In this document: piece by piece, positions 1 through 64,000 of the stretch | How the letters are laid out: each line of letters starts with the position of its first letter | Numbering within the stretch: the stretch's first letter is position 1 | Assembly: GCA_016182555.1 (NCBI GenBank) | Contig: JACPGJ010000008.1 | Coordinates: 455,411 to 519,410, forward strand | DNA from: Candidatus Kerfeldbacteria bacterium | Lineage (GTDB): Bacteria; Patescibacteriota; Patescibacteriia; UBA9570; XYC2-FULL-38-9 | Direction of reading: 5' to 3' | DNA length: 64,000 nt | Notes under the pieces: generated by a model | What the model saw: only the letters and a program-made list of their open reading frames with translations | What the model was told of the DNA's origin: nothing | Database searches by the model: none | Made by a program: the position numbers and the translations under genes

Positions 1-75
1 TCCATAATGGCCATGCACGAGTTTGTTGTTCCGAGGTCGATTCCTAATATTTTTCCCATACGTATATAAATTAAT

Positions 76-639
76 TTATTTAGCTATTTTTACTTTGGCG
101 TGCTGAATAATTTTGCCGCCCAGCATGAACCCCGCTGCCATCTCTTCGACAATTTCTCCACTTGGTGTGCCTGGCACATCGACTTCTTCAACCGCTTCAT
201 GTAATTCGGCGTTGAACGGCTGCCCAACGGTGTTCATAATTTCTACTCCGTGTTCTTGTAGCACTTTCAGAAAATTGGTTTGAATGTGCTCGATCCCTTT
301 CAGCCAACTGGAGTTGCGTTCCGATTCCGGAATACCTTTGAATGCGTAACGGAAGTGGTCAACCATCGGCAACAATTCCATGAGCAAGCCTTCGGTGGCG
401 TACTTCATGTTCTGCGAAATGCGTGCCGCGGTTTCTTTTTGCAAATTCTGGTAGTCTGCTCGGGCGCGTTTCCAGCCTTCCAAATATTCTCCGGCTTGTT
501 GTTTCAATTCAGCCAGTTCGTCTTGCGGTTCTTCTGCTGTCGCTTCTGGCGCTGCCGCAGGAGAACTTCCTTCTTCGGTCAAACGCGGTTCTTCATCCGG
601 CGCGTCTTCCGGTTTCGGTTTATGTGATGTGTTCTTCAT
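76..639 (-). CDS. grpE: nucleotide exchange factor GrpE
   Basis: 187-aa ORF; acidic N-terminus then GrpE-like helical region (ELKQQAGEYLEGWKRARADYQN); directly downstream of hrcA as in hrcA-grpE heat-shock operons. Confidence 0.85.
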   Translation of the reverse strand: MKNTSHKPKPEDAPDEEPRLTEEGSSPAAAPEATAEEPQDELAELKQQAGEYLEGWKRARADYQNLQKETAARISQNMKYATEGLLMELLPMVDHFRYAFKGIPESERNSSWLKGIEHIQTNFLKVLQEHGVEIMNTVGQPFNAELHEAVEEVDVPGTPSGEIVEEMAAGFMLGGKIIQHAKVKIAK

Positions 640-1348
640 TCTGTTGATCGATTAATGATTCCATATATTCCAAAATGGCAATATTGGTGGCGTAATCCAT
701 GCGCATTGGGCCCAAAATGCCCATCACTCCTTGCGTTTCGGTTTCCGGTAAAACATATTCCCCTACAACTATAGCAAATGTATTAGAGAATGGATTTTCG
801 GCGCCGAGTAACACGTCAATCTCTTGCCGCATCATCTGCTGCATATCGCTCATCACTTCATCCAAACGGTCGAACGCATCACCGAGCGATGTCATTACGT
901 TCGCTTCCGCAAATTCCGGTTTACGAACAATATGCGACATGCCTGTGTAGAGCACATCACCATTTCCGTCGGAAACAATTACGAGTTCTCCAGTGAGTTC
1001 CGAAACCGCGCGTGCAATACGTTTCAACCGTTCGCGTTCAGTATCAGCTTCTGCCGTGACCGCTTTGTCTAGCGTTGTTTGCTGCGCCTTTGGTAATGGA
1101 TCGTGTTGGAGAAAATGACGAATGTAATAATGATACCCCTTTTCGGTTGGCACACGGCCAGCAGAAGTATGGGGTTGGATAATTAAACCAGCATCTTCCA
1201 AAGCAGCCATGTCGTTGCGGACTGTGGCAGGAGAATAATCAAACCCATACTCTTCCACTAATACCTGCGAACTCACGGGATGAGCCGTTTTGATGTATTC
1301 CTGAATAATGGCTTGGAGAAGCAGCTTTCGCCGTTGAATTTTATCCAT
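620..1348 (-). CDS. hrcA: heat-inducible transcription repressor HrcA
   Basis: 242-aa ORF with N-terminal winged-helix region (YIKTAHPVSSQVLVEEY...TVRNDMAALE); perfect CIRCE element 9 nt upstream of start. Confidence 0.85.
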   Translation of the reverse strand: MDKIQRRKLLLQAIIQEYIKTAHPVSSQVLVEEYGFDYSPATVRNDMAALEDAGLIIQPHTSAGRVPTEKGYHYYIRHFLQHDPLPKAQQTTLDKAVTAEADTERERLKRIARAVSELTGELVIVSDGNGDVLYTGMSHIVRKPEFAEANVMTSLGDAFDRLDEVMSDMQQMMRQEIDVLLGAENPFSNTFAIVVGEYVLPETETQGVMGILGPMRMDYATNIAILEYMESLIDQQNEEHIT

Positions 1349-1357
1349 AATGAGATT

Positions 1358-1384
1358 TTAGCACTCGCAATGATAGAGTGCTAA
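1358..1384 (-). promoter_or_regulatory. CIRCE operator (TTAGCACTC-N9-GAGTGCTAA), HrcA binding site
   Basis: Sequence ttagcactc-gcaatgata-gagtgctaa matches the canonical CIRCE inverted repeat exactly; it sits between a consensus promoter and the hrcA start. Confidence 0.85.
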
Positions 1385-1387
1385 TTT

Positions 1388-1418
1388 ATTATAGCCACTC
1401 CCTGTTTCTTCTGTCAAG
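1388..1418 (-). promoter_or_regulatory. sigma-70-type promoter (TTGACA-N17-TATAAT) for hrcA-grpE
   Basis: Minus strand reads TTGACAgaagaaacagggagtggcTATAAT; CIRCE begins immediately downstream of the -10. Confidence 0.6.
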
Positions 1419-1467
1419 ATATAAAAAATACGCTATTTTTAGCGCATTTTTTATTCTTTTTTTACTG

Positions 1468-1608
1468 TTATTCGACGACCTCGAATGGTTGATGCTGTAT
1501 AGTCGCCGCAGGCACTTCCTCTAATTTCTCTAATTGCTGGGAAATTCGCGATTCGTGCTCTTGTAAAAAGAGATCAAACTTGTTCATAGATTCAAGAAAG
1601 TAATTCAT
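1468..1608 (-). CDS. small hypothetical protein (46 aa), not in ORF track
   Basis: ATG preceded by AAGGAGG at 4-5 nt; translation MNYFLESMNKFDLFLQEHESRISQQLEKLEEVPAATIQHQPFEVVE; followed by hairpin plus T-run. Confidence 0.3.
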   Translation of the reverse strand: MNYFLESMNKFDLFLQEHESRISQQLEKLEEVPAATIQHQPFEVVE

Positions 1609-1925
1609 ATATCCTCCTTATATAAATTAAAATTTGCTACTCTCTACCTACGCTTGCGGCCTTATTTCATGACCATTGGCATAATCAGCGCCATGAATAA
1701 TAGCGCAGAAACACCAATAAAAAGCATAGAAACAGAGAGCATTAACCGCTCGATTTTGTGGTCGTTCATAGGTTGTTAATTTTCTTTTTGTTTGTTTGAA
1801 GCACTTTTATACATACAGTATATCAAAAAAAAAGAGGTTCGTCAAACTACTACTCGAAAACTGCTACTCGAAAACACCGCTCCGATGAAGCAGCGGTGTT
1901 TATTCAATACGATGAATCTGCTCAA

Positions 1926-2663
1926 TTATTCTGTCATTTGGCTGTAGAGACTGTCTGCCTCTTCTAGTAATTTTGCGGCGTCAAGACTAGCTTGTACTGT
2001 CGAGCGCGTGCTTGTATCTAAGGTTTCTTGGCTGGGGTTATTGTGTGCAGCATCCCAATCATCTTGTGCCGTTTGGAGCGAATCCTGTGCAGTGGCTAAC
2101 AAACTGGCATAGGTCGTCGTATCTAGGGCATCATCTGCTTGAAAAAATGGCAATAGAGCATCAGCAGCATCAACCACTTCTTTATCCGCACCAATCGCTG
2201 CATTCAAACTATCCAAATAAATATCCAGCACCAAGTCTTTTGCTAAATCTTTATTCGCTTTCAACCATGCGATCGTATCAGCACGTGCAGCATCCAGTTC
2301 TGCGCTGGTGGTGGCACTGGAAACCGCTGCCTGCAAACTATTCACCTGTGATTGCGCATCATCAATCGCTGCTTGTCCATCTGATTTTGTTTCGTCTGAT
2401 GCATAATCAGATTGTTGTAATTGTGTTTCCACATCAGCCAGAATCGTTTCTGATTTGTCGAGCACCGTTATTAACGCTTCTTTACGTGCATCGAATGTTG
2501 CATCTTTTGCTTCGTTTACTGCTTCATTCACTGCAGCTTGCGTATCTTCATTTACACTGTTTTTGAGTGTGTCACCAATGGTGGCGACTTTCATCGCCTG
2601 AACAGACGGTGTGAAGAGTGTGAATATCACTAAGAGAGAGAAAATTGATGAAGTTTTTTTCAT
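1926..2663 (-). CDS. secreted hypothetical protein, Ala/Asp/Gln-rich helical
   Basis: 245-aa ORF with N-terminal signal peptide (MKKTSSIFSLLVIFTLFTPSVQA); remainder low-complexity. Confidence 0.6.
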   Translation of the reverse strand: MKKTSSIFSLLVIFTLFTPSVQAMKVATIGDTLKNSVNEDTQAAVNEAVNEAKDATFDARKEALITVLDKSETILADVETQLQQSDYASDETKSDGQAAIDDAQSQVNSLQAAVSSATTSAELDAARADTIAWLKANKDLAKDLVLDIYLDSLNAAIGADKEVVDAADALLPFFQADDALDTTTYASLLATAQDSLQTAQDDWDAAHNNPSQETLDTSTRSTVQASLDAAKLLEEADSLYSQMTE

Positions 2664-2680
2664 AAATATATCATTAGAGA

Positions 2681-3007
2681 TTATTCAACATCCTGTGGTA
2701 ATGCGTAGCTATCTGCATCATCACCACTCTCAACAGCATTCGTTGCCTCAGTGGCATAATCAGATGCATCTTGCATTTCATTCAACGTTTCTTCGATAGT
2801 CGCTTCATCTGTGGCATCATTACCAGTTGGTGTGCCTGGGTCTTGCACCGTTACTTCTTCTGTTGCACTAGAGTTGCTCACCGTATTAGTATTGCTCGAA
2901 CGATTGGTATTTGTGCTTTGTTTTCCGCACCCGGCACCCATGAGCACCATTCCGGCAACAAACAGTGTCACCGTGATACTTGCAAAAGATTTTTTTCGCA
3001 TAGTCAT
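2681..3007 (-). CDS. small putative lipoprotein
   Basis: 108-aa ORF; signal peptide ending in lipobox-like MGAGC; Ser/Thr/Asn/Asp-rich mature part. Confidence 0.5.
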   Translation of the reverse strand: MTMRKKSFASITVTLFVAGMVLMGAGCGKQSTNTNRSSNTNTVSNSSATEEVTVQDPGTPTGNDATDEATIEETLNEMQDASDYATEATNAVESGDDADSYALPQDVE

Positions 3008-3042
3008 TATGTATAAATAATTATTGCTATTTAATTTTTTCG

Positions 3043-4185
3043 TTATTTTTGCACTATCTTCGCTAAGGCGCGCACCACATAATCAACATCTTCTATCGTC
3101 GTACTCCGACCGAGCGTGAGACGAAGACTGCGACGTGCGTCTTGGCGTGCATACCCGAGAGCAAGTAACACGTGTGATGGTTCCAGTGAACCGGCGGTAC
3201 ACGCAGAACCAAGTGAAGCAGCAATCCCCTCTTGGTCAAGATGCAATAATAATGCTTCGCCATCAACCTCAGGGATAAATACGTTGAGATTATTTGGCAC
3301 ACGGCGTGTGCGGTCACCATTGAGGCGGCTGTGCGGAATGGCGCTAAGAATAGCGTCCATCAGGCGGTCGCGTAATTGCGTGAGGCGCATATTTTCCTGC
3401 TGTTGCTCGGCATGGACTAATTGCAGGGCAGCCGCGAAACCAACAATCCCCGCAACATTTTCTGTGCCGGGGCGCAGGCCGTGCTCTTGGTGCCCACCAT
3501 AGAGGAGTGGCCGCAAGGTTACGCCGCGTTTCACATATAAAGCTCCCACACCTTTAGGGCCATACACTTTACTGGCATTGATGCTGAGAAGATCCACACC
3601 GAGTTTGCCCATGTCGAGTGGTTGGCTTTCAGTCGCTTGGCAGGCATCGGTATGAAAGAGTATTTTTGAGTTAACGGCTTTCACTAGCTGAACGGTTTCT
3701 GTGACTGGTTGAATAGTGCCAATTTCGTTATTCACCATCATCATGCTCACGAGAATCGTTGTTTCTTTTACTGCAGCAACGAATTGTTGTGGATTCACAA
3801 TGCCGTTGGGTGCAACCGGCACGATTGTGAGTTCAAACCCCTCGCGTTCTAATGCCCGACACGTGTCAAGAACAGCAGGATGTTCAATAGCGGTGGTCAC
3901 AATGTGCCCACGGCCAAGATGACGTGCCGCTCCAAGTAACGCCATATTGATACTCTCGGTTCCGCCGGCAGTAAACACTAATTCCTGCGGCGAACAATGC
4001 AAAAAACGGGCAATCGTTGTGCGTGCGTCATCAATAGCGCGGCGAGCACGGTAACCAGGTGTGTGTGCTGAAGATGGATTCGCATACTCTTCACGCAACC
4101 ACGGTTCCATAGCCGAAAACACCTCGGGTGCAAGTGGAGTGGTGGCGGCATGGTCAAGGTAAATGCGGCGCTGTTGTTCAGACAT
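3043..4185 (-). CDS. cysteine desulfurase (class V aminotransferase, IscS/NifS family)
   Basis: 380-aa ORF; PLP-lysine region SINASKVYGPKGVGALYV and C-terminal active-site Cys loop (SLGSACTAGS); no iscU neighbour. Confidence 0.85.
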   Translation of the reverse strand: MSEQQRRIYLDHAATTPLAPEVFSAMEPWLREEYANPSSAHTPGYRARRAIDDARTTIARFLHCSPQELVFTAGGTESINMALLGAARHLGRGHIVTTAIEHPAVLDTCRALEREGFELTIVPVAPNGIVNPQQFVAAVKETTILVSMMMVNNEIGTIQPVTETVQLVKAVNSKILFHTDACQATESQPLDMGKLGVDLLSINASKVYGPKGVGALYVKRGVTLRPLLYGGHQEHGLRPGTENVAGIVGFAAALQLVHAEQQQENMRLTQLRDRLMDAILSAIPHSRLNGDRTRRVPNNLNVFIPEVDGEALLLHLDQEGIAASLGSACTAGSLEPSHVLLALGYARQDARRSLRLTLGRSTTIEDVDYVVRALAKIVQK

Positions 4186-4402
4186 ATATGACTAGCATAC
4201 AACCGATGCCAACGAAGTCAAGAACCGTAGAATATATACATTCGCGTTTGAATGTAAAGCATCCTCGAACCCATCACTTTCTAAAGGTGTGCATTTAGCA
4301 TATATACTTTTTATTAAAAAGAGGATATACTTTAAAGAACAAATATGTAAATGTACTGAAAAAACTTCACGTATTTGTCATTAATGATTTCATCTTACTA
4401 TT

Positions 4403-4897
4403 ATGGAGGCATTATTAGGTGAGAGCGCGGCATCGCCAAAAAAAAATAGACCAGAACTATCAAAAAAATTACCTACTGATAATGTTGAAAATGCTGAGAT
4501 ACATGCAACTGAACCTCATAATGCTATTGACTATACCAGCCCATCTGAAAGCAACGAAACTTGGCAACAGATACTCGATGCCCTAAGGGAAGCAAATGCT
4601 GGAGTTGATCATTCTGTGGCTACTCCAAGCAACGATCTTGAAACACTGGGACGAAGTATGAGAGAGCAGCTTACAAAAGAGCAGGCTAACGGTGGCTCAA
4701 AAACCAAAAGCATGCTATCGCCAGATGAAGTGAACGCAATTGCCGCGGCATTAGAAGAACCAACAGGACTCCTTGATGGTACATTTGAACCACAAGATTT
4801 GCTAGACATGACAAAGGAAAAATATGACGCATGGGAAAAAAAGCAAGCACTGGAAGAAGATCCTGAAGATCCCACTTTTTCTGAAGGAGAGCGGTAA
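4403..4897 (+). CDS. hypothetical acidic protein
   Basis: 164-aa ORF, Glu/Asp-rich, no recognisable motif; first gene of the low-GC stretch. Confidence 0.4.
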   Translation: MEALLGESAASPKKNRPELSKKLPTDNVENAEIHATEPHNAIDYTSPSESNETWQQILDALREANAGVDHSVATPSNDLETLGRSMREQLTKEQANGGSKTKSMLSPDEVNAIAAALEEPTGLLDGTFEPQDLLDMTKEKYDAWEKKQALEEDPEDPTFSEGER

Positions 4898-4948
4898 ACA
4901 AATAACTTTTTTTGTGCTACCCTACGTAAAACAGAACTTATCTAAAGT

Positions 4949-5010
4949 GTACCCCATTGTATTGAGAATTGGAACACCTTGATTCAAGATTTGAGGCATT
5001 GGTTTACTGT
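4949..5010. repeat. ~60-bp intergenic repeat, copy 1 of 3
   Basis: gtaccccattgtattgagaattggaacaccttgattcaagatttgaggcattggtttactgt; first 40 nt nearly identical to the copies at 6263 and 7344. Confidence 0.65.
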
Positions 5011-5038
5011 ATTGCAGCAAATGAATAAATAAACATAT

Positions 5039-6202
5039 TTATTGCGCAATTTGTTTCATATTTTTCCAACTTAACACGTGCCCTTGGCTACGTTGTTGAT
5101 TTTGCATACCGCCATAAATAACATATCCATGCTCTGCTGACATTCCAGCTAAATTCGTCCAGTACTGAATACCTTTAAAATAATCTGAAACAATTGTTTT
5201 ACCAGATTTAATTTCAATAGGAATTAATTGGTCACCTTGTTCAATAATACAATCAATTTCATGCCCTAAACGATCTCGCCAAAAATAACAATTGGGTTGT
5301 GCACCTTGATTAAAACGAAACTTCATCAATTCAGCAATAATAAAAGATTCAAATAAACCCCCATATAAATAATGCGTTTTTAATTGCGCAACATTCGTAA
5401 TATGCAATAAAGCACATGCTAAACCCGTATCATAAAAATAGAGTTTTGGCATTTTTATCAACCGTTTACTAAAATTTTTATGATGAGGCTGTAATAAAAA
5501 TACGATATAGCTAGACTCTAAAATACTCATCCACGCTTTTGCCGTATTATGCGTAATTCCACAATCATTGGCTAAAGAAGATAAATTCAGAATTTGTCCA
5601 ATTCTCCCAGCACATAATTTAATAAATTTTTGAAAGGCCTGTAGGTCAGAAATATTTTTAATCAAACGAACATCGCGCTCAACATACGTTTGAATATAAC
5701 TAGAATACCATTCAGAAGGATTCAGGTGTTGATCATAAATGCGTGGATAACATCCTGTAAACAAATAGCTCTCTATTGATTTTGTTTTGCTACTCGCTTG
5801 CTCTAATTCTTCTAAACTTAATGGTAATAACGTGAGCATTGCCACACGTCCGGCCAGAGTTTGCGAAACATGCTGTTGCAATAAATAGTTATGCGACCCT
5901 GTTAAGATAAATCGACCATTGACTGGCTGATTATCAATCATCGTTTGTAAATAGGATAGTAAATCTGGTACCCGTTGAATTTCATCAAAAATAGCCCCTT
6001 CTTGATATTGATCTAAAAATCTACGGGGGTCTGTTTGGGCAAATTCACGGGTATCTAAATCTTCGAGTGATACATACGGTTTATCACGAAACACCTTACG
6101 TACCAGAGTCGTTTTACCTGCTTGGCGTGGGCCAATGACTGCAATGGCTGGCATTTGTTGAGCCAATTGTTTTAACTTAACTTCTACATTACGCTTAATC
6201 AT
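5039..6202 (-). CDS. AAA+ ATPase of the DUF4143/COG1373 family
   Basis: 387-aa ORF; Walker A GPRQAGKTTL, Walker B-like IFDEIQRV, then TGSHNYLL; C-terminal region typical of DUF4143. Confidence 0.8.
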   Translation of the reverse strand: MIKRNVEVKLKQLAQQMPAIAVIGPRQAGKTTLVRKVFRDKPYVSLEDLDTREFAQTDPRRFLDQYQEGAIFDEIQRVPDLLSYLQTMIDNQPVNGRFILTGSHNYLLQQHVSQTLAGRVAMLTLLPLSLEELEQASSKTKSIESYLFTGCYPRIYDQHLNPSEWYSSYIQTYVERDVRLIKNISDLQAFQKFIKLCAGRIGQILNLSSLANDCGITHNTAKAWMSILESSYIVFLLQPHHKNFSKRLIKMPKLYFYDTGLACALLHITNVAQLKTHYLYGGLFESFIIAELMKFRFNQGAQPNCYFWRDRLGHEIDCIIEQGDQLIPIEIKSGKTIVSDYFKGIQYWTNLAGMSAEHGYVIYGGMQNQQRSQGHVLSWKNMKQIAQ

Positions 6203-6262
6203 AAAGCTATATTAGCATAGGTGTGACAAATTGTCAATTGAATTTACAATCTGTCCTATTTG

Positions 6263-6324
6263 GTACCCCATTGTATTGAGAATTGGAACACCTTGATTCA
6301 GGATTTGAAGCTGTGATTTACTGT
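6263..6324. repeat. ~60-bp intergenic repeat, copy 2 of 3
   Basis: gtaccccattgtattgagaattggaacaccttgattcaggatttgaagctgtgatttactgt between the ATPase and Fic genes. Confidence 0.65.
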
Positions 6325-6342
6325 CTTGCCTCAAATTGTAAA

Positions 6343-7311
6343 TTAACCATTTTGTAACAGTGCGTAAGACTCAAGCAATGCATCATAGATAAATGATTCC
6401 AAAAAAATGTATTTCTCTTCCAGTTGCGCTCGCTGTAAATAAGTATAATACGCTTGTTTCTTCTCTTGCTTAATTAACACTGGAGGTAATCCATATTGCA
6501 GAGCTTGTGCATGCATGAGTAATCTTCCAACACGTCCATTGCCATCAGAAAACGGATGAATTTGTTCAAACTGGGCATGAGTTTTTGCCATGTGCATGAC
6601 AATATCTTCTTCAGATGAGTGCTGGAGATCCTGGCCAAACGTATACATTCGATCATCAATCTTCAAATAATTCGTCGTAGGAACATGCGAACCAACGATG
6701 CGTACCCCATGACGGCGGTACATACCTGCGTCAGATCGAATACCATTCATCAAAATGGAATGAATTTTCTTTATCCAATCTTCTGTTATTTGTTTTGGCT
6801 TTTTATGTTGTGTTAACCACTGCATCAAATTTCCCAGTGCAGCTTGATGATTTTTTGCTTCTTGATGCTCAACGACTGTTTTATCAGGAATGGTCACATT
6901 ATCAAAAATAACCGCTCGCACTTCCGGTTCAGTGAATGTACTCCCTTCAATACTATTCGTATGATATGTCAGTTCAAGGACAAATGTTTCATACAGATCT
7001 TGCCGTTGTACTATATACTGTAACGGATGAGGAAATTGTTTTTTCAGTTCCGCCACCCGTTGCTTTTTTACCAAAAGCTCAGAGTCCGTCACTTCCTTAA
7101 CACCCGTATATTCTTGATACAATAGATCAATCTTCGCTTGTGCAATTTTACGTGGTAAACTCTTCCCATTCACCCAACTATTGAGTGTGACAAAACTGAC
7201 CTGCAGCATTTGAGCAAGCTCTGTTTGCGTTTTACCGCTTACTTTCAAAATTCGTTGAATTTTTTGCTGTACTGTCATAAGTACAGTATAACAAACTTTA
7301 TAAAGAATCAC
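6343..7311 (-). CDS. Fic-family AMPylator fused to an N-terminal XRE-type HTH
   Basis: 322-aa ORF; Fic motif HPFSDGNGRVGRLL; inhibitory-helix-like TNSIEG upstream of it; N-terminal HTH (KTQTELAQMLQVSFVTLNSWVNGKSLP). Confidence 0.8.
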   Translation of the reverse strand: MILYKVCYTVLMTVQQKIQRILKVSGKTQTELAQMLQVSFVTLNSWVNGKSLPRKIAQAKIDLLYQEYTGVKEVTDSELLVKKQRVAELKKQFPHPLQYIVQRQDLYETFVLELTYHTNSIEGSTFTEPEVRAVIFDNVTIPDKTVVEHQEAKNHQAALGNLMQWLTQHKKPKQITEDWIKKIHSILMNGIRSDAGMYRRHGVRIVGSHVPTTNYLKIDDRMYTFGQDLQHSSEEDIVMHMAKTHAQFEQIHPFSDGNGRVGRLLMHAQALQYGLPPVLIKQEKKQAYYTYLQRAQLEEKYIFLESFIYDALLESYALLQNG

Positions 7312-7343
7312 AAGTTTTATAAAGTTTCAATACTCAATGGTAT

Positions 7344-7403
7344 GTACTGCATTGTATTGAAAATTGGAACACCATAATTCAAAATTTACGCCATTGGTTT
7401 AAG
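7344..7403. repeat. ~60-bp intergenic repeat, copy 3 of 3
   Basis: gtactgcattgtattgaaaattggaacaccataattcaaaatttacgccattggtttaagga upstream of the Fic gene. Confidence 0.6.
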
Positions 7404-7419
7404 GAATTGAATGAAATTT

Positions 7420-7448
7420 TTGACACCTGTTTAAATGCTAATTAGAAT
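7420..7448 (+). promoter_or_regulatory. sigma-70-type promoter TTGACA-N17-TAGAAT
   Basis: TTGACAcctgtttaaatgctaatTAGAAT about 45 nt upstream of the 7491 ORF. Confidence 0.45.
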
Positions 7449-7490
7449 ATATATATAATTTAATAGTGTATTAAACAAAAAACTAGCTAT

Positions 7491-8129
7491 ATGGAAAGAT
7501 ATAATCCTGACACAAGACAAATGCATGGCCCATTTGAAAAATTTCAATTACGAGATATCCATTGGAAAGATACATTACCTTATACATTGCAAAAAAAAGC
7601 AGAAAGGCTAGACCCCTATTTTGATGAGCAAACTAATGATTATTCAAATCAATACTTCCATCAAAATTTTATAATCAACAATGATCAATTGGATTTTTTT
7701 GGATTAAGAAAAGTTTTTAAAAAAAAGGATCTTCAAATATTACTTAGAATCTGTAACAATGATTCGTTTATTCATCTTAAAATAGAACTTAATAAATATA
7801 CTGACAATTATTGTGTAATCACTGCTATAAAAAAAGAACGTGGATCAGCTACTTTACCTTCTAAATTGGGTATACAATTATATGAAAAATTGTTTGATTT
7901 CTTACAAGATTTAGCTGATACAACAGGTAAGCCGGTTACGCATATTGTAAGACGTGCTCCTGAAGAAATGAGCGATACACCTCTTACAATAGAACGTTGG
8001 AATCAAATATTTTTTCCTATTCTAAATAAAAATGGGAGAGTATACACCCTCGATCCAGAAACTGAACATACTTTTGAACATACTTTTCTACCTGAATCAA
8101 AAAAACCAAATACTCTGCAAGCTGCCTGA
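7491..8129 (+). CDS. hypothetical protein (AT-rich, probably foreign)
   Basis: 212-aa ORF, markedly lower GC than neighbours, no recognisable motif; abuts the tRNA-Glu 3' side. Confidence 0.5.
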   Translation: MERYNPDTRQMHGPFEKFQLRDIHWKDTLPYTLQKKAERLDPYFDEQTNDYSNQYFHQNFIINNDQLDFFGLRKVFKKKDLQILLRICNNDSFIHLKIELNKYTDNYCVITAIKKERGSATLPSKLGIQLYEKLFDFLQDLADTTGKPVTHIVRRAPEEMSDTPLTIERWNQIFFPILNKNGRVYTLDPETEHTFEHTFLPESKKPNTLQAA

Positions 8130-8214
8130 AAAAAACTGTTATCTTCTATACACGCAAGTGCGATAGATAAAAAATGTCTAAAACGCATCAAAAAATGGAA
8201 TTTTTTGTTGTCTG

Positions 8215-8286
8215 TACCCGCACGGGGAATCGAACCCCGATTATCGCGTTGAGAACGCGGCGTCCTAACCGTTAGACGATGCGGGC
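8215..8286 (-). tRNA. tRNA-Glu (anticodon CTC)
   Basis: Minus-strand sequence gcccgcatcgtctaacggttaggacgccgcgttCTCaacgcgataatcggggttcgattccccgtgcgggta folds as a cloverleaf: 7-bp acceptor, TTCGATT T-loop, anticodon loop ttCTCaa. Confidence 0.8.
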
Positions 8287-8375
8287 AAGGGGTTTTGTGC
8301 CGCCATGCAACACAAAAAACGCAGATGGATTCTACGTTTTTTTGATTGCTCAGTCAAGACGGACGGACAAAATTA

Positions 8376-9704
8376 TTATTGTTGAAGATATTGTGGCTGT
8401 ATCTCGTCTTTCCAATAATCGACACTGAAAAAATCATCCGGTGGAATATCTGTGATATTTTTTTGTTCATCAACAGTTGCGTGAGAAACTACTTGATTGT
8501 CTCGATACATGGTGTATTCCAGAATAGTATCATCCGTGGTATTAATAACAAATTCCACAGCTGGATCTGGTAAGCTTTCTTCTTCATTAAAAAATACATT
8601 TGACAGTTGATAACGTACACGTATGATTTCTTTACCAAGGTATTGTTCTTTTTCTTGTGACACCGGTTCTCCTAATTCATCAATACGCTGACGAATACTT
8701 AATGGATCCATAAATTGAGTTTCATATATATTTTCAATAGCGCGACCGAGAAAATCTTTTTGAACTGTTTTTTTATACTCTTCACGAAATGTTTCCAATT
8801 CTTCATTGCTAACAGTGCGAACCTGTATCGTATCAATATTCACTGCATACACTGCTGAGGAACGATCTCCGCTGACTATTTGAAATAAATGATCAGATGT
8901 ATTTTCCCTATGCGCGTTATATCGCATATCGCTGATATTTAGTGATACTTGATGTTGATATTTACCCTCAGCATCAACCCATGAATTAACGACGGATATG
9001 GAATCAATAAATCCAGATGCGCCAGTAGACATTTGTATATTCTCGTCATTTATTGATTCAGCGGTCGTCCAGGTAATGGATAGATCGCCACGAGGATCAT
9101 CTAAATGTTGTGCATGAACATTATTGAGAGCTAATGTTGTACCATTCATGAGTAATTTGGCAGTTCCCATATCAAAACCATCGCTACATTCAAATAAAAG
9201 ATTGACGTCCTTTACCGATGTAGTTTTTTCTTGTTGATAATCCACACGACAGCTTTGATTATCAACAGCGGAATAAAGAGTAGAACCTGTGAGCAAATCA
9301 AAACGCACATTGTTCCCCTGTTGCCAAATAGACACCTTCCCCATAAATCCACTGATTTCCTGATAACGAAATTCTGTAGAATTATTTGGATAAAAGGTAT
9401 TGTCAATAGATTTTGCAAGAACCTGGTTAATGTATATTCCATTTTTTGTATGTGGCCATGAACCAAATTCAATGATGCCAAAGACCGCAATAGCAAGCAC
9501 AACAGGAATGACACCAAAAGAAAATTTGTGTAATTTCATAAAACGAAATGGATGATGAGTAAATAGTGATGAAGAAATTAAATTTTCTTTCTGAAGAATG
9601 CGCGCAATGCGTTGTTGTAATTCACCTTGAAACACTTGGCGTTGTGGAATGATTTCACGTTGTAAAATTCGTGTTAATCGTTTGTTGAAGAAAAATTGTT
9701 TCAT
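8376..9704 (-). CDS. membrane-anchored protein, putative anti-sigma factor
   Basis: 442-aa ORF overlapping the ECF sigma gene by ATGA; ~60-aa cytoplasmic N-terminus, one TM (FGVIPVVLAIAVFGIIEF), large extracytoplasmic domain. Confidence 0.55.
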   Translation of the reverse strand: MKQFFFNKRLTRILQREIIPQRQVFQGELQQRIARILQKENLISSSLFTHHPFRFMKLHKFSFGVIPVVLAIAVFGIIEFGSWPHTKNGIYINQVLAKSIDNTFYPNNSTEFRYQEISGFMGKVSIWQQGNNVRFDLLTGSTLYSAVDNQSCRVDYQQEKTTSVKDVNLLFECSDGFDMGTAKLLMNGTTLALNNVHAQHLDDPRGDLSITWTTAESINDENIQMSTGASGFIDSISVVNSWVDAEGKYQHQVSLNISDMRYNAHRENTSDHLFQIVSGDRSSAVYAVNIDTIQVRTVSNEELETFREEYKKTVQKDFLGRAIENIYETQFMDPLSIRQRIDELGEPVSQEKEQYLGKEIIRVRYQLSNVFFNEEESLPDPAVEFVINTTDDTILEYTMYRDNQVVSHATVDEQKNITDIPPDDFFSVDYWKDEIQPQYLQQ

Positions 9705-10231
9705 AAATGTAATGGCGCTAATTGTTGACGAAGTATTTTTAATGCGCGAGATAGTGACGCGGCAACCGTACGCTCACCAATCTGCATAATTCCAGCAATT
9801 TCTTTATTGGATAGACCCGCTTGGTGACGCAGCAGCACGATCTCTTTTTGTCGTGACGGCAGTTGATCAATCGCCGCAAGTGCATGAGCAAGATTCAAAG
9901 AAAGATTTGCAACGGCATCACTCATTGCCGCAACAGGAATTTCAATAGCATCGATCGGAATATTGGTGTGTCGCTTTTTTCGGTAATAATCGATAAGCGC
10001 ATGACGAGCGATCGTGAAAATCCAACTACGCAATGTCGCTCCATCTTGTTCGTGGAAATCGTGAATATGTCGAACAACTTTTTCAAAAATGTCGCCAACA
10101 ATATCTTCTGTTTCTACCGTATTCCCAACACGAAAATAGATAAAGCGATACACGGGTTGAAAATAATCGTGAACAATAGTTTCGATTTGATATCTATGCA
10201 TAGGCAATATAAGGAAACGAATGAACAACAA
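9701..10231 (-). CDS. ECF-type sigma-70 family RNA polymerase sigma factor
   Basis: 176-aa ORF; region 2 (FIYFRVGNTVETEDIVGDIFEKV...ARHALIDYYRKK) and region 4 HTH (LPSRQKEIVLLRHQAGLSNKEIAGIMQIGERTV); start may be the internal Met at 10201. Confidence 0.8.
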   Translation of the reverse strand: MLFIRFLILPMHRYQIETIVHDYFQPVYRFIYFRVGNTVETEDIVGDIFEKVVRHIHDFHEQDGATLRSWIFTIARHALIDYYRKKRHTNIPIDAIEIPVAAMSDAVANLSLNLAHALAAIDQLPSRQKEIVLLRHQAGLSNKEIAGIMQIGERTVAASLSRALKILRQQLAPLHL

Positions 10232-10288
10232 AAATACTGCTTTTGGACGAATTCCGCAAGCAGTATTTTGAAATATTGTTATAGCAAT

Positions 10289-11323
10289 TTATACCGTTGC
10301 TTTACGCCCAACACCAATAGCCTGTTCTATTAAACGATGAGAATATCCATATTCGTTGTCATACCAGGCGACGACTTTCACCAAATTTCCGCCGACCACA
10401 TTGGTGAGCGCTAAATCAACGAGCGAAGAAACAGAGCGACCAATGACGTCGCTGGAGACAATAGGATCATTCGTGACTTCCAGGATGCCTTTGTAGCGCG
10501 GTGTCTCGGCAGCGCTCGTGAGAGCAGCGTTTACTTCTTCGGCAGTGACATCGCGCTTCAGTAACGCCGTAATATCGCTGACTGAACCGACCGGTACGGG
10601 TACACGAAATGCGAGGCCATCAAAAATACCGTTAAGCTGTGGAACTGTTTCCGCAGTAGCGATCGCTGCTCCGGTGGTGGTGGGAACAATATTGAGCGCA
10701 GCACTACGGGCACGACGAGGATCTTTATGAAAGCCGTCCACCAGGTTTTGATCTGCCGTGTATCCATGAATCGTGGACATCATCGCTTTTTCAATACCAA
10801 AAGTGCGCTCTAAAACTTCCATCACCGGCGCGATACAATTTGTGGTACACGATGCATTGGAAATGACTTGGTCTTTTGTTGCGTCAAAATCTTCGTGGTT
10901 CACACCAAGCACAAATGTACCAACAGGCTCCCCTGTTTTTGCTGGGGCGGAAATAATCACCACTTTCGCACCGCCCGCGAGGTGCCTTGCAGCCCCCTCT
11001 TTATTCGTAAACACACCCGTACATTCCAACACAACATCAACTGCCAAATCTTTCCACGGCAATTTTTCCGGTTCTTTTTCCGCGAATTTTTTGAACTGCA
11101 CGCCGTCAACGGAAATGAATCCGGAACCAGAGCTCACTGTATGTGGAAACGCACGATACACCGAGTCATATTTCAATACTTCTGCGGCTTGGGCTTCTGT
11201 TGATAGGTCGTTAATCGCAACGATTTCTACTTCATCAGCATGATGCTCATACGCAATTTTGAATGCGATTTTACCAATGCGTCCAAAACCGTTAATAGCG
11301 ATACGAATTTTTTTCTGTGCCAT
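10289..11323 (-). CDS. gap: glyceraldehyde-3-phosphate dehydrogenase
   Basis: 344-aa ORF; NAD-binding INGFGRIGK and catalytic ASCTTNCIAP motifs. Confidence 0.9.
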   Translation of the reverse strand: MAQKKIRIAINGFGRIGKIAFKIAYEHHADEVEIVAINDLSTEAQAAEVLKYDSVYRAFPHTVSSGSGFISVDGVQFKKFAEKEPEKLPWKDLAVDVVLECTGVFTNKEGAARHLAGGAKVVIISAPAKTGEPVGTFVLGVNHEDFDATKDQVISNASCTTNCIAPVMEVLERTFGIEKAMMSTIHGYTADQNLVDGFHKDPRRARSAALNIVPTTTGAAIATAETVPQLNGIFDGLAFRVPVPVGSVSDITALLKRDVTAEEVNAALTSAAETPRYKGILEVTNDPIVSSDVIGRSVSSLVDLALTNVVGGNLVKVVAWYDNEYGYSHRLIEQAIGVGRKATV

Positions 11324-11335
11324 AAAAATAAAAAA

Positions 11336-11838
11336 TTATAAAAATGAAAATACTCCTAAGGTGATTGCTGTGGCAATAACGCCCGCAAACAGAATACCGC
11401 CAAATAACATAGGAAAAGCTTTATGAAATGGGATGCCAAATAACCATGCCGCGAGTGCGCCACTCCACATGCCAGAACCGGGCAGTGGCAATGGAATAGC
11501 CACAAAAAACAACAAGGCTGCATTGCCCCATTTTTCATGTTTCGCATAAAAATCTTTACGCGTTTTTTCAAACAGCCAGGTAAAAAATCTGTTCATGATT
11601 TTTGAATGTCGGCGTAAGATATTAGCAATCGGTTCAATGAATAATAAAATCGCGATTCCCGGCACTAAGCTACCGCTCACGGCGAGCAGATAGACTTTCC
11701 ACCACGGTAAGTGCCACCCGCCAATACCGGCAGGAATAGCCGCACTCAATTCCAATGACGGTAACATGGCAATCAAAAAAACAGCCAACTCATGTGGAAT
11801 TGTCGCAAATGTTTCTAACGGGTTAATTCCAAGCATAA
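11336..11838 (-). CDS. small integral membrane protein (PLPGSG...WSG motif; small-multidrug-export-like family)
   Basis: ORF 11336..12001 trimmed to the internal Met (MLGINPLETF) to limit overlap with the upstream gene; several TMs; AIPLPLPGSGMWSGALAAWLFGIP. Confidence 0.5.
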
Positions 11839-12782
11839 TGTAAAAATGTCCATTCAATGATCTGTTTTGCGGTAGTAAACCGACCTTCTTCTGTTGGCGC
11901 ACCAAGCACGACAACAATGACATCGCGTTCGCTGTGTGGTTCACGTACTTCGACCACCACGCAGTAGCCAGCTTCATCTGTATAGCCTGTTTTTCCACCA
12001 ACGATGTTCAGATCTGTATCATATAATAATTTATCGGTGGTGTATACGGTAATCGGCTGGTGCGTATCTTCGATTTCTTGAGCGTGTTTGGTCATACTGG
12101 CTGGCACTTGAATTTCGGGTTTACTGAAGGCTTCTCGGGCAAGCAAGGCAATATCGAACGGGGTGGAAATGTTCCCTTTGTACAAGCCCGTGGGATCGAC
12201 AAATGTCGTATGTTCCATACTCAGTGCCTGAGCTTTGTGATTCATGGCAGCGACAAATTCGTCTTCGCTGAGTCTACTGCTGTGTGCCAGTGCGAGCGCC
12301 GTGTCATTATATGAAGCCACCAGGCTTGAGCGGAGTACATTGAACGTCGTCAGTTGTGCGCCATAAGGCAGATTCAATTCCTTCCCCCCAGGTGTATCAT
12401 CTTCTGGAGCGAATGTGTGAATATGATTTAACCCATCAGCAGGTTTATGATCAAGCCACACCAATGCGGTCATGAGTTTGGTAATGGAAGCAATAGACAC
12501 TTCGGCGTCTGGATTTTTTTGCCATAATACTTGTTGTGTTGCGGCGTCCATCACCACGCTACTGCGCGCATCAATTTCCGGACCGTGATCGTCATCAATT
12601 TTTTTTGGTGGAAGAAATGTCGTGTCAACCGCTGGCATCAACCGCCATTCAAACGCGTTCGCCTCTTCAGACGTGGTTGTTGGCACAATCACAAAATGCT
12701 CTGCCTGCGTCATCGCTTCCGGCAATGGCAGTTTGGCTAATTGAGTAATAATAGCAATACTCAGTAAAAAATTGGTGAGCAT
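11823..12782 (-). CDS. D-alanyl-D-alanine carboxypeptidase (serine peptidase S11/PBP fold)
   Basis: 319-aa ORF with signal peptide; SxxK (ASITK), SxN (SYN) and KTG (GGKTGYT) motifs. Confidence 0.75.
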   Translation of the reverse strand: MLTNFLLSIAIITQLAKLPLPEAMTQAEHFVIVPTTTSEEANAFEWRLMPAVDTTFLPPKKIDDDHGPEIDARSSVVMDAATQQVLWQKNPDAEVSIASITKLMTALVWLDHKPADGLNHIHTFAPEDDTPGGKELNLPYGAQLTTFNVLRSSLVASYNDTALALAHSSRLSEDEFVAAMNHKAQALSMEHTTFVDPTGLYKGNISTPFDIALLAREAFSKPEIQVPASMTKHAQEIEDTHQPITVYTTDKLLYDTDLNIVGGKTGYTDEAGYCVVVEVREPHSERDVIVVVLGAPTEEGRFTTAKQIIEWTFLHYAWN

Positions 12783-12812
12783 AGAAAATACGGTGAGTTA
12801 CTGACGTACAAA

Positions 12813-13385
12813 TTATACGGCTTGTTGAAAAAAATCTTCGGGGTTTTGTTGAGCTGCAAGCAATTCCTGCAGGTGCACATTCTTGTTCAACTCTTCGTAA
12901 TTTGGAAGATCGGTGATTTTATTTAATCCAAGATAGCGCAAAAATTCAATGGTCGCGCTATACACCGGCGTGCCAATTTCTGTTTCACCGACTTCTTCCA
13001 CGAGTCCGCGAATCATCAAATTGCGAAGAATAAGGCTGCAATTTACACCACGAATCAATTCAATTTCGGTTTTTGGAACCGGACCGCGATAGGCAATGAT
13101 CGTCAATGTTTCCAATGATGGGCGCGTCAGCTCTCCGGTTTCCTCTTCCTGAATATATTGCTGAATAAATGCAGATTCTGCTGGCGCAGTCATGAGCTGC
13201 ACCGTATTGCTTTCAATAACCAACGTCACTCCACCACCGCGTTGTTCATATTGGCCTTGCAATACAGTGACGGTTGTCGCTACCGCTTCTTCTTCTGCAC
13301 TGCATATATGTGCTAATTTCTTGAACGTGAATGGTTTAGATTCAAGAAACAGCAATGCTTCAATTTTTCGCTGCAGACTTTCCAT
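12813..13385 (-). CDS. scpB: segregation and condensation protein B
   Basis: 190-aa ORF, ScpB-like winged helices (IEALLFLESKPFTFKKLAHI); immediately downstream of scpA. Confidence 0.85.
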   Translation of the reverse strand: MESLQRKIEALLFLESKPFTFKKLAHICSAEEEAVATTVTVLQGQYEQRGGGVTLVIESNTVQLMTAPAESAFIQQYIQEEETGELTRPSLETLTIIAYRGPVPKTEIELIRGVNCSLILRNLMIRGLVEEVGETEIGTPVYSATIEFLRYLGLNKITDLPNYEELNKNVHLQELLAAQQNPEDFFQQAV

Positions 13386-13389
13386 AAAA

Positions 13390-14109
13390 TTATATATGTG
13401 AATGTTTTTTAATACGCATTTGTTTAAAGGATTGATCTTGTTCTACCACAATCGTCTGTTGTTTCACCAGTTCGAGTAATGCCAGAAATGTCACAACGAC
13501 TTCTCCACGATCTCGATTATCCGCAAGCAACTGGTCAAAACTCATGGTGATATTTTTTTCGATCAAGTTGCGCACCTGCGCCAATTTTTCACGCAAGCTC
13601 ATCACTTTTTCAATCGCAGCTTTTGGAATACGCACGACGGGTTCAAGACGGCTTAAGATGTCGACAAAAAATGTACGTAAGTGCTCAGTAGATATATCCT
13701 GCGGCGGATGAAATACCACTTGCGTAAATTTTTCACGAGGCGTTTTTTTCGCGTAGAGAAATTGTTTGCGACCGATCAGTTCTTCAATACCTACCGTTGC
13801 TTCCGCATATTTTTTATACATGCGCAGTTGTGCAGCCAACTCGCCAGGGTCTTCTTCGTCTTCTATTTGCAGATACGGCAAGAGTGCACGCGATTTAAGC
13901 AGCAGCAGCTTTGTGGCAACAACAAGGAAATCTGCCAGTTCTTCGGGTAAGCGCTCTTCAACCTCCTCTAAATACGCTAAGAATTGTTCGGTAACACTCG
14001 CGAGCGATACTTCCGTAATTTCCAATTGGTCTTCTTCAATGAGTTGCAATAACAAATCGAGCGGGCCAGTAAAATTTTCAAGTTCCAGCGCTTTTTTCAT
14101 GCTTGTCAC
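13390..14109 (-). CDS. scpA: segregation and condensation protein A
   Basis: 239-aa ORF; N-terminal LENFTGPLDLLLQLIEEDQLEITEVSLASVTEQFLAYL is characteristic of ScpA. Confidence 0.85.
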   Translation of the reverse strand: MTSMKKALELENFTGPLDLLLQLIEEDQLEITEVSLASVTEQFLAYLEEVEERLPEELADFLVVATKLLLLKSRALLPYLQIEDEEDPGELAAQLRMYKKYAEATVGIEELIGRKQFLYAKKTPREKFTQVVFHPPQDISTEHLRTFFVDILSRLEPVVRIPKAAIEKVMSLREKLAQVRNLIEKNITMSFDQLLADNRDRGEVVVTFLALLELVKQQTIVVEQDQSFKQMRIKKHSHI

Positions 14110-15372
14110 TTAGGAAGATGTTAAGTAGGCATCAATAAACGCATCGGGGTTTTTAGGATGACTCTCTGCAGCACGCTTGATAACAGCCTGATTCACTCGA
14201 CCTTGATATTTCTCGGTAAGACGATCTATTGCCTCAAGATATTCATCAATGAACCCATCAGGGTCTTTCAAGCTATTCAAAGCAGCATATTTGATAACAG
14301 TTTGACCCACTCGATCATGATATTTCTGACTCAGACGATCCATGATCTTAAGATATCCGTCAATAAAACCATCAGGATCCTTGGGATTACTCTCTGCGGC
14401 ATGCTTAATAACGCTTTGATCCACTCGACTTTGATATTTCTCGGTTAGATGACTCACGGTCTTAAGATATCCGTCAATAAAACCATCAGGGTCTTTCAAG
14501 CTATTCAAAGCAGCATATTTGATAACACCCTGATCAACTCGATCCTGATATTTCTCAGTAAGACGATCTACTGCCTCAAGATACTCATCAATAAAACCAT
14601 CAGGATCCTTGGGATTGCTCTCTGCGGCACGTTTGATAACTCTTTGATCCACTCGATCCTGATACTTCTGACTCAAACGATCCACGGTCTTAAGATATCC
14701 GTTAATGAAACGATCAGGATCCTTGGGATTGCTCTCTGCGGCACGTTTGATAACACTTTGATCCACTCGATCCTGATACTTCTCAGTAAGACAATCCACT
14801 GCCTCAAGATACTCATCAATAAAACCATCAGGATATCTAGGATTACTTACCGCGGCACGTTTGATAACTCTTTGATCCACTCGATCCTGATACTTTTCAG
14901 CGAGGCGCTCTATTTCTTTTGGATTGAGCCAATGAGATAACTCTGCAAATGCGAGTGTTGTCAAAAATGAATCCCCACGCCGATGTGATTGGCGCAGTGA
15001 CAAAATAAAATCAAACACGGCTTGATCAAAAATGGTTGCAAATTGTACTGTATTATGCAAAAGACTTTCTGGTGATTTTTTTTCTAATCTTGCTACAATT
15101 TTAATTTTTTTTTGCAGTGTGGATTGAAATACTTTTATAACATCATCGACTGATATTGCCCGTGCCTCTTCAAAATCTTTACTTATTTTCTTCCATTCAT
15201 TCTCTATCCATTCTCGATTGGCTTGAACAGCTACGGCAACAGCGGCTTCAAGTGTTGGTTTCACCTGTTCTTTAAAAGCTGTAGTTCCGACACCCTTAAT
15301 AGTAATTCCTTCCGTTAATGCTTGGCTTTTCGCTTTTCGGCCTTCGCGTATGAGGCTAGGTTTATAACGCAT
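14110..15372 (-). CDS. hypothetical protein with seven near-identical 38-aa tandem repeats
   Basis: ORF 14110..15441 trimmed to the Met at 15372 to avoid overlap with aspS; ~180-aa unique N-terminus, then repeats EKYQDRVDQxVIKRAAESNPKDPDGFIDEYLEAVDRLT. Confidence 0.7.
   Translation of the reverse strand: MRYKPSLIREGRKAKSQALTEGITIKGVGTTAFKEQVKPTLEAAVAVAVQANREWIENEWKKISKDFEEARAISVDDVIKVFQSTLQKKIKIVARLEKKSPESLLHNTVQFATIFDQAVFDFILSLRQSHRRGDSFLTTLAFAELSHWLNPKEIERLAEKYQDRVDQRVIKRAAVSNPRYPDGFIDEYLEAVDCLTEKYQDRVDQSVIKRAAESNPKDPDRFINGYLKTVDRLSQKYQDRVDQRVIKRAAESNPKDPDGFIDEYLEAVDRLTEKYQDRVDQGVIKYAALNSLKDPDGFIDGYLKTVSHLTEKYQSRVDQSVIKHAAESNPKDPDGFIDGYLKIMDRLSQKYHDRVGQTVIKYAALNSLKDPDGFIDEYLEAIDRLTEKYQGRVNQAVIKRAAESHPKNPDAFIDAYLTSS
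14113..14898. repeat. 114-bp tandem coding repeat, about 7 copies
   Basis: Near-identical 114-nt units visible in DNA (e.g. ...catcagggtctttcaagctattcaaagcagcatatttgataac... recurs at a 228-nt spacing); they generate artifactual antisense ORFs. Confidence 0.8.
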
Positions 15373-15376
15373 ATTT

Positions 15377-16765
15377 CTATCTTTCTTTGATCTGAATACC
15401 AAGTTCGTCCAGTTGTTGCTGTGCGACAACAGAAGGCGCACCCATCAACAAATCTCGTCCTTCGGCGGTTTTTGGAAATGCAATGACTTCGCGAATGCTT
15501 GGTTCATTGGCCAAAATCATGACAATGCGGTCAATACCCGGGGCAATTCCGCCATGAGGTGGTGCGCCATACGTAAACGCATTCAACATGTGACCAAAAC
15601 GAGATTCTTGCTCTTCTTTGCTAATGTTGAGCAGATTAAAAATTTTCTGCTGCATCGTCTGTTCATGAATACGAATGCTACCACTGGCAAGTTCATATCC
15701 ATTCAAAACTAAATCGTATGAATTTGCGCGAACACTCAATGGTTCGTTATCGAGCTTTGCAACATCTTCCGGTTTCACCGAACAGAATGGATGATGTTTA
15801 GCTTGTAAACTTCCATCATCCCCTTCTTCAAACATGGGAAAATCGAGCACCCAGCAAAATGCTAACTCATTTGGGTCTTCCGGATTTTTTCGTAAATCTG
15901 GTTTATCATGACCAAATTTTTCCATCGATTCTGCATACGTTAACCGTGGGAATGGAACGGTGGAAAGATGTTTTTCTGGCGCAGTCTGTTTCACCATTTC
16001 AATAAACATCGCTTCGGTGTATTGCAAAATATCTTCTTGGGTAATGAAAGACATTTCATAATCGAGTTGCGTAAATTCTGGTTGGCGGTCTCCGCGTGAA
16101 TCTTCATCTCGAAAGCACCGCGCAATTTGGAAGTATCGTTCTAACCCCGACACCATCAATAATTGTTTAAACTGTTGCGGCGATTGTGGCAATACATAAA
16201 ATTTTCCTTTTTGTAAACGCGATGGAACGATGTACTCTCGTGATCCTTCTGGTGTTCCTTTCATCATAATAGGCGTTTCAATTTCTAGAAAATCATGTTC
16301 ACCCATATACCTGCGGAAAAACGCAACAACCCGGTCACGCAACATGATATTCTTCTTCATTCGTTCTGTACGCAAATCAAGATAGCGGTATTTCATTCGC
16401 AATTCTTCGTTGATCGGCTGTGTATCTTGCGCAACATCAAACGGCGGCGTCTCCGCAGTGTTCAAAATAGTGAGCGCGAGGGCTTCAATTTCAATGGTGC
16501 CAGTTGGCGAGTTGGCATTCACCTGTTTTTCCGGGCGCGCATTTACTTGGCCACGAATTTCAACCACAAATTCCGGGCGCAGTCTTGCGGCTTCTTCCAA
16601 TGCCTCTTTATGATTCGGTAAAAAGACCACTTGGCAAATGCCTGAGCGGTCACGAAGATCAATAAAAATAAGCTTTCCCATGTCGCGGCGGACGTGTACC
16701 CAGCCTTTTAACACCACCTCCTGCCCTGTTTTTTGCAGGGTATCAATAATCCATGTACGTTCCAT
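15377..16765 (-). CDS. aspS: aspartyl-tRNA synthetase, short form without GAD insertion
   Basis: 462-aa ORF; N-terminal OB fold; class II motifs including FRDEDSRGDRQPEFTQLDYEMSF and GAPPHGGIAPGIDR. Confidence 0.85.
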   Translation of the reverse strand: MERTWIIDTLQKTGQEVVLKGWVHVRRDMGKLIFIDLRDRSGICQVVFLPNHKEALEEAARLRPEFVVEIRGQVNARPEKQVNANSPTGTIEIEALALTILNTAETPPFDVAQDTQPINEELRMKYRYLDLRTERMKKNIMLRDRVVAFFRRYMGEHDFLEIETPIMMKGTPEGSREYIVPSRLQKGKFYVLPQSPQQFKQLLMVSGLERYFQIARCFRDEDSRGDRQPEFTQLDYEMSFITQEDILQYTEAMFIEMVKQTAPEKHLSTVPFPRLTYAESMEKFGHDKPDLRKNPEDPNELAFCWVLDFPMFEEGDDGSLQAKHHPFCSVKPEDVAKLDNEPLSVRANSYDLVLNGYELASGSIRIHEQTMQQKIFNLLNISKEEQESRFGHMLNAFTYGAPPHGGIAPGIDRIVMILANEPSIREVIAFPKTAEGRDLLMGAPSVVAQQQLDELGIQIKER

Positions 16766-16837
16766 ACAAATTCAAAAAATAATAATTACGTATTTGCCAC
16801 TATACAGGATATATACGCTTTTTTCAACAATTGGGTG

Positions 16838-17914
16838 TTATAATTTTTTGTATCGCGTACCACGCCCCTGCCCGATACGCTTCAACTTTCCCAATTTCAC
16901 TAAACGATTCAGTGCCTGACGAACGGTGGGCATCACCACACCAGTGGCTTTCACTATCTCGGTTGGGCCAGCTTCTGCTACATCACCAAAATATTTCCAC
17001 ACGGCGTATTGTTTTGGCGAAAGCGTGTCTTCCACTTTTTCTTCTTGCAAGTACGCGAGTGCTTTTGTCGCTTGCTCTCGCACAACAGAAAGAAAAAAAT
17101 TCAACCACGGAGTAATAGTTTCACTCTCCGTGCCAAAAGTTTGTTGAGATTTTCGCAACGCAATATAATATTCGTCCTTCCGACGTTCTACAATTTGCTC
17201 GTGCGAAACATAGTGCACAAACTGATACCCCGATCGCAACAACAACAAATTCGTGAGCACACGTGAAGTTCGGCCATTCCCATCTTCAAACGGATGAATT
17301 TTCAAAAACTCAATAATAAAATTGGCAATGATTAACAGCGAATGAAAACGATTTTTCTCCAATGCAACTATTGTCCAATCCACCAACTCTTGCATCTCTT
17401 TTGCGGTCAAATACGCCGGTGTTGTTTCAAACATGATTCGCACCACTTGACCGTTCTGTCCCAATACACCCACCGTATTCTCTTTCTTTTTGTATTCACC
17501 TCGATGCAGATCATCTTTGGTAGAATATTTCAACAACTCTTTATGCAGCGCGGTAATGATGCTTTCTCGCAGCGGCAGTGTTTGAAAGCTCTCAAATACT
17601 TTTTGCAGGGTTTCCAAATAACCCTGCACTTCTTGTGAATCACGGTCAGCAAATTTTGAAACCGCAAGACCACGCATTATTTTTTCTACTTCTTCATCTG
17701 TGAGCTTGCTCCCTTCAATACGAGTAGAACTACCTGCAGAAGTGATAAGCGTGGATTTACGAAGATGGTCAATCGCTTGTGGCGTCATGCGCAAACCAGA
17801 CTTAAATTCACCACGAATACCATCAATTTCCGCCAAAAGAGCCACGATGTGGGGTTCGGGGTTATGTACTCGATTATCGTATTTTCGCTTAATATCGCTA
17901 TTATTTTCGCTCAT
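16838..17914 (-). CDS. Fic-family protein with C-terminal winged HTH
   Basis: 358-aa ORF; Fic motif HPFEDGNGRTSRVL; N-terminal inhibitory-helix motif STRIEGSK; C-terminal wHTH (PTEIVKATGVVMPTVRQALNRLVKLGKLKRIGQGRGTRY). Confidence 0.8.
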   Translation of the reverse strand: MSENNSDIKRKYDNRVHNPEPHIVALLAEIDGIRGEFKSGLRMTPQAIDHLRKSTLITSAGSSTRIEGSKLTDEEVEKIMRGLAVSKFADRDSQEVQGYLETLQKVFESFQTLPLRESIITALHKELLKYSTKDDLHRGEYKKKENTVGVLGQNGQVVRIMFETTPAYLTAKEMQELVDWTIVALEKNRFHSLLIIANFIIEFLKIHPFEDGNGRTSRVLTNLLLLRSGYQFVHYVSHEQIVERRKDEYYIALRKSQQTFGTESETITPWLNFFLSVVREQATKALAYLQEEKVEDTLSPKQYAVWKYFGDVAEAGPTEIVKATGVVMPTVRQALNRLVKLGKLKRIGQGRGTRYKKL

Positions 17915-17983
17915 ATATTAACGCTATAGTGTATATAGCGGATTATAGCCGATTATAGCGGAAAATGCAAATATGCCCTATTT

Positions 17984-19279
17984 TTATGGAGTAATGCGGT
18001 TGATCATGCGTGGAAACGGAATCGTTTCGCGGATATGCTTTGTGCCGGTAATCCAAGCGGTAATACGCTCTAAACCATACCCAAAACCGGAATGAGGCAC
18101 AGAGCCATATTTGCGTAAATCGAGGTACCATTCAAACGGTGCTCGTGGCAGGTTGAATTCTTCCATTTTGCGGACAAGCAAATCATAATCATCAATACGC
18201 TGCGAACCACCAATAATTTCGCCATAGCCTTCTGGTGCTAATAAATCAGAACACAACACGCGGCTCGAATCTTCTGGGTCTGGCTTCATATAAAACGCTT
18301 TCACTTTCGCTGGATATTTCATAATGAACATCGGCACATCGTACTGCTGCGTGAGTATTGTTTCGTCATCTGCGCCGAGGTCGTCATCTGCGGCGATGTC
18401 ACTCCCCAAAACATGCAACTTCTCCACTGCTTCCGCGTGAGTGATGCGTACAAATGGTTTTGTTACGGCGGTTTGCAACGGTGCCACATTTCGCTCCAAC
18501 ACACCCAACTCCACAACATTACGCTCCAACACTGCTGCAACAATATATTTCATCAACCCTTCCTGAATATCCATGTTGCCGATGTAATCCACAAACGCCG
18601 CTTCCGCATCCATCATCCAAAACTCAGTTAAGTGCCGGCGGGTTTTCGATTTTTCTGCACGAAACACCGGACCAAAATCAAACACACGGCCATGCGAAAA
18701 CATGGCGGCTTCCAAATATAACTGCCCACTCTGTGTCAAATACGCTTTTCCTTCATCAAAATAATTCAGTTCAAATAGTTCGGTCGTATCTTCGCAAGAA
18801 GTTGGCGTGAGCACCGGCGCATCAATTTTGATATAGCCTTCTTTATTCAAATATTCGTAGGTTGCGTTAATAATAGTATTGCGCACACGTTGAATTGCCC
18901 ACTGGGTTCCTGCACGCAACCACAGGTGCCGTTCGTTCAACAAAAAATCTGGGCCGTGTTCTTTTTTTCCAATCGGATATTCTTGCGCAATTTGCAATAC
19001 CGTCAACCCACTCACCTGCAATTCATATTCTTCTTTTTTGGGGTGCTTACTTACCGTGCCGGTTAATTCCACGGAAGATTCAATCGTCAGCTTCTGTGTG
19101 CTCTCCCATACTGGCGCAGGCACCGCGGTTTCCGAAACAATCGCCTGCGCAAAACCCGATCCGTCACGAATTTGTAAAAACGCGATCTTGCCCGATGAAC
19201 GCAGGTTATAGACCCATCCACGAAAGGTCACCTCTTCACCAACGTGTTTTGAAAATGCGAAAATGGTTGAATGTGTCAT
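17984..19279 (-). CDS. asnS: asparaginyl-tRNA synthetase
   Basis: 431-aa ORF; OB fold N-terminus; class IIb motifs FRAEKSKTRRHLTEFWMMDAE and GYGLERI. Confidence 0.85.
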   Translation of the reverse strand: MTHSTIFAFSKHVGEEVTFRGWVYNLRSSGKIAFLQIRDGSGFAQAIVSETAVPAPVWESTQKLTIESSVELTGTVSKHPKKEEYELQVSGLTVLQIAQEYPIGKKEHGPDFLLNERHLWLRAGTQWAIQRVRNTIINATYEYLNKEGYIKIDAPVLTPTSCEDTTELFELNYFDEGKAYLTQSGQLYLEAAMFSHGRVFDFGPVFRAEKSKTRRHLTEFWMMDAEAAFVDYIGNMDIQEGLMKYIVAAVLERNVVELGVLERNVAPLQTAVTKPFVRITHAEAVEKLHVLGSDIAADDDLGADDETILTQQYDVPMFIMKYPAKVKAFYMKPDPEDSSRVLCSDLLAPEGYGEIIGGSQRIDDYDLLVRKMEEFNLPRAPFEWYLDLRKYGSVPHSGFGYGLERITAWITGTKHIRETIPFPRMINRITP

Positions 19280-19290
19280 AAAATAGAAAT

Positions 19291-20028
19291 TTATTTTTTA
19301 TCTTCTCGCCGTTCCATCATACGCACCGCTTGTTCCATGGCGAGGGTTTGTTTACGCGCGGTTTCAAAACGTAACACACCAAGGTGTTCTTCGACGTGTC
19401 CGAGTAACTCCGCACGATCTGTATCATGCAGATAACGAAACGCCACTTCTTTCAGCGCGTGAATGGTTGGTTCCATGCGCGTGTCGGCATCAATCGCCGC
19501 GATGAACCCATACTTGAGCACATCAGCCGCACGTTGTTCATTGTACTGCGGTTCGAGTTGTTTACAGAAACGCACCATTTCATCACACAACGCATCTAAC
19601 TCATCAAATTTTTCTGCCATCATCTTCCCCGGCAAAATATATTCTTTGTATTCTGTTTCAATCAACTCAGCAACATCGTCTTCTCCATTTTCCATGTCAG
19701 CACGAATTTCGGTGAGAAAATCGTTCACCAAAAAATCGACTAACGCCGGGTTCACGGTTTCGGCCGCTTCAAAGTAGGAGAATAATTCTGCTTTCACGAA
19801 CGGACTACGCAGTGATTGCTGAGGCGAGGACAACAATGAATACACATGAGTACGGTCAGCTAGTTGGCGCTGAATTTCTTGGTATTCCAACACCGACTTC
19901 GCGAGTTCTTCGAGTTTCGTTATTTGTTCTTGCTTGGCCGTCAATGCAATCAATTGCTGCTCATATTGCACAATCTGGTCATGCAACTGTTGTTTCACTT
20001 CGAATATCTGTTGTTCGTTGATGTTCAT
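19291..20028 (-). CDS. hypothetical coiled-coil protein
   Basis: ORF 19291..20082 trimmed to an internal Met; Glu/Gln-rich predicted coiled coil; no motif recognised. Confidence 0.45.
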   Translation of the reverse strand: MNINEQQIFEVKQQLHDQIVQYEQQLIALTAKQEQITKLEELAKSVLEYQEIQRQLADRTHVYSLLSSPQQSLRSPFVKAELFSYFEAAETVNPALVDFLVNDFLTEIRADMENGEDDVAELIETEYKEYILPGKMMAEKFDELDALCDEMVRFCKQLEPQYNEQRAADVLKYGFIAAIDADTRMEPTIHALKEVAFRYLHDTDRAELLGHVEEHLGVLRFETARKQTLAMEQAVRMMERREDKK

Positions 20029-22690
20029 ATCGACGGTTATTGCGAATAATAAAACTATACTTAATAATCTCAATAATAGCAATAACCACTAGAGAAACAA
20101 CGATAATAATGCTCCATTCCTGGGTCCCCAAGGCAACGGTATTCAACAAGCGTTGTAAAAATGGAACATAGAGCGCGGCCAATTGAATACCTGCCGCCGC
20201 GCTGACCGCCACAAACAGCCAGGGATTGGTGAAAAAATGACGATGAAAAATGGGATGGCGAAGAGAACGCACAGAAAAAACATACAACAAGGAATCAACG
20301 GCGAGTGTCGCGAATACCACCGAACGCGCCAATTCCAGGTTGCCGGTCGTACGCCAAAAATAGAGAAAGACAAAAAAATTACCAACTCCGGTCACGAAAG
20401 AAATAATCAGTGCCAACAGTTTCATTTCGTTGTTCATAATCGGTTCAGTGGCCGGGCGCGGTGGTTCTTTCATGAGTTCGGGCTCTTTCGCTTCAACCGT
20501 GAGGGCCACATTCGGTAAACCATCAGCGACAAGGTTGATCCACAAAATTTGTGCAGCTGTGAGTGGGAGTGGAATGCCGGTGAGTAACGCCAAGCCAATA
20601 AGCAACACTTCAGAAAAAGAATCGGACAACAAGTAGAGTACAATTTTGCGAATGTTATCAAAAATACCACGACCTTCTTCGATCGCCGCCACAATAGTGG
20701 CATATTGATCGTCAAGCAGCACAATATCTGCCGTTTCTTTGGCTACATCTGTTCCGCTGCCGAGGGCTACGCCAATATCTGCCGCTTTCAAGGCCGGTGA
20801 ATCATTCACGCCGTCTCCAGTCATTGCAACTATGGCGCCACGCGACTGCCATGCACGAATAATATTAAGCTTATCTTCCGGCGAGACGCGCGCATACACA
20901 TGAATTTTTTCCACCACCGCATTTAATTCTTCTTGAGTCATGTTATGCAATTGCTCTCCATCGAGAATCTGTTCGTCACTGATGGCAAACCCCACTTCGC
21001 GCGCAATCGCCGTGGCGGTGAATCGATGATCGCCAGTAATCATGATGGTACGAATACCAGCTTGCTGCGTGCGAGCAAACGTTTCCGCAATATTCGGGCG
21101 AAGCGGATCTTTGATGCCAACAAAACCCACAAAAGTCATTTCCGCGCAATCTTCCGGAGTCAATGTGGTCTGTTTTTGTGGAACATCTTTATACGCGAGG
21201 GCGAGAATACGCAACCCTTGTTGCGAATATTCTTCAAACCGTTCTTCAAATTTTTTCCGGGCCGGCGCCATAAACCGTTTTTGTGAAGCACCGGTGCGAA
21301 TATGCGTACACATTTCTATTACTTTTTCTGGCGCGCCTTTCACATAGATACGACGATGACTATGCGGGTGTTGGTGCAACGTAGCCATAAATTTAATTTT
21401 AGAATTGAACGGAATCGAAGCGAGACGCGGTTCGCTTTCCCGCAATACTTCCGGGCTCAATCCTAAGTTCATTCCACCTAACAAAAAAGCTCGCTCAGTA
21501 AAATTTCCTACCACTACCGCTTCTTGCATGGCACTGGCTGCAACCACATGAGCATCGTTACAGAGCATGCCAATATTGAATGCAAACACTAACTCTTCTA
21601 ACCCTTCCGGTTCGTGGCGCTCAACTTCATGTAATTGTTTAAAATGATAATCATGTGTAACCAACGACACAATTTGCATATTCCCTTCGGTAATCGTTCC
21701 GGTTTTGTCCGTACAAATGACACTCGTGGAACCCAGTGTTTCTGCGGCTTGTAAATTGCGCACCAGCGCATGGCGTTTCAAAATACGTTGCATACCAATA
21801 GCCAGAATAATGGTCACCGAAACCACCAAACCTTCTGGAATGGCGGAAACGGCCACAGCCACCGCGGTCGTAAAAATATGCACAAAAGGCTCCCCTTTCA
21901 ACAAACCAATCAACACGATACCAATACAAATAGCGACAACAATACTGCCAATCTGCCGAGCAAAACTATCTAACCGTTTTTGCAACGGCGTTGCTTGCTG
22001 CTTCGTATGAGCCAGTAATTCGGCAACACGACCAATTTCAGTATACAATCCTGTTGCCGTCACTACGGCTTTGCCTGAACCTTTTGTCACGACCGTGCCG
22101 GTGTACACCATATTTGTTCGATCAGCCAGAGTGGTATTGGCATCGAGCTGCGCCACTTGTTTTACGATAGCCATGGATTCACCCGTGAGTGCTGCTTCAT
22201 TTAATTCTAATTCGATCGCTTCAAGTAAACGTGCATCAGCAGGTACTTTGTCACCGGCATCCAAAAAAATAATATCACCGGGCACGAGTTTTTTAGCATC
22301 AATAAAATCTTCTTTGCCTGCACGTATCACTTTTGCCTGCATAGTAATAACAGTACGCAAGCTCTCTAATGCGCGCTCGGCTTTCTGTTCTTGCAAAAAA
22401 CCAACAAGCACATTTAATAATACTGCCGCCAAAATAATATAGGCATCTGTGGCGTCATGCAGCGCGAAACTGACCGCTGCTGCGAGCAATAGAATACCGA
22501 TCAAAAAATTAGCGAATTGTTTGAAAAACAACACAAATACACTTACCCGTTTTGCCTGCGGCAGTTGATTTGGACCGATATGCGTAAACCGTTTTTCCGC
22601 CTCATGGGGCGACAAACCATTGGCACTCGTGTGCAGCGCAGAGCACGCCTCTGCTGACGTCAAAATATAAAAATGTTTTTCTGTATTCAC
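19979..22690 (-). CDS. P-type cation-transporting ATPase (type II, Ca2+/Mg2+-like)
   Basis: 903-aa ORF; phosphorylation site CTDKTGTIT, hinge TGDGVNDSPALKAADIGVA, about 10 TM helices. Confidence 0.85.
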   Translation of the reverse strand: MNTEKHFYILTSAEACSALHTSANGLSPHEAEKRFTHIGPNQLPQAKRVSVFVLFFKQFANFLIGILLLAAAVSFALHDATDAYIILAAVLLNVLVGFLQEQKAERALESLRTVITMQAKVIRAGKEDFIDAKKLVPGDIIFLDAGDKVPADARLLEAIELELNEAALTGESMAIVKQVAQLDANTTLADRTNMVYTGTVVTKGSGKAVVTATGLYTEIGRVAELLAHTKQQATPLQKRLDSFARQIGSIVVAICIGIVLIGLLKGEPFVHIFTTAVAVAVSAIPEGLVVSVTIILAIGMQRILKRHALVRNLQAAETLGSTSVICTDKTGTITEGNMQIVSLVTHDYHFKQLHEVERHEPEGLEELVFAFNIGMLCNDAHVVAASAMQEAVVVGNFTERAFLLGGMNLGLSPEVLRESEPRLASIPFNSKIKFMATLHQHPHSHRRIYVKGAPEKVIEMCTHIRTGASQKRFMAPARKKFEERFEEYSQQGLRILALAYKDVPQKQTTLTPEDCAEMTFVGFVGIKDPLRPNIAETFARTQQAGIRTIMITGDHRFTATAIAREVGFAISDEQILDGEQLHNMTQEELNAVVEKIHVYARVSPEDKLNIIRAWQSRGAIVAMTGDGVNDSPALKAADIGVALGSGTDVAKETADIVLLDDQYATIVAAIEEGRGIFDNIRKIVLYLLSDSFSEVLLIGLALLTGIPLPLTAAQILWINLVADGLPNVALTVEAKEPELMKEPPRPATEPIMNNEMKLLALIISFVTGVGNFFVFLYFWRTTGNLELARSVVFATLAVDSLLYVFSVRSLRHPIFHRHFFTNPWLFVAVSAAAGIQLAALYVPFLQRLLNTVALGTQEWSIIIVVSLVVIAIIEIIKYSFIIRNNRRYEHQRTTDIRSETTVA

Positions 22691-22722
22691 AAAACTATTG
22701 TAGCATTACTGTGAGTGCTATA

Positions 22723-22878
22723 TCAATGCATGTTTCTACCGGCAAACCGTGCAGCAACGACGACGATTGCGATAAATAAAATAATACTGAAAAAAAAGAC
22801 CCCCATTGATAACATCACGGCTTTTCGGACAATCGCCGTCTTCCCGGGTTCTTTCTGTTCTTTGCTGTTATCAGCCAT
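22723..22878 (-). CDS. small membrane protein (51 aa), not in ORF track
   Basis: ATG 3 nt after the upstream gene's stop; MADNSKEQKEPGKTAIVRKAVMLSMGVFFFSIILFIAIVVVAARFAGRNMH; one TM. Confidence 0.3.
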   Translation of the reverse strand: MADNSKEQKEPGKTAIVRKAVMLSMGVFFFSIILFIAIVVVAARFAGRNMH

Positions 22879-22881
22879 AGA

Positions 22882-23808
22882 CTATACCGTGCTTGAAGAA
22901 ACCATTGCCCGCTTTGACTTCAAGAAAAAATAAACCACGACTCCGAAGGTAATCACTGGCGAGACCCATTCCGGAATATGAAATCCAAAGCTATGCAGTA
23001 CCATAATACCACCGAGAAAAAGAATGGAATACATTGCGCCATTCTTTAAATATTTATATTTCTTAATACGCTCCACATTGCTCACCGTCAGTTGACGAAC
23101 CACAATCGCGCCAATACCATTTCCCACCAAAATCAACGGCACCGAAAGTGTGAACGCAAATGCACCCAGCACGCCATCAATTGAAAATGTCGCATCGATG
23201 ACTTCCAAATACAAAATTTTGCTGATGTCCGACATGCTCCCCTGTTGAATAAGTTGTTGTTCTCGTAATTCCGCATTTTTCTTAAATCCATGTGTAATGA
23301 AAAAAGCCGTAGAACCGACCACAGCACCGAAAGCCAGCAGCGGATCTTTATGCAACGCAAACCAAACAATCGTTGCTAATGCAATGGAAACCACGGCATA
23401 AAACCAAACGCCTTGACGGTAAAGAAATTTTTCTCCAAACAGACCAAAATGTTTTTCTTCCAAAAAAATCCAATGCAGAAAAAGAAAAACAAGGAATGTG
23501 CCACCACCAATGAGCAAAATAGGTGCCGATTTTTCAATCGCTGCCAATACTTGCGGATCGCTGCTAAATGTCGCGGTCAATGCACCAATGGGGCCGAGGC
23601 TTGGAATGGTTGCCCATACAATCGCCCACGGCATCAGACCGCGCACGAGAAACACCGCAATGAGAATACCCCACATCAAAAACCAACGGCGTGCTTTTTT
23701 CCCCATGGTCGAAAGCACCTCTGCATTAATAATGGCATTATCAATGCTGCTGATGGTTTCAAAGAGAACGAGTCCGCCAATAATGAGAAAAATTGAAAAA
23801 ATATTCAT
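22882..23808 (-). CDS. TerC-family integral membrane protein
   Basis: 308-aa polytopic protein; N-terminal ETISSIDNAIINAEVL resembles the TerC/UPF0053 signature. Confidence 0.6.
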   Translation of the reverse strand: MNIFSIFLIIGGLVLFETISSIDNAIINAEVLSTMGKKARRWFLMWGILIAVFLVRGLMPWAIVWATIPSLGPIGALTATFSSDPQVLAAIEKSAPILLIGGGTFLVFLFLHWIFLEEKHFGLFGEKFLYRQGVWFYAVVSIALATIVWFALHKDPLLAFGAVVGSTAFFITHGFKKNAELREQQLIQQGSMSDISKILYLEVIDATFSIDGVLGAFAFTLSVPLILVGNGIGAIVVRQLTVSNVERIKKYKYLKNGAMYSILFLGGIMVLHSFGFHIPEWVSPVITFGVVVYFFLKSKRAMVSSSTV

Positions 23809-23812
23809 AGGG

Positions 23813-23885
23813 TGGGTCGTGCAGGAATCGAACCTGCGACCATCAGCTTAAAAGGCTGTTGCTCTACCGACTGAGCTAACGACCC
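23813..23885 (-). tRNA. tRNA-Lys (anticodon TTT)
   Basis: Minus strand gggtcgttagctcagtcggtagagcaacagccttTTTaagctgatggtcgcaggttcgattcctgcacgaccca; canonical D and T arms; anticodon loop cttTTTaa. Confidence 0.85.
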
Positions 23886-23979
23886 ATGCACTTGAAAAGC
23901 ATGCAGCAGTATACCAAAGATATTAATCAATGTGAAGCAGATCATACCATCATTGCAGAGTTAGGTCAAGCGGTTGAGC

Positions 23980-24008
23980 TTGACCAGCTTCTCCAGCATG
24001 CCTATAAT
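23980..24008 (+). promoter_or_regulatory. sigma-70 consensus promoter TTGACC-N17-TATAAT
   Basis: TTGACCagcttctccagcatgccTATAAT about 45 nt upstream of the 24054 ORF; the -35 overlaps the 3' arm of a perfect 8-bp hairpin (ggtcaagc/gcttgacc, 23964-23985). Confidence 0.5.
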
Positions 24009-24053
24009 TGATGGCTCGACAATGAATTTTATTAACATACTAGTCTATTTCTC

Positions 24054-26807
24054 ATGATATATTCTCCCTCTATTCGCATGCGTATCGCCGCCGCCTTAAC
24101 CTTGGCTTCTTTTTTTATCAGTGTTTTTCACATCGGTTCGGAAATACGTACAGCAAATGCACAAAAAACCAGGCAGAAAAAAAATACAATCAATGTGCCT
24201 CTCCATATTAAAAATTCGAATAGTGTACCGCGAAACAATGCCATAGTCAGCTCAGGTATTCCCCTACCCGAAGCCAACCATATCACACGAACAAAAAAAT
24301 TACGCATTGTTGATGACACTGGAAAAATCATTCCTGCTCAATTTCAAGTACTTTCTCGGTGGAACGGTGGACCGCAAAATAAGCATAATCCTATTCAGTG
24401 GGTCTTAGTCGATTTTCAAGTGAAGAGCCTGCCGGCAAATGGGGAAAAAATATTTCGTTTGCAAACTGCTCCAGGAAACCATGTACCTCATAACCAAATT
24501 CACATTCAAAAAACAGCAGATCACTTTACGATCAATACCGGTGTAGCGCAGTTTGTATTAAACCGAAAACAATTTACGCTCTTTCAACAAGTGAAGATAG
24601 ATAGCGATGATGATGGCACTCTCGATACAGAATTACTGAATCCAGACACGGGAGGAGCCATACTCACCATGAATGGAAAAACCTATACGACACGCAATGG
24701 TGATATGCAAACCATGAAATTTGAACACCGCGGCCCATTGCATAGCGTGCTGTTAGTCAAAGGTTGGCACGAAAATAGTGCAGGGGAAAAAGCGCTGGCA
24801 TACACTACTCGGTTCCATTTTTATGCGAATAGTCCAGCAGTGACTGTGCAATATGCAGCTTGGAATGATGGAAAAATAGTGAATGAAGGTGGACAACCCG
24901 ATATCAAAGAATTTGGCAGTCCAAATACAGCCATATTTAGCGGCATCACACTCAACACCCAACTACAAACACATAATTCACCATCCTACACCATCGGTGG
25001 TACAGCAGATGAGCGTTGGAATGGAACACTCTATAATGAAGCTGTATTATATCAAGATTCCAGTGGTGGTCCGAAATGGAGCCACACCCCAGATAATGTG
25101 AATAATACCTTTCGCGGATTTACCGCCACTGCAAATGACACGACGATGCATGACAGTTGCGCAAACGATGCAGATTCTGCGAATTGCCGCGCTGTTGGCT
25201 GGATTGATCTCTCTTCTTCCGCTGGTGGACTTGCCGTTGGTGTGCGTGACTTTTGGCAAAACTATCCGAAGGGATTGCGGGTGAATACAAATGGAACCGT
25301 ACAGGTGGAACTGTTTCCAGAAGAATACAACGCGAATTTTGAATTGCGTGTCGGAGAACAAAAAACCCATACTATTTCCTACTACTTTCATGCACCGGAT
25401 ATCAGCAGTGAACAGATACAGCAACAGATGATCGGTGCAAATTCACCTCTACAAGCCTGGGCGCCTGCCAATTGGTATCTCAACAAAGCAGCCGTTTTTC
25501 ACCATGCCGTCGCATACAACAAGAAAAAATTCTCAGCGTTTGAAGGCTATAACAATGCGGCTATCTCTTACAAAGATGCGAACTTGTTCTTACTCGAAGA
25601 TGGCATACCAAATACAGGCTGGACGTATGGTGACCGACCAGAATCATACGGTTGGCGAAATTATGGCGACCGCATTGCCGAAGATGAAACATCTGGTGAT
25701 GGCTACCCTGTATTCACGAACATGCAATACGACCATACCTGGTTCTATATTCTTCAAACAATTCGCACACTGGGCAGTGGAAACAGTCGGTCAGATGACT
25801 GGTGGAATTTAGCAGCACCAGCGGCATTGCTGCAAGGCGATATTAATATTATTCATTCACGCTGTACCGGAAAAACGGCAACAGCCATGGGATCGTGCAT
25901 GGATTCAAGTACACCAATACCAATCGGTTGGGCAATGGGCGGCCGGCTGACTAACCAGTGGCATTCCTGGTCATCGGAACATATTCATCGCCACGCCTTA
26001 ATTGATTCTTGGGCCGGAGGATTGCATGGCCAGCTTTATTATTACTACCTTACCGGCGACGGTTTTGTGAAAGACGCTTGGAAAGAATATGCACGTAATA
26101 GTGCCTGGCGGATGGAGAATACGCCATGCAACCAAGACATAACAACAGATTGCGACCCAGGGTATGCATCAATGAATCCTCATGCGGCTCAAGATAACGA
26201 ATGGGGTCGAGGCGGAGCCTATATGTTGGAAATTCTTACTGACGCATGGAACGCCACGGGCAAGCAACGTTACTTGGATTCCGCACAAGCTGTCGTTGCA
26301 GCACTCAACCCAGATGGCACGTGGTTTACAGCACCAGATTTCACTTTAAATAGTAACGCAGAAGGAACTGGCCGTACGGTTTCACCTTGGGCAGTGGCGA
26401 TGGTCACCAAATCGTTAGGATATTATCTCGATAGCTACAAAGACCATTTTGGCACCATAGATACCAATGCTCAACATGATTTAATCGAATACGCCCACGT
26501 ACTGAGCAACTTTTGGCAACTAGGTGAGGACCAACCTACGCAATACCGCATTTATGAAAATGGAGCGTATACACCCGTAGAAAGTGACCCCCTGGATGTA
26601 GCTATGGCCGATGGATTGATTTGGGCGCTCGATTATGATGATGGCACACTAGACCGTGTTCGTATTGCAAAGGTGGCAGAAGCGGCTTTCAACGCCGGCA
26701 GCCATCCGTGGGGTTCATACGCCGAAAATACCTATATGACCACCAAAACCCACGTGATGATGGGAATCAATGGTTGGCGCTACATGAAATACGCACTCAA
26801 CAAATAA
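24054..26807 (+). CDS. large secreted hypothetical protein (917 aa)
   Basis: Signal peptide (MRIAAALTLASFFISVFHIGSEIRTANA); Trp/Tyr/Asn/Gly-rich extracellular protein; no catalytic motif recognised. Confidence 0.7.
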   Translation: MIYSPSIRMRIAAALTLASFFISVFHIGSEIRTANAQKTRQKKNTINVPLHIKNSNSVPRNNAIVSSGIPLPEANHITRTKKLRIVDDTGKIIPAQFQVLSRWNGGPQNKHNPIQWVLVDFQVKSLPANGEKIFRLQTAPGNHVPHNQIHIQKTADHFTINTGVAQFVLNRKQFTLFQQVKIDSDDDGTLDTELLNPDTGGAILTMNGKTYTTRNGDMQTMKFEHRGPLHSVLLVKGWHENSAGEKALAYTTRFHFYANSPAVTVQYAAWNDGKIVNEGGQPDIKEFGSPNTAIFSGITLNTQLQTHNSPSYTIGGTADERWNGTLYNEAVLYQDSSGGPKWSHTPDNVNNTFRGFTATANDTTMHDSCANDADSANCRAVGWIDLSSSAGGLAVGVRDFWQNYPKGLRVNTNGTVQVELFPEEYNANFELRVGEQKTHTISYYFHAPDISSEQIQQQMIGANSPLQAWAPANWYLNKAAVFHHAVAYNKKKFSAFEGYNNAAISYKDANLFLLEDGIPNTGWTYGDRPESYGWRNYGDRIAEDETSGDGYPVFTNMQYDHTWFYILQTIRTLGSGNSRSDDWWNLAAPAALLQGDINIIHSRCTGKTATAMGSCMDSSTPIPIGWAMGGRLTNQWHSWSSEHIHRHALIDSWAGGLHGQLYYYYLTGDGFVKDAWKEYARNSAWRMENTPCNQDITTDCDPGYASMNPHAAQDNEWGRGGAYMLEILTDAWNATGKQRYLDSAQAVVAALNPDGTWFTAPDFTLNSNAEGTGRTVSPWAVAMVTKSLGYYLDSYKDHFGTIDTNAQHDLIEYAHVLSNFWQLGEDQPTQYRIYENGAYTPVESDPLDVAMADGLIWALDYDDGTLDRVRIAKVAEAAFNAGSHPWGSYAENTYMTTKTHVMMGINGWRYMKYALNK

Positions 26808-26824
26808 ACTGTGTGTACAACACG

Positions 26825-26845
26825 GGGAAAGAATGTGTCTTTCCC
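26825..26845 (+). terminator. hairpin downstream of the 917-aa gene (no T-run)
   Basis: gggaaaga-atgtg-tctttccc: perfect 8-bp stem 18 nt after the stop codon. Confidence 0.3.
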
Positions 26846-26890
26846 TGCGTTGGCATTGGCAGAAATTTACGATAAGATACGGAGACACCT

Positions 26891-28282
26891 ATGGCAGAAA
26901 CATCTCTCATCCCTCAACCCGCTCTCGGCTTTGTGCCGCCAAATAACACCGAAGCTGAACAGGCGGTCCTCGGCGCGTTGCTGATTGACCAAAACGCCAT
27001 TATTCGGGTTGCCGATATTGTCGATTCTGATGATTTTTACGCCGAAAAGCACCGGTTGATTTATGAATCGATGATTGAGATTTACAGCAAACGTGAACCG
27101 ATTGACCTGGTGAGTTTGACCAACCGTTTGAACGAAAAAAATGTGCTGGAAAATATTGGCGGCCGTGCCTTTCTTGCGGGACTGACCAATAGCGTCCCAA
27201 CAGCCAGCAATGTCGAATTCTACGCCAAAATTGTTCACCAAAAAGCGACGCTACGTCGTTTAATCAAAACCGGTTACGACATTATCAAATTTGGACAAGA
27301 AGAAACCAATGATATTGAACATGTGTTGGACAAAGCTGAACAGGCACTCTTCACGGTATCGCAACAATCCCTGCGCCAAAACTTTGTCGCCATTCATTCT
27401 ATTTTGACGGATGCCTTTGACCGGTTGGACGAAATTCATCGTAATGAAGGAAAGTTGCGTGGCGTTTCAACCGGCTACAAAGCCTTAGATAATATGCTCG
27501 GTGGATTGCAGAAATCAGATCTCATCATTTTAGCAGCTCGACCATCGATGGGAAAAACCGGTTTGGCGTTGGATATTGCGCGGCATGTGTCGGTGCGAGA
27601 AAAAATTCCCACCGCGATTGTGTCACTGGAAATGAGTAAAGACCAATTAGGCGACCGCATGTTGTGTGCCGAAGCCAGCGTCGATTTATGGAAAATGCGC
27701 ACTGGCAAACTGCAAAACGATTCCGACTTTGCCAATATCGGCCGTGCGATGGGAGCACTCGCTGAAGCTCCCCTCTTCATCGACGACTCTGCGTCTGCCA
27801 ATATTATGGAAATTCGCACCAAGGCCCGCCGTTTGCAAATGGAACACGGTATCGGATTATTGATTATCGATTATTTACAATTAATGGAAGGGCGCAATAC
27901 CAATTCCGATAACCGCGTGCAAGAAATTGCCGAGATCTCTCGTGGGTTAAAATCGATTGCGCGTGAATTGAATGTACCGGTGCTCGCGTTGTCGCAGTTG
28001 TCTCGCGCCGTGGAACAACAAAATCCACCGATTCCAAAGCTCTCTCATTTACGTGAAAGTGGTAGCATTGAACAAGATGCCGATGTCGTCATGTTTATTT
28101 ACCGTGAAGAATATTATAAAAGAGATAGCGACCGAAAAAACATTGCGGACGTGATTATCGCTAAACACCGTAACGGTCCCGTAGGCCAAATTGAACTGTT
28201 CTTCGATATTGAAAAAGCATCGTTCAAAAACCTAGAAAAACGGTTTAATGATGTTGGCCCTCCCCCACCCGAAGCGTTCTAA
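26891..28282 (+). CDS. dnaB: replicative DNA helicase DnaB
   Basis: 463-aa ORF; N-terminal EAEQAVLGALLID; Walker A RPSMGKTGLALDIA; RecA-like C-terminal domain. Confidence 0.9.
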   Translation: MAETSLIPQPALGFVPPNNTEAEQAVLGALLIDQNAIIRVADIVDSDDFYAEKHRLIYESMIEIYSKREPIDLVSLTNRLNEKNVLENIGGRAFLAGLTNSVPTASNVEFYAKIVHQKATLRRLIKTGYDIIKFGQEETNDIEHVLDKAEQALFTVSQQSLRQNFVAIHSILTDAFDRLDEIHRNEGKLRGVSTGYKALDNMLGGLQKSDLIILAARPSMGKTGLALDIARHVSVREKIPTAIVSLEMSKDQLGDRMLCAEASVDLWKMRTGKLQNDSDFANIGRAMGALAEAPLFIDDSASANIMEIRTKARRLQMEHGIGLLIIDYLQLMEGRNTNSDNRVQEIAEISRGLKSIARELNVPVLALSQLSRAVEQQNPPIPKLSHLRESGSIEQDADVVMFIYREEYYKRDSDRKNIADVIIAKHRNGPVGQIELFFDIEKASFKNLEKRFNDVGPPPPEAF

Positions 28283-28363
28283 ATAGTAGGGCAGCTAACC
28301 CGGCTTGCGAGAGTAGCTCCGCTTCGATACAATACAAACACTTAACTGATTGATAACAAGTAT

Positions 28364-28669
28364 ATGTTTCAAAAACTGAAGCAGTATAAAGACCTGCGTG
28401 GTCAAGCAAAAAAAGCGCAATCTATCCTGGAATCCGTGACGGTTCATGCCGATGCGGCTGGCGGAAAAATTGCAATTGTGATGGATGGCAACCAAAAAAT
28501 TATGAATCTGGATATTGACGTTTCACTTTTTGCGCCAGAACACAAAAAGAAAGTGGAAGATGGGGTGAAAGAAGCCATTGAAAATGCAACGAAAAAATTG
28601 CAACGCGTGATGTTACAAAAAATTAAAGCGGGCGAATTGGAAATGCCAGATATGTCGAAACTGGCGTAA
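28364..28669 (+). CDS. ybaB: nucleoid-associated protein YbaB/EbfC
   Basis: 101-aa ORF; MFQKLKQYKDLRGQAKKAQSILESVTV...GGKIAIVMDGNQKIMNLDID; precedes recR as is usual. Confidence 0.85.
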   Translation: MFQKLKQYKDLRGQAKKAQSILESVTVHADAAGGKIAIVMDGNQKIMNLDIDVSLFAPEHKKKVEDGVKEAIENATKKLQRVMLQKIKAGELEMPDMSKLA

Positions 28670-28701
28670 AACGCGCCTGACCAGTTAGCTATACCGCGAA
28701 C

Positions 28702-29304
28702 ATGAAAATTGTTCCTCCATCCATTCAACGACTCATTCGTGAATTCAACAAATTTCCGGGCATTGGTTCAAAAACGAGCGAACGCTTTGTTTTTCATTTA
28801 CTGAAACAACCGCGCACGGAAATTGAACAGCTGGCGCAAACGCTGCAAGATGTAAAAGTGAAAGTGCACTTCTGTAAAGAATGTTATACGTATACCGAAC
28901 AAGAGGTGTGCGAAATTTGCCGCAACCCGGAGCGGAACCGGGCATTTTTGTGCGTCGTCGCGGAGCCAAAAGATGTGTTGTCTATTGAACAAACCGGGCA
29001 GTTTGATGGCCGCTATCATGTGTTAGGTGGCGTGATCAACCACGCTGATGGCATTGGGCCAGAGCAGTTGCGCATGAATGAATTACTGGAGCGCGTGGAA
29101 CGTGAACATGTGCAAGAAGTGGTGATTGCGACCAATCCAGATATGGAAGGTGAAACCACGGCGGTCTATATTGCAAAACGTTTGGAAGGAAAACCGGTGA
29201 CGGTCACTCGTATTGCGCGTGGGCTACCAGTTGGTGCGGATATTGAATTTGCCGATGAAGTCACTTTAGGTAGTGCCATGAAAGCTCGCCAAAAAATTCT
29301 GTGA
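28702..29304 (+). CDS. recR: recombination protein RecR
   Basis: 200-aa ORF; C4 zinc finger CKECYTYTEQEVCEIC; Toprim domain. Confidence 0.9.
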   Translation: MKIVPPSIQRLIREFNKFPGIGSKTSERFVFHLLKQPRTEIEQLAQTLQDVKVKVHFCKECYTYTEQEVCEICRNPERNRAFLCVVAEPKDVLSIEQTGQFDGRYHVLGGVINHADGIGPEQLRMNELLERVEREHVQEVVIATNPDMEGETTAVYIAKRLEGKPVTVTRIARGLPVGADIEFADEVTLGSAMKARQKIL

Positions 29305-29356
29305 TATGAGAATCTAAAAAACTCCGGTGATGACCGGAATTTTTTGTATCTCGCTA

Positions 29357-29674
29357 TTATGCAGAAATTTTAGTAATTTGGAGTTCAGTATATGGTTGAC
29401 GGTGGCCGTAGGTACGAGCGTAGCGAACTTTCGCTTTGAATTTCTTCACCATCACTTTGCGTGCTCTCCCCTGCTTGATAATTTTTGCCGTCACGGTTGC
29501 GCCATCCACCAGCGGACTGCCAATTTTGGCACTGCTGCCATCTTCTGCGCCAGTCATGAGGACTTCTTCAAAATTGATTGTCTCTTGTTCTTTGGCGTCC
29601 AATTTTTCTACCTGTAAAACATCTCCTTCTTTAACGAGATATTGTTTTCCGCCAGTCTTGATTACTGCCATCAT
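29357..29674 (-). CDS. rplU: 50S ribosomal protein L21
   Basis: ORF trimmed to MMAVIKTGGKQYLVKEGD; L21 signature. Confidence 0.85.
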   Translation of the reverse strand: MMAVIKTGGKQYLVKEGDVLQVEKLDAKEQETINFEEVLMTGAEDGSSAKIGSPLVDGATVTAKIIKQGRARKVMVKKFKAKVRYARTYGHRQPYTELQITKISA

Positions 29675-29865
29675 ATCGTTTTCCCTTGAAACTATTAATA
29701 AATGAATCGAATAATAGTGTACCAACTCTTGGGCAATGAGTCAAGCGCTGGTGGTTGCCATTTGACCAGGTAGTGACTGTGGATAACTATCTTGACCAAA
29801 TAGCCGAGTTTCAGTATAGTTTCGCAACTCTTGGGTTCAAATTCCTGTTTTTTTACTGTTTCCGA

Positions 29866-29896
29866 ACCCAAAAAACCGCGGCACCACTTCGGTGCC
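29866..29896 (-). terminator. rho-independent terminator, minus-strand orientation
   Basis: Minus strand reads ggcacc-gaagt-ggtgcc followed by gcggTTTTTTggg; lies upstream of rplU and on the far side of the GC-rich insert from the DUF192 gene. Confidence 0.5.
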
Positions 29897-29917
29897 AATG
29901 TGCTTGTGGAGGTTGTG

Positions 29918-30364
29918 ATGTCTCGCCATCTGTCCCGTGTTCGTTTTTCTACTCAGATGATTCTGGCTGGCATGATGCTGATTGCGGTACTCGCCGTGAC
30001 CTGTTTCCTCGTTCCGAATGCCCGAGCGGCCGGCTCGAGCTTCGTGATCGAAACCGCATTCGCCAGCCAGGTGCTTCCGGAAACCCTGCGCACTAACGTG
30101 ACGATTCCGGAAGGGTATCAATGCCAGGCAGGCACATTCGCGAACTACCTCGACGAGCAATCCGGTGAGACCTTCAACACCGCGCGCGTCGGTGGCTCGT
30201 TCGCATTCCTGCTCTCGACGCCCACCCCGGGGATGGTATACATCTGCGAATCCTTCCCCGACGGTTGGTACTACGGCGAGGACGGCTGGGAGTACTACGA
30301 CGATCCGGTGTTCTGCTATGGGCGGACATCGGGTCGTTCGTTGAGAACCCTCATCGGCGAATGA
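29918..30364 (+). CDS. small secreted protein, Trp/Tyr/Gly/Asp-rich, in a GC-rich insert
   Basis: GGAGG 6 nt upstream of ATG; MSRHLSRVRFSTQMILAGMMLIAVLAVTCFLVPNARAAG signal peptide; about 60% GC versus about 45% in flanks; the plus-strand track ORF 29831..30364 is trimmed to this start. Confidence 0.6.
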   Translation: MSRHLSRVRFSTQMILAGMMLIAVLAVTCFLVPNARAAGSSFVIETAFASQVLPETLRTNVTIPEGYQCQAGTFANYLDEQSGETFNTARVGGSFAFLLSTPTPGMVYICESFPDGWYYGEDGWEYYDDPVFCYGRTSGRSLRTLIGE

Positions 30365-30605
30365 TCGCAGACCCACCGCGCTGGAACCAGGTTCCGGCGC
30401 CGTTATCTCCTGCCCAGAAAAGGCGACCACACTATGCGCGTCAAAGGTCGCCACGTGCTCCTGCTCCATGCCCTTCTTCATTCCTCCTCGTACGACGTAC
30501 CTGTAATGGGCAACGTCAAACGAGCGTTCGATCAGTCGTTCCAACGGCAGACGAACAAAATGAAGCGGGGCTCTTTTTTTTACTTACCATTCAACATAAC
30601 AAACA

Positions 30606-31091
30606 CTACTCCGCATTCCCTATTTCCACACTATCGCCAACCTGTATATGATATCTATTCACATCTCCAGCATAAATTTCAATGACGCGGTTCACCGGCA
30701 TATTTGGATAATACACATGTAAATTCGCATCCGCCACACCAGGTTCGGACTGCACATTCGCAGTGATATCCACAATACGGTTTCCATCAATCCACAAAAA
30801 ATCTAACGGTATGAACGTATTCTTCATCCAAAAACCGGTGGTCTGTTTTCGTGGAAATTCAAACAACATGCCGTGGTGTAGCGGCAATGTGGTTCGGTTC
30901 TGCAACCCTTGTTCTCGCTCGGCATCTGAATCTGCAACTTCTAACATAAAATCCGCGTCTCCTAAACGCGCTTGTACAACCGTTTTTTCTTCCAACGCTT
31001 GTTGTGTGCGTTGTGTATGCAAATAGTACCGCACGCCGAGCACCGTTCCTGCGACCGCGGCCAACAAAAAAATGACCATTATTTTTCTCAT
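30606..31091 (-). CDS. DUF192-family protein (secreted or membrane-anchored)
   Basis: 161-aa ORF; N-terminal TM; HHGMLFEFPRKQTTGFWMKNTFIPLDFLWIDGNRIVDI matches the DUF192/COG1430 pattern. Confidence 0.7.
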   Translation of the reverse strand: MRKIMVIFLLAAVAGTVLGVRYYLHTQRTQQALEEKTVVQARLGDADFMLEVADSDAEREQGLQNRTTLPLHHGMLFEFPRKQTTGFWMKNTFIPLDFLWIDGNRIVDITANVQSEPGVADANLHVYYPNMPVNRVIEIYAGDVNRYHIQVGDSVEIGNAE

Positions 31092-32167
31092 ATACTTTTT
31101 CGGCGATAGGCACGTACCACAATAGCAGCGACAACAACCATGACGAAAACCAACACACCCATCGCGACAATTTTTTGTTTTGATTCCAAAAATAACGATA
31201 TGGTTCCAAACACCGCTGTTAATGTATATAACACTAATACTGCTTGCCGTTGCGACAAACCAATGTCCACCAAACGAAAATGCAAATGTTTTCGATCAGC
31301 AGCAAACGGTGAACGTTTTTCAAAAAACAACCGGCGCACAATAATCCACGCAACATCTAAAATCGGGATGCCCATAATCAACAACGCAGTCGCGATTTTT
31401 CCGCCAGAAATAATGGAAAGCACGCCTAACATAAAACCAGGATACAACGAACCGGCTTCACCCAAAAATATTTTTGCTGGGTGAAAATTCAATACCAAAA
31501 ATCCAGCAAAGGCGCAGCCAACAATAAACGCAATACCCGCGGTTTCCGGTTGATACACTTCCTGCGACAAGCTCAACCAAAACAAAATGAACATGCCGAT
31601 CACCGTAATCCCTGAAACCAACCCATCTAATCCATCTAAAAATTTGGTGGTATACATCATGCCCAATAACCACACAACGGTAAACACATCACTGAATACA
31701 GTGATCGAATACGGCAATCCGTTGATACGGAACAGGGTAATATCTACCACATCCAATCGCCAAATGCCGCCCAACGGGTTGGTAACATAATCAATTCCTA
31801 CTCCAGAAGCCACGATCACGACCACTGCAAGAACGGGCGCAATCACTTGATAGCGCGGCGGTAAATTATACCGATCATCCAGCCCTCCACCAATGCCAAT
31901 AATCAAACCGCCTAACAACACGCCGGCCAGATGTTTCCACAATAAATACCCGTGCACTAGCCAGGGCGATGCCACCAGCAACCCAATACTACAAGCGACA
32001 ATCACCGCCATGCCGCCAAGTAATGGTGTCGAGCGCGCATGCTGCTTTCGTTCATGCGTTGGTTCATCAATAATATGTTTCGCTAACGCAAAACGCCGTA
32101 CGAGTATAGTGAATACAACCGAAAGAAAAAATGTGCTGATTCCAATAATGAGTATATCTGTACTCAA
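31088..32167 (-). CDS. polyprenyl-phosphate N-acetylhexosamine-1-phosphate transferase (GT4, MraY/WecA family)
   Basis: 359-aa polytopic ORF; GGLIIGIGGGLDD and FLDGLDGLVSG motifs. Confidence 0.75.
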   Translation of the reverse strand: MSTDILIIGISTFFLSVVFTILVRRFALAKHIIDEPTHERKQHARSTPLLGGMAVIVACSIGLLVASPWLVHGYLLWKHLAGVLLGGLIIGIGGGLDDRYNLPPRYQVIAPVLAVVVIVASGVGIDYVTNPLGGIWRLDVVDITLFRINGLPYSITVFSDVFTVVWLLGMMYTTKFLDGLDGLVSGITVIGMFILFWLSLSQEVYQPETAGIAFIVGCAFAGFLVLNFHPAKIFLGEAGSLYPGFMLGVLSIISGGKIATALLIMGIPILDVAWIIVRRLFFEKRSPFAADRKHLHFRLVDIGLSQRQAVLVLYTLTAVFGTISLFLESKQKIVAMGVLVFVMVVVAAIVVRAYRRKSI

Positions 32168-32178
32168 GGTCGCAAAAA

Positions 32179-32577
32179 TTAATGACTCGAATGTTCATCC
32201 AAAAAATTCTGCAACATAATCTGTGCGGCAACGGCATCGCGGTCTTCATTTTTCACGCCTTGCAATAATTTCTTTGCCATCTCCGTGGTTAAACGTTCAT
32301 CAATCGTTTGTACGGGCACCGATACATGATTGCGTAATTTTTCAATAAACCGATTCACATGCTCGGTCATTTCCGTTGGTTCACCGCTCATATTTATTGG
32401 CAATCCCACAACCACTGATTCGACCTGATCTTCTTCAATGATCTGTTTAATACGGTCAATCACCTCTGGTTGGCTCGACAATGAAATACTTCCTTTCAAT
32501 ACGGCAAGACGACCTTCTGGATCAGAAATGGCAAGACCAGTGCGTTTTGAACCGTAATCAATTCCTAAGTATCGCAT
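32179..32577 (-). CDS. ruvX: Holliday-junction resolvase-like RuvX/YqgF
   Basis: 132-aa ORF; MRYLGIDYGSKRTGLAISD. Confidence 0.85.
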   Translation of the reverse strand: MRYLGIDYGSKRTGLAISDPEGRLAVLKGSISLSSQPEVIDRIKQIIEEDQVESVVVGLPINMSGEPTEMTEHVNRFIEKLRNHVSVPVQTIDERLTTEMAKKLLQGVKNEDRDAVAAQIMLQNFLDEHSSH

Positions 32578-32580
32578 ACA

Positions 32581-33327
32581 TTATTGTTGAGTCAGTATTT
32601 CTGGACCGCGTTCTGTAATCACGATCGTATCTTCAAAATGTGCGGATAGTGTACCATCGAAGGTGCGAACCGTCCACCCATCATCTTCAAAAACAACACG
32701 AGCGCTGCCAATATTCACCATAGGCTCAATAGCCAATACCATCCCCGCTGCTAACCGAGGACCCGTATGTGGTTGCCCATAATTTGGTACCTGCGGTTCT
32801 TCGTGCACATCTTCGCCAACGCCGTGCCCCACCAATACACGCACCACACTAAAATTCTCCGCTTCCACATAAGTTTGAATTGCTGCACCAATATCACCAA
32901 TAGTATTGTCTGGTACTAATTCTTGCACACCTAAACGTAGAGATTCCTCCGTAATGCGAATCAATTTTTGAGCCTCCGCAGTAATAATGCCCACCGGAAT
33001 TGTACGCGCCATATCGGTACAAAAACCCTTGAAACGAACGCCGCAGTCTAAACTCAATATATCTCCTTCTGCAATTACCCGCTTCCCCGGAATGGCATGC
33101 ACCACTTCATCATTGATCGACGTGCAGATGGATTTTGGATATCCACGATAACCTAAAAAAGAAGATTCTGCACCGTGTTGTTGAATCGTTTTAACAAATA
33201 GTGCATCCAAATCATTCGTGGTCATCCCAGGACGAACAGCATCAATCAACACCGCCATGGCGTTAGCTAAAATTTTTCCACCTTCGCGCAATGCTTGAAT
33301 TTGTTTGGGTGTTTTAATCAAAGCCAT
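32581..33327 (-). CDS. map: type I methionine aminopeptidase
   Basis: Trimmed to MALIKTPKQIQALREGGKIL; metal ligands in HGVGEDVHE...; follows adk. Confidence 0.85.
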   Translation of the reverse strand: MALIKTPKQIQALREGGKILANAMAVLIDAVRPGMTTNDLDALFVKTIQQHGAESSFLGYRGYPKSICTSINDEVVHAIPGKRVIAEGDILSLDCGVRFKGFCTDMARTIPVGIITAEAQKLIRITEESLRLGVQELVPDNTIGDIGAAIQTYVEAENFSVVRVLVGHGVGEDVHEEPQVPNYGQPHTGPRLAAGMVLAIEPMVNIGSARVVFEDDGWTVRTFDGTLSAHFEDTIVITERGPEILTQQ

Positions 33328-33337
33328 ACACGGGCGG

Positions 33338-33982
33338 TTATGCCAATGCAGCAAGCACCCGTTGCCAAACATCGTCAATACTTCCAACGCCATCAATACG
33401 GTGCAATACACCGCGCTGTTCATATCTGGCCAGCAGTGGTTCGGTTTCTTGGTGATAAATCGTTAACCGTTGTTTAATGCCTTCCGGTGTATCGTCTGGG
33501 CGTTGAATCAATTCGCGCCCACACACATCGCAGCGGTTTGCTGATTTTGGCGGTTTGAATTCTAAATGATAGGTGATATTGCAATTGGTACATGAACGTC
33601 TTTGCGACAAACGCCGTATGGATTCGCTTTCTGGAATATCAATCAACAGTGCATGCGTTACCGTCGCCATAGCATCCATCGCATTCGCTTGATCTTCATT
33701 ACGTGGGTAACCATCAATAACAAACCCATTCACAGCATCTTCTTTTTCTAATTCTTTTTTCACTACCCAATTCGTCAATTCATTTGGCATCAATTTGCCG
33801 GCGTTGTAAATTTCTTCAATTTGCTGGCCAATTTCAGACTGTTGAGCAATCTCTTGCCGGAAAATATTACCTGGGTAAATATGTGGAATACCAAAAAAAG
33901 CACTCAACCGTTCGGCTTGCGTCCCCTTGCCAGATCCTTGTGGCCCAAATAAGATAATTTTTTTTGGGTCGCTCTCTGGCAT
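33338..33982 (-). CDS. adk: adenylate kinase
   Basis: Trimmed to MPESDPKKIILFGPQGSGKGTQ; LID zinc motif CTNCNITYH...CDVCG. Confidence 0.85.
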   Translation of the reverse strand: MPESDPKKIILFGPQGSGKGTQAERLSAFFGIPHIYPGNIFRQEIAQQSEIGQQIEEIYNAGKLMPNELTNWVVKKELEKEDAVNGFVIDGYPRNEDQANAMDAMATVTHALLIDIPESESIRRLSQRRSCTNCNITYHLEFKPPKSANRCDVCGRELIQRPDDTPEGIKQRLTIYHQETEPLLARYEQRGVLHRIDGVGSIDDVWQRVLAALA

Positions 33983-33983
33983 A

Positions 33984-35276
33984 TTAAAATTGTTCGTAAT
34001 CACGAAGAGTGAGTTGCGCTTCAATCTGTTTCACGGTTTCGAGAGCCACAGAAACAACGATCAATAAACTGGTACCACCGATGGCAAAATTTTGTAAACC
34101 GCCACTAGCAAATGCTTGTAAAATAAGTGGTAATACCGCAATGATTCCTAAAAATAACGCACCAGTTAATAAAATACGGTTCGATGTTTGGTGCAAATAA
34201 TCAGCCGTGGCTTTGCCAGGACGAACACCGGGAATAAAACTACCACCACGTTGTAAATTTTCTGCAATGCGGTCAGGGTGAAAAACAACAGCAGTATAAA
34301 AATAGGTAAAGGCGACCACCAATACAAAATAGATAATGCCATAAATAAGCTGATTGGCAAATGCAGCGATAACACGATCTAAAAACCCATTTAAATGAGG
34401 GATATTATACGGCTTCAAATATTGTGCAATTAATGAGGGAGCCAACACCAATGAAACTGCAAAAATAATGGGAATGACACCGGCTTGGTTAATACGCATG
34501 GGTAAATGACTTTGTTGCCCCGAAGTGGTGTGGTGCCGCGCGTGAGAAATAGGAATATTGCGCTGGCCTTCGGTGATAAAAACCACTCCAATAATGGTAA
34601 TAAACCCAACAAGTAAAAAACCGAGCAATGATGGTAATTGAGAAGAATCAAAGGTGACAAAAACTTGTTGAATATTGGAAGGAAGCCCGGCAATAATACC
34701 CGCAAAAATAATCAGTGATACACCATTACCCACATGTTTTTCAGAGATCAGCTCACCCAACCACATGAGAAAAATAGAACCCGCCGTCACTACGGTGATT
34801 GCAACCACCCAATCAAACACACTCATACCGTTCGATAAAATACTACCACCAGAAGCATTCTGGAGCAGGGTAATCGTGCCGTATCCTTGCAACGCTGCAA
34901 GTGGAACGGCAAGCAAGCGTGTATATTGATTGATCCGTTGCTGACCAGAAGCTCCTTCTTTCGCCATCTCTTCCATTTTCGGAACAATCATCTGTAATAA
35001 TTGGAAAATAATGGATGCCGTGATATATGGCCCCACGCCTAACATGACAATAGAAAAATTTTCCAACGCGCCTCCGGAAAAAATATTTAAAAACCCAAGA
35101 AATTGATTCTGGGAAAACAATGATTCCAGAGCACCGGTATTAACGCCCGGAATAGGAATATGCGCCGCAATACGAAAAATACACAGCAGCATCAAAACAA
35201 TTGCAATCGTTTTGCGCAATTCTTTTGTTTTCCAAATTTTTTTCACCACGTTGTTCATTGATCTTCTCCTCCTCAC
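33984..35276 (-). CDS. secY: preprotein translocase SecY
   Basis: 430-aa, 10-TM ORF following rplO. Confidence 0.9.
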   Translation of the reverse strand: MRRRRSMNNVVKKIWKTKELRKTIAIVLMLLCIFRIAAHIPIPGVNTGALESLFSQNQFLGFLNIFSGGALENFSIVMLGVGPYITASIIFQLLQMIVPKMEEMAKEGASGQQRINQYTRLLAVPLAALQGYGTITLLQNASGGSILSNGMSVFDWVVAITVVTAGSIFLMWLGELISEKHVGNGVSLIIFAGIIAGLPSNIQQVFVTFDSSQLPSLLGFLLVGFITIIGVVFITEGQRNIPISHARHHTTSGQQSHLPMRINQAGVIPIIFAVSLVLAPSLIAQYLKPYNIPHLNGFLDRVIAAFANQLIYGIIYFVLVVAFTYFYTAVVFHPDRIAENLQRGGSFIPGVRPGKATADYLHQTSNRILLTGALFLGIIAVLPLILQAFASGGLQNFAIGGTSLLIVVSVALETVKQIEAQLTLRDYEQF

Positions 35277-35283
35277 TCAATGG

Positions 35284-35781
35284 TTATTTTTTTGTTGTGA
35301 CTACTTTTTTCTTACCGCGAGATTTGATTGATTTTTTGGTCGGGTGAAGCACTGCTTCAAATGATCCTTTCGCATGAATAATGGCAGTTTGAGCAGTTGC
35401 AGATGCGGCGTGTACACGAACGGTTAAAGCTTTTTTGAGTTTACCGGTCGACAATATTTTCACTGGCGCTTCAATCGTTTGAATCAATCCTTTTGCAAGC
35501 AACGCAGCGGAATCGACCACGGCACCATTTTCAAAATGTTTTTCTAATTGTTTTAAGCTGACCACTTGGGTGCTGCCCGCTAATGAACGAAAACCTCGGG
35601 TTTTCGGCAATGCCATAATACTCTGTTTCAACCCACGCAATTTCAAACCACTGCGGCCACCAGAACGTGCACGTTGTCCTTTCAAACCACGGCCTGCATA
35701 ATTTCCTTTCGAAGCATTACCACGACCATAGCGTTTGCGTTTTTTTCCGTGAGCTTTGGGGAGTGAGTGTAGAGTCAACAT
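35284..35781 (-). CDS. rplO: 50S ribosomal protein L15
   Basis: KRKRYGRGNASKGNYAGRGLKGQRARSGG; directly follows rpsE with no L30 gene between. Confidence 0.9.
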   Translation of the reverse strand: MLTLHSLPKAHGKKRKRYGRGNASKGNYAGRGLKGQRARSGGRSGLKLRGLKQSIMALPKTRGFRSLAGSTQVVSLKQLEKHFENGAVVDSAALLAKGLIQTIEAPVKILSTGKLKKALTVRVHAASATAQTAIIHAKGSFEAVLHPTKKSIKSRGKKKVVTTKK

Positions 35782-35782
35782 A

Positions 35783-36460
35783 TTATTGATGTGCTTTTAT
35801 CTTTTGAATATCCTCGCCTGTAGAGAGGCTGCGCAGCGCTTCTAACACGGCACTGACATTACTAATTTTATTCTTTGAACCTTGCATTTTCGCTACAATA
35901 TTTTTAATACCGGTCAATTCCATCACCACACGAGTTGGACCACCAGCGATGACGCCAATACCTGGTTTTGCCGGTTTCAATAATATTTGCGCTCCTTTAA
36001 ATTTCTGTGTCACTTGGTGCGGAATCGTACCATTCATGAGCCGTACATGAATCAAATGCTTTTTGGCTTGCTCGGTGGCTTTTGCGACTGCTAATTGAAC
36101 ATCTGCGCCTTTCATCACCCCCATACCAACACGACCTTTTTTGTCGCCCACCAACACACAAGCGCGGAAACTCATACGTTTGCCACCAGCCATAACGCGG
36201 GTGACGCGAGCCAAATCAATAATCGTAGATTCAAATTCATCTTTCTGGCGGTCATCACCTTTTCGACCCCGCCCTCTTCCACCACGGCCTCCGCGACCAC
36301 CTTGGTTATTGCCACCACGTCCGCCTTGTCCTCCACCATAACCACCACGACCACCCGAGCGTTCATTCCGTCGGTTCGGTGATGCTACCGGTGCAGCAGA
36401 AATTGGAGCTGGTGTTGTATCCATATTTGGTGTTGCTGATAATGCTTCTGGTTGTGTCAT
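35783..36460 (-). CDS. rpsE: 30S ribosomal protein S5 with ~70-aa Gly/Arg-rich N-terminal extension
   Basis: IIDLARVTRVMAGGKRMSFRACVLVGDKKGRVGMGV S5 core; N-terminus GGRGGYGGGQGGRGGNNQGGRGGRGGRGRGRKG. Confidence 0.9.
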   Translation of the reverse strand: MTQPEALSATPNMDTTPAPISAAPVASPNRRNERSGGRGGYGGGQGGRGGNNQGGRGGRGGRGRGRKGDDRQKDEFESTIIDLARVTRVMAGGKRMSFRACVLVGDKKGRVGMGVMKGADVQLAVAKATEQAKKHLIHVRLMNGTIPHQVTQKFKGAQILLKPAKPGIGVIAGGPTRVVMELTGIKNIVAKMQGSKNKISNVSAVLEALRSLSTGEDIQKIKAHQ

Positions 36461-36483
36461 ACAATGATTCGTTCTCGTAATTA

Positions 36484-36831
36484 TTAAAATTGCAATCCAG
36501 CTGCGCGTGCGCCTTCTGCCACTGCTTTCACTCGACCATGATAGCGAAATGCACCACGATCGAAAATCACTGCTTCAACCCCCTTTGCCTTCGCCTGTTC
36601 TGCAATCAAGGTACCAACGGCCGTTGCGCGCTGCGATTTTGCACCAGGAATTTTCTTATCATCAGCGAATGCTAACGTTGTGCCTGCATCATCATTAATC
36701 AACTGCGCGCTAATGTGTTTCAGTGTACGGTGAACAGACAGCCGTGGACGTGTTGCGGTGCCATGGATGCGCGCACGGGTGCGGTGTGCTCGGCGTGCGT
36801 TTGCTAATTGTTTCGTTTTTGCGGTATTCAT
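36484..36831 (-). CDS. rplR: 50S ribosomal protein L18
   Basis: 115-aa ORF, L18 signature, position between rplF and rpsE. Confidence 0.9.
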   Translation of the reverse strand: MNTAKTKQLANARRAHRTRARIHGTATRPRLSVHRTLKHISAQLINDDAGTTLAFADDKKIPGAKSQRATAVGTLIAEQAKAKGVEAVIFDRGAFRYHGRVKAVAEGARAAGLQF

Positions 36832-36860
36832 AGTATGTACTGATTCATCTTATCATGTAT

Positions 36861-37412
36861 TTATCCCTTATCACCAGCGGCTTGTTTCCCAGCCTTACGT
36901 CGGATCTGCTCATCAGCATATTTAATCCCCTTCCCTTTATATGGTTCGGGTAATCTGATTTTGCGAATATTGGCAGCAAGTTCACCAACTAACTGTTTAT
37001 CAATACCGGCAAGTGTGAGTACGTTACCTTCGACACTGGCGGTGATACCCTCTGGTAATTCCACCACTACCGGGTGCGAATATCCACATTTAATAGTGAG
37101 ATTCTTGCCAGCGACATTCCATCCATATCCCACGCCATTGATCTCTAACTTTTTCTCATAGCCGGCCGAAACACCAGTAATCATATTTTTCATCAGCGAG
37201 ACAAAGGTGCCCCATACTGCGGACTGTTTTTTCACTTCCGGTTTTTCAACACTCACCAACACACCATCCGGCCCAATATTCATGGAGACTACCGGGTGAA
37301 TCGCGTGCTGCAATGTTCCTTTTGATCCTTTAACGGTCACCACGCCGGCATCCACAGTGACGGTCACGGATTCTGGAATAATAATGGCTCGTTTTCCTGC
37401 TCGTATAGACAT
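36861..37412 (-). CDS. rplF: 50S ribosomal protein L6
   Basis: Trimmed to MSIRAGKRAIIIPESVTV. Confidence 0.9.
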   Translation of the reverse strand: MSIRAGKRAIIIPESVTVTVDAGVVTVKGSKGTLQHAIHPVVSMNIGPDGVLVSVEKPEVKKQSAVWGTFVSLMKNMITGVSAGYEKKLEINGVGYGWNVAGKNLTIKCGYSHPVVVELPEGITASVEGNVLTLAGIDKQLVGELAANIRKIRLPEPYKGKGIKYADEQIRRKAGKQAAGDKG

Positions 37413-37416
37413 AGAA

Positions 37417-37806
37417 TTAAAAAATTTCGCAAATAACTTCTCCACCAATTTTCTCTGTTCGGGCTTGCGTATTGGTCATGAGCCCTCGAGAAGTAGAGAT
37501 AATGGCTAACCCAAGGTTATCAAAGACATACGGCAACTTCTTGAAACCAACATACACACGGCGCCCAGGGGTGCTAATACGTTTAATCACCTGAATGGCT
37601 GGACGTTTATTGAGGTACTTTAACTCAATCTGTAATACGGGGAATCGTTCATTTTTCAGCACATTCACGCTTTTTACATACCCTTCAGCTAATAAAATAT
37701 CGGCCAGCTGATGCTTCATTTTTGAGTATGGCAACGTCACCTCGGTTTTATCAACCGCCTGAGCGTTACGTATGCGTGTTAACATGTCTGCAATTGGGTC
37801 TGTCAT
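37417..37806 (-). CDS. rpsH: 30S ribosomal protein S8
   Basis: MTDPIADMLTRIRNAQ. Confidence 0.95.
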   Translation of the reverse strand: MTDPIADMLTRIRNAQAVDKTEVTLPYSKMKHQLADILLAEGYVKSVNVLKNERFPVLQIELKYLNKRPAIQVIKRISTPGRRVYVGFKKLPYVFDNLGLAIISTSRGLMTNTQARTEKIGGEVICEIF

Positions 37807-37829
37807 ATATCTATAATCATTTTATCGAT

Positions 37830-38024
37830 TTACCAGCTGGATTTCCGTATTCCTGGAATATCCCCTTTACTCGCCAGTTCGCGGAAGCAGATACGGCATA
37901 GTTCAAAATCGCGCATATATCCATGGCCGCGGCCGCACTTCCAGCAGCGTCGGTTCACCCGCGTAGAAAATTTTGCTTTCACTCGCGAGCGTCGTGATTT
38001 CACAATTTGGGATGTTTTTGCCAT
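37830..38024 (-). CDS. rpsN: 30S ribosomal protein S14, type Z (zinc-binding)
   Basis: 64 aa; [20 protein letters not shown]. Confidence 0.9.
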
Positions 38025-38034
38025 AGGTCGTCAA

Positions 38035-38601
38035 CTATCGTTTCTTAGATTCTTTTGGTTCCTCTTTCTCGAATGGGAAACCGATAAGCGTGAGAAGCGC
38101 GCGACCGTGCTCATCATTCTGTGCCGAGGTCACCACATTAATTTCCATTCCCACAATCTTTTCAATTTCATCTGAAGCAATTTCTGGGAAGACAATGTGT
38201 TCATTGAAACCTAAGGAATAATTGCCTTTACCATCAAATCCCGTGCGTGGAATACCGCGGAAATCGCGCACGCGAGGCAAAGCCACATTAATCAACTTAT
38301 CCAGAAAGGCATACATACGTTCACCGCGCAGAGTAACTTTTGCACCAACCACCATCCCTTTACGAATTTTGAAATTCGAAATAGACTTCTTCGCCAAGGT
38401 CTTCACTGGCTGCTGGCCAGTAATACGCGACAACACACTCACCGCTGCTTCAACAAAATCTGAATCCTGAATGGACTTTCCTAAACCAGCATTCACCACT
38501 ATTTTTTGAATGCGTGGGACAGCGTGCACGTTGACAATACCCAATTGTTCTTTCAGTTTGGGTAGCACCTCTTTCTGATATTTTTCTTCAAGTCTATTCA
38601 T
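38035..38601 (-). CDS. rplE: 50S ribosomal protein L5
   Basis: Trimmed to MNRLEEKYQKEVLPKLKEQ. Confidence 0.9.
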   Translation of the reverse strand: MNRLEEKYQKEVLPKLKEQLGIVNVHAVPRIQKIVVNAGLGKSIQDSDFVEAAVSVLSRITGQQPVKTLAKKSISNFKIRKGMVVGAKVTLRGERMYAFLDKLINVALPRVRDFRGIPRTGFDGKGNYSLGFNEHIVFPEIASDEIEKIVGMEINVVTSAQNDEHGRALLTLIGFPFEKEEPKESKKR

Positions 38602-38602
38602 A

Positions 38603-38935
38603 TTAAAATGTTTCATTACATTTTTTACATTGGCGGTGTTTTTGCCGCGTCCCATCTTCTCCAACCGTCAACTGGTATGCAACACGGGTCGGCTTGCTAC
38701 ATTTTGGGCATACCAATGCCACTTTCGAAATGTGAATTGGAGCAAAAAAATCTAACCGTTGACCTTTTTCATCACGCCGTTGTGATTTCAGGTGACGAAT
38801 CGTTTTATTCACACCGTCTACCACAATCTTTTGTAAACTTGGAAACACTTGAGATACCGTACCGGTTTTTCCTGCATCTTTCCCGCGTAATATTTTGACT
38901 GTATCTCCAGTTTTGATTTTTAACTGTGTGTTCAT
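38603..38935 (-). CDS. rplX: 50S ribosomal protein L24 with C-terminal zinc ribbon
   Basis: KIKTGDTVKILRGKDAGKTG KOW motif; C-terminal CPKC...CKKC. Confidence 0.9.
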   Translation of the reverse strand: MNTQLKIKTGDTVKILRGKDAGKTGTVSQVFPSLQKIVVDGVNKTIRHLKSQRRDEKGQRLDFFAPIHISKVALVCPKCSKPTRVAYQLTVGEDGTRQKHRQCKKCNETF

Positions 38936-38940
38936 AAGCG

Positions 38941-39309
38941 TTATAATACTTCAGGAGCTAAAGAAGCAATTTTGGCAAAACCACGTTGTTTCACCTCTCG
39001 GGCGATCGGACCAAAAATACGTGTTCCTTTTGGTTCATTATTTTTTTCCACAATTACGCAGGCATTTTCGCTAAAACGAATGTAGGTTCCGTCTGGGCGG
39101 CGCATTTCTTTCGCTTGTCGAACAATCACCGCGCGCACGACATCTCCTTTTTTCACCATGCCATGCGGCTGCGCTTGTTTGACTGCACAAATAATCACAT
39201 CACCAACACGGGCATACCGTGGGCGGAAACCACCAAGAATACGGAAGCATTCCACTTGTTGGGCTCCGGTATTATCAGCAACTTGTAACCATGTTTCTAC
39301 TTGAATCAT
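38941..39309 (-). CDS. rplN: 50S ribosomal protein L14
   Basis: [16 protein letters not shown]. Confidence 0.95.
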
Positions 39310-39333
39310 ATCATTCGTCTTATTCGGTCTTCA

Positions 39334-39615
39334 TTATTCCTGTTCATTTTTATAGAGCACACGCCAGCGTTTCAATTTACTAATCGGCCGGCATTCCACA
39401 AATTCCACGACATCCTTAACTGTATACTGATTTTTTTCATCATGCACATGAAATCGACGGGTGCGTTTATACAACTTACCATACAATTTATGGCGTAAGG
39501 TGCGTTCGACCGCCACGACCAGTGTTTTATCCCCTTTATCAGAAACCACGATGCCCGAAAAACGACGGTGTTGTGCTTGTACGGCTGGTTGTTTGGTTGT
39601 ACTTGTTTCGGACAT
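39334..39615 (-). CDS. rpsQ: 30S ribosomal protein S17
   Basis: 93 aa; GIVVSDKGDKTLVVAVER. Confidence 0.9.
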   Translation of the reverse strand: MSETSTTKQPAVQAQHRRFSGIVVSDKGDKTLVVAVERTLRHKLYGKLYKRTRRFHVHDEKNQYTVKDVVEFVECRPISKLKRWRVLYKNEQE

Positions 39616-39621
39616 AGAGGT

Positions 39622-39852
39622 TTATGAATTAGTGGATGGTTGAATTGCTGATGACGCCTGTGTTGTTGCAGCTTGTTGTTGCAAAACGGTTTGGATACGA
39701 GCAATCGTTGTACGCACTACGCGAATGCGATGCACATCTTTGAGCTGCGCATTGACTGTTTTGAATCGCAATTCTTGCAATTCTTGACGCGCATCTTTCA
39801 AGAGTTGTTCCAATTCTTGACGAGTTTTATTTTTTAAATCATGCATGTTCAT
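39622..39852 (-). CDS. rpmC: 50S ribosomal protein L29
   Basis: 76 aa; LKNKTRQELEQLLKDARQELQELRF. Confidence 0.85.
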   Translation of the reverse strand: MNMHDLKNKTRQELEQLLKDARQELQELRFKTVNAQLKDVHRIRVVRTTIARIQTVLQQQAATTQASSAIQPSTNS

Positions 39853-39861
39853 ACGTGTAGA

Positions 39862-40275
39862 TTATTTCTGAATAAAACTCGTTTTCACGGATAACTTGTG
39901 TGAAGCCAAACGCATGGCTTCTCGTGCCTGAGCTTCTGCCACACCATCAATTTCAAACAAAACAGTTCCTGGTTTAACAATGGAAACATAGTGATCCACT
40001 GCTCCTTTTCCACTACCCATGCGAATTTCTCCACCTTTCAGTGTTACCGGACGTTGTGGGAAAATACGCACCCAAATTTTTCCACCACGCTGCACAAAGC
40101 GAGTCATGGCACGACGAGCCGCTTCAATTTGGCGAGCGGTAATCCATCCACCTTCTTGTGATTTCAACCCAAACTCACCAAATGCCAATACGGTTTTCCG
40201 TGTGGCCACTTGAGGGTTCTTTGGCACCGGCTGGTTGTGCCATTTTCGATGTTTAACTTTCTTTGGGATTAACAT
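39862..40275 (-). CDS. rplP: 50S ribosomal protein L16
   Basis: [13 protein letters not shown]. Confidence 0.95.
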
Positions 40276-40290
40276 AGAATCATGGATAGA

Positions 40291-41100
40291 TTACTTGGTT
40301 TCTTTTTCAATCGGTGCGGGTTCAATCTTCTTCACCGCTTCTTTTTCCACATCAGCTTTTTTGCGTAAAATCAATTTCTGACCACCGGTCTGTAAATGAC
40401 TGCGTTTCTGGCGCAGAGGTGCTTTTGCTGGTTTCGGTTTCTGCTCTTGCATATCTTCTTCAGAAAACACATCACCTTTATAAACCCATACTTTGATACC
40501 AATCACTCCATAGACGGTTTGAGCTACTCCACGACTGTAATCGATATTTGCGCGCAATTTCTGCAGTGGCAGTCGACCCTTTGATACGGTTTCGCGACGA
40601 GCAATATCTGCGCCATTCAACCGACCGCTAATTTGAATTTTGCAACCCAACGCGCCTCCACGCATAACATTTTCTAAAGAACGTTTGATAGCGCGACGAA
40701 ATGGGATACGTTGTTCGATTTGATCACGAATACCTTGATAAATCAATTCCGCTGTTGTATCTGGATCAGAAATTTCTTGAATGTTGATATTGATCTTGAT
40801 TTTTTCGCTGCCGAAAAATTTCTTTTTCACTTCTTGTTTTAATTCTTCAATGAGCGAACCACCACGACCAATCACCACACCCGGTTTTGAAGTGTGCACA
40901 ATAATCTTGACTTCACCCAACGCTCGTTCGATATCAATACGTGCTACCCCACCATCACGAAATTTTTTCTGAATCAGTTTACGGATACCAATATCCACGC
41001 GCAAATTTTTCGCGAAAATTTCTCGTGAAGCAAACCAGCGCGACGGTAACTGGTACGTCGTGACTGTTCTGAATGATCGTGGGTTGACTTTTGATCCCAT
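40291..41100 (-). CDS. rpsC: 30S ribosomal protein S3 with Lys-rich C-terminal tail
   Basis: MGSKVNPRSFR...KH domain. Confidence 0.95.
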   Translation of the reverse strand: MGSKVNPRSFRTVTTYQLPSRWFASREIFAKNLRVDIGIRKLIQKKFRDGGVARIDIERALGEVKIIVHTSKPGVVIGRGGSLIEELKQEVKKKFFGSEKIKININIQEISDPDTTAELIYQGIRDQIEQRIPFRRAIKRSLENVMRGGALGCKIQISGRLNGADIARRETVSKGRLPLQKLRANIDYSRGVAQTVYGVIGIKVWVYKGDVFSEEDMQEQKPKPAKAPLRQKRSHLQTGGQKLILRKKADVEKEAVKKIEPAPIEKETK

Positions 41101-41125
41101 AATAGTTTACGGCAATGAGGTTAGG

Positions 41126-41581
41126 CTATTGTTTATCGTTCTTTTCTGTCTTCTTTTCGGGTTTTTTCTCCGCTTTCTTTTCAGGTTTTGGTGTTTCGGC
41201 TTTCACATCTGTTTTCACTTTTTTTGCTTTCGGAAGTCGCGTCACCTGTTCATCAAGTACAACCGTGAGTCGACTCGTGCGTTTACGAATCATACCAGCC
41301 CGGCCAAATGCGCGTGGACGAAACCGTTTAATCGTAAACCCTTGATCAGCAAAAATAGATTGAACGATTAAATTTTTTTTCTCTGCTTTATTATTGTGCA
41401 CCGCATTTGCTGCAGCAGAACGAACAAGTTTCAACACTGGCTCTGCTCCTTTTTTATTCATGAATAACAATGCTCGTTCTGCTTGTTCAACAGAAAGACC
41501 ACGAACTTGGTCCAAAACCAGGCGGACTTTGCGAGGAGAGATTCTGACTGATGTTGCGGTTGCGCGTACTTGCATATCCAT
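41126..41581 (-). CDS. rplV: 50S ribosomal protein L22 with Lys-rich C-terminal extension
   Basis: ATATSVRISPRKVRLVLDQVRG. Confidence 0.9.
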   Translation of the reverse strand: MDMQVRATATSVRISPRKVRLVLDQVRGLSVEQAERALLFMNKKGAEPVLKLVRSAAANAVHNNKAEKKNLIVQSIFADQGFTIKRFRPRAFGRAGMIRKRTSRLTVVLDEQVTRLPKAKKVKTDVKAETPKPEKKAEKKPEKKTEKNDKQ

Positions 41582-41584
41582 AGA

Positions 41585-41923
41585 TTATTTAGTCGTTGTT
41601 TGTTGCGCTTTCTGAACCTGCGCTTTTGCTGCCGCTTGTGCAGCAGCTGCTTCTTCTTTCGCCATCTTACCACCATGGCCACGGAATTTTCGTGTATGCG
41701 CAAATTCACCTAGCTTATGACCAACCATATTTTCAACCACAAACACATCCAAAAAATCTTTGCCATTGTGTACCTGAAACGTCATCCCAATCATCTCTGG
41801 AACAATAACCGAAGAGCGTGACCATGTTTTAATGGGCTTCTTGGAATTGGTTTGTTTCGCTACCATCACCTTTTTCATTAAGTGGTCAGCAACGAATGGT
41901 CCTTTTTTTAAACTTCTGCTCAT
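41585..41923 (-). CDS. rpsS: 30S ribosomal protein S19
   Basis: [15 protein letters not shown]...[11 protein letters not shown]. Confidence 0.95.
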
Positions 41924-41926
41924 AAA

Positions 41927-42769
41927 TTATTTCTTGCGTTTTTTACGGCTGCTCACAATATAGGCATCGGATTCTTTCTGCTTACGGCGCGTTTTGACAC
42001 CCAATGCTGGTTTACCTTGTGCAGTTTTTGGATGTTTCAAACCGATTGGCTGATTTCCCTCTCCACCACCATGCGGGTGATCCACAGGGTTCATGGCTTT
42101 ACCACGAACACGAGGGCGAATACCCCGATAGCGCATACGACCGGCTTTTCCCCAACGAATATTTCCCCAATCTGGATTCGACACTTGACCAACTGAAGCG
42201 CGACAACGTTCATCAAACTTTCGAATTTCTCCAGAAGACAATTTCAACTGTACAAAACCACCATCTTGAGACATCACCGTGGCGCTGCTACCAGCTGAAC
42301 GAACAATCGCCCCACCTTTTCCTGGAAACAATTCAATGTTGTGTACGGGTGTACCAATAGCGATATCCCCTAACGGTAAACGGTTACCTGGATTCAAATC
42401 TGCGTGTTTATCTGTGAATACAATACGATCCCCCGGTTTCATGCCATCAGCCGCTAAGATATAGGCTTGATCATCATTCGTATAGGCGATCAAGGCAATA
42501 CGAGCAGAACGATTTGGATCATACTCAATGGTGAGAACATTCACGTTATCATCTAGTCGCTTTTGTGCAAAATCGACCAAGCGATAGCGTCGTTTCACTC
42601 CACCACCTTTATGACGAACGGTAATTTTTCCTTGGTTGTTACGGCCAGCATGCTTCTTCAATCGGATGGTGAGTTTTTTCACCGGCGTGCTCTTGGAAAT
42701 ATCAGAAAAATCATCTCCGGAAGAGAGTCGGCGCCCTGCTGATGTTGGTTTATGCTTTCTTACTGCCAT
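41927..42769 (-). CDS. rplB: 50S ribosomal protein L2
   Basis: 280 aa; GRNNQGKITVRHKGGG...HPHGGGEG. Confidence 0.95.
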   Translation of the reverse strand: MAVRKHKPTSAGRRLSSGDDFSDISKSTPVKKLTIRLKKHAGRNNQGKITVRHKGGGVKRRYRLVDFAQKRLDDNVNVLTIEYDPNRSARIALIAYTNDDQAYILAADGMKPGDRIVFTDKHADLNPGNRLPLGDIAIGTPVHNIELFPGKGGAIVRSAGSSATVMSQDGGFVQLKLSSGEIRKFDERCRASVGQVSNPDWGNIRWGKAGRMRYRGIRPRVRGKAMNPVDHPHGGGEGNQPIGLKHPKTAQGKPALGVKTRRKQKESDAYIVSSRKKRKK

Positions 42770-42780
42770 ATAATCATTGT

Positions 42781-43221
42781 CTATGTTCCTGAGTACACAT
42801 TAATAGTTTCTCCTGCCTTCAAACGGACAACCGCTTTCTTCCAGTCTTTCCGCTTTCCTTCACGGTTATTCCAGCGAACCGCTTTACCGGCTACATTCAT
42901 TATACGCACACTCACTGGGGTCACTCCATAAATCTGTTGAATCGCTTTCTTCACCTCTTGTTTATTCGCGTTGATGTGTGTTTGAAAAATATACACACCA
43001 TGCAACGTTGCTTTTTCTGTAATAAGCGGTTTCAACATCACCTGTTCTGGACGAGCAACTAATTGTTTACCAGATTTCGCCACCTTCGCTTTTGGTGCTT
43101 TTTCCTTCACTACGTTCTTCTCTCCAGATTTCTTTGCTGGTTTTGCAGCAGCATCAGAAGAAACGACGTTGTCTGTACCCGTTTTGGAATCTTTTTTTCG
43201 TAATTTATCGAGAATACTCAT
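42781..43221 (-). CDS. rplW: 50S ribosomal protein L23 with N-terminal Lys-rich extension
   Basis: 146 aa; L23 core ...LKPLITEKAT... Confidence 0.85.
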   Translation of the reverse strand: MSILDKLRKKDSKTGTDNVVSSDAAAKPAKKSGEKNVVKEKAPKAKVAKSGKQLVARPEQVMLKPLITEKATLHGVYIFQTHINANKQEVKKAIQQIYGVTPVSVRIMNVAGKAVRWNNREGKRKDWKKAVVRLKAGETINVYSGT

Positions 43222-43227
43222 AGGGGT

Positions 43228-43860
43228 TTATTTTGAATACTGTGCAAGAATAGATTCCACACCAGCGGTATCAATCACTAATGTATGGTATTTCAACAAG
43301 TCAATCACATTCAAGGAATCTGCTAACATGGTGCTTGCCTGTGGCATATTTTTTGCGCAGCGAGTCAACAGATCATTCTTTTTCGCTGAAGCAATAAGGA
43401 ATGAGCGACCTTTCACTGGTAATTTTTTCAATGTGATAGATAAATCTTTTGTTTTTCCGGTGAGTTGATCCAGAGAATCCACAACCACAATACGGCTATC
43501 CGCTAATTTATCAGATAACACCATCGATAATGCTTTTCGGCGTGTTTTCTTGTTTACTTTTAGGGTCATATTCCTTTCGCTCGTTGGACCAAATACAATA
43601 CCACCTTTTCTCCACTGTGGAGCACGAATAGAACCTTGGCGAGCACTCCCCGTGCCTTTTTGCTTCCATGGTTTTCTACCACCACCACGCACTTCAGAGC
43701 GTGTTTTTGTGTCTGCATATGGAATATGAGCATTCGCTCGTTGCGCACGAACAACAAATTGAACCAACTTTGGATCGGCTTTCACAGCAAATACCTTATC
43801 ATCAAGCGTGATTTCCTTTGTTGATTCTCCTTTCAAATTGTATACCTTGATTGTGGCCAT
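43228..43860 (-). CDS. rplD: 50S ribosomal protein L4
   Basis: 210 aa; RGGGRKPWKQKGTGSARQGSIRAPQWRKGG. Confidence 0.95.
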   Translation of the reverse strand: MATIKVYNLKGESTKEITLDDKVFAVKADPKLVQFVVRAQRANAHIPYADTKTRSEVRGGGRKPWKQKGTGSARQGSIRAPQWRKGGIVFGPTSERNMTLKVNKKTRRKALSMVLSDKLADSRIVVVDSLDQLTGKTKDLSITLKKLPVKGRSFLIASAKKNDLLTRCAKNMPQASTMLADSLNVIDLLKYHTLVIDTAGVESILAQYSK

Positions 43861-43866
43861 AATCCG

Positions 43867-44493
43867 TTATTTTTTCTTTCTGCTATTACGAGCGGTTTTG
43901 ATAAACAACACCATACCTCGGCTACCAGGAACAGCACCGCGGACTTTGATTTGATTCTTTTTTGCATCCACCGAAACAATTTTCAAATTCTTGGTAGTTA
44001 CCTGTGCTGCACCCATTTGGCCAGACATGCGCATACCTTTAAACACATGTTGCGGTTCACCAGCACCAATGGAACCAGACATACGCAATTGATCTTTGTG
44101 ACCATGTGTTTTGAGCGAACCACTGAAACCATGACGCTTCACCACACCAGCATATCCACGACCGATCGATGTCCCAGTTACATCTACCATATCTCCTGCT
44201 TCAAACGATTCTGCGGTAATGACCTGTCCACGTTCGTACGCATCGGTTGTTTTAAATTCTTTCAGCACGGCAAATGTCCCCAAGTCTTTCAAATGGCCTT
44301 TCACGGGTTTGCTCACATTCTTTGCTTTGCGTGTACCAAAACCAACCTGAACAGCTTGATAACCATCTTTCTCTGTTTTTTTCACTTGGGTCACGGTAAT
44401 TGGACCAGCTTCAAGAATAGTGACTGGTGTGACAGTGCCATCTTCACTAAATTCCTGGCTCATCTCAATTTTTTTCGCAATAATGAATTTCAT
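43867..44493 (-). CDS. rplC: 50S ribosomal protein L3
   Basis: 208 aa; FEAGDMVDVTGTSIGRGYAGVVKRHGF. Confidence 0.95.
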   Translation of the reverse strand: MKFIIAKKIEMSQEFSEDGTVTPVTILEAGPITVTQVKKTEKDGYQAVQVGFGTRKAKNVSKPVKGHLKDLGTFAVLKEFKTTDAYERGQVITAESFEAGDMVDVTGTSIGRGYAGVVKRHGFSGSLKTHGHKDQLRMSGSIGAGEPQHVFKGMRMSGQMGAAQVTTKNLKIVSVDAKKNQIKVRGAVPGSRGMVLFIKTARNSRKKK

Positions 44494-44643
44494 GGATCTA
44501 TAGTAAAAGCGGCATAGAAGCCGCGTTTAACGCAATTATTCAATTCGTTTCTCTCATACAACGACTGATATCCGAGGCGATATTTCGCGCCGGGATCACT
44601 TCCGTTCGATTGAGATAAACAACGTACTGTATCCTGACAAATA

Positions 44644-45024
44644 TTATAACATCTTCATTTCGATGTCAACCCCTGCTGGCAAACTCAAGTTTGAGAGCGC
44701 ATCAATCGTCTTTGGATTGGCACTGACAATGTCGATCAATCGCTTGTGCACCCGCATTTCAAACTGGTCACGGGCGTCTTTACGAATGAACGTGGATTTC
44801 AAAACCGTATACTTTTTCTTTTCTGTTGGAAGAGGGACTGGACCAACCACGCTCGCACCGGTGCGGACCACCGTTTCGATAATAATTTTGGTTGTTTTAT
44901 CGATAATTTTATTATCGTAGGCACGAATTTTCACACGAATACGCGCAGAAACTGGTGCCTGCTCTTCGGTGTTGTTGATCTGTTCTGTGGTCTTTGTTGC
45001 TGACATGTTGGTATAAAAGAGCAT
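44644..45024 (-). CDS. rpsJ: 30S ribosomal protein S10
   Basis: IRVKIRAYDNKIIDKTT; start may be the internal Met at 45006. Confidence 0.9.
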   Translation of the reverse strand: MLFYTNMSATKTTEQINNTEEQAPVSARIRVKIRAYDNKIIDKTTKIIIETVVRTGASVVGPVPLPTEKKKYTVLKSTFIRKDARDQFEMRVHKRLIDIVSANPKTIDALSNLSLPAGVDIEMKML

Positions 45025-45038
45025 TCGTCTCGTACATC

Positions 45039-45081
45039 TCTCGGGGCCCAGGCCCTCCTAGCCGTATCCAGAGCCCCGAGA
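45039..45081 (-). promoter_or_regulatory. GC-rich hairpin in the tuf-rpsJ intergenic leader
   Basis: tctcggggc ... gccccgaga 9-bp stem with 25-nt loop; no T-run; positioned like an S10-operon leader structure. Confidence 0.35.
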
Positions 45082-45095
45082 ATATGACGACGATA

Positions 45096-46286
45096 TTATG
45101 CAATAATCTTAGTTATCACTCCTGCGCCAACGGTTCGGCCACCCTCACGGATAGCAAAGCGTTGTTTTTCTTCCATAGCGACCGTCTTTCCAAGTTTGAC
45201 AGTAAAGGTAATCGTATCGCCAGGCATGACCATTTCGGTGCCTTCTTTCAATATCACCTCACCAGTCACATCAGTTGTACGCATATAGAATTGTGGCTTG
45301 TATCCTTTCGTGAATGGCGTAGCGCGTCCACCTTCTTCTTTAGAAAGAATATAGACTTCAGCTTCAAATTCCGTGTGTGGGGTAATGCTACCTGGTTTTG
45401 CGAGCACTTGACCACGTTCTACTTCATCTTTCTTTGTACCACGAAGCAATAACCCAGCATTGTCACCAGCCAAACCTTCATCTAACTGCTTGTTAAACAT
45501 TTCAATACCAGTCACAACAGTCTTTTTGGTGTCCATCAAACCAACAATCTCTAATTCTTCGTTAATTTTTACCTTACCGCGTTCAATACGACCAGTCACC
45601 ACCGTTCCACGACCTTCAATAGAGAAGATGTCTTCAATAGGCATCAAGAATGGCTTGTCGGTATCCCGTTCTGGTTGAGGGATATATTCATCCAACGTTT
45701 TCAACAATTCCACAATCGGCTTCGCTGCTTCTGCATCTGTTGGGTTTTCCAACGCTTTCAAGGCTGAACCACGAATAATAGGTGTTTCATCGCCAGGGAA
45801 TTCGTATTTATTGAGCAAGTCGCGAATTTCCACTTCAACCAACATCAACAATTCTTCATCTTCGACTTGGTCACATTTGTTCAAGAATACCACAATCGAA
45901 GGCACACCAACCTGACGAGCCAACAAAATATGTTCGCGTGTTTGAGGCATTGGGCCGTCTGTTGCAGAAACAACCAAAATCGCGCCGTCCATTTGAGCCG
46001 CACCAGTGATCATGTTCTTCACGTAGTCAGCATGTCCTGGACAGTCAACGTGTGCGTAGTGACGGTTATCCGTTTCGTATTCAACGTGGGAGGTATTAAT
46101 GGTAATACCACGCTCGCGTTCTTCTGGAGCGTTATCAATATCTGCAAATCCTTTGTTTTGAGCGGATTTTCCTTGAGCGTTACAGACCGCCAAAATAGCG
46201 GCTGTAGTTGTGGTTTTTCCATGGTCGACGTGACCAATGGTACCAACGTTGACGTGCGGTTTGGCGCGATTAAACTTGTCTGCCAT
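45096..46286 (-). CDS. tuf: elongation factor Tu
   Basis: 396 aa; [21 protein letters not shown]. Confidence 0.97.
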
Positions 46287-46496
46287 ACATTAGCAATTTG
46301 TTAATAAAGTAAAATAAGTCAATCAAACTCTTCGCACAAAGAATGTACGAAGGTAGAAATAACGATAATAGTTTTACGAGAAGCTGTCAAGTGTTTGGCA
46401 GGCTTCGATGCAAAACAGAATGATTATAACGACAAAGCAATAAAATGACAAGAATTACTGGTGTTTATGGTTTGTGGATAAGTAGACCAAATTTCA

Positions 46497-46961
46497 TTAT
46501 CTTTTCTCTCTCAAGCGACCAGAAAGAAATGGAGATGGAAGATAATCTTCTATGGTAGCAACTATCACTCGAGATTTATCAGTATTTGAATAGAGTGTGA
46601 GCATTGGCTCTACGCTCGCCATTTGGCTAAATTCAAATATAATTTGCCGGCACCGACCGCACGGACCACTTGGTGCATCGACAGACATACCGTCGTTGCG
46701 GACAATAGTTGCAATCGCGGTGAATTCACGCTCCCCTGCCATATTGGCCGCGAGGAAGGCCGCAACTTCAGCGCACGCAGTCATGCCGGTTGTCGAGAGC
46801 GTGACGTTTGCACCCGTATAGATTTTCCCACTTTTTCCGCGGATGGCGGCACCAACAACAAAATTCGACCGAGGATTCCAGCCTCGCTCCATCGCTTTTT
46901 CTGCAGCGTTGAGTAATTCTTGTTGTTCCGGTTCAAGTGCTTCCAATCGTTTTTCGGTCAT
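46497..46961 (-). CDS. cdd: cytidine deaminase (homotetrameric type)
   Basis: Trimmed to MTEKRLEAL; zinc ligands CAE and PCGRCRQ; noticeably higher GC than neighbours. Confidence 0.75.
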   Translation of the reverse strand: MTEKRLEALEPEQQELLNAAEKAMERGWNPRSNFVVGAAIRGKSGKIYTGANVTLSTTGMTACAEVAAFLAANMAGEREFTAIATIVRNDGMSVDAPSGPCGRCRQIIFEFSQMASVEPMLTLYSNTDKSRVIVATIEDYLPSPFLSGRLREKR

Positions 46962-47007
46962 TGTGGTGTATTTAATACTATAGTGAAAAAAGTATATCAG
47001 AAATAGA

Positions 47008-48270
47008 TTATAACTCCCAGGCACGAATATGCTCTATGCCATTCCGGTTCCCCAGTGAAATATCATCCAAGCTGATCACTATTTTTTTATACTGATCTCG
47101 AATGGCTTCCAAATTTCCAAATTCTCTTTCTATGGTTTCCGTAGAATCCAATATATACGCTACTTGCACATAGATGCGCTCCTTTCCTTTTTCCAGAACA
47201 AAGTCTACCTCTTTATTACGCAACTCCCCCACCCGCACCGTATAGCCCTGCGCTTTGTAATGAAGAAAAATCGCATTCTCCAGAATATGCCCAATGTTGC
47301 TATCTGCTTGCTGCAAACCTTGCGAACGCAATGCCAAATCATTCAAATAATATTTTTTTGTGTTGGTGAACACGGCCTTTCCGCGAATATCAAAACGGTC
47401 GACGGCGTGAATAAGATACGTTTGCTCCAGATAGGTGAGATATTTCCCCAACGTTTCATTATTGGTGGGGGTGTGGTTACTATTCAAATAACGAACAATC
47501 TTTTCTGTAGAAAACAGACTGCCGATGTTGCCCGCAATAAATTGAAAAAGCTGTTCGAGCAACACCGCATTTTTTACTGCATATTTTTGCACCACATCTT
47601 GAAACAAAATAGTATTTACTAATGCGTGAATATAATGCGTTTGAATCTCTGTGTCTTTTTGCAAATGATATAATTCCGGCAAACCACCCAATTCCAAATA
47701 GCGCACAAACTGTTCTTTGGTTTTTGGTACATCAAAAAATTGCGTAAATTCATCAAACGAAAACGATTGCACTTCAAACGGCACATACCGGCCACTTAAA
47801 TAGGTAGAGAGTTCTGAAGAGAGCATGGTGGAATTTGAACCGCTGATATACACCTCATACGCATCACGGTAATCTTGCGAAAAAGAATTGATTGCCCTCT
47901 CCCACTGATCAATTTCTTGCACCTCATCTATAAAGAGAAAAACTTTACCTTTCACCTGTTCTGTTTTTTTGTAGAGCTCAACGAGTTTTGCTAAATCGGT
48001 GTGCGTTTTCACCATTTCAAAATCGACGATCTCTTTATTGAGATAGAAAATATTTTTCGGGTTCACGCCTTGCGCAATCAATTCTTTCATTATTTGACGC
48101 AGCAAATAGCTCTTTCCCACGCGCCGCTGCCCCATAATGACTTTTATTAAACCATTATTGATGAAGGGTTTTATGCGTTCAAGATAGGTTGTTCTGGTTA
48201 AACCCGTTGGTATTTCTTGATTTTTCTCCCAAAAATTGGATTTTTTGAGATATTCTAATATTTCGTTCAT
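47008..48270 (-). CDS. AAA+ ATPase of the DUF4143/COG1373 family (second copy)
   Basis: 420 aa; Walker A GQRRVGKSYL, Walker B LFIDEVQEI, sensor ISGSNSTML; C-terminal DUF4143-like region. Confidence 0.8.
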   Translation of the reverse strand: MNEILEYLKKSNFWEKNQEIPTGLTRTTYLERIKPFINNGLIKVIMGQRRVGKSYLLRQIMKELIAQGVNPKNIFYLNKEIVDFEMVKTHTDLAKLVELYKKTEQVKGKVFLFIDEVQEIDQWERAINSFSQDYRDAYEVYISGSNSTMLSSELSTYLSGRYVPFEVQSFSFDEFTQFFDVPKTKEQFVRYLELGGLPELYHLQKDTEIQTHYIHALVNTILFQDVVQKYAVKNAVLLEQLFQFIAGNIGSLFSTEKIVRYLNSNHTPTNNETLGKYLTYLEQTYLIHAVDRFDIRGKAVFTNTKKYYLNDLALRSQGLQQADSNIGHILENAIFLHYKAQGYTVRVGELRNKEVDFVLEKGKERIYVQVAYILDSTETIEREFGNLEAIRDQYKKIVISLDDISLGNRNGIEHIRAWEL

Positions 48271-48346
48271 ATTTGAATTTTATGTTATTTTTACATATAT
48301 TTCAAGTATACTTGAATTTTATGCATCTGTCAATGAATACATAACT

Positions 48347-48375
48347 TTGACACAAGAAATATTGGGGGTATGATA
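48347..48375 (+). promoter_or_regulatory. sigma-70-type promoter TTGACA-N16-TATGAT
   Basis: TTGACAcaagaaatattgggggTATGAT about 70 nt upstream of the RelA/SpoT-like gene. Confidence 0.4.
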
Positions 48376-48446
48376 AAATTATGAAATACTGATGTAGTAT
48401 ACAGAAGTCGAATAATTTATTTTTTTATTCTTAGAAATAAGCCAAA

Positions 48447-49502
48447 ATGTCATTCGCGAAACCATCAAAAGTGTCCAGAAGTCGAATAAATAAAGCCGGT
48501 AAAACTCTTAAAAAAGAGATTATTAATTCAGATTTTGAATCTGCAGTAAAGTTAGCTGATAATTGGAGAGCGTGTCATGCCTATCCCATTAATACCTTCC
48601 AATCAACATTGAGAACCAAGCTTCGAAAATATCAAAATGAACCTATCGTAGCGCAACGTCTTAAACGCATGCCAACAATTATAGATAAACTGCAACGATA
48701 TCCAAACATGCAGCTAACAACAATGCAAGATATTGGAGGTATTAGGGCAATTCTAGGATCAATCGAAGATGTTTATAAACTAGCAAAAGACTACAGAGAG
48801 AACAAACGCCTTCCTCATGAACTTTATAATGAGAATAATCATATTCAGACTCCGAGAAATGAAGATGGCTATCGTAGTTTGCATCTAATGTACAAATACC
48901 GAAATCCACAAGCAAAAGAATATGATGGTCTACGAGTAGAGCTACAAATACGTACAAAAACCCAACATATTTGGGCTACAGCAGTTGAAACTATGGGAAC
49001 ATTTCTAGGACAAGCGCTTAAATCAAGACAGGGGGACAAAGACTGGCTCGATTTTTTTGCCACAGTATCATCTGCATTTGCTTGCATTGAGAAAACACCA
49101 GTATTACCTAGACATCAAAACATGACAAAACTAGAAATATTTAAGGCGGTTGCAAACACAGAAAAAAAACTCGGCGCATTAGAAAAAATGAATGCATTCT
49201 ATAAAGCCGCAGATGAAATCACAGGAAAACGCAAAAGTGAAGGGTCATCGTATCATCTAATAATACTAAACTCATTAGAAAAAACTGTTGAAGTAAAACC
49301 ATATAGTCGAGATGAGTTCAAAAAGGCAGTTGCAGATTACGCTCAAATTGAAGCTGAGGCAGTGAAGGGGAAAAAAATCGAACCAGTTCTCGTATCTGCT
49401 GGTCCATTAAGCACGCTAAAACGCGCATATCCCAACTTTTTCCTTGATATTTCTGAATTCTGTAAAGCTGTAGCAGAAATAGTAGATAAAACAAAAAAGT
49501 AA
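48447..49502 (+). CDS. standalone RelA/SpoT synthetase-domain protein (toxSAS-like), 351 aa
   Basis: Rel/Spo nucleotidyltransferase motifs DIGGIRAI, GYRSLHL, ELQIRTKTQHIWATAVETMG; basic N-terminus KVSRSRINKAGKTLKK; ~130-aa C-terminal extension; AT-rich. Confidence 0.75.
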   Translation: MSFAKPSKVSRSRINKAGKTLKKEIINSDFESAVKLADNWRACHAYPINTFQSTLRTKLRKYQNEPIVAQRLKRMPTIIDKLQRYPNMQLTTMQDIGGIRAILGSIEDVYKLAKDYRENKRLPHELYNENNHIQTPRNEDGYRSLHLMYKYRNPQAKEYDGLRVELQIRTKTQHIWATAVETMGTFLGQALKSRQGDKDWLDFFATVSSAFACIEKTPVLPRHQNMTKLEIFKAVANTEKKLGALEKMNAFYKAADEITGKRKSEGSSYHLIILNSLEKTVEVKPYSRDEFKKAVADYAQIEAEAVKGKKIEPVLVSAGPLSTLKRAYPNFFLDISEFCKAVAEIVDKTKK

Positions 49503-49550
49503 AAAGAGCCGGCGAGATGCCGACCCTTTTTATTTTCTGCGACTCAAAAT

Positions 49551-51689
49551 TTATTCTTCGTCTTCAGTGGCGACTGAACCTCCACGCGCTTCAATCACTT
49601 CTTTGGCCACATTCTTTGGCACTTCAGCATATTTCTCGAATTCCATGGAATAGTTTGCACGACCTTGAGACATCGAACGAAGGCTGGTCGCATAACCAAA
49701 CATTTCGGCCAATGGGACTAAGGCACGCACAACTTTCACAGTTCCGCGGTCGGTCATTTCCTGAATTTGTCCACGTTTAGAATTGATATCGCCCATCACA
49801 TCACCCATGAACTGTTCGGGAGTCATCACTTCTACTTTCATAATCGGTTCCAACAATACTGGGTCGGCTTTACGTGCCGCATTACGGAACGCTTTTGAAC
49901 CCGCAATTTTGAACGCCGCTTCTGAAGAGTCGACTTCATGGTACGAACCATCAAGCAAGGTGACGCGAATATCTAACAATGGATAGCCAGCCAAAATACC
50001 GCGATCCAGTGCTTCACGAATACCTTTTTCAACAGCAGGAATGTATTCATTTGGAATAGATGCTCCTTTAATCGCATTCTTGAATTCAAAATGTTCAACC
50101 TCTTCACCCTCTTCCACTTCGCTCTCCAACACCTGTAATGGTTCAACTTTCAATACAACATGACCATATTGACCGCGACCACCAGTCTGTTTCACATACT
50201 TCTCTTCTCCTTCTGCGGAGCGTTTAATCGTTTCTTTATAAGCCACCTGTGGTTTACCGGCAGTGGCTTCCACCCCAAATTCGCGCTTCATGCGTTCAAT
50301 AATCACTTCCAAATGCAGTTCACCCATACCAGCCAAAATAGTTTGATTGGTTTCTTCGTCTGAACGCACACGCAAGGATGGGTCTTCATCTGTCAGGCGC
50401 GCGATAGCCATACCCATTTTTTCTTGGTCAGCTTTAGTTTTCGGTTCAATGGCAATAGAGATCACCGGTTCTGGTGCGATAATTGGTTCCAAAATAATTG
50501 GATGATCTTCATCGCATAATGTGGTGCCAGTTTTTGCATCTTTCACACCGACTGCTGCGGCGATATCACCGGCATGAATTTCACTAATTTCTTCACGAGA
50601 ATTTGCATGCAAACGTACCAAACGCGAGATGCGTTCTTTTTTACCTGTCGCCATGTTGAGCACATACGAACCCGATTTCAATACGCCGGAATAGACGCGA
50701 ATGAAAATGAGTTTGCCCACAAATGGATCTGAAGCAATTTTGAAAGCAAGTGCTGCCAATGGTTCGCCATCTTCTGGTTTACGAGAAATTTTTTGTTCTA
50801 AATCGTCTGGGTCTGAACCAACCGTTGGTGGAATGTCGAGTGGAGATGGCAAATACGCAACCACCGCATCCAACATAAACTGCACGCCTTTGTTTTTGAG
50901 CGCTGAACCGCAGAGTACTGGAACAACGTTGTTTGCAATCACGGCTTGGCGCAATACTCGGTGAATATCTGCTTCAGATGGTTCATTGCCTTCCAAGTAC
51001 GCGTTCATGAGCGCTTCATCATTTTCGACAATCGCTTCAATGAGCTGTGTGCGGTACATGGCTGCGCGTTCTTTTTCTTCTGCCGGAATGTCTACTTCTT
51101 CAAATTCACGACCCATTTCATCTTTATAGATCACGGCTTTTTGACGAATGAGATCGATGATGCCTTGGAATGTATCAGCCGCACCAATAGGCAGCTGAAT
51201 TGGATGCGCGTTTTTGGTGAGCCGGTCATGGATCATCCCCAAATCTTTGTAGAAATCTGCACCTGTGCGATCCATTTTGTTAATAAAACACATGCGAGGA
51301 ACTTTGTATTCTTCTGCATAATGCCAGTTAGTTTCGGATTGCGGTTCCACACCGGCAACACCGTCGAATACCACCACCGCGCCGTCGAGCACGCGCAGAG
51401 AACGCTTCACTTCTACGGTAAAGTCGATGTGGCCAGGAGTATCGATGAGGTTGATTTTATGCTCTTTCCAAAAACAGGTGGTCGCTGCAGCGGTAATGGT
51501 GATACCACGTTCTTGTTCCTGTTCCATCCAGTCCATGGTTGCTTCACCTTCATGCACTTCACCAATTTTGTGAGTCTTGCCGGTGTAATACAACACCCGT
51601 TCAGACACCGTCGTTTTTCCGGCGTCGATGTGTGCAATGATACCGATGTTCCGCGTATCTTGTAATGGATATACTTTTTCTTCAGACAT
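49551..51689 (-). CDS. fusA: elongation factor G
   Basis: 712 aa; [17 protein letters not shown]. Confidence 0.97.
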
Positions 51690-51703
51690 ATATTGTGTGT
51701 ATG

Positions 51704-52168
51704 TTAAGCGAAGTGAGCAAAGGCACGGTTAGATTCTGCCATGCGTTGCACATCTTCTTTCTTCTTCATTGCCGCACCTTCATTGCGGCTCGCATCCATC
51801 AGTTCCAACGCGAGTTTTTCGCGCATTGGTTTACCGGCACGGGCTGATGCAGCTTCAATGATCCAACGAGATGCTAATGTGAAGCGACGTTCTGGGCGCA
51901 CTTCAACTGGCACCTGATAATTCGCCCCACCAATACGGCGAGCACGTACTTCCAATGATGGCGACACATTTTGCATCGCTTTCATCCACACATCATAGCC
52001 TGGTTCACCGGTTTTCTTTTCAATGTAGTCAAAGGCACCATAGACAATTTTGGTTGCCACGGTTTTTTTGCCACGTTGCATGATGTAGTTAATAAATTTC
52101 GAAACTTGTGTTGATTTATATCGTGGGTCTGGCGCGACATTGCGTTTTGGAGCTTGTTTACCTCTCAT
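51704..52168 (-). CDS. rpsG: 30S ribosomal protein S7
   Basis: 154 aa; S7 signature; downstream of rpsL. Confidence 0.92.
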
Positions 52169-52194
52169 ATCTTTATTGGTTCAGTGTAGTTAAA

Positions 52195-52614
52195 TTATTT
52201 CTTTGGGCGTTTTGCGCCATACTGGGAGCGACTTTGCATTCGTTTTTCTACGCCTTGCGTATCATAGACTCCACGAACAATACGATAGCGAACACCTGGT
52301 AGGTCTGGCACGCGACCACCTTTAATCAACACAATGCTGTGCTCTTGCAAGTTGTGTCCTTCTCCAGGAATATATGCCGTTACTTCCATTCCGTTGGATA
52401 AACGGACACGAGCAATTTTTCGCAGAGCGGAGTTTGGTTTCTTTGGTGTGGTGGTGGTGACTTTCACACAAACGCCACGTTTAAAGGCCGCACCTTTTGG
52501 CAGCTTCTTTCGTTTACGATGAAGGGCATCGAAGGTGGATTGAAGGGCTGGGGTTTTGGATTTTCTCTTGGCTGTACTGCGCCCTTTGCGCACCAATTGA
52601 TTCATTGTTGGCAT
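52195..52614 (-). CDS. rpsL: 30S ribosomal protein S12
   Basis: Trimmed to [12 protein letters not shown]; [10 protein letters not shown]. Confidence 0.92.
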
Positions 52615-52845
52615 GGAAATGCAAATTAAAAATAAAGAATGATCGTTATCATTCATTCACGATTGAAACAGTTTACAGAGTATGATCTTCTCAGTTCATT
52701 GAAGGTCACATCCAGGAAACATTGATACATATTTTTTCAAGCCTGTCAGCCATGACAAACTCGAGGAACCGAAGCGATTATAAAATATGTATAAAATATT
52801 GTCAACCGATATAAAATATGATACTATACAAATTAATATATTCTT

Positions 52846-53094
52846 ATGGGTACAGAAATATTTCCAAAAATTCTTTTCTTCATTCAATTTGTGGTTGGCA
52901 CCATCGGTGTGGTCACATTGCTCACTGTGCTGATTTCATTTATCAGCCTGCTGCGTCACCGTAACGATAAAAAAATGATCACCCAAATGCGTGAACAAAT
53001 TGTGAGCGGTTTGATCGCGTTTATTATTATTCTCATTGTTTACGTGCTCTTCAGCGGCATTGGTCCAGCATTTCGTGTCCTCTTTTCAAAGTAG
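52846..53094 (+). CDS. small two-TM membrane protein
   Basis: 82-aa hydrophobic ORF; no motif recognised. Confidence 0.35.
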   Translation: MGTEIFPKILFFIQFVVGTIGVVTLLTVLISFISLLRHRNDKKMITQMREQIVSGLIAFIIILIVYVLFSGIGPAFRVLFSK

Positions 53095-53114
53095 CGCGAC
53101 GTGTAAAACTGGTG

Positions 53115-53741
53115 TTAGAAAATAAGTTGCAACGTCAGGTTATAGAAAAATTCGAAGAGACTGGCGATAAATCGGTCGCCAAAAAAAACGAGGGCGAGCA
53201 ACAACCACATGCCATAGCGTTCGAGGAACAGCACAATGTCTGGGCGTTTGTGGCCAATAAATGTATAAAGCAGTTTAGCACCATCGAGTGGTGGAATGGG
53301 AATGAGGTTAAACACCGCCAACAAAATATTCACTTGAATCAAAATAATAAAGAACACAATCATTAAATTATCTGGCGCGAAATCGCCAAAACGGTAAATG
53401 ATACTAAGGGCGGTGCCGATAACAACCACCACAAGGGTGTTAGCAATTGGCCCAGCCAGCGCCACCAGCGCCGGACCAAACCGTTTATATTTCAAGTTAT
53501 ATGGGTTAAATGGGGTTGGTTTTGCCCAACCAAACCCAGCAACCACCAGTAAGAAAAAACCCAACCAGTCAATGTGCGCTAACGGGTTTAATGTGAGACG
53601 ACCTTCATATTCTGCGGTTTTGTCTCCTTGCAAACGACCAGCAAAGGCGTGGGAAAATTCATGAATCGTCAGCGCAAGGATCACCGCCATCACCCATAAG
53701 ACAAAATAGATTGGCCGTTCTAATAAATCATTAATAAGCAT
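53115..53741 (-). CDS. site-2 protease family metalloprotease (peptidase M50)
   Basis: 208 aa; HEFSHA zinc motif and FNLIPIPPLDG (LDG motif). Confidence 0.7.
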   Translation of the reverse strand: MLINDLLERPIYFVLWVMAVILALTIHEFSHAFAGRLQGDKTAEYEGRLTLNPLAHIDWLGFFLLVVAGFGWAKPTPFNPYNLKYKRFGPALVALAGPIANTLVVVVIGTALSIIYRFGDFAPDNLMIVFFIILIQVNILLAVFNLIPIPPLDGAKLLYTFIGHKRPDIVLFLERYGMWLLLALVFFGDRFIASLFEFFYNLTLQLIF

Positions 53742-53838
53742 AAAACGTGAATGTGAATTGACAAATTTTTTAACCGTCGCTATAATCTGAAAACTGCTGA
53801 AGAAGTATCAACCTTCATTATTACGATAATATCTGCTT

Positions 53839-54015
53839 ATGTCAAAAGTCTGTGATATCTGCGAACGCGGATACTTAAAAGGGAATTCACGCTCTCACTC
53901 TAATATTGCGACTATCAAGCGCCAACAGGTGAACTTGCAAAGCGCAACCATCGAAGGCAAACGAGTGAAAGCCTGCACCCGCTGCATCCGCACCGTCGCC
54001 AAAAACGCTCAATAA
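53839..54015 (+). CDS. rpmB: 50S ribosomal protein L28 (58 aa, below ORF-track cutoff)
   Basis: MSKVCDICERGYLKGNSRSHSNIATIKRQQVNLQSATIEGKRVKACTRCIRTVAKNAQ; L28 pattern; followed by an intrinsic terminator. Confidence 0.8.
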   Translation: MSKVCDICERGYLKGNSRSHSNIATIKRQQVNLQSATIEGKRVKACTRCIRTVAKNAQ

Positions 54016-54020
54016 AAATA

Positions 54021-54050
54021 CCCGCTCTCTGTAGCGGGAATTTTTTTATT
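54021..54050 (+). terminator. rho-independent terminator after rpmB
   Basis: cccgc-tctctgta-gcggg followed by aaTTTTTTTaTTTT. Confidence 0.65.
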
Positions 54051-54210
54051 TTCGATTTTGATTTTCATAAAATGAAGAGACGGCGCTAGAAAGTTATCCA
54101 CAGTCGAATTTATCTCTATCCTTAGCTAAAAATGATATTCGGCGAAAAATAGACGGCTGCACTTAGCCAATAACATAGTGGACTTTTTGCTATATCCGCG
54201 CATATACTCT

Positions 54211-54347
54211 ATGTACCGCTCTCAACCCGGACACGACAACGAATCCTGGTTTGTACATCTACTATTGAATCCCGCCAGTTACTGAGAGCGTCGGTTGAAC
54301 TGTTGTGCGTTTGTGCAGCAAATACAAACCGACGCTTTCTCTTTTTT
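54211..54347 (+). promoter_or_regulatory. candidate attenuator leader: 24-codon ORF plus alternative antiterminator/terminator hairpins
   Basis: cgctctca (54217-54224) can pair with tgagagcg (54283-54290), or gagagcgtcggtt can pair with aaccgacgctttctc followed by TTTTTT (54284-54347); mini-ORF MYRSQPGHDNESWFVHLLLNPASY ends at a TGA inside the switch segment. Confidence 0.35.
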
Positions 54348-54392
54348 CTTCATTTCTATATACTAAGTATAATCTACTAATAATACGTTTTT

Positions 54393-55982
54393 ATGAAAAG
54401 AAAAAATATTATCTCCTTTTGTGCCATATTGAGCATTATAGGATTACTATCCGCGTACTATCTTTACACCAGCAAGGGTTGTGGAGTATCTTCAAAAATA
54501 TGTATCGAGTCTCAACGTATAAGTATACAAATTGATATTCACAAAATTGGAAACAATGGAGTAGTAACATTTGGTGTTGGTTTAACAGATAATACCGGTA
54601 CTCGATTAACAGGAACAGAACGCGATTTTCATGAACAATGGAATTTTGGTGATGAAACATCACAACCAATTCAAGAGGCCCATGCTGATGGAGCTTTGCC
54701 CACATACGAAGCAAGCTACGAAAAAAAATATAGATATACAAAACCCGGAACATATACTGCATACATGCAAATGTTAGATGCAGAAAATGAAGTGCTGCGA
54801 AAATCAAATACTATTACCGTCACAATTCCGGAATCTTCATTCACTACAGCAGCGGAAACGACAACAGACGCTACAGATAGCGCAACACAACCAGAAGAGC
54901 AACGCGGTACACTCTTCTATGCCACAAATACAAAAAAACAACTCCTTATTTCTACCTATAACCCTGATACACAAGAGACACCAACTACCCAAACCATCCC
55001 GTTTGAAGAACAGATAAACCAAACCGGTAGAAATTCTTCCGGTGGAAACGATGCGGTTCAATTCAACCCCACAACACAGGAAATATTTATTTCTACACAA
55101 GGCAAAAGTGAATCAGCCTTTGAAAATTGCATAAATACAGATGGAACCTGCACCTCGCGTATATACAAAATCACTGCCAACAGCACAACACCAACTATTC
55201 TGTACGAATCAGAAAATCCACCAATCAATTGGGTAGTCAACCCTTATGATGATTCGTTGCTACTCAGTTCAACCGTTGAGGGAAAACAGATACTCACAAA
55301 ATTGAATGCGCAAGATGGTTCGGTGGTGTTTACTCAGGAATATATTATTCCCAAAAATACTGGTCTTAAAAATCTTGTGCTCAGCAATGATGGGAAAATA
55401 CTCTACCAAGCTTCGATAGAATCAGAAGATGGAAAAGCAATCAACGAAACTCTCCGTTTACGTGAATTTGATACCACAACCGGCGAGCTTACAGAAGTAG
55501 AAATATTTCAATTCAACTCAATTGACGCAACAACCACTATTTCTCCTAATAACAAATGGATTGCATTTTATGTAAACGCCTACGAAGCGCCACAATTAGT
55601 CATATGGGAGATTAAGGGGAAACAACCGCCTTCAATAAATCCATATCCATACACATCAAAAACAACGGGAGAAATTAGTAATTTCAATCTTTCCTGGTCT
55701 GGTGACAGCAAACGTCTATTCTACATGCGTGCTGATGGTTTAGTGTATTTCGACACCACAACCGGAACACATTCATTTGTCACAACAAGTAAAGAACGCA
55801 GAGAAACGCCATTCGTGTTAGAAGCAACGGGCGCCGAATCAGAAAACTATGTCTTCTATGTTTCTTCTGTAGACAGAACCATTGTACTGTACAACACCGC
55901 AATAGGAAAATATATCACCACGCCATTTTCTATGGTGCAAGATAATGAATCAGTGAATATTAACGGAGTCGCCTGGTATTAA
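54393..55982 (+). CDS. membrane-anchored extracellular protein with N-terminal PKD-like domain
   Basis: 529 aa; N-terminal TM; WNFGDETSQ...YTKPGTYTAYMQMLD PKD-like motif; long Thr/Asn-rich C-terminal region. Confidence 0.7.
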   Translation: MKRKNIISFCAILSIIGLLSAYYLYTSKGCGVSSKICIESQRISIQIDIHKIGNNGVVTFGVGLTDNTGTRLTGTERDFHEQWNFGDETSQPIQEAHADGALPTYEASYEKKYRYTKPGTYTAYMQMLDAENEVLRKSNTITVTIPESSFTTAAETTTDATDSATQPEEQRGTLFYATNTKKQLLISTYNPDTQETPTTQTIPFEEQINQTGRNSSGGNDAVQFNPTTQEIFISTQGKSESAFENCINTDGTCTSRIYKITANSTTPTILYESENPPINWVVNPYDDSLLLSSTVEGKQILTKLNAQDGSVVFTQEYIIPKNTGLKNLVLSNDGKILYQASIESEDGKAINETLRLREFDTTTGELTEVEIFQFNSIDATTTISPNNKWIAFYVNAYEAPQLVIWEIKGKQPPSINPYPYTSKTTGEISNFNLSWSGDSKRLFYMRADGLVYFDTTTGTHSFVTTSKERRETPFVLEATGAESENYVFYVSSVDRTIVLYNTAIGKYITTPFSMVQDNESVNINGVAWY

Positions 55983-55998
55983 AATCGACAACTATTGA

Positions 55999-56346
55999 TT
56001 GAGAAAATGTATGAAAAATAAAAAATGGTTTAAGGTTCTTGTTGTATTTGTAATCATTATTGTTATTATAGCGATTATTATTTTTTTAGGATTTCAAAAA
56101 CATACGCTGAACACTACAGTGCTCTCTTGCACTGAAAAAAATCTCGTAACAACAACAGGAAAATATCGCTTTCCACCGCAGTGGGGATTAGAAGGATACA
56201 AAATTCTTGTTCATCCTCAACCAGGAGGAATGTTTGATGCGATTTATCCAAATCAAATATGTAATAGTGAATCAAATTTCGTTCATGAAATCATCGCTAT
56301 AGAATACACGGGGTTGGGTTATATTACAGCGATTTACGTTCGTTAA
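55999..56346 (+). CDS. small membrane-anchored hypothetical protein
   Basis: 115 aa; N-terminal TM (VLVVFVIIIVIIAIIIFLGF). Confidence 0.45.
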   Translation: MRKCMKNKKWFKVLVVFVIIIVIIAIIIFLGFQKHTLNTTVLSCTEKNLVTTTGKYRFPPQWGLEGYKILVHPQPGGMFDAIYPNQICNSESNFVHEIIAIEYTGLGYITAIYVR

Positions 56347-56368
56347 TTTTTATGGGGTATTTGAATTT

Positions 56369-56827
56369 ATGAAAATGAAAATTGTATCCACGATAGGTTC
56401 GATATTTATCATCATCGCTCTACTACTCTCTTACTATTTATATACTGGCAGAAGCTGCGGTGTATCTTCAAAAATATGTATAGAATCACGAAAAATAAGT
56501 GTGGGTACGAGTGTGGAAAGAATTGGAAAAAATGGAAAAGTGATCTTTAATATCGGCTTAATAGATAATACCCGCACATATGACATTGACATGCAACTAC
56601 GTGATGAATGGAATTTTGGTGATGAGAATTCTACAACGCAATTAAGCGAGGAAGTACATACCGGTAGAATGATGCCAGATTATTTAATTGCCAGCTATAC
56701 AAAAGAATATACCTACACCAAGCCAGGAACATATACCGTTTTATTGAAAATCATTGATGCTACACACCACACAACATACACAGCAGAACCACTGAGCGTT
56801 ACGATTCCCGAATCTGCATTCAAGTAA
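56369..56827 (+). CDS. PKD-like domain protein, paralog of the N-terminus of 54393..55982
   Basis: 152 aa; aligns to the first ~150 aa of the upstream gene (LLSxYYLYTxxxCGVSSKICIESxxIS...WNFGDE...YTKPGTYTV...TIPES). Confidence 0.65.
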   Translation: MKMKIVSTIGSIFIIIALLLSYYLYTGRSCGVSSKICIESRKISVGTSVERIGKNGKVIFNIGLIDNTRTYDIDMQLRDEWNFGDENSTTQLSEEVHTGRMMPDYLIASYTKEYTYTKPGTYTVLLKIIDATHHTTYTAEPLSVTIPESAFK

Positions 56828-56848
56828 AAAAGCTGAACACTAAAATAT

Positions 56849-57460
56849 TTACGCGCTCGCTTCAGCAAAACGAGCGCTGACCACTTTCCAATCAATCACG
56901 TTGAAAAAGGCTTTGATATAGTCCGCTCGGTTCACGCCGTAATCCAGCATGTACGCATGTTCAAACACATCGAGAATCAACAGCGGCACACCGCCTGCCA
57001 AGTGGCCAAGGTCGTGTTCGTTAATCCAGACATTGAATAAACGCTTCGCTTGTGGGTCGTAATAAAGAATGGCCCAACCAATGCCGCGCATACTTGCCGT
57101 CGCAATAAAATCTTTTTCCCAAGTTTCATACGCACCAAAATCTTCAACCAATTTTTTGTGCAACGAATTTTCTACATCATTTGTTTGTGGCTCTTGTGTC
57201 ATGTTCCCAAAATAGAGTTCATGCAAGCGCATGCCGTTGAACTCCCAACCGAAACGGCGTTTCAATTCAGCGTATTGCGGCGAAGTGGGATCGAGCGTTT
57301 TTAATAAATCACTCACTGCATTCGTATTTTTCACATAGCCTTGATACAGCTTGAAATGATTTTCCAATAATTGATTGCTAAAGCCCGGAAGGCCGAGCAA
57401 TGATGCATAGTCTTTTGCTTCGTATAACATAGGCGTGAATAAATAATTAAATTTTTCCAA
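56849..57460 (-). CDS. Fe/Mn superoxide dismutase
   Basis: 203 aa; C-terminal DVFEHAYMLDYGVNRADYIKAFFNVIDW signature. Confidence 0.85.
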   Translation of the reverse strand: MEKFNYLFTPMLYEAKDYASLLGLPGFSNQLLENHFKLYQGYVKNTNAVSDLLKTLDPTSPQYAELKRRFGWEFNGMRLHELYFGNMTQEPQTNDVENSLHKKLVEDFGAYETWEKDFIATASMRGIGWAILYYDPQAKRLFNVWINEHDLGHLAGGVPLLILDVFEHAYMLDYGVNRADYIKAFFNVIDWKVVSARFAEASA

Positions 57461-58052
57461 CTAAATCCAAACCCGGTTTGAGCGTTTTTTCGCCTGGCTT
57501 CCAATTTGCTGGGCACACTTCGGAGCCGTGTTCACGCACAAACTGCGCCGCTTGCAACTTGCGCAATAATTCAGTACTACTACGGCCAATACTATTGTCA
57601 TGGACTTCATACGCTTTCAACACGCCATCGGGGTCGATAATAAATGAACCACGCAACGATAATCCTTCTGCAGGAATATAGGTGCCAAACGCTTTGCACA
57701 ATTTTCCAGTTGGGTCAGCGACCATGGGGAAAGTGATTTTTTTGATCGCTTCAGATTCATCGTGCCATGCTTTGTGAACAAACACCGTATCTGTACTCAC
57801 GCTCAACACTTCAGCATTCAGTTTTTGAAATTCCGGGTACAATTCCGCCATTTCTTTTAGTTCCGTCGGGCAGACAAACGTAAAATCAGCCGGGTAGAAA
57901 AACAACACTAACCATTTACCACTATAATCATTTAGCGTGATCTGTTTGACTTGTTCTTCATGGAAGGCTTCAAATTCCATCGTGCCCAGATGACCATGGC
58001 CGAGTTCACTCACCCGCTGACCGATGGAAATAGAACCAGAATTATTACACAT
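57447..58052 (-). CDS. 2-Cys peroxiredoxin (AhpC/Prx1 family)
   Basis: 201 aa; peroxidatic FTFVCPTEL. Confidence 0.85.
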   Translation of the reverse strand: MCNNSGSISIGQRVSELGHGHLGTMEFEAFHEEQVKQITLNDYSGKWLVLFFYPADFTFVCPTELKEMAELYPEFQKLNAEVLSVSTDTVFVHKAWHDESEAIKKITFPMVADPTGKLCKAFGTYIPAEGLSLRGSFIIDPDGVLKAYEVHDNSIGRSSTELLRKLQAAQFVREHGSEVCPANWKPGEKTLKPGLDLVGKI

Positions 58053-58227
58053 ATCGTATTTTGGCTAATCATTAATCTCTCCTTCCCAGTATAGCAACGG
58101 CTTCAAAAAAGTCGAGCTGATCACTTGCAAACTAATCATGAGACCCCCTTGCATTGCAACACTATTCAGCCTATAATAAATTAAGACGTCCCCACCCTTT
58201 GTGGGTTTTATTATTTTCTTTTTTGCT

Positions 58228-58638
58228 ATGGATGAGGACGTTAAATGGTTACTACAAAAATTGGTTACCTGGACAAAACTCAAGCTGAAAATACATATTT
58301 TACAAGATACTCATCTTGTTTACTTTCACGAAAGAGAAATCTGGTGGTGTTCCCTAGGCATAAATATAGGATATGAACAAAACGGAAAAAATCAGTATTT
58401 TGAACGACCAGTGTTAGTGGTAAAAAAATTCAACAGATATTTACTATGGGCAGTTCCCTTAACCAGTAAACAAAAATCGGGAAAATTTTATTATGAAACA
58501 TGGTATGAAGGAAAAAAATACTCTATCATTTTGTCTCAAATGAGAGCAATCAGTAGCAAACGACTGTTGAGAAAAATACGCACTGTACCGCAGTCAGAAT
58601 TTACTGAGGTAAAAAAACAGATAAAACTCTTTTTATAA
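58228..58638 (+). CDS. MazF/PemK-fold endoribonuclease toxin homolog (solitary)
   Basis: Track ORF 58201 starts at a GTG inside a hairpin and is trimmed to the ATG at 58228; EREIWWCSLGINIGYEQNGK...ERPVLVVKKFN...LWAVPLTSK...SQMRAISSKRLLRKIRTV matches the MazF/PemK pattern. Confidence 0.6.
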   Translation: MDEDVKWLLQKLVTWTKLKLKIHILQDTHLVYFHEREIWWCSLGINIGYEQNGKNQYFERPVLVVKKFNRYLLWAVPLTSKQKSGKFYYETWYEGKKYSIILSQMRAISSKRLLRKIRTVPQSEFTEVKKQIKLFL

Positions 58639-58666
58639 AAAACGATCTCCCGCGTGAAAGCGGGAG
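58632..58666 (-). terminator. rho-independent terminator downstream of nth
   Basis: Minus strand: ctcccgc-tttcac-gcgggag then aTcgTTTTTTaT. Confidence 0.5.
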
Positions 58667-58761
58667 TCTCGGAGCCCAAAGGCCATTTGTATAATAAGTA
58701 TATATCTATTTGTTCCTGTAGTCAATAGTGAAAATATTTTACTGAAAATCACTACGAAACA

Positions 58762-59409
58762 TTATATTTTCTTTACATTTTTCTTCCCAGTGGGGCAAAT
58801 ATCGTTCAACGGGCACTGCGCACAGAGCGGACGCGGTTTGCAAATCGCGCGGCCGTGCATAATCATAAATTCATTCACGTCGAGGTAATCTTTGGGCGGA
58901 AATAATTTTTCTAAATCGGCACTAATCTTGTTTGGCGAATCATGCTTCGTTAAACCGAGCCGCGGAGCAAGACGCCGCACATGTGTATCCACGGCTACCC
59001 CAACGTGTTGGCCATGCGCCTTGGCCATAATTAAATTCGCTGACTTATACGCAACACCCGGTAGCAACAATAATTCTTCGCGCGTGCGAGGAACTTCTCC
59101 GTTAAAACGCGCAACCAACAACTCCCCTATTCCTTTCAAATATCGCGCCTTCGATTTATAAAACGTCACCGAACCGATCTCTTGTTCAAGCGTGTGCAGG
59201 TCGGCTTTCGCGTAATCTGCTGCTGTACGGTACTTGCGGAATAACGTTGGCGTGACCATGTTAATACGTTTATCCGTGCACTGCGCAGAAAGAACCACGG
59301 CAATAACTAATTCCAGTGCGTTGCTCCACTGCACAAAGGTGTCGGTTTGGCGCGTGTACAACCCGCGAAGCCGACGCAATATTTCGTGTGCGCGTTCACG
59401 CTTGGTCAT
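58762..59409 (-). CDS. nth: endonuclease III
   Basis: Trimmed to MTKRERAHEIL; HhH-GPD motif and 4Fe-4S cluster CKPRPLCAQCPLNDIC. Confidence 0.85.
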   Translation of the reverse strand: MTKRERAHEILRRLRGLYTRQTDTFVQWSNALELVIAVVLSAQCTDKRINMVTPTLFRKYRTAADYAKADLHTLEQEIGSVTFYKSKARYLKGIGELLVARFNGEVPRTREELLLLPGVAYKSANLIMAKAHGQHVGVAVDTHVRRLAPRLGLTKHDSPNKISADLEKLFPPKDYLDVNEFMIMHGRAICKPRPLCAQCPLNDICPTGKKNVKKI

Positions 59410-59414
59410 ACTGG

Positions 59415-60827
59415 TTATGCCATTTCGCTCAGCAATGCCGCCATGCAGCAAGTTAATTTTTTCACCGCCGCGATATCGAGGGCTTCATTCACAGCGTGTG
59501 CATTTCCGTTCGGACCAAGTACACCCGTAATCACAAATTGCGTTTGCGGAAAACGTTCGCCTAACATATTCATAAAGGGAATCGAACCGCCCTCGCCCAT
59601 GAACGCCGGTGCGGCACCAAAATATTCTTGTGAAGCGCTGGTGAGTGCCGCGGCCAATACGGAAGAACTTGTTGGAGCATTCCACCCGTTCACCGCACTG
59701 TCAATTTCAAATGAAACACGCGCACCATAGGGCGCATCGGCTTCCAAAATTTCTTTCAAGCGCGCGGCGGCAATAGCGCTGTCACAGCGTGGTGGAATAC
59801 GCAAAGATAATTTCAACGCAGTCCATGGGCGCATGACATTTCCGGCTTGGTGCATCGGCGGAAATCCATCTGCGCTAATCACTTCCATGCCCGGTTTCCA
59901 CGTACGGTTCAATAATAACTCAACGATGTCGGTAGTGAGAGGGTGTGCACCAGAAACAAATGGATATTGTGCCACCAACTCAGGCGCTAAAATTTTTGCG
60001 GTTTCTCCCGCTTCACTCACGCGATGCGGTGGAATGTCTACAAAAAACACGGGATCCAAAATTTCACCAGTGATCGAATTTTCAATGCGCGACAACAACT
60101 CGCGTGCAATACGAAACGTCGATGGCACAACACCAGTGGCTTCTCCAGAATGAACACCATGCTCCAACATTTCTACTCGCAACGTTCCTGCGACAATGCC
60201 GCGCAGAGATGTGGTTAACCACAACTGATCATAGTTCCCTGCACCAGAATCTAAACAAATAATAAGCTGCGGGGTACCAATACGTTCTGCGAGTGCATCA
60301 ACATAAAACGGTAAATCCGTACTGCCACTTTCTTCATCGCATTCAATAATAATCACACAACGTAGATGACGCGCACCGGCTTGTTGCACCGCTTTGATTG
60401 CCGCGATGCATGCAAATACGGCATAGCCATCGTCCACACTGCCTCGGCCATACAATTTTCCGTCACGCACAAGTGGTGAGTACGGCGCAAATCCTTCTGC
60501 CCACCCATCCAACGGAGGCTGTTTATCAATATGACCATAGAGCAATACTGTTTGGCTCGCGTCCCCTTCTATGTCTATATACATCAGCGGCGTTCGTCCT
60601 TCCAACCGTTCCACACTCACACTTAGGCCTGATACGTTTTGGGCTTTCACCCAATTCAGCACCAAGTCCATGGCCGCATCGATGTGACCATTCGTTTGCC
60701 AGTCCGGATCATATTCCGGTGATTGGTTTGGGATGCGAATATAATCTTGAAGGGTCGGCATCACCGCCTCTTCCCAATACTGATTCACAAAATCGCGAAA
60801 ATTTTTCATATAAATTACGCTTAACAA
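59415..60827 (-). CDS. M20-family metallopeptidase (dipeptidase-like)
   Basis: 470 aa; LLYGHIDKQPP, GRGSVDDGYAV, IIIECDEESGS metal-ligand blocks. Confidence 0.8.
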   Translation of the reverse strand: MLSVIYMKNFRDFVNQYWEEAVMPTLQDYIRIPNQSPEYDPDWQTNGHIDAAMDLVLNWVKAQNVSGLSVSVERLEGRTPLMYIDIEGDASQTVLLYGHIDKQPPLDGWAEGFAPYSPLVRDGKLYGRGSVDDGYAVFACIAAIKAVQQAGARHLRCVIIIECDEESGSTDLPFYVDALAERIGTPQLIICLDSGAGNYDQLWLTTSLRGIVAGTLRVEMLEHGVHSGEATGVVPSTFRIARELLSRIENSITGEILDPVFFVDIPPHRVSEAGETAKILAPELVAQYPFVSGAHPLTTDIVELLLNRTWKPGMEVISADGFPPMHQAGNVMRPWTALKLSLRIPPRCDSAIAAARLKEILEADAPYGARVSFEIDSAVNGWNAPTSSSVLAAALTSASQEYFGAAPAFMGEGGSIPFMNMLGERFPQTQFVITGVLGPNGNAHAVNEALDIAAVKKLTCCMAALLSEMA

Positions 60828-60923
60828 TATCGCTTAGTATAGCACAGGAATAAAAAATGACCCGTTGCGTGGTTCACGCCTCGAGCCATTTTTCTCCTCC
60901 TCAGATATCAGAATGAGCGAACG

Positions 60924-61169
60924 TTATTGCTTGTCTTTTGTACCCATACCGGCGCACATTTTACAATCGCCTTTATGCATACCAACCAAATAGAGCGCAG
61001 ATAAACCAACTAATATATAGATAAGGCGTGAAAGCATGGCGTCTTGGCCGCCAAATAATTCACCAATATCCCATTTAAATAAACCAACGAGCAACCAGTT
61101 CAACCCGCCAATAATGACGAGCAAGAACGTGATCATGTGCATTCCTTTTTTATTTTGCATATTTTCCAC
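60924..61169 (-). CDS. DUF378-family small membrane protein
   Basis: 81 aa; GGLNWLLVGLFKWDIGELFGG pattern; GGAGG ribosome-binding site. Confidence 0.6.
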   Translation of the reverse strand: MENMQNKKGMHMITFLLVIIGGLNWLLVGLFKWDIGELFGGQDAMLSRLIYILVGLSALYLVGMHKGDCKMCAGMGTKDKQ

Positions 61170-61461
61170 CTCCTCTCAATGTTATATTCCTATAGTTGAG
61201 TATACCACGAATACGTATAGTGGTCATCTTTAGTGGGTGGAACGGGATCTCTCTTCTATACACAACGGGTTGTTTACAGAAGAGAGACGAGGAGCGATGG
61301 TTGCAGAAACCGGCGTGACTCAATATCGTCCCTCAATGAAGTGCGTCTTATCAGACGACCCTCATGCGTCCGCGTTGGAGATCGCGGGCGTCTTCCTCAG
61401 TTGGCTTTCGCGTCCCTGAAGCGTTTGAATGTTTGCGGGTGTGGGTTTCTCGGGCGGTTGA

Positions 61462-62589
61462 TCAGTAGCTGGCGATGTCGTCGGGATTATTATTCTCCAC
61501 GACGCAGTCCGTCATTGAGGGCTCGGCATTGCGAAGATACATTCCTCCACCACTTTCGCCCGCCGAATTTTCTGTCACTTCAACCCGAGTGAGCGTCGGG
61601 TTTGCGTGATCAATGTAGACCCCACCACCCCACAAATCAGCCTCGTTGCTGTGAATGGTGAGGTCTGTAAGTTCAACTCCCGCATCCTGTCCCACGTAGA
61701 TTCCTCCACCTCCGGCCACAGCGTAATTGTCCATGAAGGAAGAATTCGTCACCACGCCGGATGAATAGCGACCGAAAGACACCCCCATGCCATAGTAGCC
61801 GACGTTGGAGTTGAAAGAACATTCAGTCACCTCAACATCAGCATCCTGATTGACATGAATACCCGCGCCGTTATAGGTCACGAAGTTCTCGGCAAAAAAT
61901 GACTCTGTGACCGTCAGTTCAGCGTGTTCACCAGCATAGATACCACCTCCGTCGCCGTTGGCTACACACCAAGTGAATATGCTGTGCTGAAACGCAGCCC
62001 GCGTGAACTCGGTGTAGACACAACCTCCGTCGCCACCAGTGGTTGTAGTGGAGTTAGTGAAGGTGACGTTCCTAAAAGTTGGATCGGCATATTCCCCGAT
62101 CCAGACTAACCCGCCATTTCCGCTCTCTCCATTAGTCAGGGTAAACCCATCCACAACTCCATCTTCCGTATACGCTGTGAATGACATTACTCGTCCCAAG
62201 AACTGAGCGTCGATCGTCGTCACCTCGGCGCCTTTGCTGGAGAGCAGCGTGAGTGCCTTTCCTCCGAAATGCAGGTCGTGTTCGAGATACGTCCCTGGGC
62301 CCACTGAAACAGTGTCCCCATCGTTAGCCGCGTCGATCGCGGACTGGATAGTGACGTAGCAGTTTTCCTGCACAGCCACAGTTCCCGTGTCGCTCACGCC
62401 GTCACAGTTCTGGTCTACGCCATCGCATTCCTCTGCCGCACCGGGATGAATTTCCGGATTCGTGTCGTCGCAGTCGCCATCGTCCACGGTCCAGCCGTCC
62501 CCATCGATATCGGGATCGTCACAAGACGAAATCCCGCTCAACAGCGTGCAAACGCTCGAAAAAACAACGGTGAAAAACAGGTGCCTCAT
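61462..62589 (-). CDS. parallel beta-helix lipoprotein with N-terminal Cys/Asp-rich MopE-like motif, in a GC-rich insert
   Basis: 375 aa; signal plus lipobox LLSGISSC; DGDGWTVDDGDCDDTNPEIHPGAAEECDGVDQNCDG; repeated GGGIY/NxxxG beta-helix rungs; about 60% GC; GGAGG ribosome-binding site. Confidence 0.7.
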   Translation of the reverse strand: MRHLFFTVVFSSVCTLLSGISSCDDPDIDGDGWTVDDGDCDDTNPEIHPGAAEECDGVDQNCDGVSDTGTVAVQENCYVTIQSAIDAANDGDTVSVGPGTYLEHDLHFGGKALTLLSSKGAEVTTIDAQFLGRVMSFTAYTEDGVVDGFTLTNGESGNGGLVWIGEYADPTFRNVTFTNSTTTTGGDGGCVYTEFTRAAFQHSIFTWCVANGDGGGIYAGEHAELTVTESFFAENFVTYNGAGIHVNQDADVEVTECSFNSNVGYYGMGVSFGRYSSGVVTNSSFMDNYAVAGGGGIYVGQDAGVELTDLTIHSNEADLWGGGVYIDHANPTLTRVEVTENSAGESGGGMYLRNAEPSMTDCVVENNNPDDIASY

Positions 62590-62619
62590 GATTCACTCCT
62601 CCGCTGTGCTTCATTTCGG

Positions 62620-62646
62620 AATGTGGGAAAGAAATTCCCCCACATT
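62620..62646. promoter_or_regulatory. perfect 8-bp inverted repeat upstream of the beta-helix gene (candidate operator)
   Basis: aatgtggg-aaagaaattcc-cccacatt centred about 45 nt upstream of the start codon. Confidence 0.4.
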
Positions 62647-62773
62647 TTCGCGTTCTTGCGCACAGCAAAATACTATCCAGTGATGCATAGTACATTGCTA
62701 TAAACAAAAAAGCCTCTTAAACTGGGCTATCTTATATCGCAAAACAAATTTTTTGTCAATCGATGTCGTCTAG

Positions 62774-62844
62774 AGCGGGATACCAGAATCGAACTGGCGC
62801 CTCAACCTTGGGAAGGTCGCATACTACCACTATACTAATCCCGC
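62774..62844 (-). tRNA. tRNA-Gly (anticodon CCC)
   Basis: Minus strand gcgggattagtatagtggtagtatgcgaccttCCCaaggttgaggcgccagttcgattctggtatcccgct; cloverleaf with anticodon loop ttCCCaa. Confidence 0.8.
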
Positions 62845-63244
62845 ACGGTACATAATATTGTAGAGAATTCAGGAAAACATGCAAGAGCCGCTGTACTCGC
62901 CCCAAAAAACACAAAAGCCCGGACATGCCGGGTTCTTATGTGTGCTCTGCTGCTCTTATTCATCCAGGCTTCCTGCAATATAAGTGGGCTTATGCCGCCA
63001 CGACATCAGTGATGGGGCAGCACATCGCTGATACAGCATTTGTGCGAAAGGTTTAACGCCTTCGCGCAATAGTAGACAGCGCCTATTACCGCATGGGGTT
63101 CGCATCCACTCGCCAGCAAAAAAGCGGCAAGCAGATATATGAACCCTACAGGAAACGATTTGTCGAAGCTGGATGAATATGTTGTGCGAGCAGAGTGCCT
63201 TCACAAGGAAGGCATGGATATTATACATCGAAGGATCGAGTGCA

Positions 63245-64000
63245 TCAAGCGCCAATACGATAAGGAATGGTTTTTGACTTCGTTCTGTGTTTTGTCGCAA
63301 ATTGAATATGCAGTGTTTGTAACCAATCAAAATATTGACCACTCGGTTGCCCCGCAATATATTTTTCTGCGTTCAATAATTTTTCTTTTAAGGGCCGCAC
63401 GCCACGTTCAACACGCTCTTGAAGACGCATCATTCTCCCTGCATCGATCATATCATCTAATTCACCATTGTTTAATCTGCGCTTCGTTTCTTGACCAAAA
63501 TCATAATTCGGATTCAGCTGCAAACTCATATCCACAATACGCCGACCAATCTGTTCGTGCCCATTGGCGAGATAGGCAATGGCGGTGTTGGTAAATAGCC
63601 GATAAACTTCGCGGTTGGTAAGGTGTTGTTTGAGTAAGATTGTAAAACAGGTTTCAAATTCTTGAATCGCTTGCTCATACTGTTGTTGCTGTAAATATTC
63701 TCGTGCGCGTTCTTCGTGTTGCAACCATTCATCATTACCCAAATTCGTCACGTGAACACGCAGAGGGCGATCAATCGGTGCATCAACATTCTGCAGTAAT
63801 TCCACCATATCTTGCGGAGATTTGCCAGCAAGTGATTTCAAGGGCGTAATATTATGCAAATCCTGCACCGCTCGCAATAACTCGTTCATGGCCTCCGTAG
63901 AACAACGTTCATCCAGTAACCCAATCAATATGGGCATAATCGTCTCTCTTTCGCCGGCCACTTCATTGGTGATCCATTCTTGAATTGTTTCGACGGACAC
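63245..64000 (-). CDS. hypothetical protein, N-terminus beyond window edge
   Basis: 251 aa of an ORF running off the window; no motif recognised. Confidence 0.45.
   Translation of the reverse strand: MSVETIQEWITNEVAGERETIMPILIGLLDERCSTEAMNELLRAVQDLHNITPLKSLAGKSPQDMVELLQNVDAPIDRPLRVHVTNLGNDEWLQHEERAREYLQQQQYEQAIQEFETCFTILLKQHLTNREVYRLFTNTAIAYLANGHEQIGRRIVDMSLQLNPNYDFGQETKRRLNNGELDDMIDAGRMMRLQERVERGVRPLKEKLLNAEKYIAGQPSGQYFDWLQTLHIQFATKHRTKSKTIPYRIGA

Follow-up and report, generated by a model that had tools for sequence, protein, structure and literature searches.

Three direct copies of a short repeat (~80 bp) divide an AT-rich block beside a tRNA-Glu gene into units of one gene each, and we lean towards reading the arrangement as a cassette array without integrase genes that was built up at an attachment (att)-type site of a large serine recombinase (LSR). 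As far as sequence comparison can indicate, the single-gene cassettes set apart by the repeats suggest that genes were captured singly by site-specific recombination. The block was analysed within a window of 64,000 nt (64 kb, the whole stretch of DNA presented here), and lies between a cysteine desulfurase gene and tRNA-Glu. The features of the block and of the DNA just beyond it are as follows.

4403..4897, plus strand: acidic orphan (164 aa, pI 4.4), the leftmost gene of the slot, outside the repeat-bracketed part
4947..5030, plus strand: repeat A, core GTACCCCATTGTATTGAGAATTGGAACACC, with the 27-codon frame VPHCIENWNTLIQDLRHWFTVLQQMNK ending in a stop and without a start codon
5039..6202, minus strand: candidate cassette 1, an AAA_14+DUF4143 ATPase (387 aa, Walker A GPRQAGKT)
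6209..6237, minus strand: promoter-like TTGACA-17-TAATAT with upstream TG (10/12, consensus match only)
6261..6342, plus strand: repeat B, core the same as in A over 38 nt, with a TTG start and a premature stop after VPHCIENWNTLIQDLKL
6343..7278, minus strand: candidate cassette 2, HTH_3+Fic (Pfam, PADLOC; 311 aa from the ATG at 7278)
7285..7313, minus strand: promoter-like TTGTGA-17-TATACT with upstream TG (9/12, consensus match only)
7341..7424, plus strand: repeat C, the most diverged copy, with the frame VLHCIENWNTIIQNLRHWFKELNEIFDTCLNAN running to a stop at 7445 and without a start codon
7420..7448, plus strand: promoter-like TTGACA-17-TAGAAT within the repeat C tail, ahead of the gene for the 212-aa orphan (11/12, the best in the region)
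7491..8129, plus strand: AT-rich orphan (212 aa, GC 0.304), which fills the 870-nt unit from repeat C to the tRNA
8214..8286, minus strand: tRNA-Glu(CTC), conserved, anchoring the variable slot on the right, with its 3' end towards the block
8376..10231, minus strand: 442-aa orphan (GC 0.357) and ECF sigma factor (Pfam), a second non-conserved insertion, between tRNA-Glu and GAPDH

Repeats and genes of the block

Repeat A was recovered by repeat search, by an exact match of its core and by nhmmer (3e-26). A and B share an identity of 0.86 over 77 nt, and the identity of C is 0.77 to A and 0.71 to B; the 24-nt core has three matches, compared with none expected by chance. The repeat occurs three times in the 64 kb, each time inside the block (nhmmer). 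The spacings are 1314 and 1081 nt, with one non-recombinase gene per interval: A and B bracket the DUF4143 ATPase gene, and B and C bracket the HTH-Fic gene. Both units are delimited by direct copies of a site and hold no recombinase gene, an arrangement also shown by units of LSR- and SCC-type composite arrays. This three-copy direct repeat, the main feature of the block, was absent from the preliminary description of the DNA.

Each repeat consists of an imperfect dyad, GTGaCCCA-N13-TGGaACAC, and a frame of 17-36 codons. The dyad is kept in all copies of the module as seven conserved pairs, without covariation in consensus folding, and no hairpin was obtained by DNA folding of A, B and C on both strands (z from -1.23 to +0.63); a dyad without a significant fold is as expected of a protein-binding site, and not of a structured RNA or DNA. 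The sequence has the form of an imperfect-dyad attachment site (~40-50 bp, with a central crossover), for which a function as recombination substrate is putative. The module is not a tRNA, being negative with ARAGORN and Rfam, and its likeness to tRNA 3' halves is not significant. All three frames in the window are broken as open reading frames, with the core retained. In assemblies of the source sample, contigs L001, L010 and L011 break at the module, which is compatible with excision or integration and not specific to it; a search limited to assembled contigs found no circular junction, no empty site and no instance of the same cassette elsewhere.

Both repeat-bracketed genes match candidate defence families in PADLOC. 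The DUF4143 ATPase (Pfam E-values 6.6e-52 and 1.8e-28) matches PDC-S01, a candidate single-gene defence family, at 8.9e-108; its gene has a GC content of 0.352 and assembles by itself on the 1336-nt Logan contig L010, with repeats at its bounds. The HTH-Fic protein has an intact Fic motif, HPFSDGNGRVGR, and matches Fic (2.1e-19) and HTH_3 (4.9e-05) in Pfam and PDC-S04 (1.7e-40) and SoFic (2.8e-31) in PADLOC, with an NCBIfam SoFic score of 45.9 that is far under the cut-off of 550. A longer version of this gene in the ORF list extends to a GTG at 7311, and the gene call on L011 gives 311 aa. Both proteins are thus candidates for anti-phage-like, single-gene defence cassettes, a prediction in which the PDC families are themselves candidate and not validated defence systems. 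Neither orphan of the block has a match in Pfam, NCBIfam, PADLOC or PHROGs. The acidic orphan is also found on Logan contig L001, whose sequence breaks off within repeat A; the 212-aa orphan forms a singleton cluster, and may represent a third cassette.

Consensus promoters had been assigned to the last three genes of the block. The matches themselves stand, at 9-11 of 12 positions, with the -10 boxes ending 7 nt ahead of the DUF4143 ATG and 7 nt ahead of the Fic ATG at 7278; the assignment is weakened by the region as a whole, which holds 25 promoter-like hits as against 18.3 +/- 4.3 in shuffled sequence.

A variable interval beside tRNA-Glu

The composition and position of the block agree with what had been proposed earlier: an AT-rich stretch of four unrelated genes (supported by the ORF and Pfam results), lying between the cysteine desulfurase gene and a minus-strand tRNA-Glu whose 3' end faces it. 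The GC content of 4200-8213 is 0.352, compared with 0.435 for the whole window, and the tRNA is placed at 8214-8286 by ARAGORN and at 8215-8286 by Rfam, such that the last base of the block, 8213, directly abuts the tRNA 3' end at 8214, the location typical of tRNA-associated islands. Relative to the 64 other ORFs, the GC z values are -0.3 for the acidic orphan (GC3 z = -1.6), -2.1 for the DUF4143 gene, -1.3 for the Fic gene and -3.2 for the 212-aa orphan. Low GC continues past tRNA-Glu in the 442-aa ORF (8376-9704, GC 0.357), and further low-GC patches occur in the window at 47-49.5 kb, 54-57 kb and 58.2 kb.

The reported lack of an integrase and of a duplicated tRNA 3' segment was likewise upheld. 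Pfam detected no recombinase domain in any ORF between 1926 and 10231, and a profile of 121 LSRs found no LSR in a six-frame translation of the whole 64-kb window. The search for a degenerate second copy of the tRNA-Glu 3' end was also negative, as the terminal 24-mer (with up to 3 mismatches) and 15-mer (with up to 2) are each single in the 64 kb. Integration by an LSR leaves no long tRNA duplicate behind, and the missing duplicate therefore says nothing against an LSR route.

Comparison with related genomes shows that the flanks are kept while the interior differs in each. Three related Kerfeldbacteria genomes retain GAPDH, tRNA-Glu, cysteine desulfurase, HrcA and GrpE, with flank proteins syntenic at 60-74% identity, and the genes from tRNA-Glu to the desulfurase are entirely different in each relative; none of the four block ORFs is present in the syntenic loci L018-L021, and homology with the relatives ceases at the last base of tRNA-Glu. 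The order in L018/L019 and L020 is GAPDH, tRNA-Glu, a variable 4-4.6 kb and cysteine desulfurase, and tRNA-Glu stands beside GAPDH in L018 and L020 as well. The block thus combines compositional deviation with absence from relatives, as islands do, and the interval between tRNA-Glu and cysteine desulfurase is, judged from this comparison, a hypervariable slot and predicted integration hotspot in Kerfeldbacteria. As to its extent, the block begins exactly at the tRNA-Glu 3' end, as described before, but the variable zone is wider, taking in the pair formed by the ECF sigma factor and the 442-aa orphan; in the relatives, GAPDH lies 50-300 nt from tRNA-Glu, without either gene. The earlier alternative of a decayed island or another mechanism of acquisition holds in that this is a non-conserved, compositionally deviant insertion zone, and can be refined in that its interior is organized by a module associated with an LSR gene.

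The module in other loci and an adjoining serine recombinase

Outside the window, the module was recovered from six or more metagenomic loci (L003, L005/L008, L007, L012/L013, L022, L023 and L024/L025), where it separates housekeeping genes from orphan or defence-like genes. Homology begins abruptly at the same nucleotide in every locus, the DNA to its left is unrelated, and a core of ~30 nt is invariant across loci whose tails have diverged. The polarity is constant in L003, L012, L023 and L024, with housekeeping genes on the left and orphan or defence-like genes on the right, and fits partly in L007, in which RNase P RNA and glycosyltransferases lie on the left beyond an orphan. Cargo at these loci includes a Dsr1-like protein, PDC-M36A, and ImmA/IrrE with DUF4411, and the L003 and L008 contigs end nearly alike, ~126-128 nt past the module start. 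A hairpin and T-run precede the module in all six other contexts in which it does not follow an LSR gene; copies A, B and C in the window have no such preceding element, which counts against the reading as an LSR array, as do the absence of the module from the three Kerfeldbacteria relatives and its absence from viral contigs. Among the module loci found, none outside this window carries a multi-copy array.

The short frame of the module bears a coding signature on the plus strand, with 139 third-position differences compared with 88 and 73, 58 synonymous codon pairs compared with 9-35 in the other frames, and one stop compared with 3-15. Gene callers report ORFs of 34-71 aa with two conserved tail subfamilies, and GTG or TTG occupies the same codon in several copies. 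On these codon statistics, the protein-coding signature is judged to be genuine; it would be superfluous for a pure att site, and to that extent argues against the att reading. No intact target gene of the rlmH kind was recovered; among 5.8 and 1.84 billion proteins, all matches were ORF calls of 34-158 aa.

At L005/L008 the module adjoins the gene of a 555-aa LSR with Resolvase, Recombinase and Zn_ribbon_recom domains (phrog_95 integrase, 1.5e-57), whose C-terminus reads VGDPLY and whose TGA stop lies at the dyad centre of the module. The adjacency represents a single element, the LSR being identical in L005 and L008 from two metagenomes, and in L022 the ORF preceding the module is not counted as a recombinase. 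An LSR is accordingly found beside a homologous module, and not within the 64-kb window itself. The family of the L008 LSR exceeds 1250 proteins, and its source-named matches are all from CPR. In the two family members inspected (L014 and L015), the LSR gene shares its last 20-22 nt with a convergent tRNA, and most C-termini among the 120 family matches listed read as antisense tRNA, which indicates that in this family the attachment junction lies where the LSR gene ends. The orientation of the window follows the family rule: the module runs in the LSR direction, on the plus strand, and to its right the tRNA occupies the minus strand.

Origin of the array and comparison with known systems

If the module is a functional att site, as we infer, the core of the block (4947-7424) would consist of two tandem cassettes, each made up of one gene with a promoter of its own, and possibly of a third reaching the tRNA. 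Circular DNAs carrying one copy of the module would have inserted successively at the resident copy, with an LSR acting in trans, such that every insertion duplicated the module and added one gene, the cassettes presumably entering one at a time. The A/B pair would mark the youngest event, since its copies, 86% identical, flank the DUF4143 gene, and C would be older or native. The array is probably fixed now, given that the window holds no recombinase and that all three short frames are damaged. Direct repeats of 80-127 nt are atypical of LSR systems, because LSR reactions need no long homology. Repeats of this length would also permit plain homologous recombination, a point against the LSR reading.

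The module might instead be a ~34-codon mini-protein gene or regulatory module, possibly with a terminator, that travels with defence genes, the array having arisen by homologous recombination or tandem duplication and the LSR adjacency being another cargo context. The clear plus-frame coding signature, the 34-71-aa ORF calls with their tail subfamilies and recurrent GTG/TTG codon, and repeats long enough for RecA-mediated exchange all speak for this explanation, which we nevertheless regard as unlikely: the strongest conservation is at the nucleotide level, in a dyad-symmetric ~30-nt core; homology sets in abruptly against unrelated left-hand DNA in every locus; neither a promoter nor a ribosome-binding site would fit between the module and the terminator directly upstream of it; the stop codon of the LSR gene coincides exactly with the centre of the dyad, the geometry seen at the tRNA junctions of the family; and the three window copies are broken as ORFs while the core is kept.

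The remaining explanations account for less of the evidence. That the block is a decayed tyrosine-integrase island at the tRNA-Glu 3' end, which lost its integrase and tRNA repeat and in which the three repeats are incidental, would fit its abutment on the tRNA, its low GC and its absence from relatives, but is improbable, as neither a remnant of an integrase nor, at up to 3 mismatches, a repeat derived from the tRNA is present, and the one-gene spacing of the repeats and their recurrence at variable-region borders and at an LSR gene end are left unexplained. Ordinary vertical inheritance of lineage-specific genes, with low GC from relaxed or functional constraint and the repeats as an intergenic family of the genome, is very doubtful; all window proteins are singletons at 90% identity, with no close relative to prove recent gain, and low-GC patches are common in the window, yet the repeat is confined to the block while being shared with unrelated metagenomic loci, and the interior is wholly different in each relative between flanks that remain syntenic at 60-74% protein identity. 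An integron-type array with attC-like sites and an IntI tyrosine recombinase shares with the block one gene per repeat, direct orientation and a defence-like cargo, defence genes being common in chromosomal integrons; it is barely tenable, since the repeats fold as a hairpin on neither strand (z -1.2 to +0.6), the R''/L''-L'/R' organization is absent, Pfam finds no intI or other tyrosine recombinase in or beside the block, the cassette genes have promoter-like sites of their own and read away from any possible platform, and the homologous module adjoins a serine and not a tyrosine recombinase. The folding and domain results effectively refute it.

A broader and unlikely proposal is that the cassette array represents a CPR gene-capture platform, integron-like but run by an LSR, in which an att module of ~80-127 bp with its ~34-codon frame is copied at each insertion and defence genes are stacked singly, as cassettes devoid of an integrase, beside a tRNA. 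In such a platform, the short frame might encode a peptide for directionality control or regulation, and might be expressed in one recombination state only, for example when a circular or tandem junction couples it to the LSR gene's 3' end. Very little is known of how the small genomes of CPR/Patescibacteria acquire and exchange accessory genes, and the titles and abstracts returned by a literature search contain no mention of LSR elements or cassette arrays in these bacteria. Were the module a working LSR site, its compact sequence could be searched for as a marker of variable loci and defence loci throughout CPR genomes, integron and SCC cassette stacking would have an analogue based on a serine recombinase, and a further recombinase family, potentially useful for genome engineering, would have natural att sites that can be recognized (tRNA 3' ends and the module). 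Even read conservatively, the results account for an island without integrase or tRNA repeat and mark a hotspot in Kerfeldbacteria.

The SCC and SCCmec elements of staphylococci are inserted at the 3' end of rlmH by the large serine recombinases CcrAB and CcrC. As in composite and pseudo-SCC elements, the presumed attachment sequence of a serine recombinase here coincides in part with a short coding segment, each element has its own copy of the site, leaving direct repeats between tandem elements, some units have no recombinase and would rely on one in trans, and the cargo is accessory (examples in PMC9430635 and PMC10581047). Unlike SCC, the window units are single genes of ~1.1-1.3 kb, the repeats are 80-127 nt compared with ~15-30 nt, no intact target like rlmH was found, the host is a Patescibacterium, and the associated recombinase falls in an LSR clade that is specific to CPR and whose targets are otherwise tRNA genes. 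CIME arrays include att-flanked, integrase-less elements that could be mobilized in cis or in trans. In these and in other products of site-specific accretion, such as ICESt1/ICESt3 of streptococci and phage-ICE tandems, an array likewise arises from repeated integration at one att site (examples in PMC5704250 and PMC13651849); those systems are mostly multi-kb, use tyrosine integrases and carry conjugation or mobilization genes, whereas the window array has no mobilization functions and is associated with a serine recombinase. Sedentary chromosomal integrons resemble it in having one gene per direct repeat, defence-like cargo and the newest unit inferred at one end, and differ in having attC hairpins, IntI and attI, with mostly promoterless, co-oriented cassettes that are expressed from Pc; in the window, each cassette gene has a promoter-like site of its own and is convergent to the repeat frame, the flanking genes are of mixed orientation, and the repeat encodes a short conserved peptide frame.

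The elements in CPR that carry an LSR at tRNA genes (e.g., L014 and L015) belong to the family of the L008 LSR, at 44-52% identity. They differ from the block in that the window has no LSR and its module is not a tRNA, and the relatives inspected contain no internal repeat array. In these elements the recombinase gene ends inside the attachment site, as the L008 LSR gene does at the module, and they lie on the 3' side of a convergent tRNA, the position that the block occupies relative to tRNA-Glu.

Gene content and synteny of the AT-rich block

The source contig, 598,550 bp long, comes from a Candidatus Kerfeldbacteria MAG (CPR/Patescibacteria), and each of the proteins MBI2411430–MBI2411440 is a singleton at 90% identity clustering. 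The preliminary description of the stretch between the cysteine desulfurase gene and tRNA-Glu, as a low-GC block of four unrelated genes with neither an integrase nor a duplicated tRNA segment, is correct: GC is 35.2% in 4200–8213 vs 43.5% in the whole window, the four genes are present, none of the block ORFs carries a recombinase domain, and the 3′ end of tRNA-Glu occurs in a single copy, even when mismatches are allowed. However, it overlooked the main structural feature of the block, three direct repeats.

Genes of the block and the adjoining tRNA
Block ORF: acidic orphan, 164 aa, pI 4.4
Block ORF: AAA_14+DUF4143 ATPase
Block ORF: HTH_3+Fic protein, HPFSDGNGRVGR motif intact
Block ORF: orphan, 212 aa, 30% GC
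8214–8286, minus strand: tRNA-Glu(CTC)

Low GC runs beyond the tRNA to about 10.2 kb, and comparable patches occur at other sites in the window. The consensus promoters that had been proposed hold up as good matches for single genes, but the region as a whole does not rise above shuffled sequences. In the promoter-like sites of the DUF4143 gene (6202–6237) and the Fic gene (7278–7313), the −10 boxes stop 7 nt ahead of the ATG, which suggests that both transcripts may be leaderless or near-leaderless. The DUF4143 ATPase matches the PADLOC candidate family PDC-S01 (8.9e-108), and the Fic protein matches PDC-S04 (1.7e-40) and SoFic (2.8e-31) in PADLOC, its NCBIfam SoFic score lying far under the equivalog cut-off; the two proteins are candidate single-gene defence systems.

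The nearest cysteine desulfurases (60–64% identity) belong to Kerfeldbacteria, and contigs of these relatives (L018–L021) were compared with the window next to tRNA-Glu. In L018/L019 and L020, the order is ScpA, ScpB, (pseudouridine synthase), peptidase S11, Sm_multidrug_ex, GAPDH, and tRNA-Glu(CTC), followed by a variable stretch of 4–4.6 kb and then cysteine desulfurase, (ferredoxin), HrcA, GrpE, DnaK, and DnaJ. The content of the variable stretch is unlike in each genome compared, and the alignment of tRNA-Glu with that of the relatives loses homology at the last tRNA base.

Gene content at the corresponding site in relatives
L018 variable stretch: 223-aa protein, G6PD, 57-aa protein, ABC transporter
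L020 variable stretch: three orphans
L021: desulfurase–HrcA–GrpE side only, with another unrelated gene set upstream of the desulfurase

The four block ORFs of the window are all missing from the syntenic loci of L018–L021. The relatives carry different genes next to tRNA-Glu, and the block, which is not conserved in synteny and deviates in composition, is a variable slot. On the other side of the tRNA, between tRNA-Glu and GAPDH (8376–10231), the window has a gene for a 442-aa orphan (GC 0.357) and one for an ECF sigma factor, a pair likewise not found in the syntenic loci of L018–L021; the distance from GAPDH to tRNA-Glu in the Kerfeldbacteria relatives is only 50–300 nt, so the pair represents a second insertion specific to the lineage, located 5′ of the tRNA. 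The tRNA-Glu itself (window 8214–8286; L018 5314–5388; L020 5893–5965) has the anticodon stem CGCG..CGCG here vs CAGG..CCTG in the relatives, through compensatory changes, the remainder being nearly identical.

Direct repeats and the module they represent

The block contains three copies of a module of about 80 bp, with a 24-nt core, CATTGTATTGAGAATTGGAACACC, that has 3 matches vs 0.00 expected.

Direct repeats
4947–5030: repeat A
6261–6342: repeat B
7341–7424: repeat C

The repeats are spaced by 1314 and 1081 nt, and each neighbouring pair encloses a single gene (A–B that for DUF4143, B–C that for Fic); the 212-aa orphan falls within the 870 nt that separate C from the tRNA. Identity between A and B is 86%, 38 nt of the core being the same in both, while C is 71–77% identical to either. 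A separate Logan assembly of the source sample is interrupted at A and B, and the DUF4143 unit forms its own 1336-nt contig. An nhmmer --max search found no degenerate further copies of the module, including at 4200–4400.

The module consists of a nucleotide-invariant core with the imperfect dyad GTGaCCCA-N13-TGGaACAC, and of a plus-strand frame, V-x-[HY]-C-I-E-N-W-N-T-[LI]-I-x-x-[LI]-[KR]-x-W..., which runs for 31–36 codons in C and in other loci, 27 in A, and 17 in B. This frame diverges in the manner of coding sequence, with 139 third-position differences vs 88 and 73, 58 synonymous codon pairs vs 9–35 across the five other frames, and one stop vs 3–15 in the other frames; two tail subfamilies are conserved at the protein level. 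These features would suit the main rival reading, which sees the module as a small gene or regulatory unit dispersed through homologous recombination, and not as a recombinase site. Set against them are the frames of the window copies, all of which are defective (no start codon in A or C, a premature TGA in B), together with the position of a recombinase stop codon at the dyad centre, described below, and we judge this rival unlikely.

Other identities of the module were considered and rejected. Folding z-scores of both strands, at −1.2 to +0.6, contradict an attC-like hairpin or structured element, and consensus folding of the repeats gives the dyad and nothing more, as opposed to a structured RNA. 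An Rfam search of 3500–10500 at E ≤ 1 returned the tRNA alone, and in five other contigs (L003, L005, L007, L008, and L012) the only matches were RNase P and LOOT RNAs, which lay apart from the module. A module forming the 3′ end of some longer target gene was also rejected: 5.8e9 proteins searched through a word index and 1.84e9 representatives scanned in full with an HMM gave no intact long protein and only ORF calls of 34–158 aa over the module. ARAGORN was negative for a tRNA, and local alignment against 10 tRNAs (p = 0.01–0.99) showed no specificity for tRNA-Glu that would mark a tRNA 3′ fragment; the TGG-T-7nt layout of the left arm of the module is only a lead. A likeness of the peptide to C-terminal motifs of DDE transposases was dropped, as Pfam gave no match at E ≤ 10.

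Homologous modules and an adjacent recombinase

A metagenome scan and protein searches located the module in L003, L005/L008, L007, L012/L013, L022, L023, and L024/L025. Homology starts at one and the same nucleotide in all loci, and the DNA to the left is unrelated. Immediately before the module, the six loci other than L005/L008 have a hairpin and T-run that is missing from the window copies; these hairpins look like bidirectional terminators and differ in sequence at each locus.

Hairpin and T-run before the module
L003: 13360–13404
L007: 6283–6330 (minus strand)
L012: 6050–6093
L022: 283–321
L023: 6040–6085
L024: 10000–10040

The left arms mostly begin TGG-T-7nt, resembling an antisense tRNA CCA end, a likeness to real tRNAs that is not significant. 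Three core matches in the metagenome scan (L004, L006, and L009) and the lone one in the genome-collection scan, in a Vibrio dehydrogenase gene, were discarded as chance, and neither the core, in strict or looser form, nor the large serine recombinase (LSR) was found in scans of viral contigs.

Wherever the flanks could be judged, the polarity of the module is constant, with housekeeping genes to the left (HflX and MFS; AstE and Cys/Met enzymes; ClpP, HSP20, and HD; NUDIX, PdaC, and M17) and orphan or defence-like genes to the right (a Dsr1-like protein, PDC-M36A, and ImmA/IrrE with DUF4411), and the cassette genes of the block fit this defence-like cargo. L007 has an uncharacterised protein of 411 aa directly left of the module, and glycosyltransferases and RNase P RNA farther out; a LOOT RNA (79.9 bits) lies within the defence-like cargo to the right and the RNase P RNA on the housekeeping side (1386–1501 and 7672–8055, respectively). 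L022 and L005 (1202–2038) carry homologous genes, 42% identical, on the right of the module, that of L005 being a 278-aa gene with 55% GC; a right-hand neighbour of the module thus recurs. Upstream of the module in L022, an ORF (3–967) that contains an in-frame TAG continues in frame into the short frame of the module; an LSR profile and PHROGs gave no confirmation of a second recombinase type, and the ORF was not used as evidence.

In L008, the module adjoins a 555-aa LSR with Resolvase, Recombinase, and Zn_ribbon_recom domains and the C-terminus ...FTVGDPLY*, which is identical in L005, from a different metagenome, and matches the phrog_95 integrase (1.5e-57). Its TGA stop lies at the dyad centre. 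L003 and L008, from one metagenome, have the module in common, and their ends nearly coincide about 126–128 nt past the module start, as would be expected of assemblies of one element that has a ~127-nt direct repeat at its two junctions. The LSR has >1250 homologues, all of those with a source name being from CPR phyla, and family members are ~550 aa long. Their C-terminal tails (..SRGAGN, ..PRGIEPLF, ..RTRTYDP) read like antisense tRNA 3′ ends, a reading of sequence confirmed at the DNA level in two loci only, L014 (2005–3709) and L015 (10001–11693), where the LSR gene overlaps a convergent tRNA-Pro by 20–22 nt. The tails of integrated forms thus appear to be encoded by antisense tRNA sequence, implying that the tail of the enzyme would change with integration state; the literature searches brought up no description of this arrangement. 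Adjacency of the LSR to the module is seen in one element, and an LSR gene that ends in its own attachment (att) site appears to be a family-wide rule. With two loci checked at the DNA level, attachment in this family appears to take place where the recombinase gene ends, and its elements sit 3′ of a tRNA oriented toward them. The block has exactly this position and orientation relative to tRNA-Glu. No LSR or remnant was found near the tRNA or anywhere in the window by tblastn and a 121-sequence profile against six frames.

Proposed cassette accretion and other low-GC patches

The repeats stand one gene apart and their homologues lie at the borders of variable regions, and the best-supported reading of the block is that single-gene cassettes, each without an integrase, were stacked in tandem at an LSR att-type module, in a hotspot adjacent to tRNA-Glu. 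We infer that the module works as an att site, that the cassettes were acquired one at a time, and that a trans-acting LSR is or formerly was present in the source genome. Every insertion would bring its own copy of the module, thereby duplicating it, and the DUF4143 unit would be the latest arrival, as suggested by the near-identity of A and B. The earlier proposal of a decayed island or another route of acquisition is supported in part and can be made more specific, as site-specific cassette accretion. The outcome is similar to that of SCC composite islands and pseudo-SCC elements, CIME accretion, and integron arrays, from all of which the block differs in unit size, repeat length, repeat coding content, recombinase clade, and host phylum.

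Low-GC accessory patches are frequent within the window.

Genes in other low-GC patches
47008–48270, minus strand: second AAA_14+DUF4143 ATPase, in a patch with GC 0.37–0.39
48447–49502, plus strand: RelA_SpoT-domain protein, adjoining the second DUF4143 ATPase in the same patch
54393–56827: three low-GC ORFs in a run, with PD40 and PKD matches
58201–58638: PemK/MazF-type toxin gene, GC 0.32

The patch at 47008–49502 is another defence or toxin-like islet and has no copy of the repeat.

What the first reader, a model, noticed from the sequence alone, without database searches (positions are those of the whole stretch)
4949..7403. Three copies of a ~60-bp intergenic repeat separating the cassette genes
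Copies at 4949-5010, 6263-6324 and 7344-7403 share a nearly identical 5' half (gtacc(c/t)cattgtattga(g/a)aattggaacacc...) and a diverged 3' half. Each sits in an intergenic gap. Two of them lie immediately 3' of a minus-strand gene, namely the ATPase and the Fic gene. Their placement resembles cassette boundary elements. It is the pattern seen with attC-like sites or recombination sites for gene shuffling, although I could not find the imperfect palindrome expected of attC. They could alternatively be shared terminator or regulatory modules.
Basis: seen in the sequence. Interest (0 to 1): 0.5.

Follow-up and report, generated by a model that had tools for sequence, protein, structure and literature searches.

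The report
Serine-recombinase scars of tRNA-Glu gene cassettes
The three repeats are most likely the leftover attachment-site halves of three small mobile elements that a large serine recombinase inserted one after another at the end of a tRNA-Glu gene in a Kerfeldbacteria (CPR) genome; this is a familiar kind of genomic island, but made by an enzyme class not normally linked to tRNA targets.

Summary
Three direct copies of a ~91-nt repeat (R1 4949-5039, R2 6263-6353, R3 7344-7434) each head a one-gene cassette. The array ends at tRNA-Glu(CTC), 8214-8286 on the minus strand.

The repeats are not attC sites, terminators, promoters or structured RNAs. Each starts sharply with the antisense of the tRNA's 3' terminus (GTAC). 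Each then carries a T-loop-like GAAC motif exactly 5 bp further out than in the tRNA itself (27 nt against 22 nt). That offset is the published attP-versus-attB rule for large serine recombinases (LSRs).

R homologues in four other genome or metagenome lineages sit in the same way. A tRNA-type terminator lies on one side. Unrelated cargo (DGRs, a HIT protein) lies on the other, followed by tRNA-Glu in the three lineages where sequence is held that far. In one metagenome lineage a complete 555-aa LSR gene runs across the R boundary. Its CPR homologues, in five independent contexts, all read into an antisense tRNA 3' end, and their far ends show the same 22/27 geometry.

Related Kerfeldbacteria have empty sites, with the tRNA followed directly by its terminator. 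The window island has no recombinase, so its cassettes are probably decayed or trans-dependent remnants.

One point is unexplained. The repeat tail evolves like coding DNA in a frame that is out of phase with the LSR.

The parts
4949..5039 (+). R1, the repeat furthest from the tRNA. Nt 4949-4975 form the 27-nt P'-type half-site GTACCCCATTGTATTGAGAATTGGAAC. The tail reads as ...HCIENWNTLIQDLRHWFTVLQQMNK* up to 5032.
5039..6202 (-). Cargo of cassette 1 (4949-6262): an AAA_14 + DUF4143 ATPase that matches the PADLOC candidate defence family PDC-S01 (E 9e-108). A promoter-like site lies at 6237-6209.
6263..6353 (+). R2. Its first 38 nt are identical to R1. Its tail carries a premature stop (..LIQDLKL*), so it is a decaying copy.
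6343..7278 (-). Cargo of cassette 2 (6263-7343): an HTH_3 + Fic protein, 311 aa as called in L011, matching PADLOC PDC-S04 and SoFic. A promoter-like site lies at 7313-7285, with a perfect 12-nt inverted repeat over it.
7322..7343 (+). Partial inverted copy of the R core (AAGTTTCAATAC...CAATGG) directly left of R3. Together with R3 it makes an imperfect palindrome centred near 7344. It may be a remnant of the other (P) half-site or an operator.
7344..7434 (+). R3, the repeat nearest the tRNA and the most diverged. Its half-site is GTACTGCATTGTATTGAAAATTGGAAC. Its tail reads ..HCIENWNTIIQNLRHWFKELNEIFDTCLNAN* up to 7445.
7491..8129 (+). Cargo of cassette 3 (7344-8213): a 212-aa ORF with no match in Pfam or PADLOC.
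8214..8286 (-). tRNA-Glu(CTC). On the + strand its 3' end reads GTACCCGCACGGGGAATCGAAC (8214-8235), which is the 22-nt B'-type half-site. The gene no longer encodes CCA.
4403..4897 (+). Flanking 164-aa ORF of unknown function, between the island and the class-V aminotransferase gene (3043-4185). It is not part of the repeat. The Logan contig L009 breaks about 80 nt past this ORF's stop, inside R1.

Best explanation
Each repeat is most likely the element-side half (P' arm, plus adjoining element sequence) of the attachment site of an integrative element. A large serine recombinase (LSR) of a family widespread in CPR bacteria inserted that element at the 3' terminus of tRNA-Glu. The proposed mechanism is as follows. 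The enzyme pairs an element site (attP) with a host site (attB) whose right half is the tRNA acceptor and T arm. Exchange occurs at a dinucleotide at or next to GTAC, the antisense of discriminator A73 and the neighbouring bases. Integration leaves the host flank joined to P' at the far end of the element, and that junction is the repeat. At the near end it leaves the P arm joined to the tRNA. In autonomous elements attP lies inside the 3' end of the LSR gene, so after integration the LSR gene reads into the antisense tRNA. The window holds three such units in series: R1 with the ATPase, R2 with HTH-Fic, R3 with a 212-aa ORF, then the tRNA. R3 differs from R1 and R2 as much as copies from other genomes do, so the units were probably acquired separately, with the newest nearest the tRNA. 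None keeps an LSR gene, so they are decayed remnants or depend on an enzyme supplied in trans.

Shown here: the repeat, its sharp edge, its link to tRNA-Glu in several genomes, the 22/27-nt geometry, the LSR crossing the R edge in one lineage, the tRNA-directed habit of the LSR family, and empty sites in relatives.

Inferred: that an LSR made the window array, the order of insertion, and how the LSR genes were lost.
For: 1. Link to tRNA-Glu. An antisense tRNA-Glu lies to the right of R in the window, L002, L006 and L022, although the flanks are not syntenic.

2. Shared terminal bases. The sharp edge of R repeats the tRNA terminus and varies with it. In the window both the tRNA side and R read GTACCC. 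In L006 both read GCACCC. In L022 both read GGTAGCC.

3. Displaced terminator. Just outside the R edge, L002, L003, L006 and L022 have an intrinsic-terminator hairpin. It is of the kind that directly follows tRNA-Glu in the empty-site relatives L019 and L023.

4. The 5-bp offset. The GAAC of the T-loop-like motif ends at nt 22 on the tRNA side and at nt 27 in R, for every R copy. Rutherford et al. 2013 show that the zinc-ribbon-domain motif of LSR sites sits 5 bp nearer the centre in attB than in attP (PMC3783163).

5. An LSR at the R edge. L007 (the same sequence as L004) has a complete 555-aa LSR whose ORF crosses the R edge and stops 16 nt inside it. L003, from the same metagenome as L007, has the same R and the same right-hand sequence but a different left flank.

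6. Habit of the LSR family. There are 1256 homologues at E<=1e-20; those that carry a source name are all named as CPR lineages. In five independent contexts the LSR ORF ends inside an antisense tRNA: tRNA-Pro in L012, L013/14 and L016/17, tRNA-Asp in L015, tRNA-Glu(CTC) in L018. Each far end shows the same 22/27 (tRNA-Asp: 23/28) pair.

7. Host. The window organism is Candidatus Kerfeldbacteria, a CPR lineage.

8. Empty sites. The syntenic relatives L019-21, L023 and L024 have no R.

9. Cargo. It is accessory and unrelated between cassettes: PDC-S01 ATPase, Fic, DGRs and a HIT protein.
Against: There is no LSR gene or remnant in the window. This rests on tblastn at E<=50, Pfam scans of 33 window ORFs, most of the larger ones, and a motif regex. 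There is also none next to tRNA-Glu in L002, L006 or L022.

No conserved P half-site could be recognised beside the tRNA or to the left of R2. Only a partial inverted copy lies to the left of R3.

Published LSR rules say attP does not recombine with attL or attR (abstract of PMC3783163). Tandem arrays therefore need an extra assumption, namely loss of the resident P arm and a tolerant left half of attB.

Only one lineage (L004/L007) shows an LSR joined to an R-type site. There the conserved reading frame of the R tail is out of phase with the LSR.

The exact crossover dinucleotide is not determined. No activity was tested.
Confidence: 0.75

Rival explanations
1. These are classical tRNA-island direct repeats made by a tyrosine integrase. 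In that case R would be a degenerate duplicate of the tRNA 3' end left by successive integrations.
For: The location at the 3' end of a tRNA gene, the tandem arrangement, and 6-9 nt shared with the tRNA terminus are all typical of tyrosine-integrase islands. Tandem arrays of such islands are well known (PMC7192596).
Against: No tyrosine recombinase was found in the window or in the R-bearing loci. Identity with the tRNA is only 6-9 nt. The rest of R is not tRNA sequence but a T-loop-like motif displaced by exactly 5 bp. The one recombinase gene seen touching an R edge is a serine enzyme. Five homologous serine enzymes sit in the same position relative to tRNA genes.
Confidence: 0.08
2. This is an integron-like cassette system. 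The repeats would be attC-like sites that fold in single-stranded form and are shuffled by a trans-acting integrase, so the one-gene cassettes would still be actively mobile.
For: The cassettes carry one gene each and no recombinase. Each is bounded by a repeat with a conserved core and a variable remainder, and the cargo varies between genomes.
Against: Neither strand folds better than shuffles (z from -0.99 to +0.41). The candidate 9-bp stem is not kept between copies (read from the sequences). No inverted repeat lies within R. The cassettes have their own promoter-like sites and mixed gene orientation. No IntI-like gene or attI/Pc arrangement was found. The array is anchored on a tRNA gene.
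Confidence: 0.05
3. R is a shared functional RNA or regulatory module: a terminator, a promoter or operator, or a small RNA. It would have been duplicated locally along with neighbouring genes.
For: All copies are intergenic. R2 and R3 lie about 60 nt upstream of minus-strand genes. A palindrome overlaps R3.
Against: No Rfam family matches. There is no significant fold. The only terminator-like site in the island lies outside the repeats, and promoter-like sites lie outside the conserved core. In other genomes the cargo lies in either orientation relative to R: the DGR reads towards R in L006 and away from it in L004. The neighbouring genes are not paralogues.
Confidence: 0.03
4. R is the orphaned 3' end of a protein-coding gene that serves as the integration target, copied with each insertion.
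For: The R tail has a clear coding signature in one frame. Mean BLOSUM62 per site is 2.54 against 0.00 and -0.36 in the other frames. Variable bases per codon position are 9/3/13. There is one 3-nt indel.
Against: No copy, in any genome, is joined to an upstream ORF. Upstream sequence is a terminator or unrelated DNA. No protein among 5.8 billion shares the tail. The first 27 nt are explained by the tRNA and LSR geometry. The coding signal is better read as a piece of the element, namely an LSR tail or a small ORF across attP.
Confidence: 0.05

Closest known systems
Large serine recombinase (serine integrase) attachment sites: attP, attB and attL of Listeria A118/LI, Bxb1 and phiC31 integrases
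   Same: The sites are short. A distal motif is placed 5 bp further from the centre on the element side than on the host side (27 nt against 22 nt here; PMC3783163). A few central bases are shared between the partners. The recombinase gene lies at the very end of the element. The L007 enzyme has the Resolvase + Recombinase + Zn_ribbon_recom architecture.
   Different: The target is the 3' terminus of a tRNA gene, which Mageeney et al. 2020 described as not previously reported for serine integrases (PMC7192596). attP lies inside the 3' coding end of the recombinase gene. The window array holds three sites in tandem with no recombinase gene. No activity was tested.
Tandem arrays of integrative elements at tRNA genes, and recombinase-less units bounded by att sites (cis-mobilizable elements, CIMEs, of Streptococcus; the latter from my own knowledge)
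   Same: Several unrelated cargo units lie in series at one tRNA gene. Each is bounded by a copy of the att sequence, and some or all lack a recombinase.
   Different: The known cases rest on tyrosine integrases, whose core is restored at both ends so that re-integration is straightforward. For serine enzymes the hybrid sites are not normal substrates, so the way this array grew is unclear.
Integrases whose attP lies inside their own gene: SSV1-type archaeal tyrosine integrases (a review, PMC8371274, surfaced but was not read) and Myxococcus phage Mx8 IntP (both comparisons from my own knowledge)
   Same: Integration into a tRNA gene separates the 3' end of the recombinase ORF from the rest. 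An orphan coding-like fragment is left at the far junction, and the integrated enzyme gets a different C-terminus.
   Different: Those enzymes are tyrosine recombinases. Here the enzyme is a serine recombinase, and only the last ~5-48 codons are exchanged.
Integron attC sites and gene cassettes
   Same: One-gene cassettes are separated by a repeat with a conserved core and a variable remainder.
   Different: There is no attC palindrome, no IntI gene and no common promoter. Gene orientation is mixed and the cassettes have their own promoter-like sites. The array is anchored on a tRNA gene.

Membership tests
Large serine recombinase att site (P' half-site at an attL junction) | The distal (zinc-ribbon-domain) motif lies 5 bp further from the crossover in attP than in attB. 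| tested here: met
   In the window the tRNA side is GTACCCGCACGGGGAATCGAAC (22 nt) and R1 is GTACCCCATTGTATTGAGAATTGGAAC (27 nt). The same 22/27 pair holds for R2, R3, L002, L006 and L022, and for the bona fide LSR elements L012, L013, L016 and L018 (23/28 in L015). The rule is stated in PMC3783163.
Large serine recombinase att site (P' half-site at an attL junction) | A cognate large serine recombinase gene is associated with the site. | tested here: inconclusive
   The feature is met in L004/L007, where a 555-aa LSR ORF crosses the R edge. It is not met in the window, L002, L006 or L022, which have no LSR gene or remnant. The rest of the window genome could not be searched.
Large serine recombinase att site (P' half-site at an attL junction) | The recombining partners share an identical central dinucleotide. 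| tested here: met
   GTAC is shared by the tRNA side and all three R copies in the window. In L006 both partners read GCAC. In L022 both read GGTAGCC. The exact dinucleotide within these bases is not resolved.
Large serine recombinase att site (P' half-site at an attL junction) | The full attP has imperfect dyad symmetry (P and P' arms). | tested here: inconclusive
   In L012 and L016 a GTTCG lies about 29 nt left of the junction, mirroring the xGAAC on the right (read from the sequences). In the R-type attP of L004 no mirror motif was seen. In the window only a partial inverted copy lies to the left of R3.
Large serine recombinase att site (P' half-site at an attL junction) | Recombination is catalysed by the enzyme. 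| not testable with these tools
   This needs an in vitro or in vivo assay.
Integron attC site | An imperfect palindrome (R''-L''/L'-R') folds in single-stranded form. | tested here: not met
   Folds of both strands of all three copies have z-scores from -0.99 to +0.41. No inverted repeat lies inside R. The one candidate stem is not kept in R3, L003 or L006 (read from the sequences).
Integron attC site | An adjacent IntI tyrosine integrase with attI and a common promoter, and promoterless co-oriented cassettes. | tested here: not met
   No recombinase was found among the 33 window ORFs scanned, most of the larger ones. Cassette genes lie on both strands and have their own promoter-like sites.
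Tyrosine-integrase tRNA island (attL/attR direct repeats) | The direct repeat is a copy of a substantial 3' segment of the tRNA, and a tyrosine integrase gene lies in the island. | tested here: not met
   Only 6-9 nt are shared with the tRNA. No Phage_integrase-type gene is present.
Intrinsic terminator, promoter module or structured RNA | A G+C-rich hairpin with a T run, or consensus promoter hexamers, or an Rfam family, lies within the conserved part. | tested here: not met
   The single terminator-like site in 4200-8400 lies at 8036-8051, outside R. No promoter-like site is conserved across the copies: the only one that overlaps a core is a weak 9-of-12 match at 7357-7385 in R3, and the strong sites lie outside the cores. 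Rfam finds only tRNAs.
Tandem or accreted integrative elements without their own recombinase (CIME-like) | Units are bounded by att sequences, lack recombination genes, and sit at the target of an autonomous relative. | tested here: met
   Three R-headed units without a recombinase sit at tRNA-Glu. Autonomous relatives carrying an LSR are L004/L007 (R-type) and L018 (at tRNA-Glu). Whether the units can still be mobilised was not tested.

The most novel reading that the evidence does not exclude
A CPR-wide family of large serine recombinases may have specialised on tRNA 3' termini and placed attP inside its own 3' coding end. Integration would then swap the enzyme's C-terminal tail, giving a built-in switch between the excised and integrated states. 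In the R-type lineage the conserved, out-of-phase tail (..ENWNTLIQDL..) would be joined to the enzyme only in the excised form, by a +1 frameshift at TAT-TGA-G. Alternatively it would be a small protein that exists only across attP. The recombinase-less defence and DGR cassettes would then be units that this enzyme still moves in trans, which would amount to a serine-recombinase analogue of an integron at a tRNA gene.
Probability: 0.15. Interest if true: 0.8.

Novelty: new variant of a known kind. Interest (0 to 1): 0.55.

Why it matters
tRNA genes are the classic landing sites of tyrosine integrases. A 2020 survey stated that use of a tRNA gene by a serine integrase had not been reported, and it predicted only 14 such cases among 297 (PMC7192596). 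In this analysis, all five homologue contexts examined from a very large LSR family (1256 homologues at E<=1e-20), together with the query LSR's own context, where an R site takes the tRNA's place, show the same architecture: the LSR ORF reads into an antisense tRNA, and the far end carries a tRNA mimic with the 5-bp shift. If that holds across the family, three things follow. First, it would identify a main route by which CPR bacteria, which have tiny genomes, gain defence genes and diversity-generating retroelements. Second, it would provide many natural attP/attB pairs whose host half is a universally conserved tRNA sequence, which is of interest for genome engineering. Third, it would allow attB and attP to be predicted from sequence alone through the 22/27 rule. 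For this window, it turns an unexplained repeat into a dated record of three acquisitions.

Tried and rejected
- RNA structure: folds of both strands were no better than shuffles. Rfam found only tRNAs.
- Promoter or terminator: nothing is conserved inside R.
- attC-like or other inverted repeats within R: none.
- sigma-54 promoter, dif/Xer site, Tn7/CAST end, IS200/IS605 end: each was compared by eye with consensus sequences I recall, and none fitted. These comparisons are from my own knowledge and are not tests.
- DGR template/variable repeat: rejected, because differences between R copies are not confined to adenines (sequences).
- Pseudo-tRNA: ARAGORN and Rfam find nothing in R.
- Viral contigs: two scans found no R.
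- Three exact core matches (L001, L005, L008) lie inside unrelated sequence with no similarity beyond the core (L005 and L008 inside coding genes), and are taken as chance.
- Strain comparison by exact protein: the organism is seen in only one run among these three look-ups (SRR12113422), and its contigs break at R1 and R2.
- LSR remnants in the window: none. The best hit lies in SecY and is spurious.
- Tyrosine or serine recombinase elsewhere in the window: none among the 33 ORFs scanned, most of the larger ones.
- A conserved P half-site beside the tRNA: not found. Only a loose TGGA(A)TTTTT similarity links the window and L022.
- One script flooded its output because of an empty pattern. Only its first lines were used.
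Full report
**1. The observation**

The region was read directly. The repeat finder returns one family of three direct copies at 4949-5039, 6263-6353 and 7344-7434, with R2 84% and R3 68% identical to R1 over 91 nt. The 24-nt core CATTGTATTGARAATTGGAACACC occurs three times in the window, even with three mismatches allowed, against none in 100 shuffles. A profile built from the copies finds no fourth copy.

The repeat has a sharp 5' edge at GTAC and fades towards the 3' side. The first 30 nt are 90-100% identical among the window copies and the remainder 50-71%.

**2. The surroundings**

The repeats lie in a low-G+C stretch (26-42% in most 500-nt windows from about 4250 to 8250, against roughly 49-52% across the aminotransferase gene). 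This stretch sits between a class-V aminotransferase gene (3043-4185, minus) and tRNA-Glu(CTC) at 8214-8286 on the minus strand.

Each repeat is followed on its right by one gene:
- an AAA_14/DUF4143 ATPase (5039-6202, minus);
- an HTH-Fic protein (6343-7278, minus);
- a 212-aa ORF with no family match (7491-8129, plus).

The ATPase and Fic proteins match the PADLOC candidate defence families PDC-S01 (E 9e-108) and PDC-S04/SoFic. The minus-strand genes have their own promoter-like sites between the repeat and the start codon.

**3. Readings that do not fit**

Neither strand of any copy folds better than shuffled sequence (z from -0.99 to +0.41). Rfam finds only the three tRNAs. The single terminator-like site in the island lies outside the repeats. 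No inverted repeat lies inside R. These results argue against an attC-type hairpin, a terminator and a structured RNA.

**4. Copies elsewhere**

Exact-core scans found R in one GTDB genome (L002) and in metagenome contigs L003, L004, L006 and L007. Three further core-only matches (L001, L005, L008) lie inside unrelated sequence with no similarity beyond the core (L005 and L008 inside coding genes), and I take them as chance. Two scans of viral contigs found nothing.

In every true copy, similarity begins at the same sharp edge. L003 and L004/L007 share R and everything to its right but differ completely to its left, and the break falls exactly at that edge.

**5. The tRNA link**

An antisense tRNA-Glu lies to the right of R in the window, L002 and L006, although the flanking genes are not syntenic. 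Aligned with the tRNA, the edge of R repeats the tRNA's 3' terminus and varies with it. The window has GGGTACA in both the tRNA and R1. L006 has GGGTGCAT in both.

Directly outside the edge, L002, L003 and L006 carry an intrinsic-terminator hairpin. This is what would be expected if an island had separated a tRNA gene from its own terminator. The cargo between R and the tRNA is unrelated from genome to genome:
- a complete DGR in L006 (RT, bAvd, TR/VR);
- a DGR target gene with adenine-specific VR/TR differences in L004;
- a HIT protein in L002.

The DGRs face opposite ways relative to R, so R is not a functional part of its cargo.

**6. The enzyme**

To the left of R, L007 holds a complete 555-aa large serine recombinase. 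Its C-terminal part, as held in L004, matches Pfam Zn_ribbon_recom. Its ORF crosses the R edge and stops at the TGA 16 nt inside R.

The search for homologues returned 1256 proteins at E<=1e-20. The best 120 are 43-52% identical, and those that carry a name are all named as CPR lineages. I fetched five independent contexts. In all of them the recombinase ORF ends inside the 3' end of an antisense tRNA gene: tRNA-Pro in L012, L013/14 and L016/17; tRNA-Asp in L015; tRNA-Glu(CTC) in L018.

This family therefore integrates at tRNA 3' termini, and its attP lies inside the 3' end of its own gene. In L004/L007, R occupies the place that the tRNA occupies in the homologues.

**7. The geometry**

For the bona fide elements I located the far ends. 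In L016 and L013 the far end lies just after the terminator of the conserved Na+/H+ exchanger gene. In L018 it lies just after the terminator that follows an MscL gene.

Each far end begins with the same few bases as the tRNA side. It then carries the T-loop-like xGAAC motif 27 nt from the start, against 22 nt on the tRNA side:
- L016: GTCGACCTGTAGATACTATACTTGAAC against GTCGGGGTGAAAGGACTTGAAC;
- L013, L012, L015 and L018 likewise;
- window: GTACCCGCACGGGGAATCGAAC in the tRNA against GTACCCCATTGTATTGAGAATTGGAAC in R1, and the same for R2, R3, L002 and L006.

Rutherford et al. 2013 showed that the zinc-ribbon-domain motif of serine-integrase sites sits 5 bp nearer the centre in attB than in attP (PMC3783163). 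R therefore has the anatomy of the P' half of an attP whose partner is the tRNA-Glu acceptor and T arm. The exact crossover dinucleotide within or beside GTAC is not resolved.

**8. Host and empty sites**

The window's GAPDH is 100% identical to a protein of a Candidatus Kerfeldbacteria MAG, which is a CPR lineage. In syntenic relatives (GAPDH 66-74% identical), tRNA-Glu(CTC) lies downstream of GAPDH, in L019-21 and L024 within about 300 nt. In L019-21 and L023 it is followed at once by CCA and a terminator. No R is present in any of them (L019-21, L023, L024).

The region between the tRNA and the aminotransferase gene differs among the three genomes that keep both genes (window, L019-21, L024).

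A further relative, L022, has one diverged R. It shows the terminator, then GTAGCCGACTGTATTCAGAATTTGAAC, then one 121-aa ORF, then tRNA-Glu with GTAGCCCCACGGGGAATCGAAC.

**9. How the array probably arose**

R3 is as different from R1 and R2 as the copies in other genomes are, while R1 and R2 are closer to each other. That points to separate acquisitions rather than local duplication.

No LSR gene or remnant is present in the window. I could not recognise a conserved P arm beside the tRNA. The only candidate is a partial inverted copy of the core to the left of R3.

Published rules say serine integrases do not recombine attP with attL or attR. I therefore infer repeated integration at the tRNA half-site after the resident P arm and LSR gene had been lost, aided by a left half of attB that is not conserved between hosts. 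This step is inference, not observation. L004/L007 compared with L003 most simply represent attP (a circle or a tandem) and attL of one DGR-carrying element.

**10. An unexplained feature**

Beyond the half-site, R evolves like coding DNA in the frame GTA CCC CAT TGT ATT GAG AAT TGG. The peptides are ..HCIENWNTLIQDLRHWF....IIQNLRHWFKEL....LIQQIKQWSEILP.. and ..IIQDLKQLWEQLP... Mean BLOSUM62 per site is 2.54, against 0.00 and -0.36 in the other frames. Variable bases per codon position are 9/3/13. The one indel among these copies is 3 nt.

In the other LSR elements, and in the diverged R of L022, the LSR frame stays open for 37-48 codons through P'. The excised enzyme would therefore carry a tail that integration replaces. 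In the core R type, however, the LSR frame hits an invariant TGA after four codons, and the conserved frame is +1 relative to it. No annotated protein contains this tail. The possibilities are a +1 frameshift, a small ORF that exists only across attP, or a relic. I cannot decide among them here.

**11. Comparison with what is known**

- The sites behave like serine-integrase att sites. The 5-bp rule and the shared central bases are met. A cognate enzyme is seen in one lineage only. Activity is untested.
- The tandem, recombinase-less units resemble accreted integrative elements and CIMEs, which are known for tyrosine integrases.
- An attP inside the integrase gene recalls SSV1-type archaeal integrases and Mx8. 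Both comparisons are from my own knowledge; a review of archaeal tyrosine recombinases surfaced, but I did not read it.
- They are not integron attC sites.
- Mageeney et al. 2020 wrote that serine integrases were not known to target tRNA genes and that such use had not been reported. My literature searches found no description of this CPR family.

**12. Verdict**

The repeat is real. It is best explained as serine-recombinase attachment-site scars that head three cassettes at tRNA-Glu (confidence about 0.75). It is a new variant of a known kind and of moderate interest. There is also a less likely but more interesting possibility: a recombinase tail switch and trans-mobilised defence cassettes.

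Noticed in passing
window 16838-17914 (-): A second Fic-domain gene sits between two class-II aminoacyl-tRNA synthetase genes (15377-16765 and 17984-19279). Those two genes are adjacent in the relatives L019-L021. The second Fic gene shares short stretches of DNA similarity with the island Fic gene (D4, D5, D8). No R copy lies beside it.
   Followed up: partly
window 47008-49502: A second AAA_14 + DUF4143 ATPase (47008-48270, minus) lies next to a RelA_SpoT-like gene (48447-49502, plus), close to the EF-Tu and ribosomal-protein region. It may be another inserted defence-like pair.
   Followed up: no
window 14054-14912, within ORF 14110-15441 (-): At least six head-to-tail copies of a 114-nt (38-aa) unit lie inside a 443-aa ORF between ScpA and an aaRS gene. 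Relatives have only a ~108-aa ORF at that position (D1).
   Followed up: no
window 7293-7327 and 7322-7365: A perfect 12-nt inverted repeat (AAACTTTATAAA / TTTATAAAGTTT) lies over the promoter-like site of the HTH-Fic gene and may be an operator. A second inverted pair is formed by a partial copy of the R core just left of R3.
   Followed up: partly
window 8207-8219; L019 11395-11410: The window tRNA-Glu gene is followed by AGAC instead of an encoded CCA. The empty-site relative L019-21 encodes ...GGGTACCA. Integration appears to have removed the encoded CCA, so the tRNA would depend on a CCA-adding enzyme.
   Followed up: partly
L012, L013, L015, L016, L018 (far ends) and L022 19005-19120: In the excised form, the LSR ORF of these elements would continue in frame for 37-48 codons across attP. 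The tails include ..T[AIST]LEL[VWYF]xx[VI][LY].. in four of the six. After integration the ORF instead ends in 5-25 codons of antisense tRNA. The enzyme's C-terminus therefore depends on whether the element is integrated.
   Followed up: partly
L006 3589-6100; L004 1202-2550: Two unrelated R-bounded islands carry diversity-generating retroelements. L006 has RT, bAvd and a 125-nt TR/VR pair. L004 has a target gene with a 95-nt VR/TR pair that differs only at template adenines.
   Followed up: partly
window 8376-10231 (-): An ECF sigma factor gene and a 442-aa ORF with no family match lie between GAPDH and tRNA-Glu in the window genome. They are absent from that position in the relatives L019-L021 and L024.
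   Followed up: no
L009, L010, L011 (Logan SRR12113422): The short-read assembly of the same organism breaks at R1 and R2, inside the 38 nt that are identical between them. Repeats of this kind therefore fragment CPR assemblies at exactly these islands.
   Followed up: yes

Follow-up and report, generated by a model that had tools for sequence, protein, structure and literature searches.

The intergenic slot between a DUF192 gene and rplU in a Candidatus Kerfeldbacteria genome holds a single-gene islet, which is probably a fragment of approximately 0.68-0.73 kb recently integrated from a donor with approximately 58-60% GC. The analyzed DNA is a stretch of 64,000 nucleotides (hereafter, the window), and its mean GC content is 43.5%. 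A foreign fragment would thus have entered a variable slot of a 43.5% GC genome, and its composition would not yet have drifted toward that of the host. The fragment appears to be a complete single-gene unit, consisting of a Shine-Dalgarno sequence, a 148-codon open reading frame (orf148), a GC-rich stem-loop, and a Y-shaped stem followed by a U-run. The simplest reading of its origin is that foreign DNA was taken up and then integrated, by illegitimate recombination, into an intergenic site that tolerates insertions.

The GC content of the region at positions 29897-30580 is 57.7%, in agreement with the preliminary description of this DNA as GC-rich, and that of orf148 alone is 58.8%. Among 684-bp segments of the window (standard deviation, 4.4 percentage points), the maximum, 58.6%, is reached by the segment starting at 29871, that is, at the islet. 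A two-state likelihood fit places a block of 59% GC, as compared with 42.5% elsewhere, from 29876 to 30553 or 30573, with a log-likelihood gain of 24; the ranges within two log units are 29855-29993 for the left boundary and 30461-30578 for the right one. The composition changes abruptly at the islet edges, both of which are marked by homopolymer or T-rich sequence. By tetranucleotide distance the islet ranks 21st of 1267 segments, and its dinucleotide signature is only mildly atypical (rank 123 of 1267).

The coding sequence deviates in the same direction. The GC content at third codon positions (GC3) is 0.72 in orf148, compared with 0.40 ± 0.077 and a maximum of 0.60 among 72 non-overlapping ORFs of the window. 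The synonymous-codon score relative to host usage is -0.09, approximately three standard deviations below that of the host genes (0.118 ± 0.064). The product contains nine arginines and no lysine among its 148 residues, compared with 5.3% lysine in host proteins (P ~3e-4). The islet thus departs from the host in GC content, GC3, codon usage, and oligonucleotide composition, as expected of the foreign composition that had been proposed for it.

orf148 occupies positions 29918-30364 on the plus strand, antisense to both neighboring genes, with the ATG start codon at 29918-29920 and the TGA stop codon at 30362-30364; the start had earlier been placed at 29920, and the gene stands with this correction. 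A Shine-Dalgarno GGAGG (29908-29912, plus strand) is located 5 nt upstream of the ATG. The GC content by codon position, 0.55/0.50/0.72, has the form typical of genuine genes in GC-rich genomes. In a Logan assembly, a second gene caller recorded the identical product of 148 aa. The NCBI annotation, on a 598,550-bp contig of the Candidatus Kerfeldbacteria metagenome-assembled genome, calls the gene HYV32_06225 (MBI2411458.1) with a TTG start at 29831 and a product of 177 aa. The ribosome-binding site, the codon periodicity, and the two gene callers bear out the claim of one convincing gene in the islet. Recoding of UGA was considered as well and rejected, as TGA ends nine of the 72 host ORFs, including those of RecR and GT4.

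The ORF of 235 codons on the minus strand across the same region (29837-30544) had been dismissed as a GC-driven shadow, and this holds. Its GC content by codon position, 0.68/0.47/0.58, mirrors that of orf148. It has no match in Pfam, NCBIfam, or PHROG, and no homolog at E ≤ 1 among 5.8 billion protein clusters. The ORF itself is also absent from these clusters, and therefore no gene caller has recorded it. We conclude that it is a shadow of orf148 and not a gene.

The flanking genes are housekeeping genes on the minus strand: rplU, encoding ribosomal protein L21, on the left (29357-29674; PF00829, E = 2e-36) and the DUF192 gene, the last of a RuvX-GT4-DUF192 run, on the right (30606-31091; PF02643, E = 4e-27). 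The stop codon of the latter, TAG at 30606-30608, lies where it had been reported. A sigma-70-like promoter candidate, TTGACC-17-TATAGT (29792-29820, plus strand), precedes orf148 by 98 nt and lies in DNA of host-like composition; it was recognized by a match to 10 of 12 consensus positions only. Transcription of orf148 would probably start from this host-composition promoter, approximately 100 nt upstream of the gene.

The region 3' of the orf148 stop codon folds far better than shuffled sequences (z -3.6) and contains two structured elements. The first is a GC-rich stem-loop of 10-12 bp (30375-30403, plus strand; -17.9 kcal/mol, z -2.6), which starts 10 nt after the stop codon, lacks a good U-tract, and may serve as a donor-type terminator of orf148. 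It bears the 13-nt palindrome ggaaccaggttcc, confirmed as exact at 30383-30395. The second is a 102-nt Y-shaped stem at 30470-30571 (-41.3 kcal/mol, z -4.6; none of 200 shuffles is as stable), directly followed by UCUUUUUUUU, that is, by UC and eight U residues at 30574-30581. The run of eight T residues had been noticed previously and is real, with its position corrected from 30572-30581. On its predicted fold, the whole element (30470-30581, plus strand) reads as a terminator-like end for plus-strand transcripts just before the convergent DUF192 stop codon, and plus-strand transcription probably ends there.

On the other side of the islet, a candidate intrinsic terminator of the minus strand is formed by positions 29897-29870, as had been claimed. 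A GGCACC/GGUGCC stem of 7-8 bp with five G-C pairs (-11.9 kcal/mol) and a GAAGU loop is followed by the U-tract CGGUUUUUU, and this is the best-scoring terminator-like site within the 18 kb between positions 22000 and 40000. Minus-strand transcripts reading through from the DUF192 gene would cross the islet antisense to orf148 and stop at this hairpin, before the rplU promoters.

The preliminary description also suggested that the insert had separated the DUF192 gene from its terminator. The hairpin and the U-tract are present. The assignment to the DUF192 gene does not follow: in relatives with an empty slot, the rplU promoter lies directly 3' of the DUF192 gene and there is no terminator there. 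Because of this, the hairpin may be either native or a part of the insert. The exact edges of the insert depend on this choice, and three boundary models remain. In Model A, which keeps the initially proposed boundaries, the insert spans 29898-30573. Its removal sets a run of eight A residues (minus strand) directly against the hairpin with its U-tract, yielding a canonical terminator for the DUF192 operon, and such a host role is consistent with a hairpin that would act in the minus orientation only. Model B is based on a 10-nt direct repeat, TTTTTTTACT, whose copies at 29848-29857 and 30575-30584 flank the islet, the right one overlapping the run of eight T residues; a third occurrence is the only other one on the plus strand of the window. 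Here, the insert is the 727-bp unit at 29858-30584, and the hairpin would have arrived with it. Model C assigns the eight T residues to a terminator belonging to the cassette itself and takes the repeat for microhomology that served in integration. Composition, which locates the boundaries no more closely than approximately 40 nt, is compatible with all three models, and with either placement of the hairpin, as the range for the left boundary spans it.

In related genomes, the gene order RuvX-GT4-DUF192-rplU is widely kept, and the convergent genes for RecR and YbaB come next. Using a GT4 profile, 80 related loci were retrieved from JGI metagenomes. In 19 loci the DUF192 gene and rplU are 53-214 nt apart, whereas in 12 loci the distance amounts to 0.85-2.8 kb. 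The long gaps carry diverse cargo: argininosuccinate synthase, a class-II glutamine amidotransferase, coiled-coil proteins, a 395-403-aa protein encoded on the opposite strand, and a 200-210-aa membrane protein whose gene has a GC3 of 0.69 in a locus with 40% GC. A scan of species-representative genomes revealed only one related locus that keeps RuvX, GT4, and DUF192 upstream of rplU, with 64-67% identity in RuvX, GT4, and L21. Its slot is occupied by an unrelated 410-aa gene, of which no traces were found in the 64-kb window.

No homolog of orf148 was detected in any of 160 related loci, even at E ≤ 1, and the gene is absent from the syntenic position in relatives. The question whether relatives carry a native ortholog is largely answered by this result, the closest of those available showing only approximately 62-67% amino acid identity. 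Taken together, the variability of the gap, the unrelated cargo, and the lack of orf148 homologs mark the DUF192-rplU slot as a recurrent insertion hotspot of this lineage, orf148 being one of many alternative occupants. The islet points to a specific site with cargo turnover across the lineage.

The product of orf148 is plausibly one small exported protein. Its N-terminus has a basic n-region, a 19-residue hydrophobic core, and then PNARA|AG, and residues 1-37 (29918-30028, plus strand), as read from the translation, are predicted to form a Sec signal peptide or an N-terminal anchor. The previously noted signal peptide is consistent with this tripartite pattern, and only the size of the mature protein changes: cleavage after Ala37 would leave 111 residues, not 118. 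Alternatively, the 19-residue hydrophobic region could be a membrane anchor rather than a cleaved signal. A single-sequence AlphaFold model contains a helix at residues 5-31; its overall pLDDT is 46, which makes the model unusable. The aromatic and acidic patch reported earlier, YICESFPDGWYYGEDGWEYYDD, is present in the protein. Exported via Sec in either form, the product would display outside the cell a small, probably disulfide-bracketed aromatic and acidic loop, CExxPxGWYYGE(D/N)GWEY...C.

This loop is the only part of the protein with a relative elsewhere. Among approximately 15 billion proteins, the product of orf148 has one relative, P0005 (HMMER E = 1.4e-4 in an exhaustive scan of 1.84 billion representatives), a 150-aa protein encoded on the 969-nt Logan contig SRR31564088_1821993. 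BLASTP aligns 34 residues, 18 of them identical, with both cysteines matched. The Cys-bracketed motif given above is common to both proteins, and the segment between Cys110 and Cys133 of the orf148 product, CESFPDGWYYGEDGWEYYDDPVFC (30245-30316, plus strand), is the sole part conserved in P0005. Similar to the orf148 product, P0005 has an N-terminal signal sequence and a similar length. The motif is located at residues 56-89 in P0005 and at residues 105-138 in the orf148 product, and outside these 34 residues the two proteins have no similarity. Moreover, P0005 is lysine-rich and its genomic context is unrelated, whereas the orf148 product is lysine-free. Alignments with P0005 in other frames extend a few residues past the stop codon and are carried by the motif.

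Other searches yielded little. A word-indexed protein search retrieved only the orf148 product itself; Pfam, NCBIfam, and PHROG contain no matching family at E ≤ 1; and a sequence search of the PDB gave chance-level matches (E ≥ 0.3). A profile of the shared motif gave no candidates in the protein collection or in viral contigs and no confirmed match in JGI metagenomes. Thus, the protein is nearly an orphan by the sequence searches performed; together with P0005 it makes up an orphan family of two, whose aromatic motif is sharply conserved.

HMMER matches to three giant repeat proteins, two of which Pfam identifies as mucin-binding surface proteins, were rejected, as their scores sum many weak and singly non-significant matches. 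For example, the E-value of 6e-6 for one of these proteins (P0003) is a sum over 14 identical repeats, each of which aligns only at E = 0.11. Pfam gave this repeat no name, and we take it to be a unit of the SdrD-B/Cna-B type. The resemblance of orf148 to the SdrD-B/Cna-B beta-sandwich adhesin repeats is weak and local, limited to G-x-Y-x-V/C-x-E-x-x-P-D-G-W, a stretch that comes after a beta-rich stretch. It weakly hints at a beta-sandwich for the orf148 product, whose searches at E ≤ 1 gave no match to the Pfam profiles of SdrD-B, Cna-B, or cell-wall-binding repeats.

No donor was found: the 741-nt region has no match in plasmids or phages, exact-pattern scans with two short motifs of the region gave no match in viral contigs, and the searches in other lineages returned orf148 itself and one motif-level relative. 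Horizontal transfer into Patescibacteria has been documented, mostly from other Patescibacteria (Gios et al., 2025, PMC12455944). The likely source study of the genome (PMC7906910) lists GC-rich Kerfeldbacteria, at approximately 58-59% GC, next to those of approximately 43% GC. The islet resembles the acquired islets of Patescibacteria described there in being an atypical segment of a streamlined genome with a single non-core gene in a variable slot. It differs from them in its very small size (~0.7 kb), the lack of a mobility gene, the antisense position between two housekeeping genes, and the lack of an identified donor or close homolog.

The genome is that of an ultra-small bacterium, probably from groundwater. 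Candidatus Kerfeldbacteria belongs to the candidate phyla radiation (CPR), a group with very small genomes that relies on hosts, few of which have been identified. For a CPR genome, the islet would be a fairly ordinary kind of horizontal gene acquisition: it adds one more example of transfer and leaves the current understanding unchanged. A fresh, unameliorated foreign gene would indicate that CPR bacteria still take up and keep DNA. If a donor is found in the same aquifer metagenome, the composition of the islet might hint at the partner of the organism.

Alternative explanations differ in how they treat the gene, its mobility, and the reality of the junctions. One possibility, which we consider unlikely, is that the foreign DNA is dead cargo and orf148 is the decaying remainder of a longer donor gene that was truncated at the insert boundary, by a nonsense mutation, or in both ways. 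Codon-like GC periodicity (0.62/0.44/0.70) continues in the orf148 frame for approximately 200 nt beyond the TGA, and the frame is open from 29831 to 30685 except for this one stop, so orf148 could be the truncated head of such a gene; the lack of close homologs and the low pLDDT of the structure model agree with this. However, the peptide obtained by reading through the TGA is arginine-rich and matches no family in the Pfam, NCBIfam, and PHROG scans. The start context is intact, with GGAGG, a 5-nt spacer, and ATG, and the signal-peptide-like N-terminus is complete. At the other end, a stable stem-loop 10 nt after the stop codon is what is expected at a true gene end, and the motif with both cysteines is conserved in P0005, a protein likewise of approximately 150 aa. 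These features argue against dead cargo.

Another scenario concerns the mode of arrival. The islet could have been mobilized in trans, or as a cassette of the MITE-like or integron type, instead of being captured by random illegitimate recombination; cassette mobilization in trans is a minority alternative, and we regard this scenario as unlikely. The 10-nt direct repeat flanking the 727-bp unit is suggestive, the probability that the edges share a word of at least 10 nt by chance being approximately 0.5-2% for zones that were chosen for comparison after the fact. The unit consists of a single ORF and a structured 3' element, the slot has been hit repeatedly in relatives, and the P0005 gene, similar to orf148, is a GC-richer gene (54.5% GC, GC3 of 0.61) beside an AT-richer upstream flank (37-40% GC). 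Known only from two cases, this shared trait is a lead and no more, and the only sequence similarity to P0005 is that of the protein motif. Mobility functions are missing: Pfam reveals no transposase or integrase domain in the islet ORFs or adjacent to them, the immediate neighbors being rplU, RecR, DUF192, and GT4, and the plasmid, phage, and viral collections contain no match.

Specific element classes were evaluated separately. The islet resembles a MITE or another non-autonomous insertion sequence in its size below 1 kb and in the possible 10-bp target duplication TTTTTTTACT. It differs from a MITE in carrying a cargo ORF, and an IS or MITE was rejected, as there are no terminal inverted repeats pairing the two ends, no transposase, and no second copy within the 64-kb window. 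An integron cassette consists of one ORF and a 3' attC site, R''(RYYYAAC)...R'(GTTRRRY). The islet is similar to it in having approximately 0.7 kb, one ORF, and then a structured element with an imperfect palindrome. It differs in that the ORF has its own Shine-Dalgarno sequence and the pair of R'' and R' core sites is lacking: a regular-expression search of 29840-30620 found no GTTRRRY and a single RYYYAAC, located in the host flank. This class was rejected as well.

A more far-reaching reading, which is distinctly improbable, extends the resemblance to P0005. According to it, orf148 and P0005 would represent a novel and extremely rare family of small exported proteins with a disulfide-bracketed GWYYGE(D/N)GWEY loop, which travels as a self-contained single-gene cassette into AT-richer genomes. 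In Kerfeldbacteria, the cassette could derive from the host or from a sister CPR lineage with GC-rich DNA, and it could be used at the interface between symbiont and host. If this were true, the composition of the islet would point to the identity of the symbiotic partner. Kerfeldbacteria have been reported to be strongly host-attached (He et al., 2021, PMC7906910).

Reverting to the integrated foreign fragment as the preferred explanation, the junctions appear to be real. The possibility that a piece from a GC-rich organism was wrongly joined into a Kerfeldbacteria contig could be suspected from the abrupt composition jump and from the homopolymer or T-rich edges. The Logan contig SRR12113422_279462, however, is 100% identical to the window over 8,841 nt (23849-32689) and crosses both junctions with flanks of 6 kb and 2 kb. 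The two assemblies were presumably produced by different software, and probably from the same reads; the genome presumably belongs to the Northern California groundwater study, which used MEGAHIT with IDBA-UD scaffolding and whose supplements contain Kerfeldbacteria bins with approximately 43% and with 54-59% GC (He et al., 2021, PMC7906910). As the independent assembly is identical through both junctions, an assembly chimera is very unlikely, and the proposed check for chimerism is largely answered. In addition, an internal insert of 0.7 kb requires two false joins, and the sequence common to the edges is a 10-mer only, far below the k-mer sizes used in assembly.

A population variant free of the insert was sought by exact-protein look-ups, which returned only the same Logan contig and one contig from a second sample, SRR12113419. 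The latter has 1.4 kb and low coverage, and it is uninformative about such a variant. Its end at 30589, 8 nt from the run of eight A residues, might be taken as a sign of a chimeric junction. However, both ends of the contig fall short, and a branch at the junction would have ended it 15 nt farther on; low coverage is therefore a more likely cause of this end than the junction.

Finally, it is very improbable that the islet is a native gene or RNA with a high GC content imposed by structural or functional constraint: the folding of the 3' 230 nt is significantly more stable than that of shuffled sequences, and structured RNAs do form GC-rich islands in AT-richer genomes, but the GC excess is concentrated at the third codon positions of an open frame, no relative examined carries the region, and the islet has no match in Rfam even at E ≤ 5. 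The best Rfam hit in the region was mir-1183 (E = 1.3), and in the whole 64-kb window Rfam recognizes three tRNAs only.

The regulatory region of the left neighbor shows a feature of its own. The promoter scan and the intergenic sequences of relatives define a putative rplU promoter, the TG-extended TTGACT-17-TACACT (29716-29744, minus strand), and the arrangement CTTGACT-N17-TATAAT is kept at this promoter in related loci, as observed in the intergenic sequences of 14 relatives. A second promoter-like copy, TTGAAC-16-TATACT, is located at 29813-29840 on the same strand. The two minus-strand promoter regions share a 20-nt repeat, at 29714-29733 and 29816-29835, whose copies are 85% identical.

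The nucleotide composition of the window is patchy, with departures toward both high and low GC content. In the GC-rich islet, the plus-strand frame of orf148, the gene for a 148-aa protein (29918-30364), is open for 855 nt (29831-30685), and its sole interruption is the TGA at 30362. Codon-like GC periodicity in this frame continues for about 200 nt past that TGA. The sole relative of orf148 is P0005, whose gene has 54.5% GC and lies on a Logan contig of SRR31564088 (L083, positions 1-969). The contig covers only the upstream flank of P0005; there, 445 nt have a GC content of 37-40%, and the step in composition falls at the gene start.

The gap between the DUF192 gene and rplU holds other genes in related loci. 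Mutually homologous membrane proteins of 200-210 aa occupy it in L085 (3371-4003) and L107 (4756-5358). Their GC3 is high compared with that of their own loci, 0.69 in a locus of 40% GC and 0.58 in one of 37% GC; neither of the two had a match in a Pfam search. Another occupant is a conserved protein of 394-403 aa, encoded on the opposite strand in three relatives, L093 (6891-8102), L090 (2993-4177), and L107 (3425-4612), and likewise lacking a match in a Pfam search. It adjoins an ArgG-like gene in L093 and L090, and in L107 its neighbor is the 200-aa membrane protein rather than an ArgG-like gene.

On the rplU side of the islet, a 20-nt direct repeat (29714-29733 and 29816-29835, 85% identical) duplicates the spacer and the -10 portion of the rplU promoter. 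The minus strand thus carries two promoter-like sites in tandem, and the one farther upstream overlaps a plus-strand promoter-like site facing orf148. The same organism is present in a second run, SRR12113419, and at the opposite edge a Logan contig of that run (L165) corresponds to positions 30589-31976 of the window. This contig ends 8 nt short of the A8/T8 run bordering the islet (30574-30581). The end is likely caused by low coverage; an insertion polymorphism is another possible explanation.

A second GC-rich outlier encodes a 375-aa protein (61462-62589, minus strand; GC 0.54), and its GC3 of 0.60 is the top value among the host ORFs. The product shows motifs of the right-handed beta-helix and MopE-like metal-binding types (Pfam PF13229, PF11617), and the gene adjoins a tRNA gene (62774-62844). 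It may represent another acquired secreted protein.

Departures toward low GC include the stretch at 4900-8130 (28-35% GC), which looks like an AT-rich acquired islet. A DUF4143/AAA_14 ATPase is encoded within it at 5039-6202. The stretch also contains, at 7491-8129, an ORF of 212 aa (GC3 0.17) that had no match in a Pfam search and adjoins a tRNA gene (8215-8286). Further low-GC ORFs (32-37% GC) are found at 55999-56827 and 58201-58638, the latter encoding a MazF/PemK-type toxin.

Elsewhere in the window, a 917-aa protein encoded upstream of DnaB (24054-26807, plus strand) carries a PcRGLX_2nd (rhamnogalacturonan-lyase-like) domain in this CPR genome.
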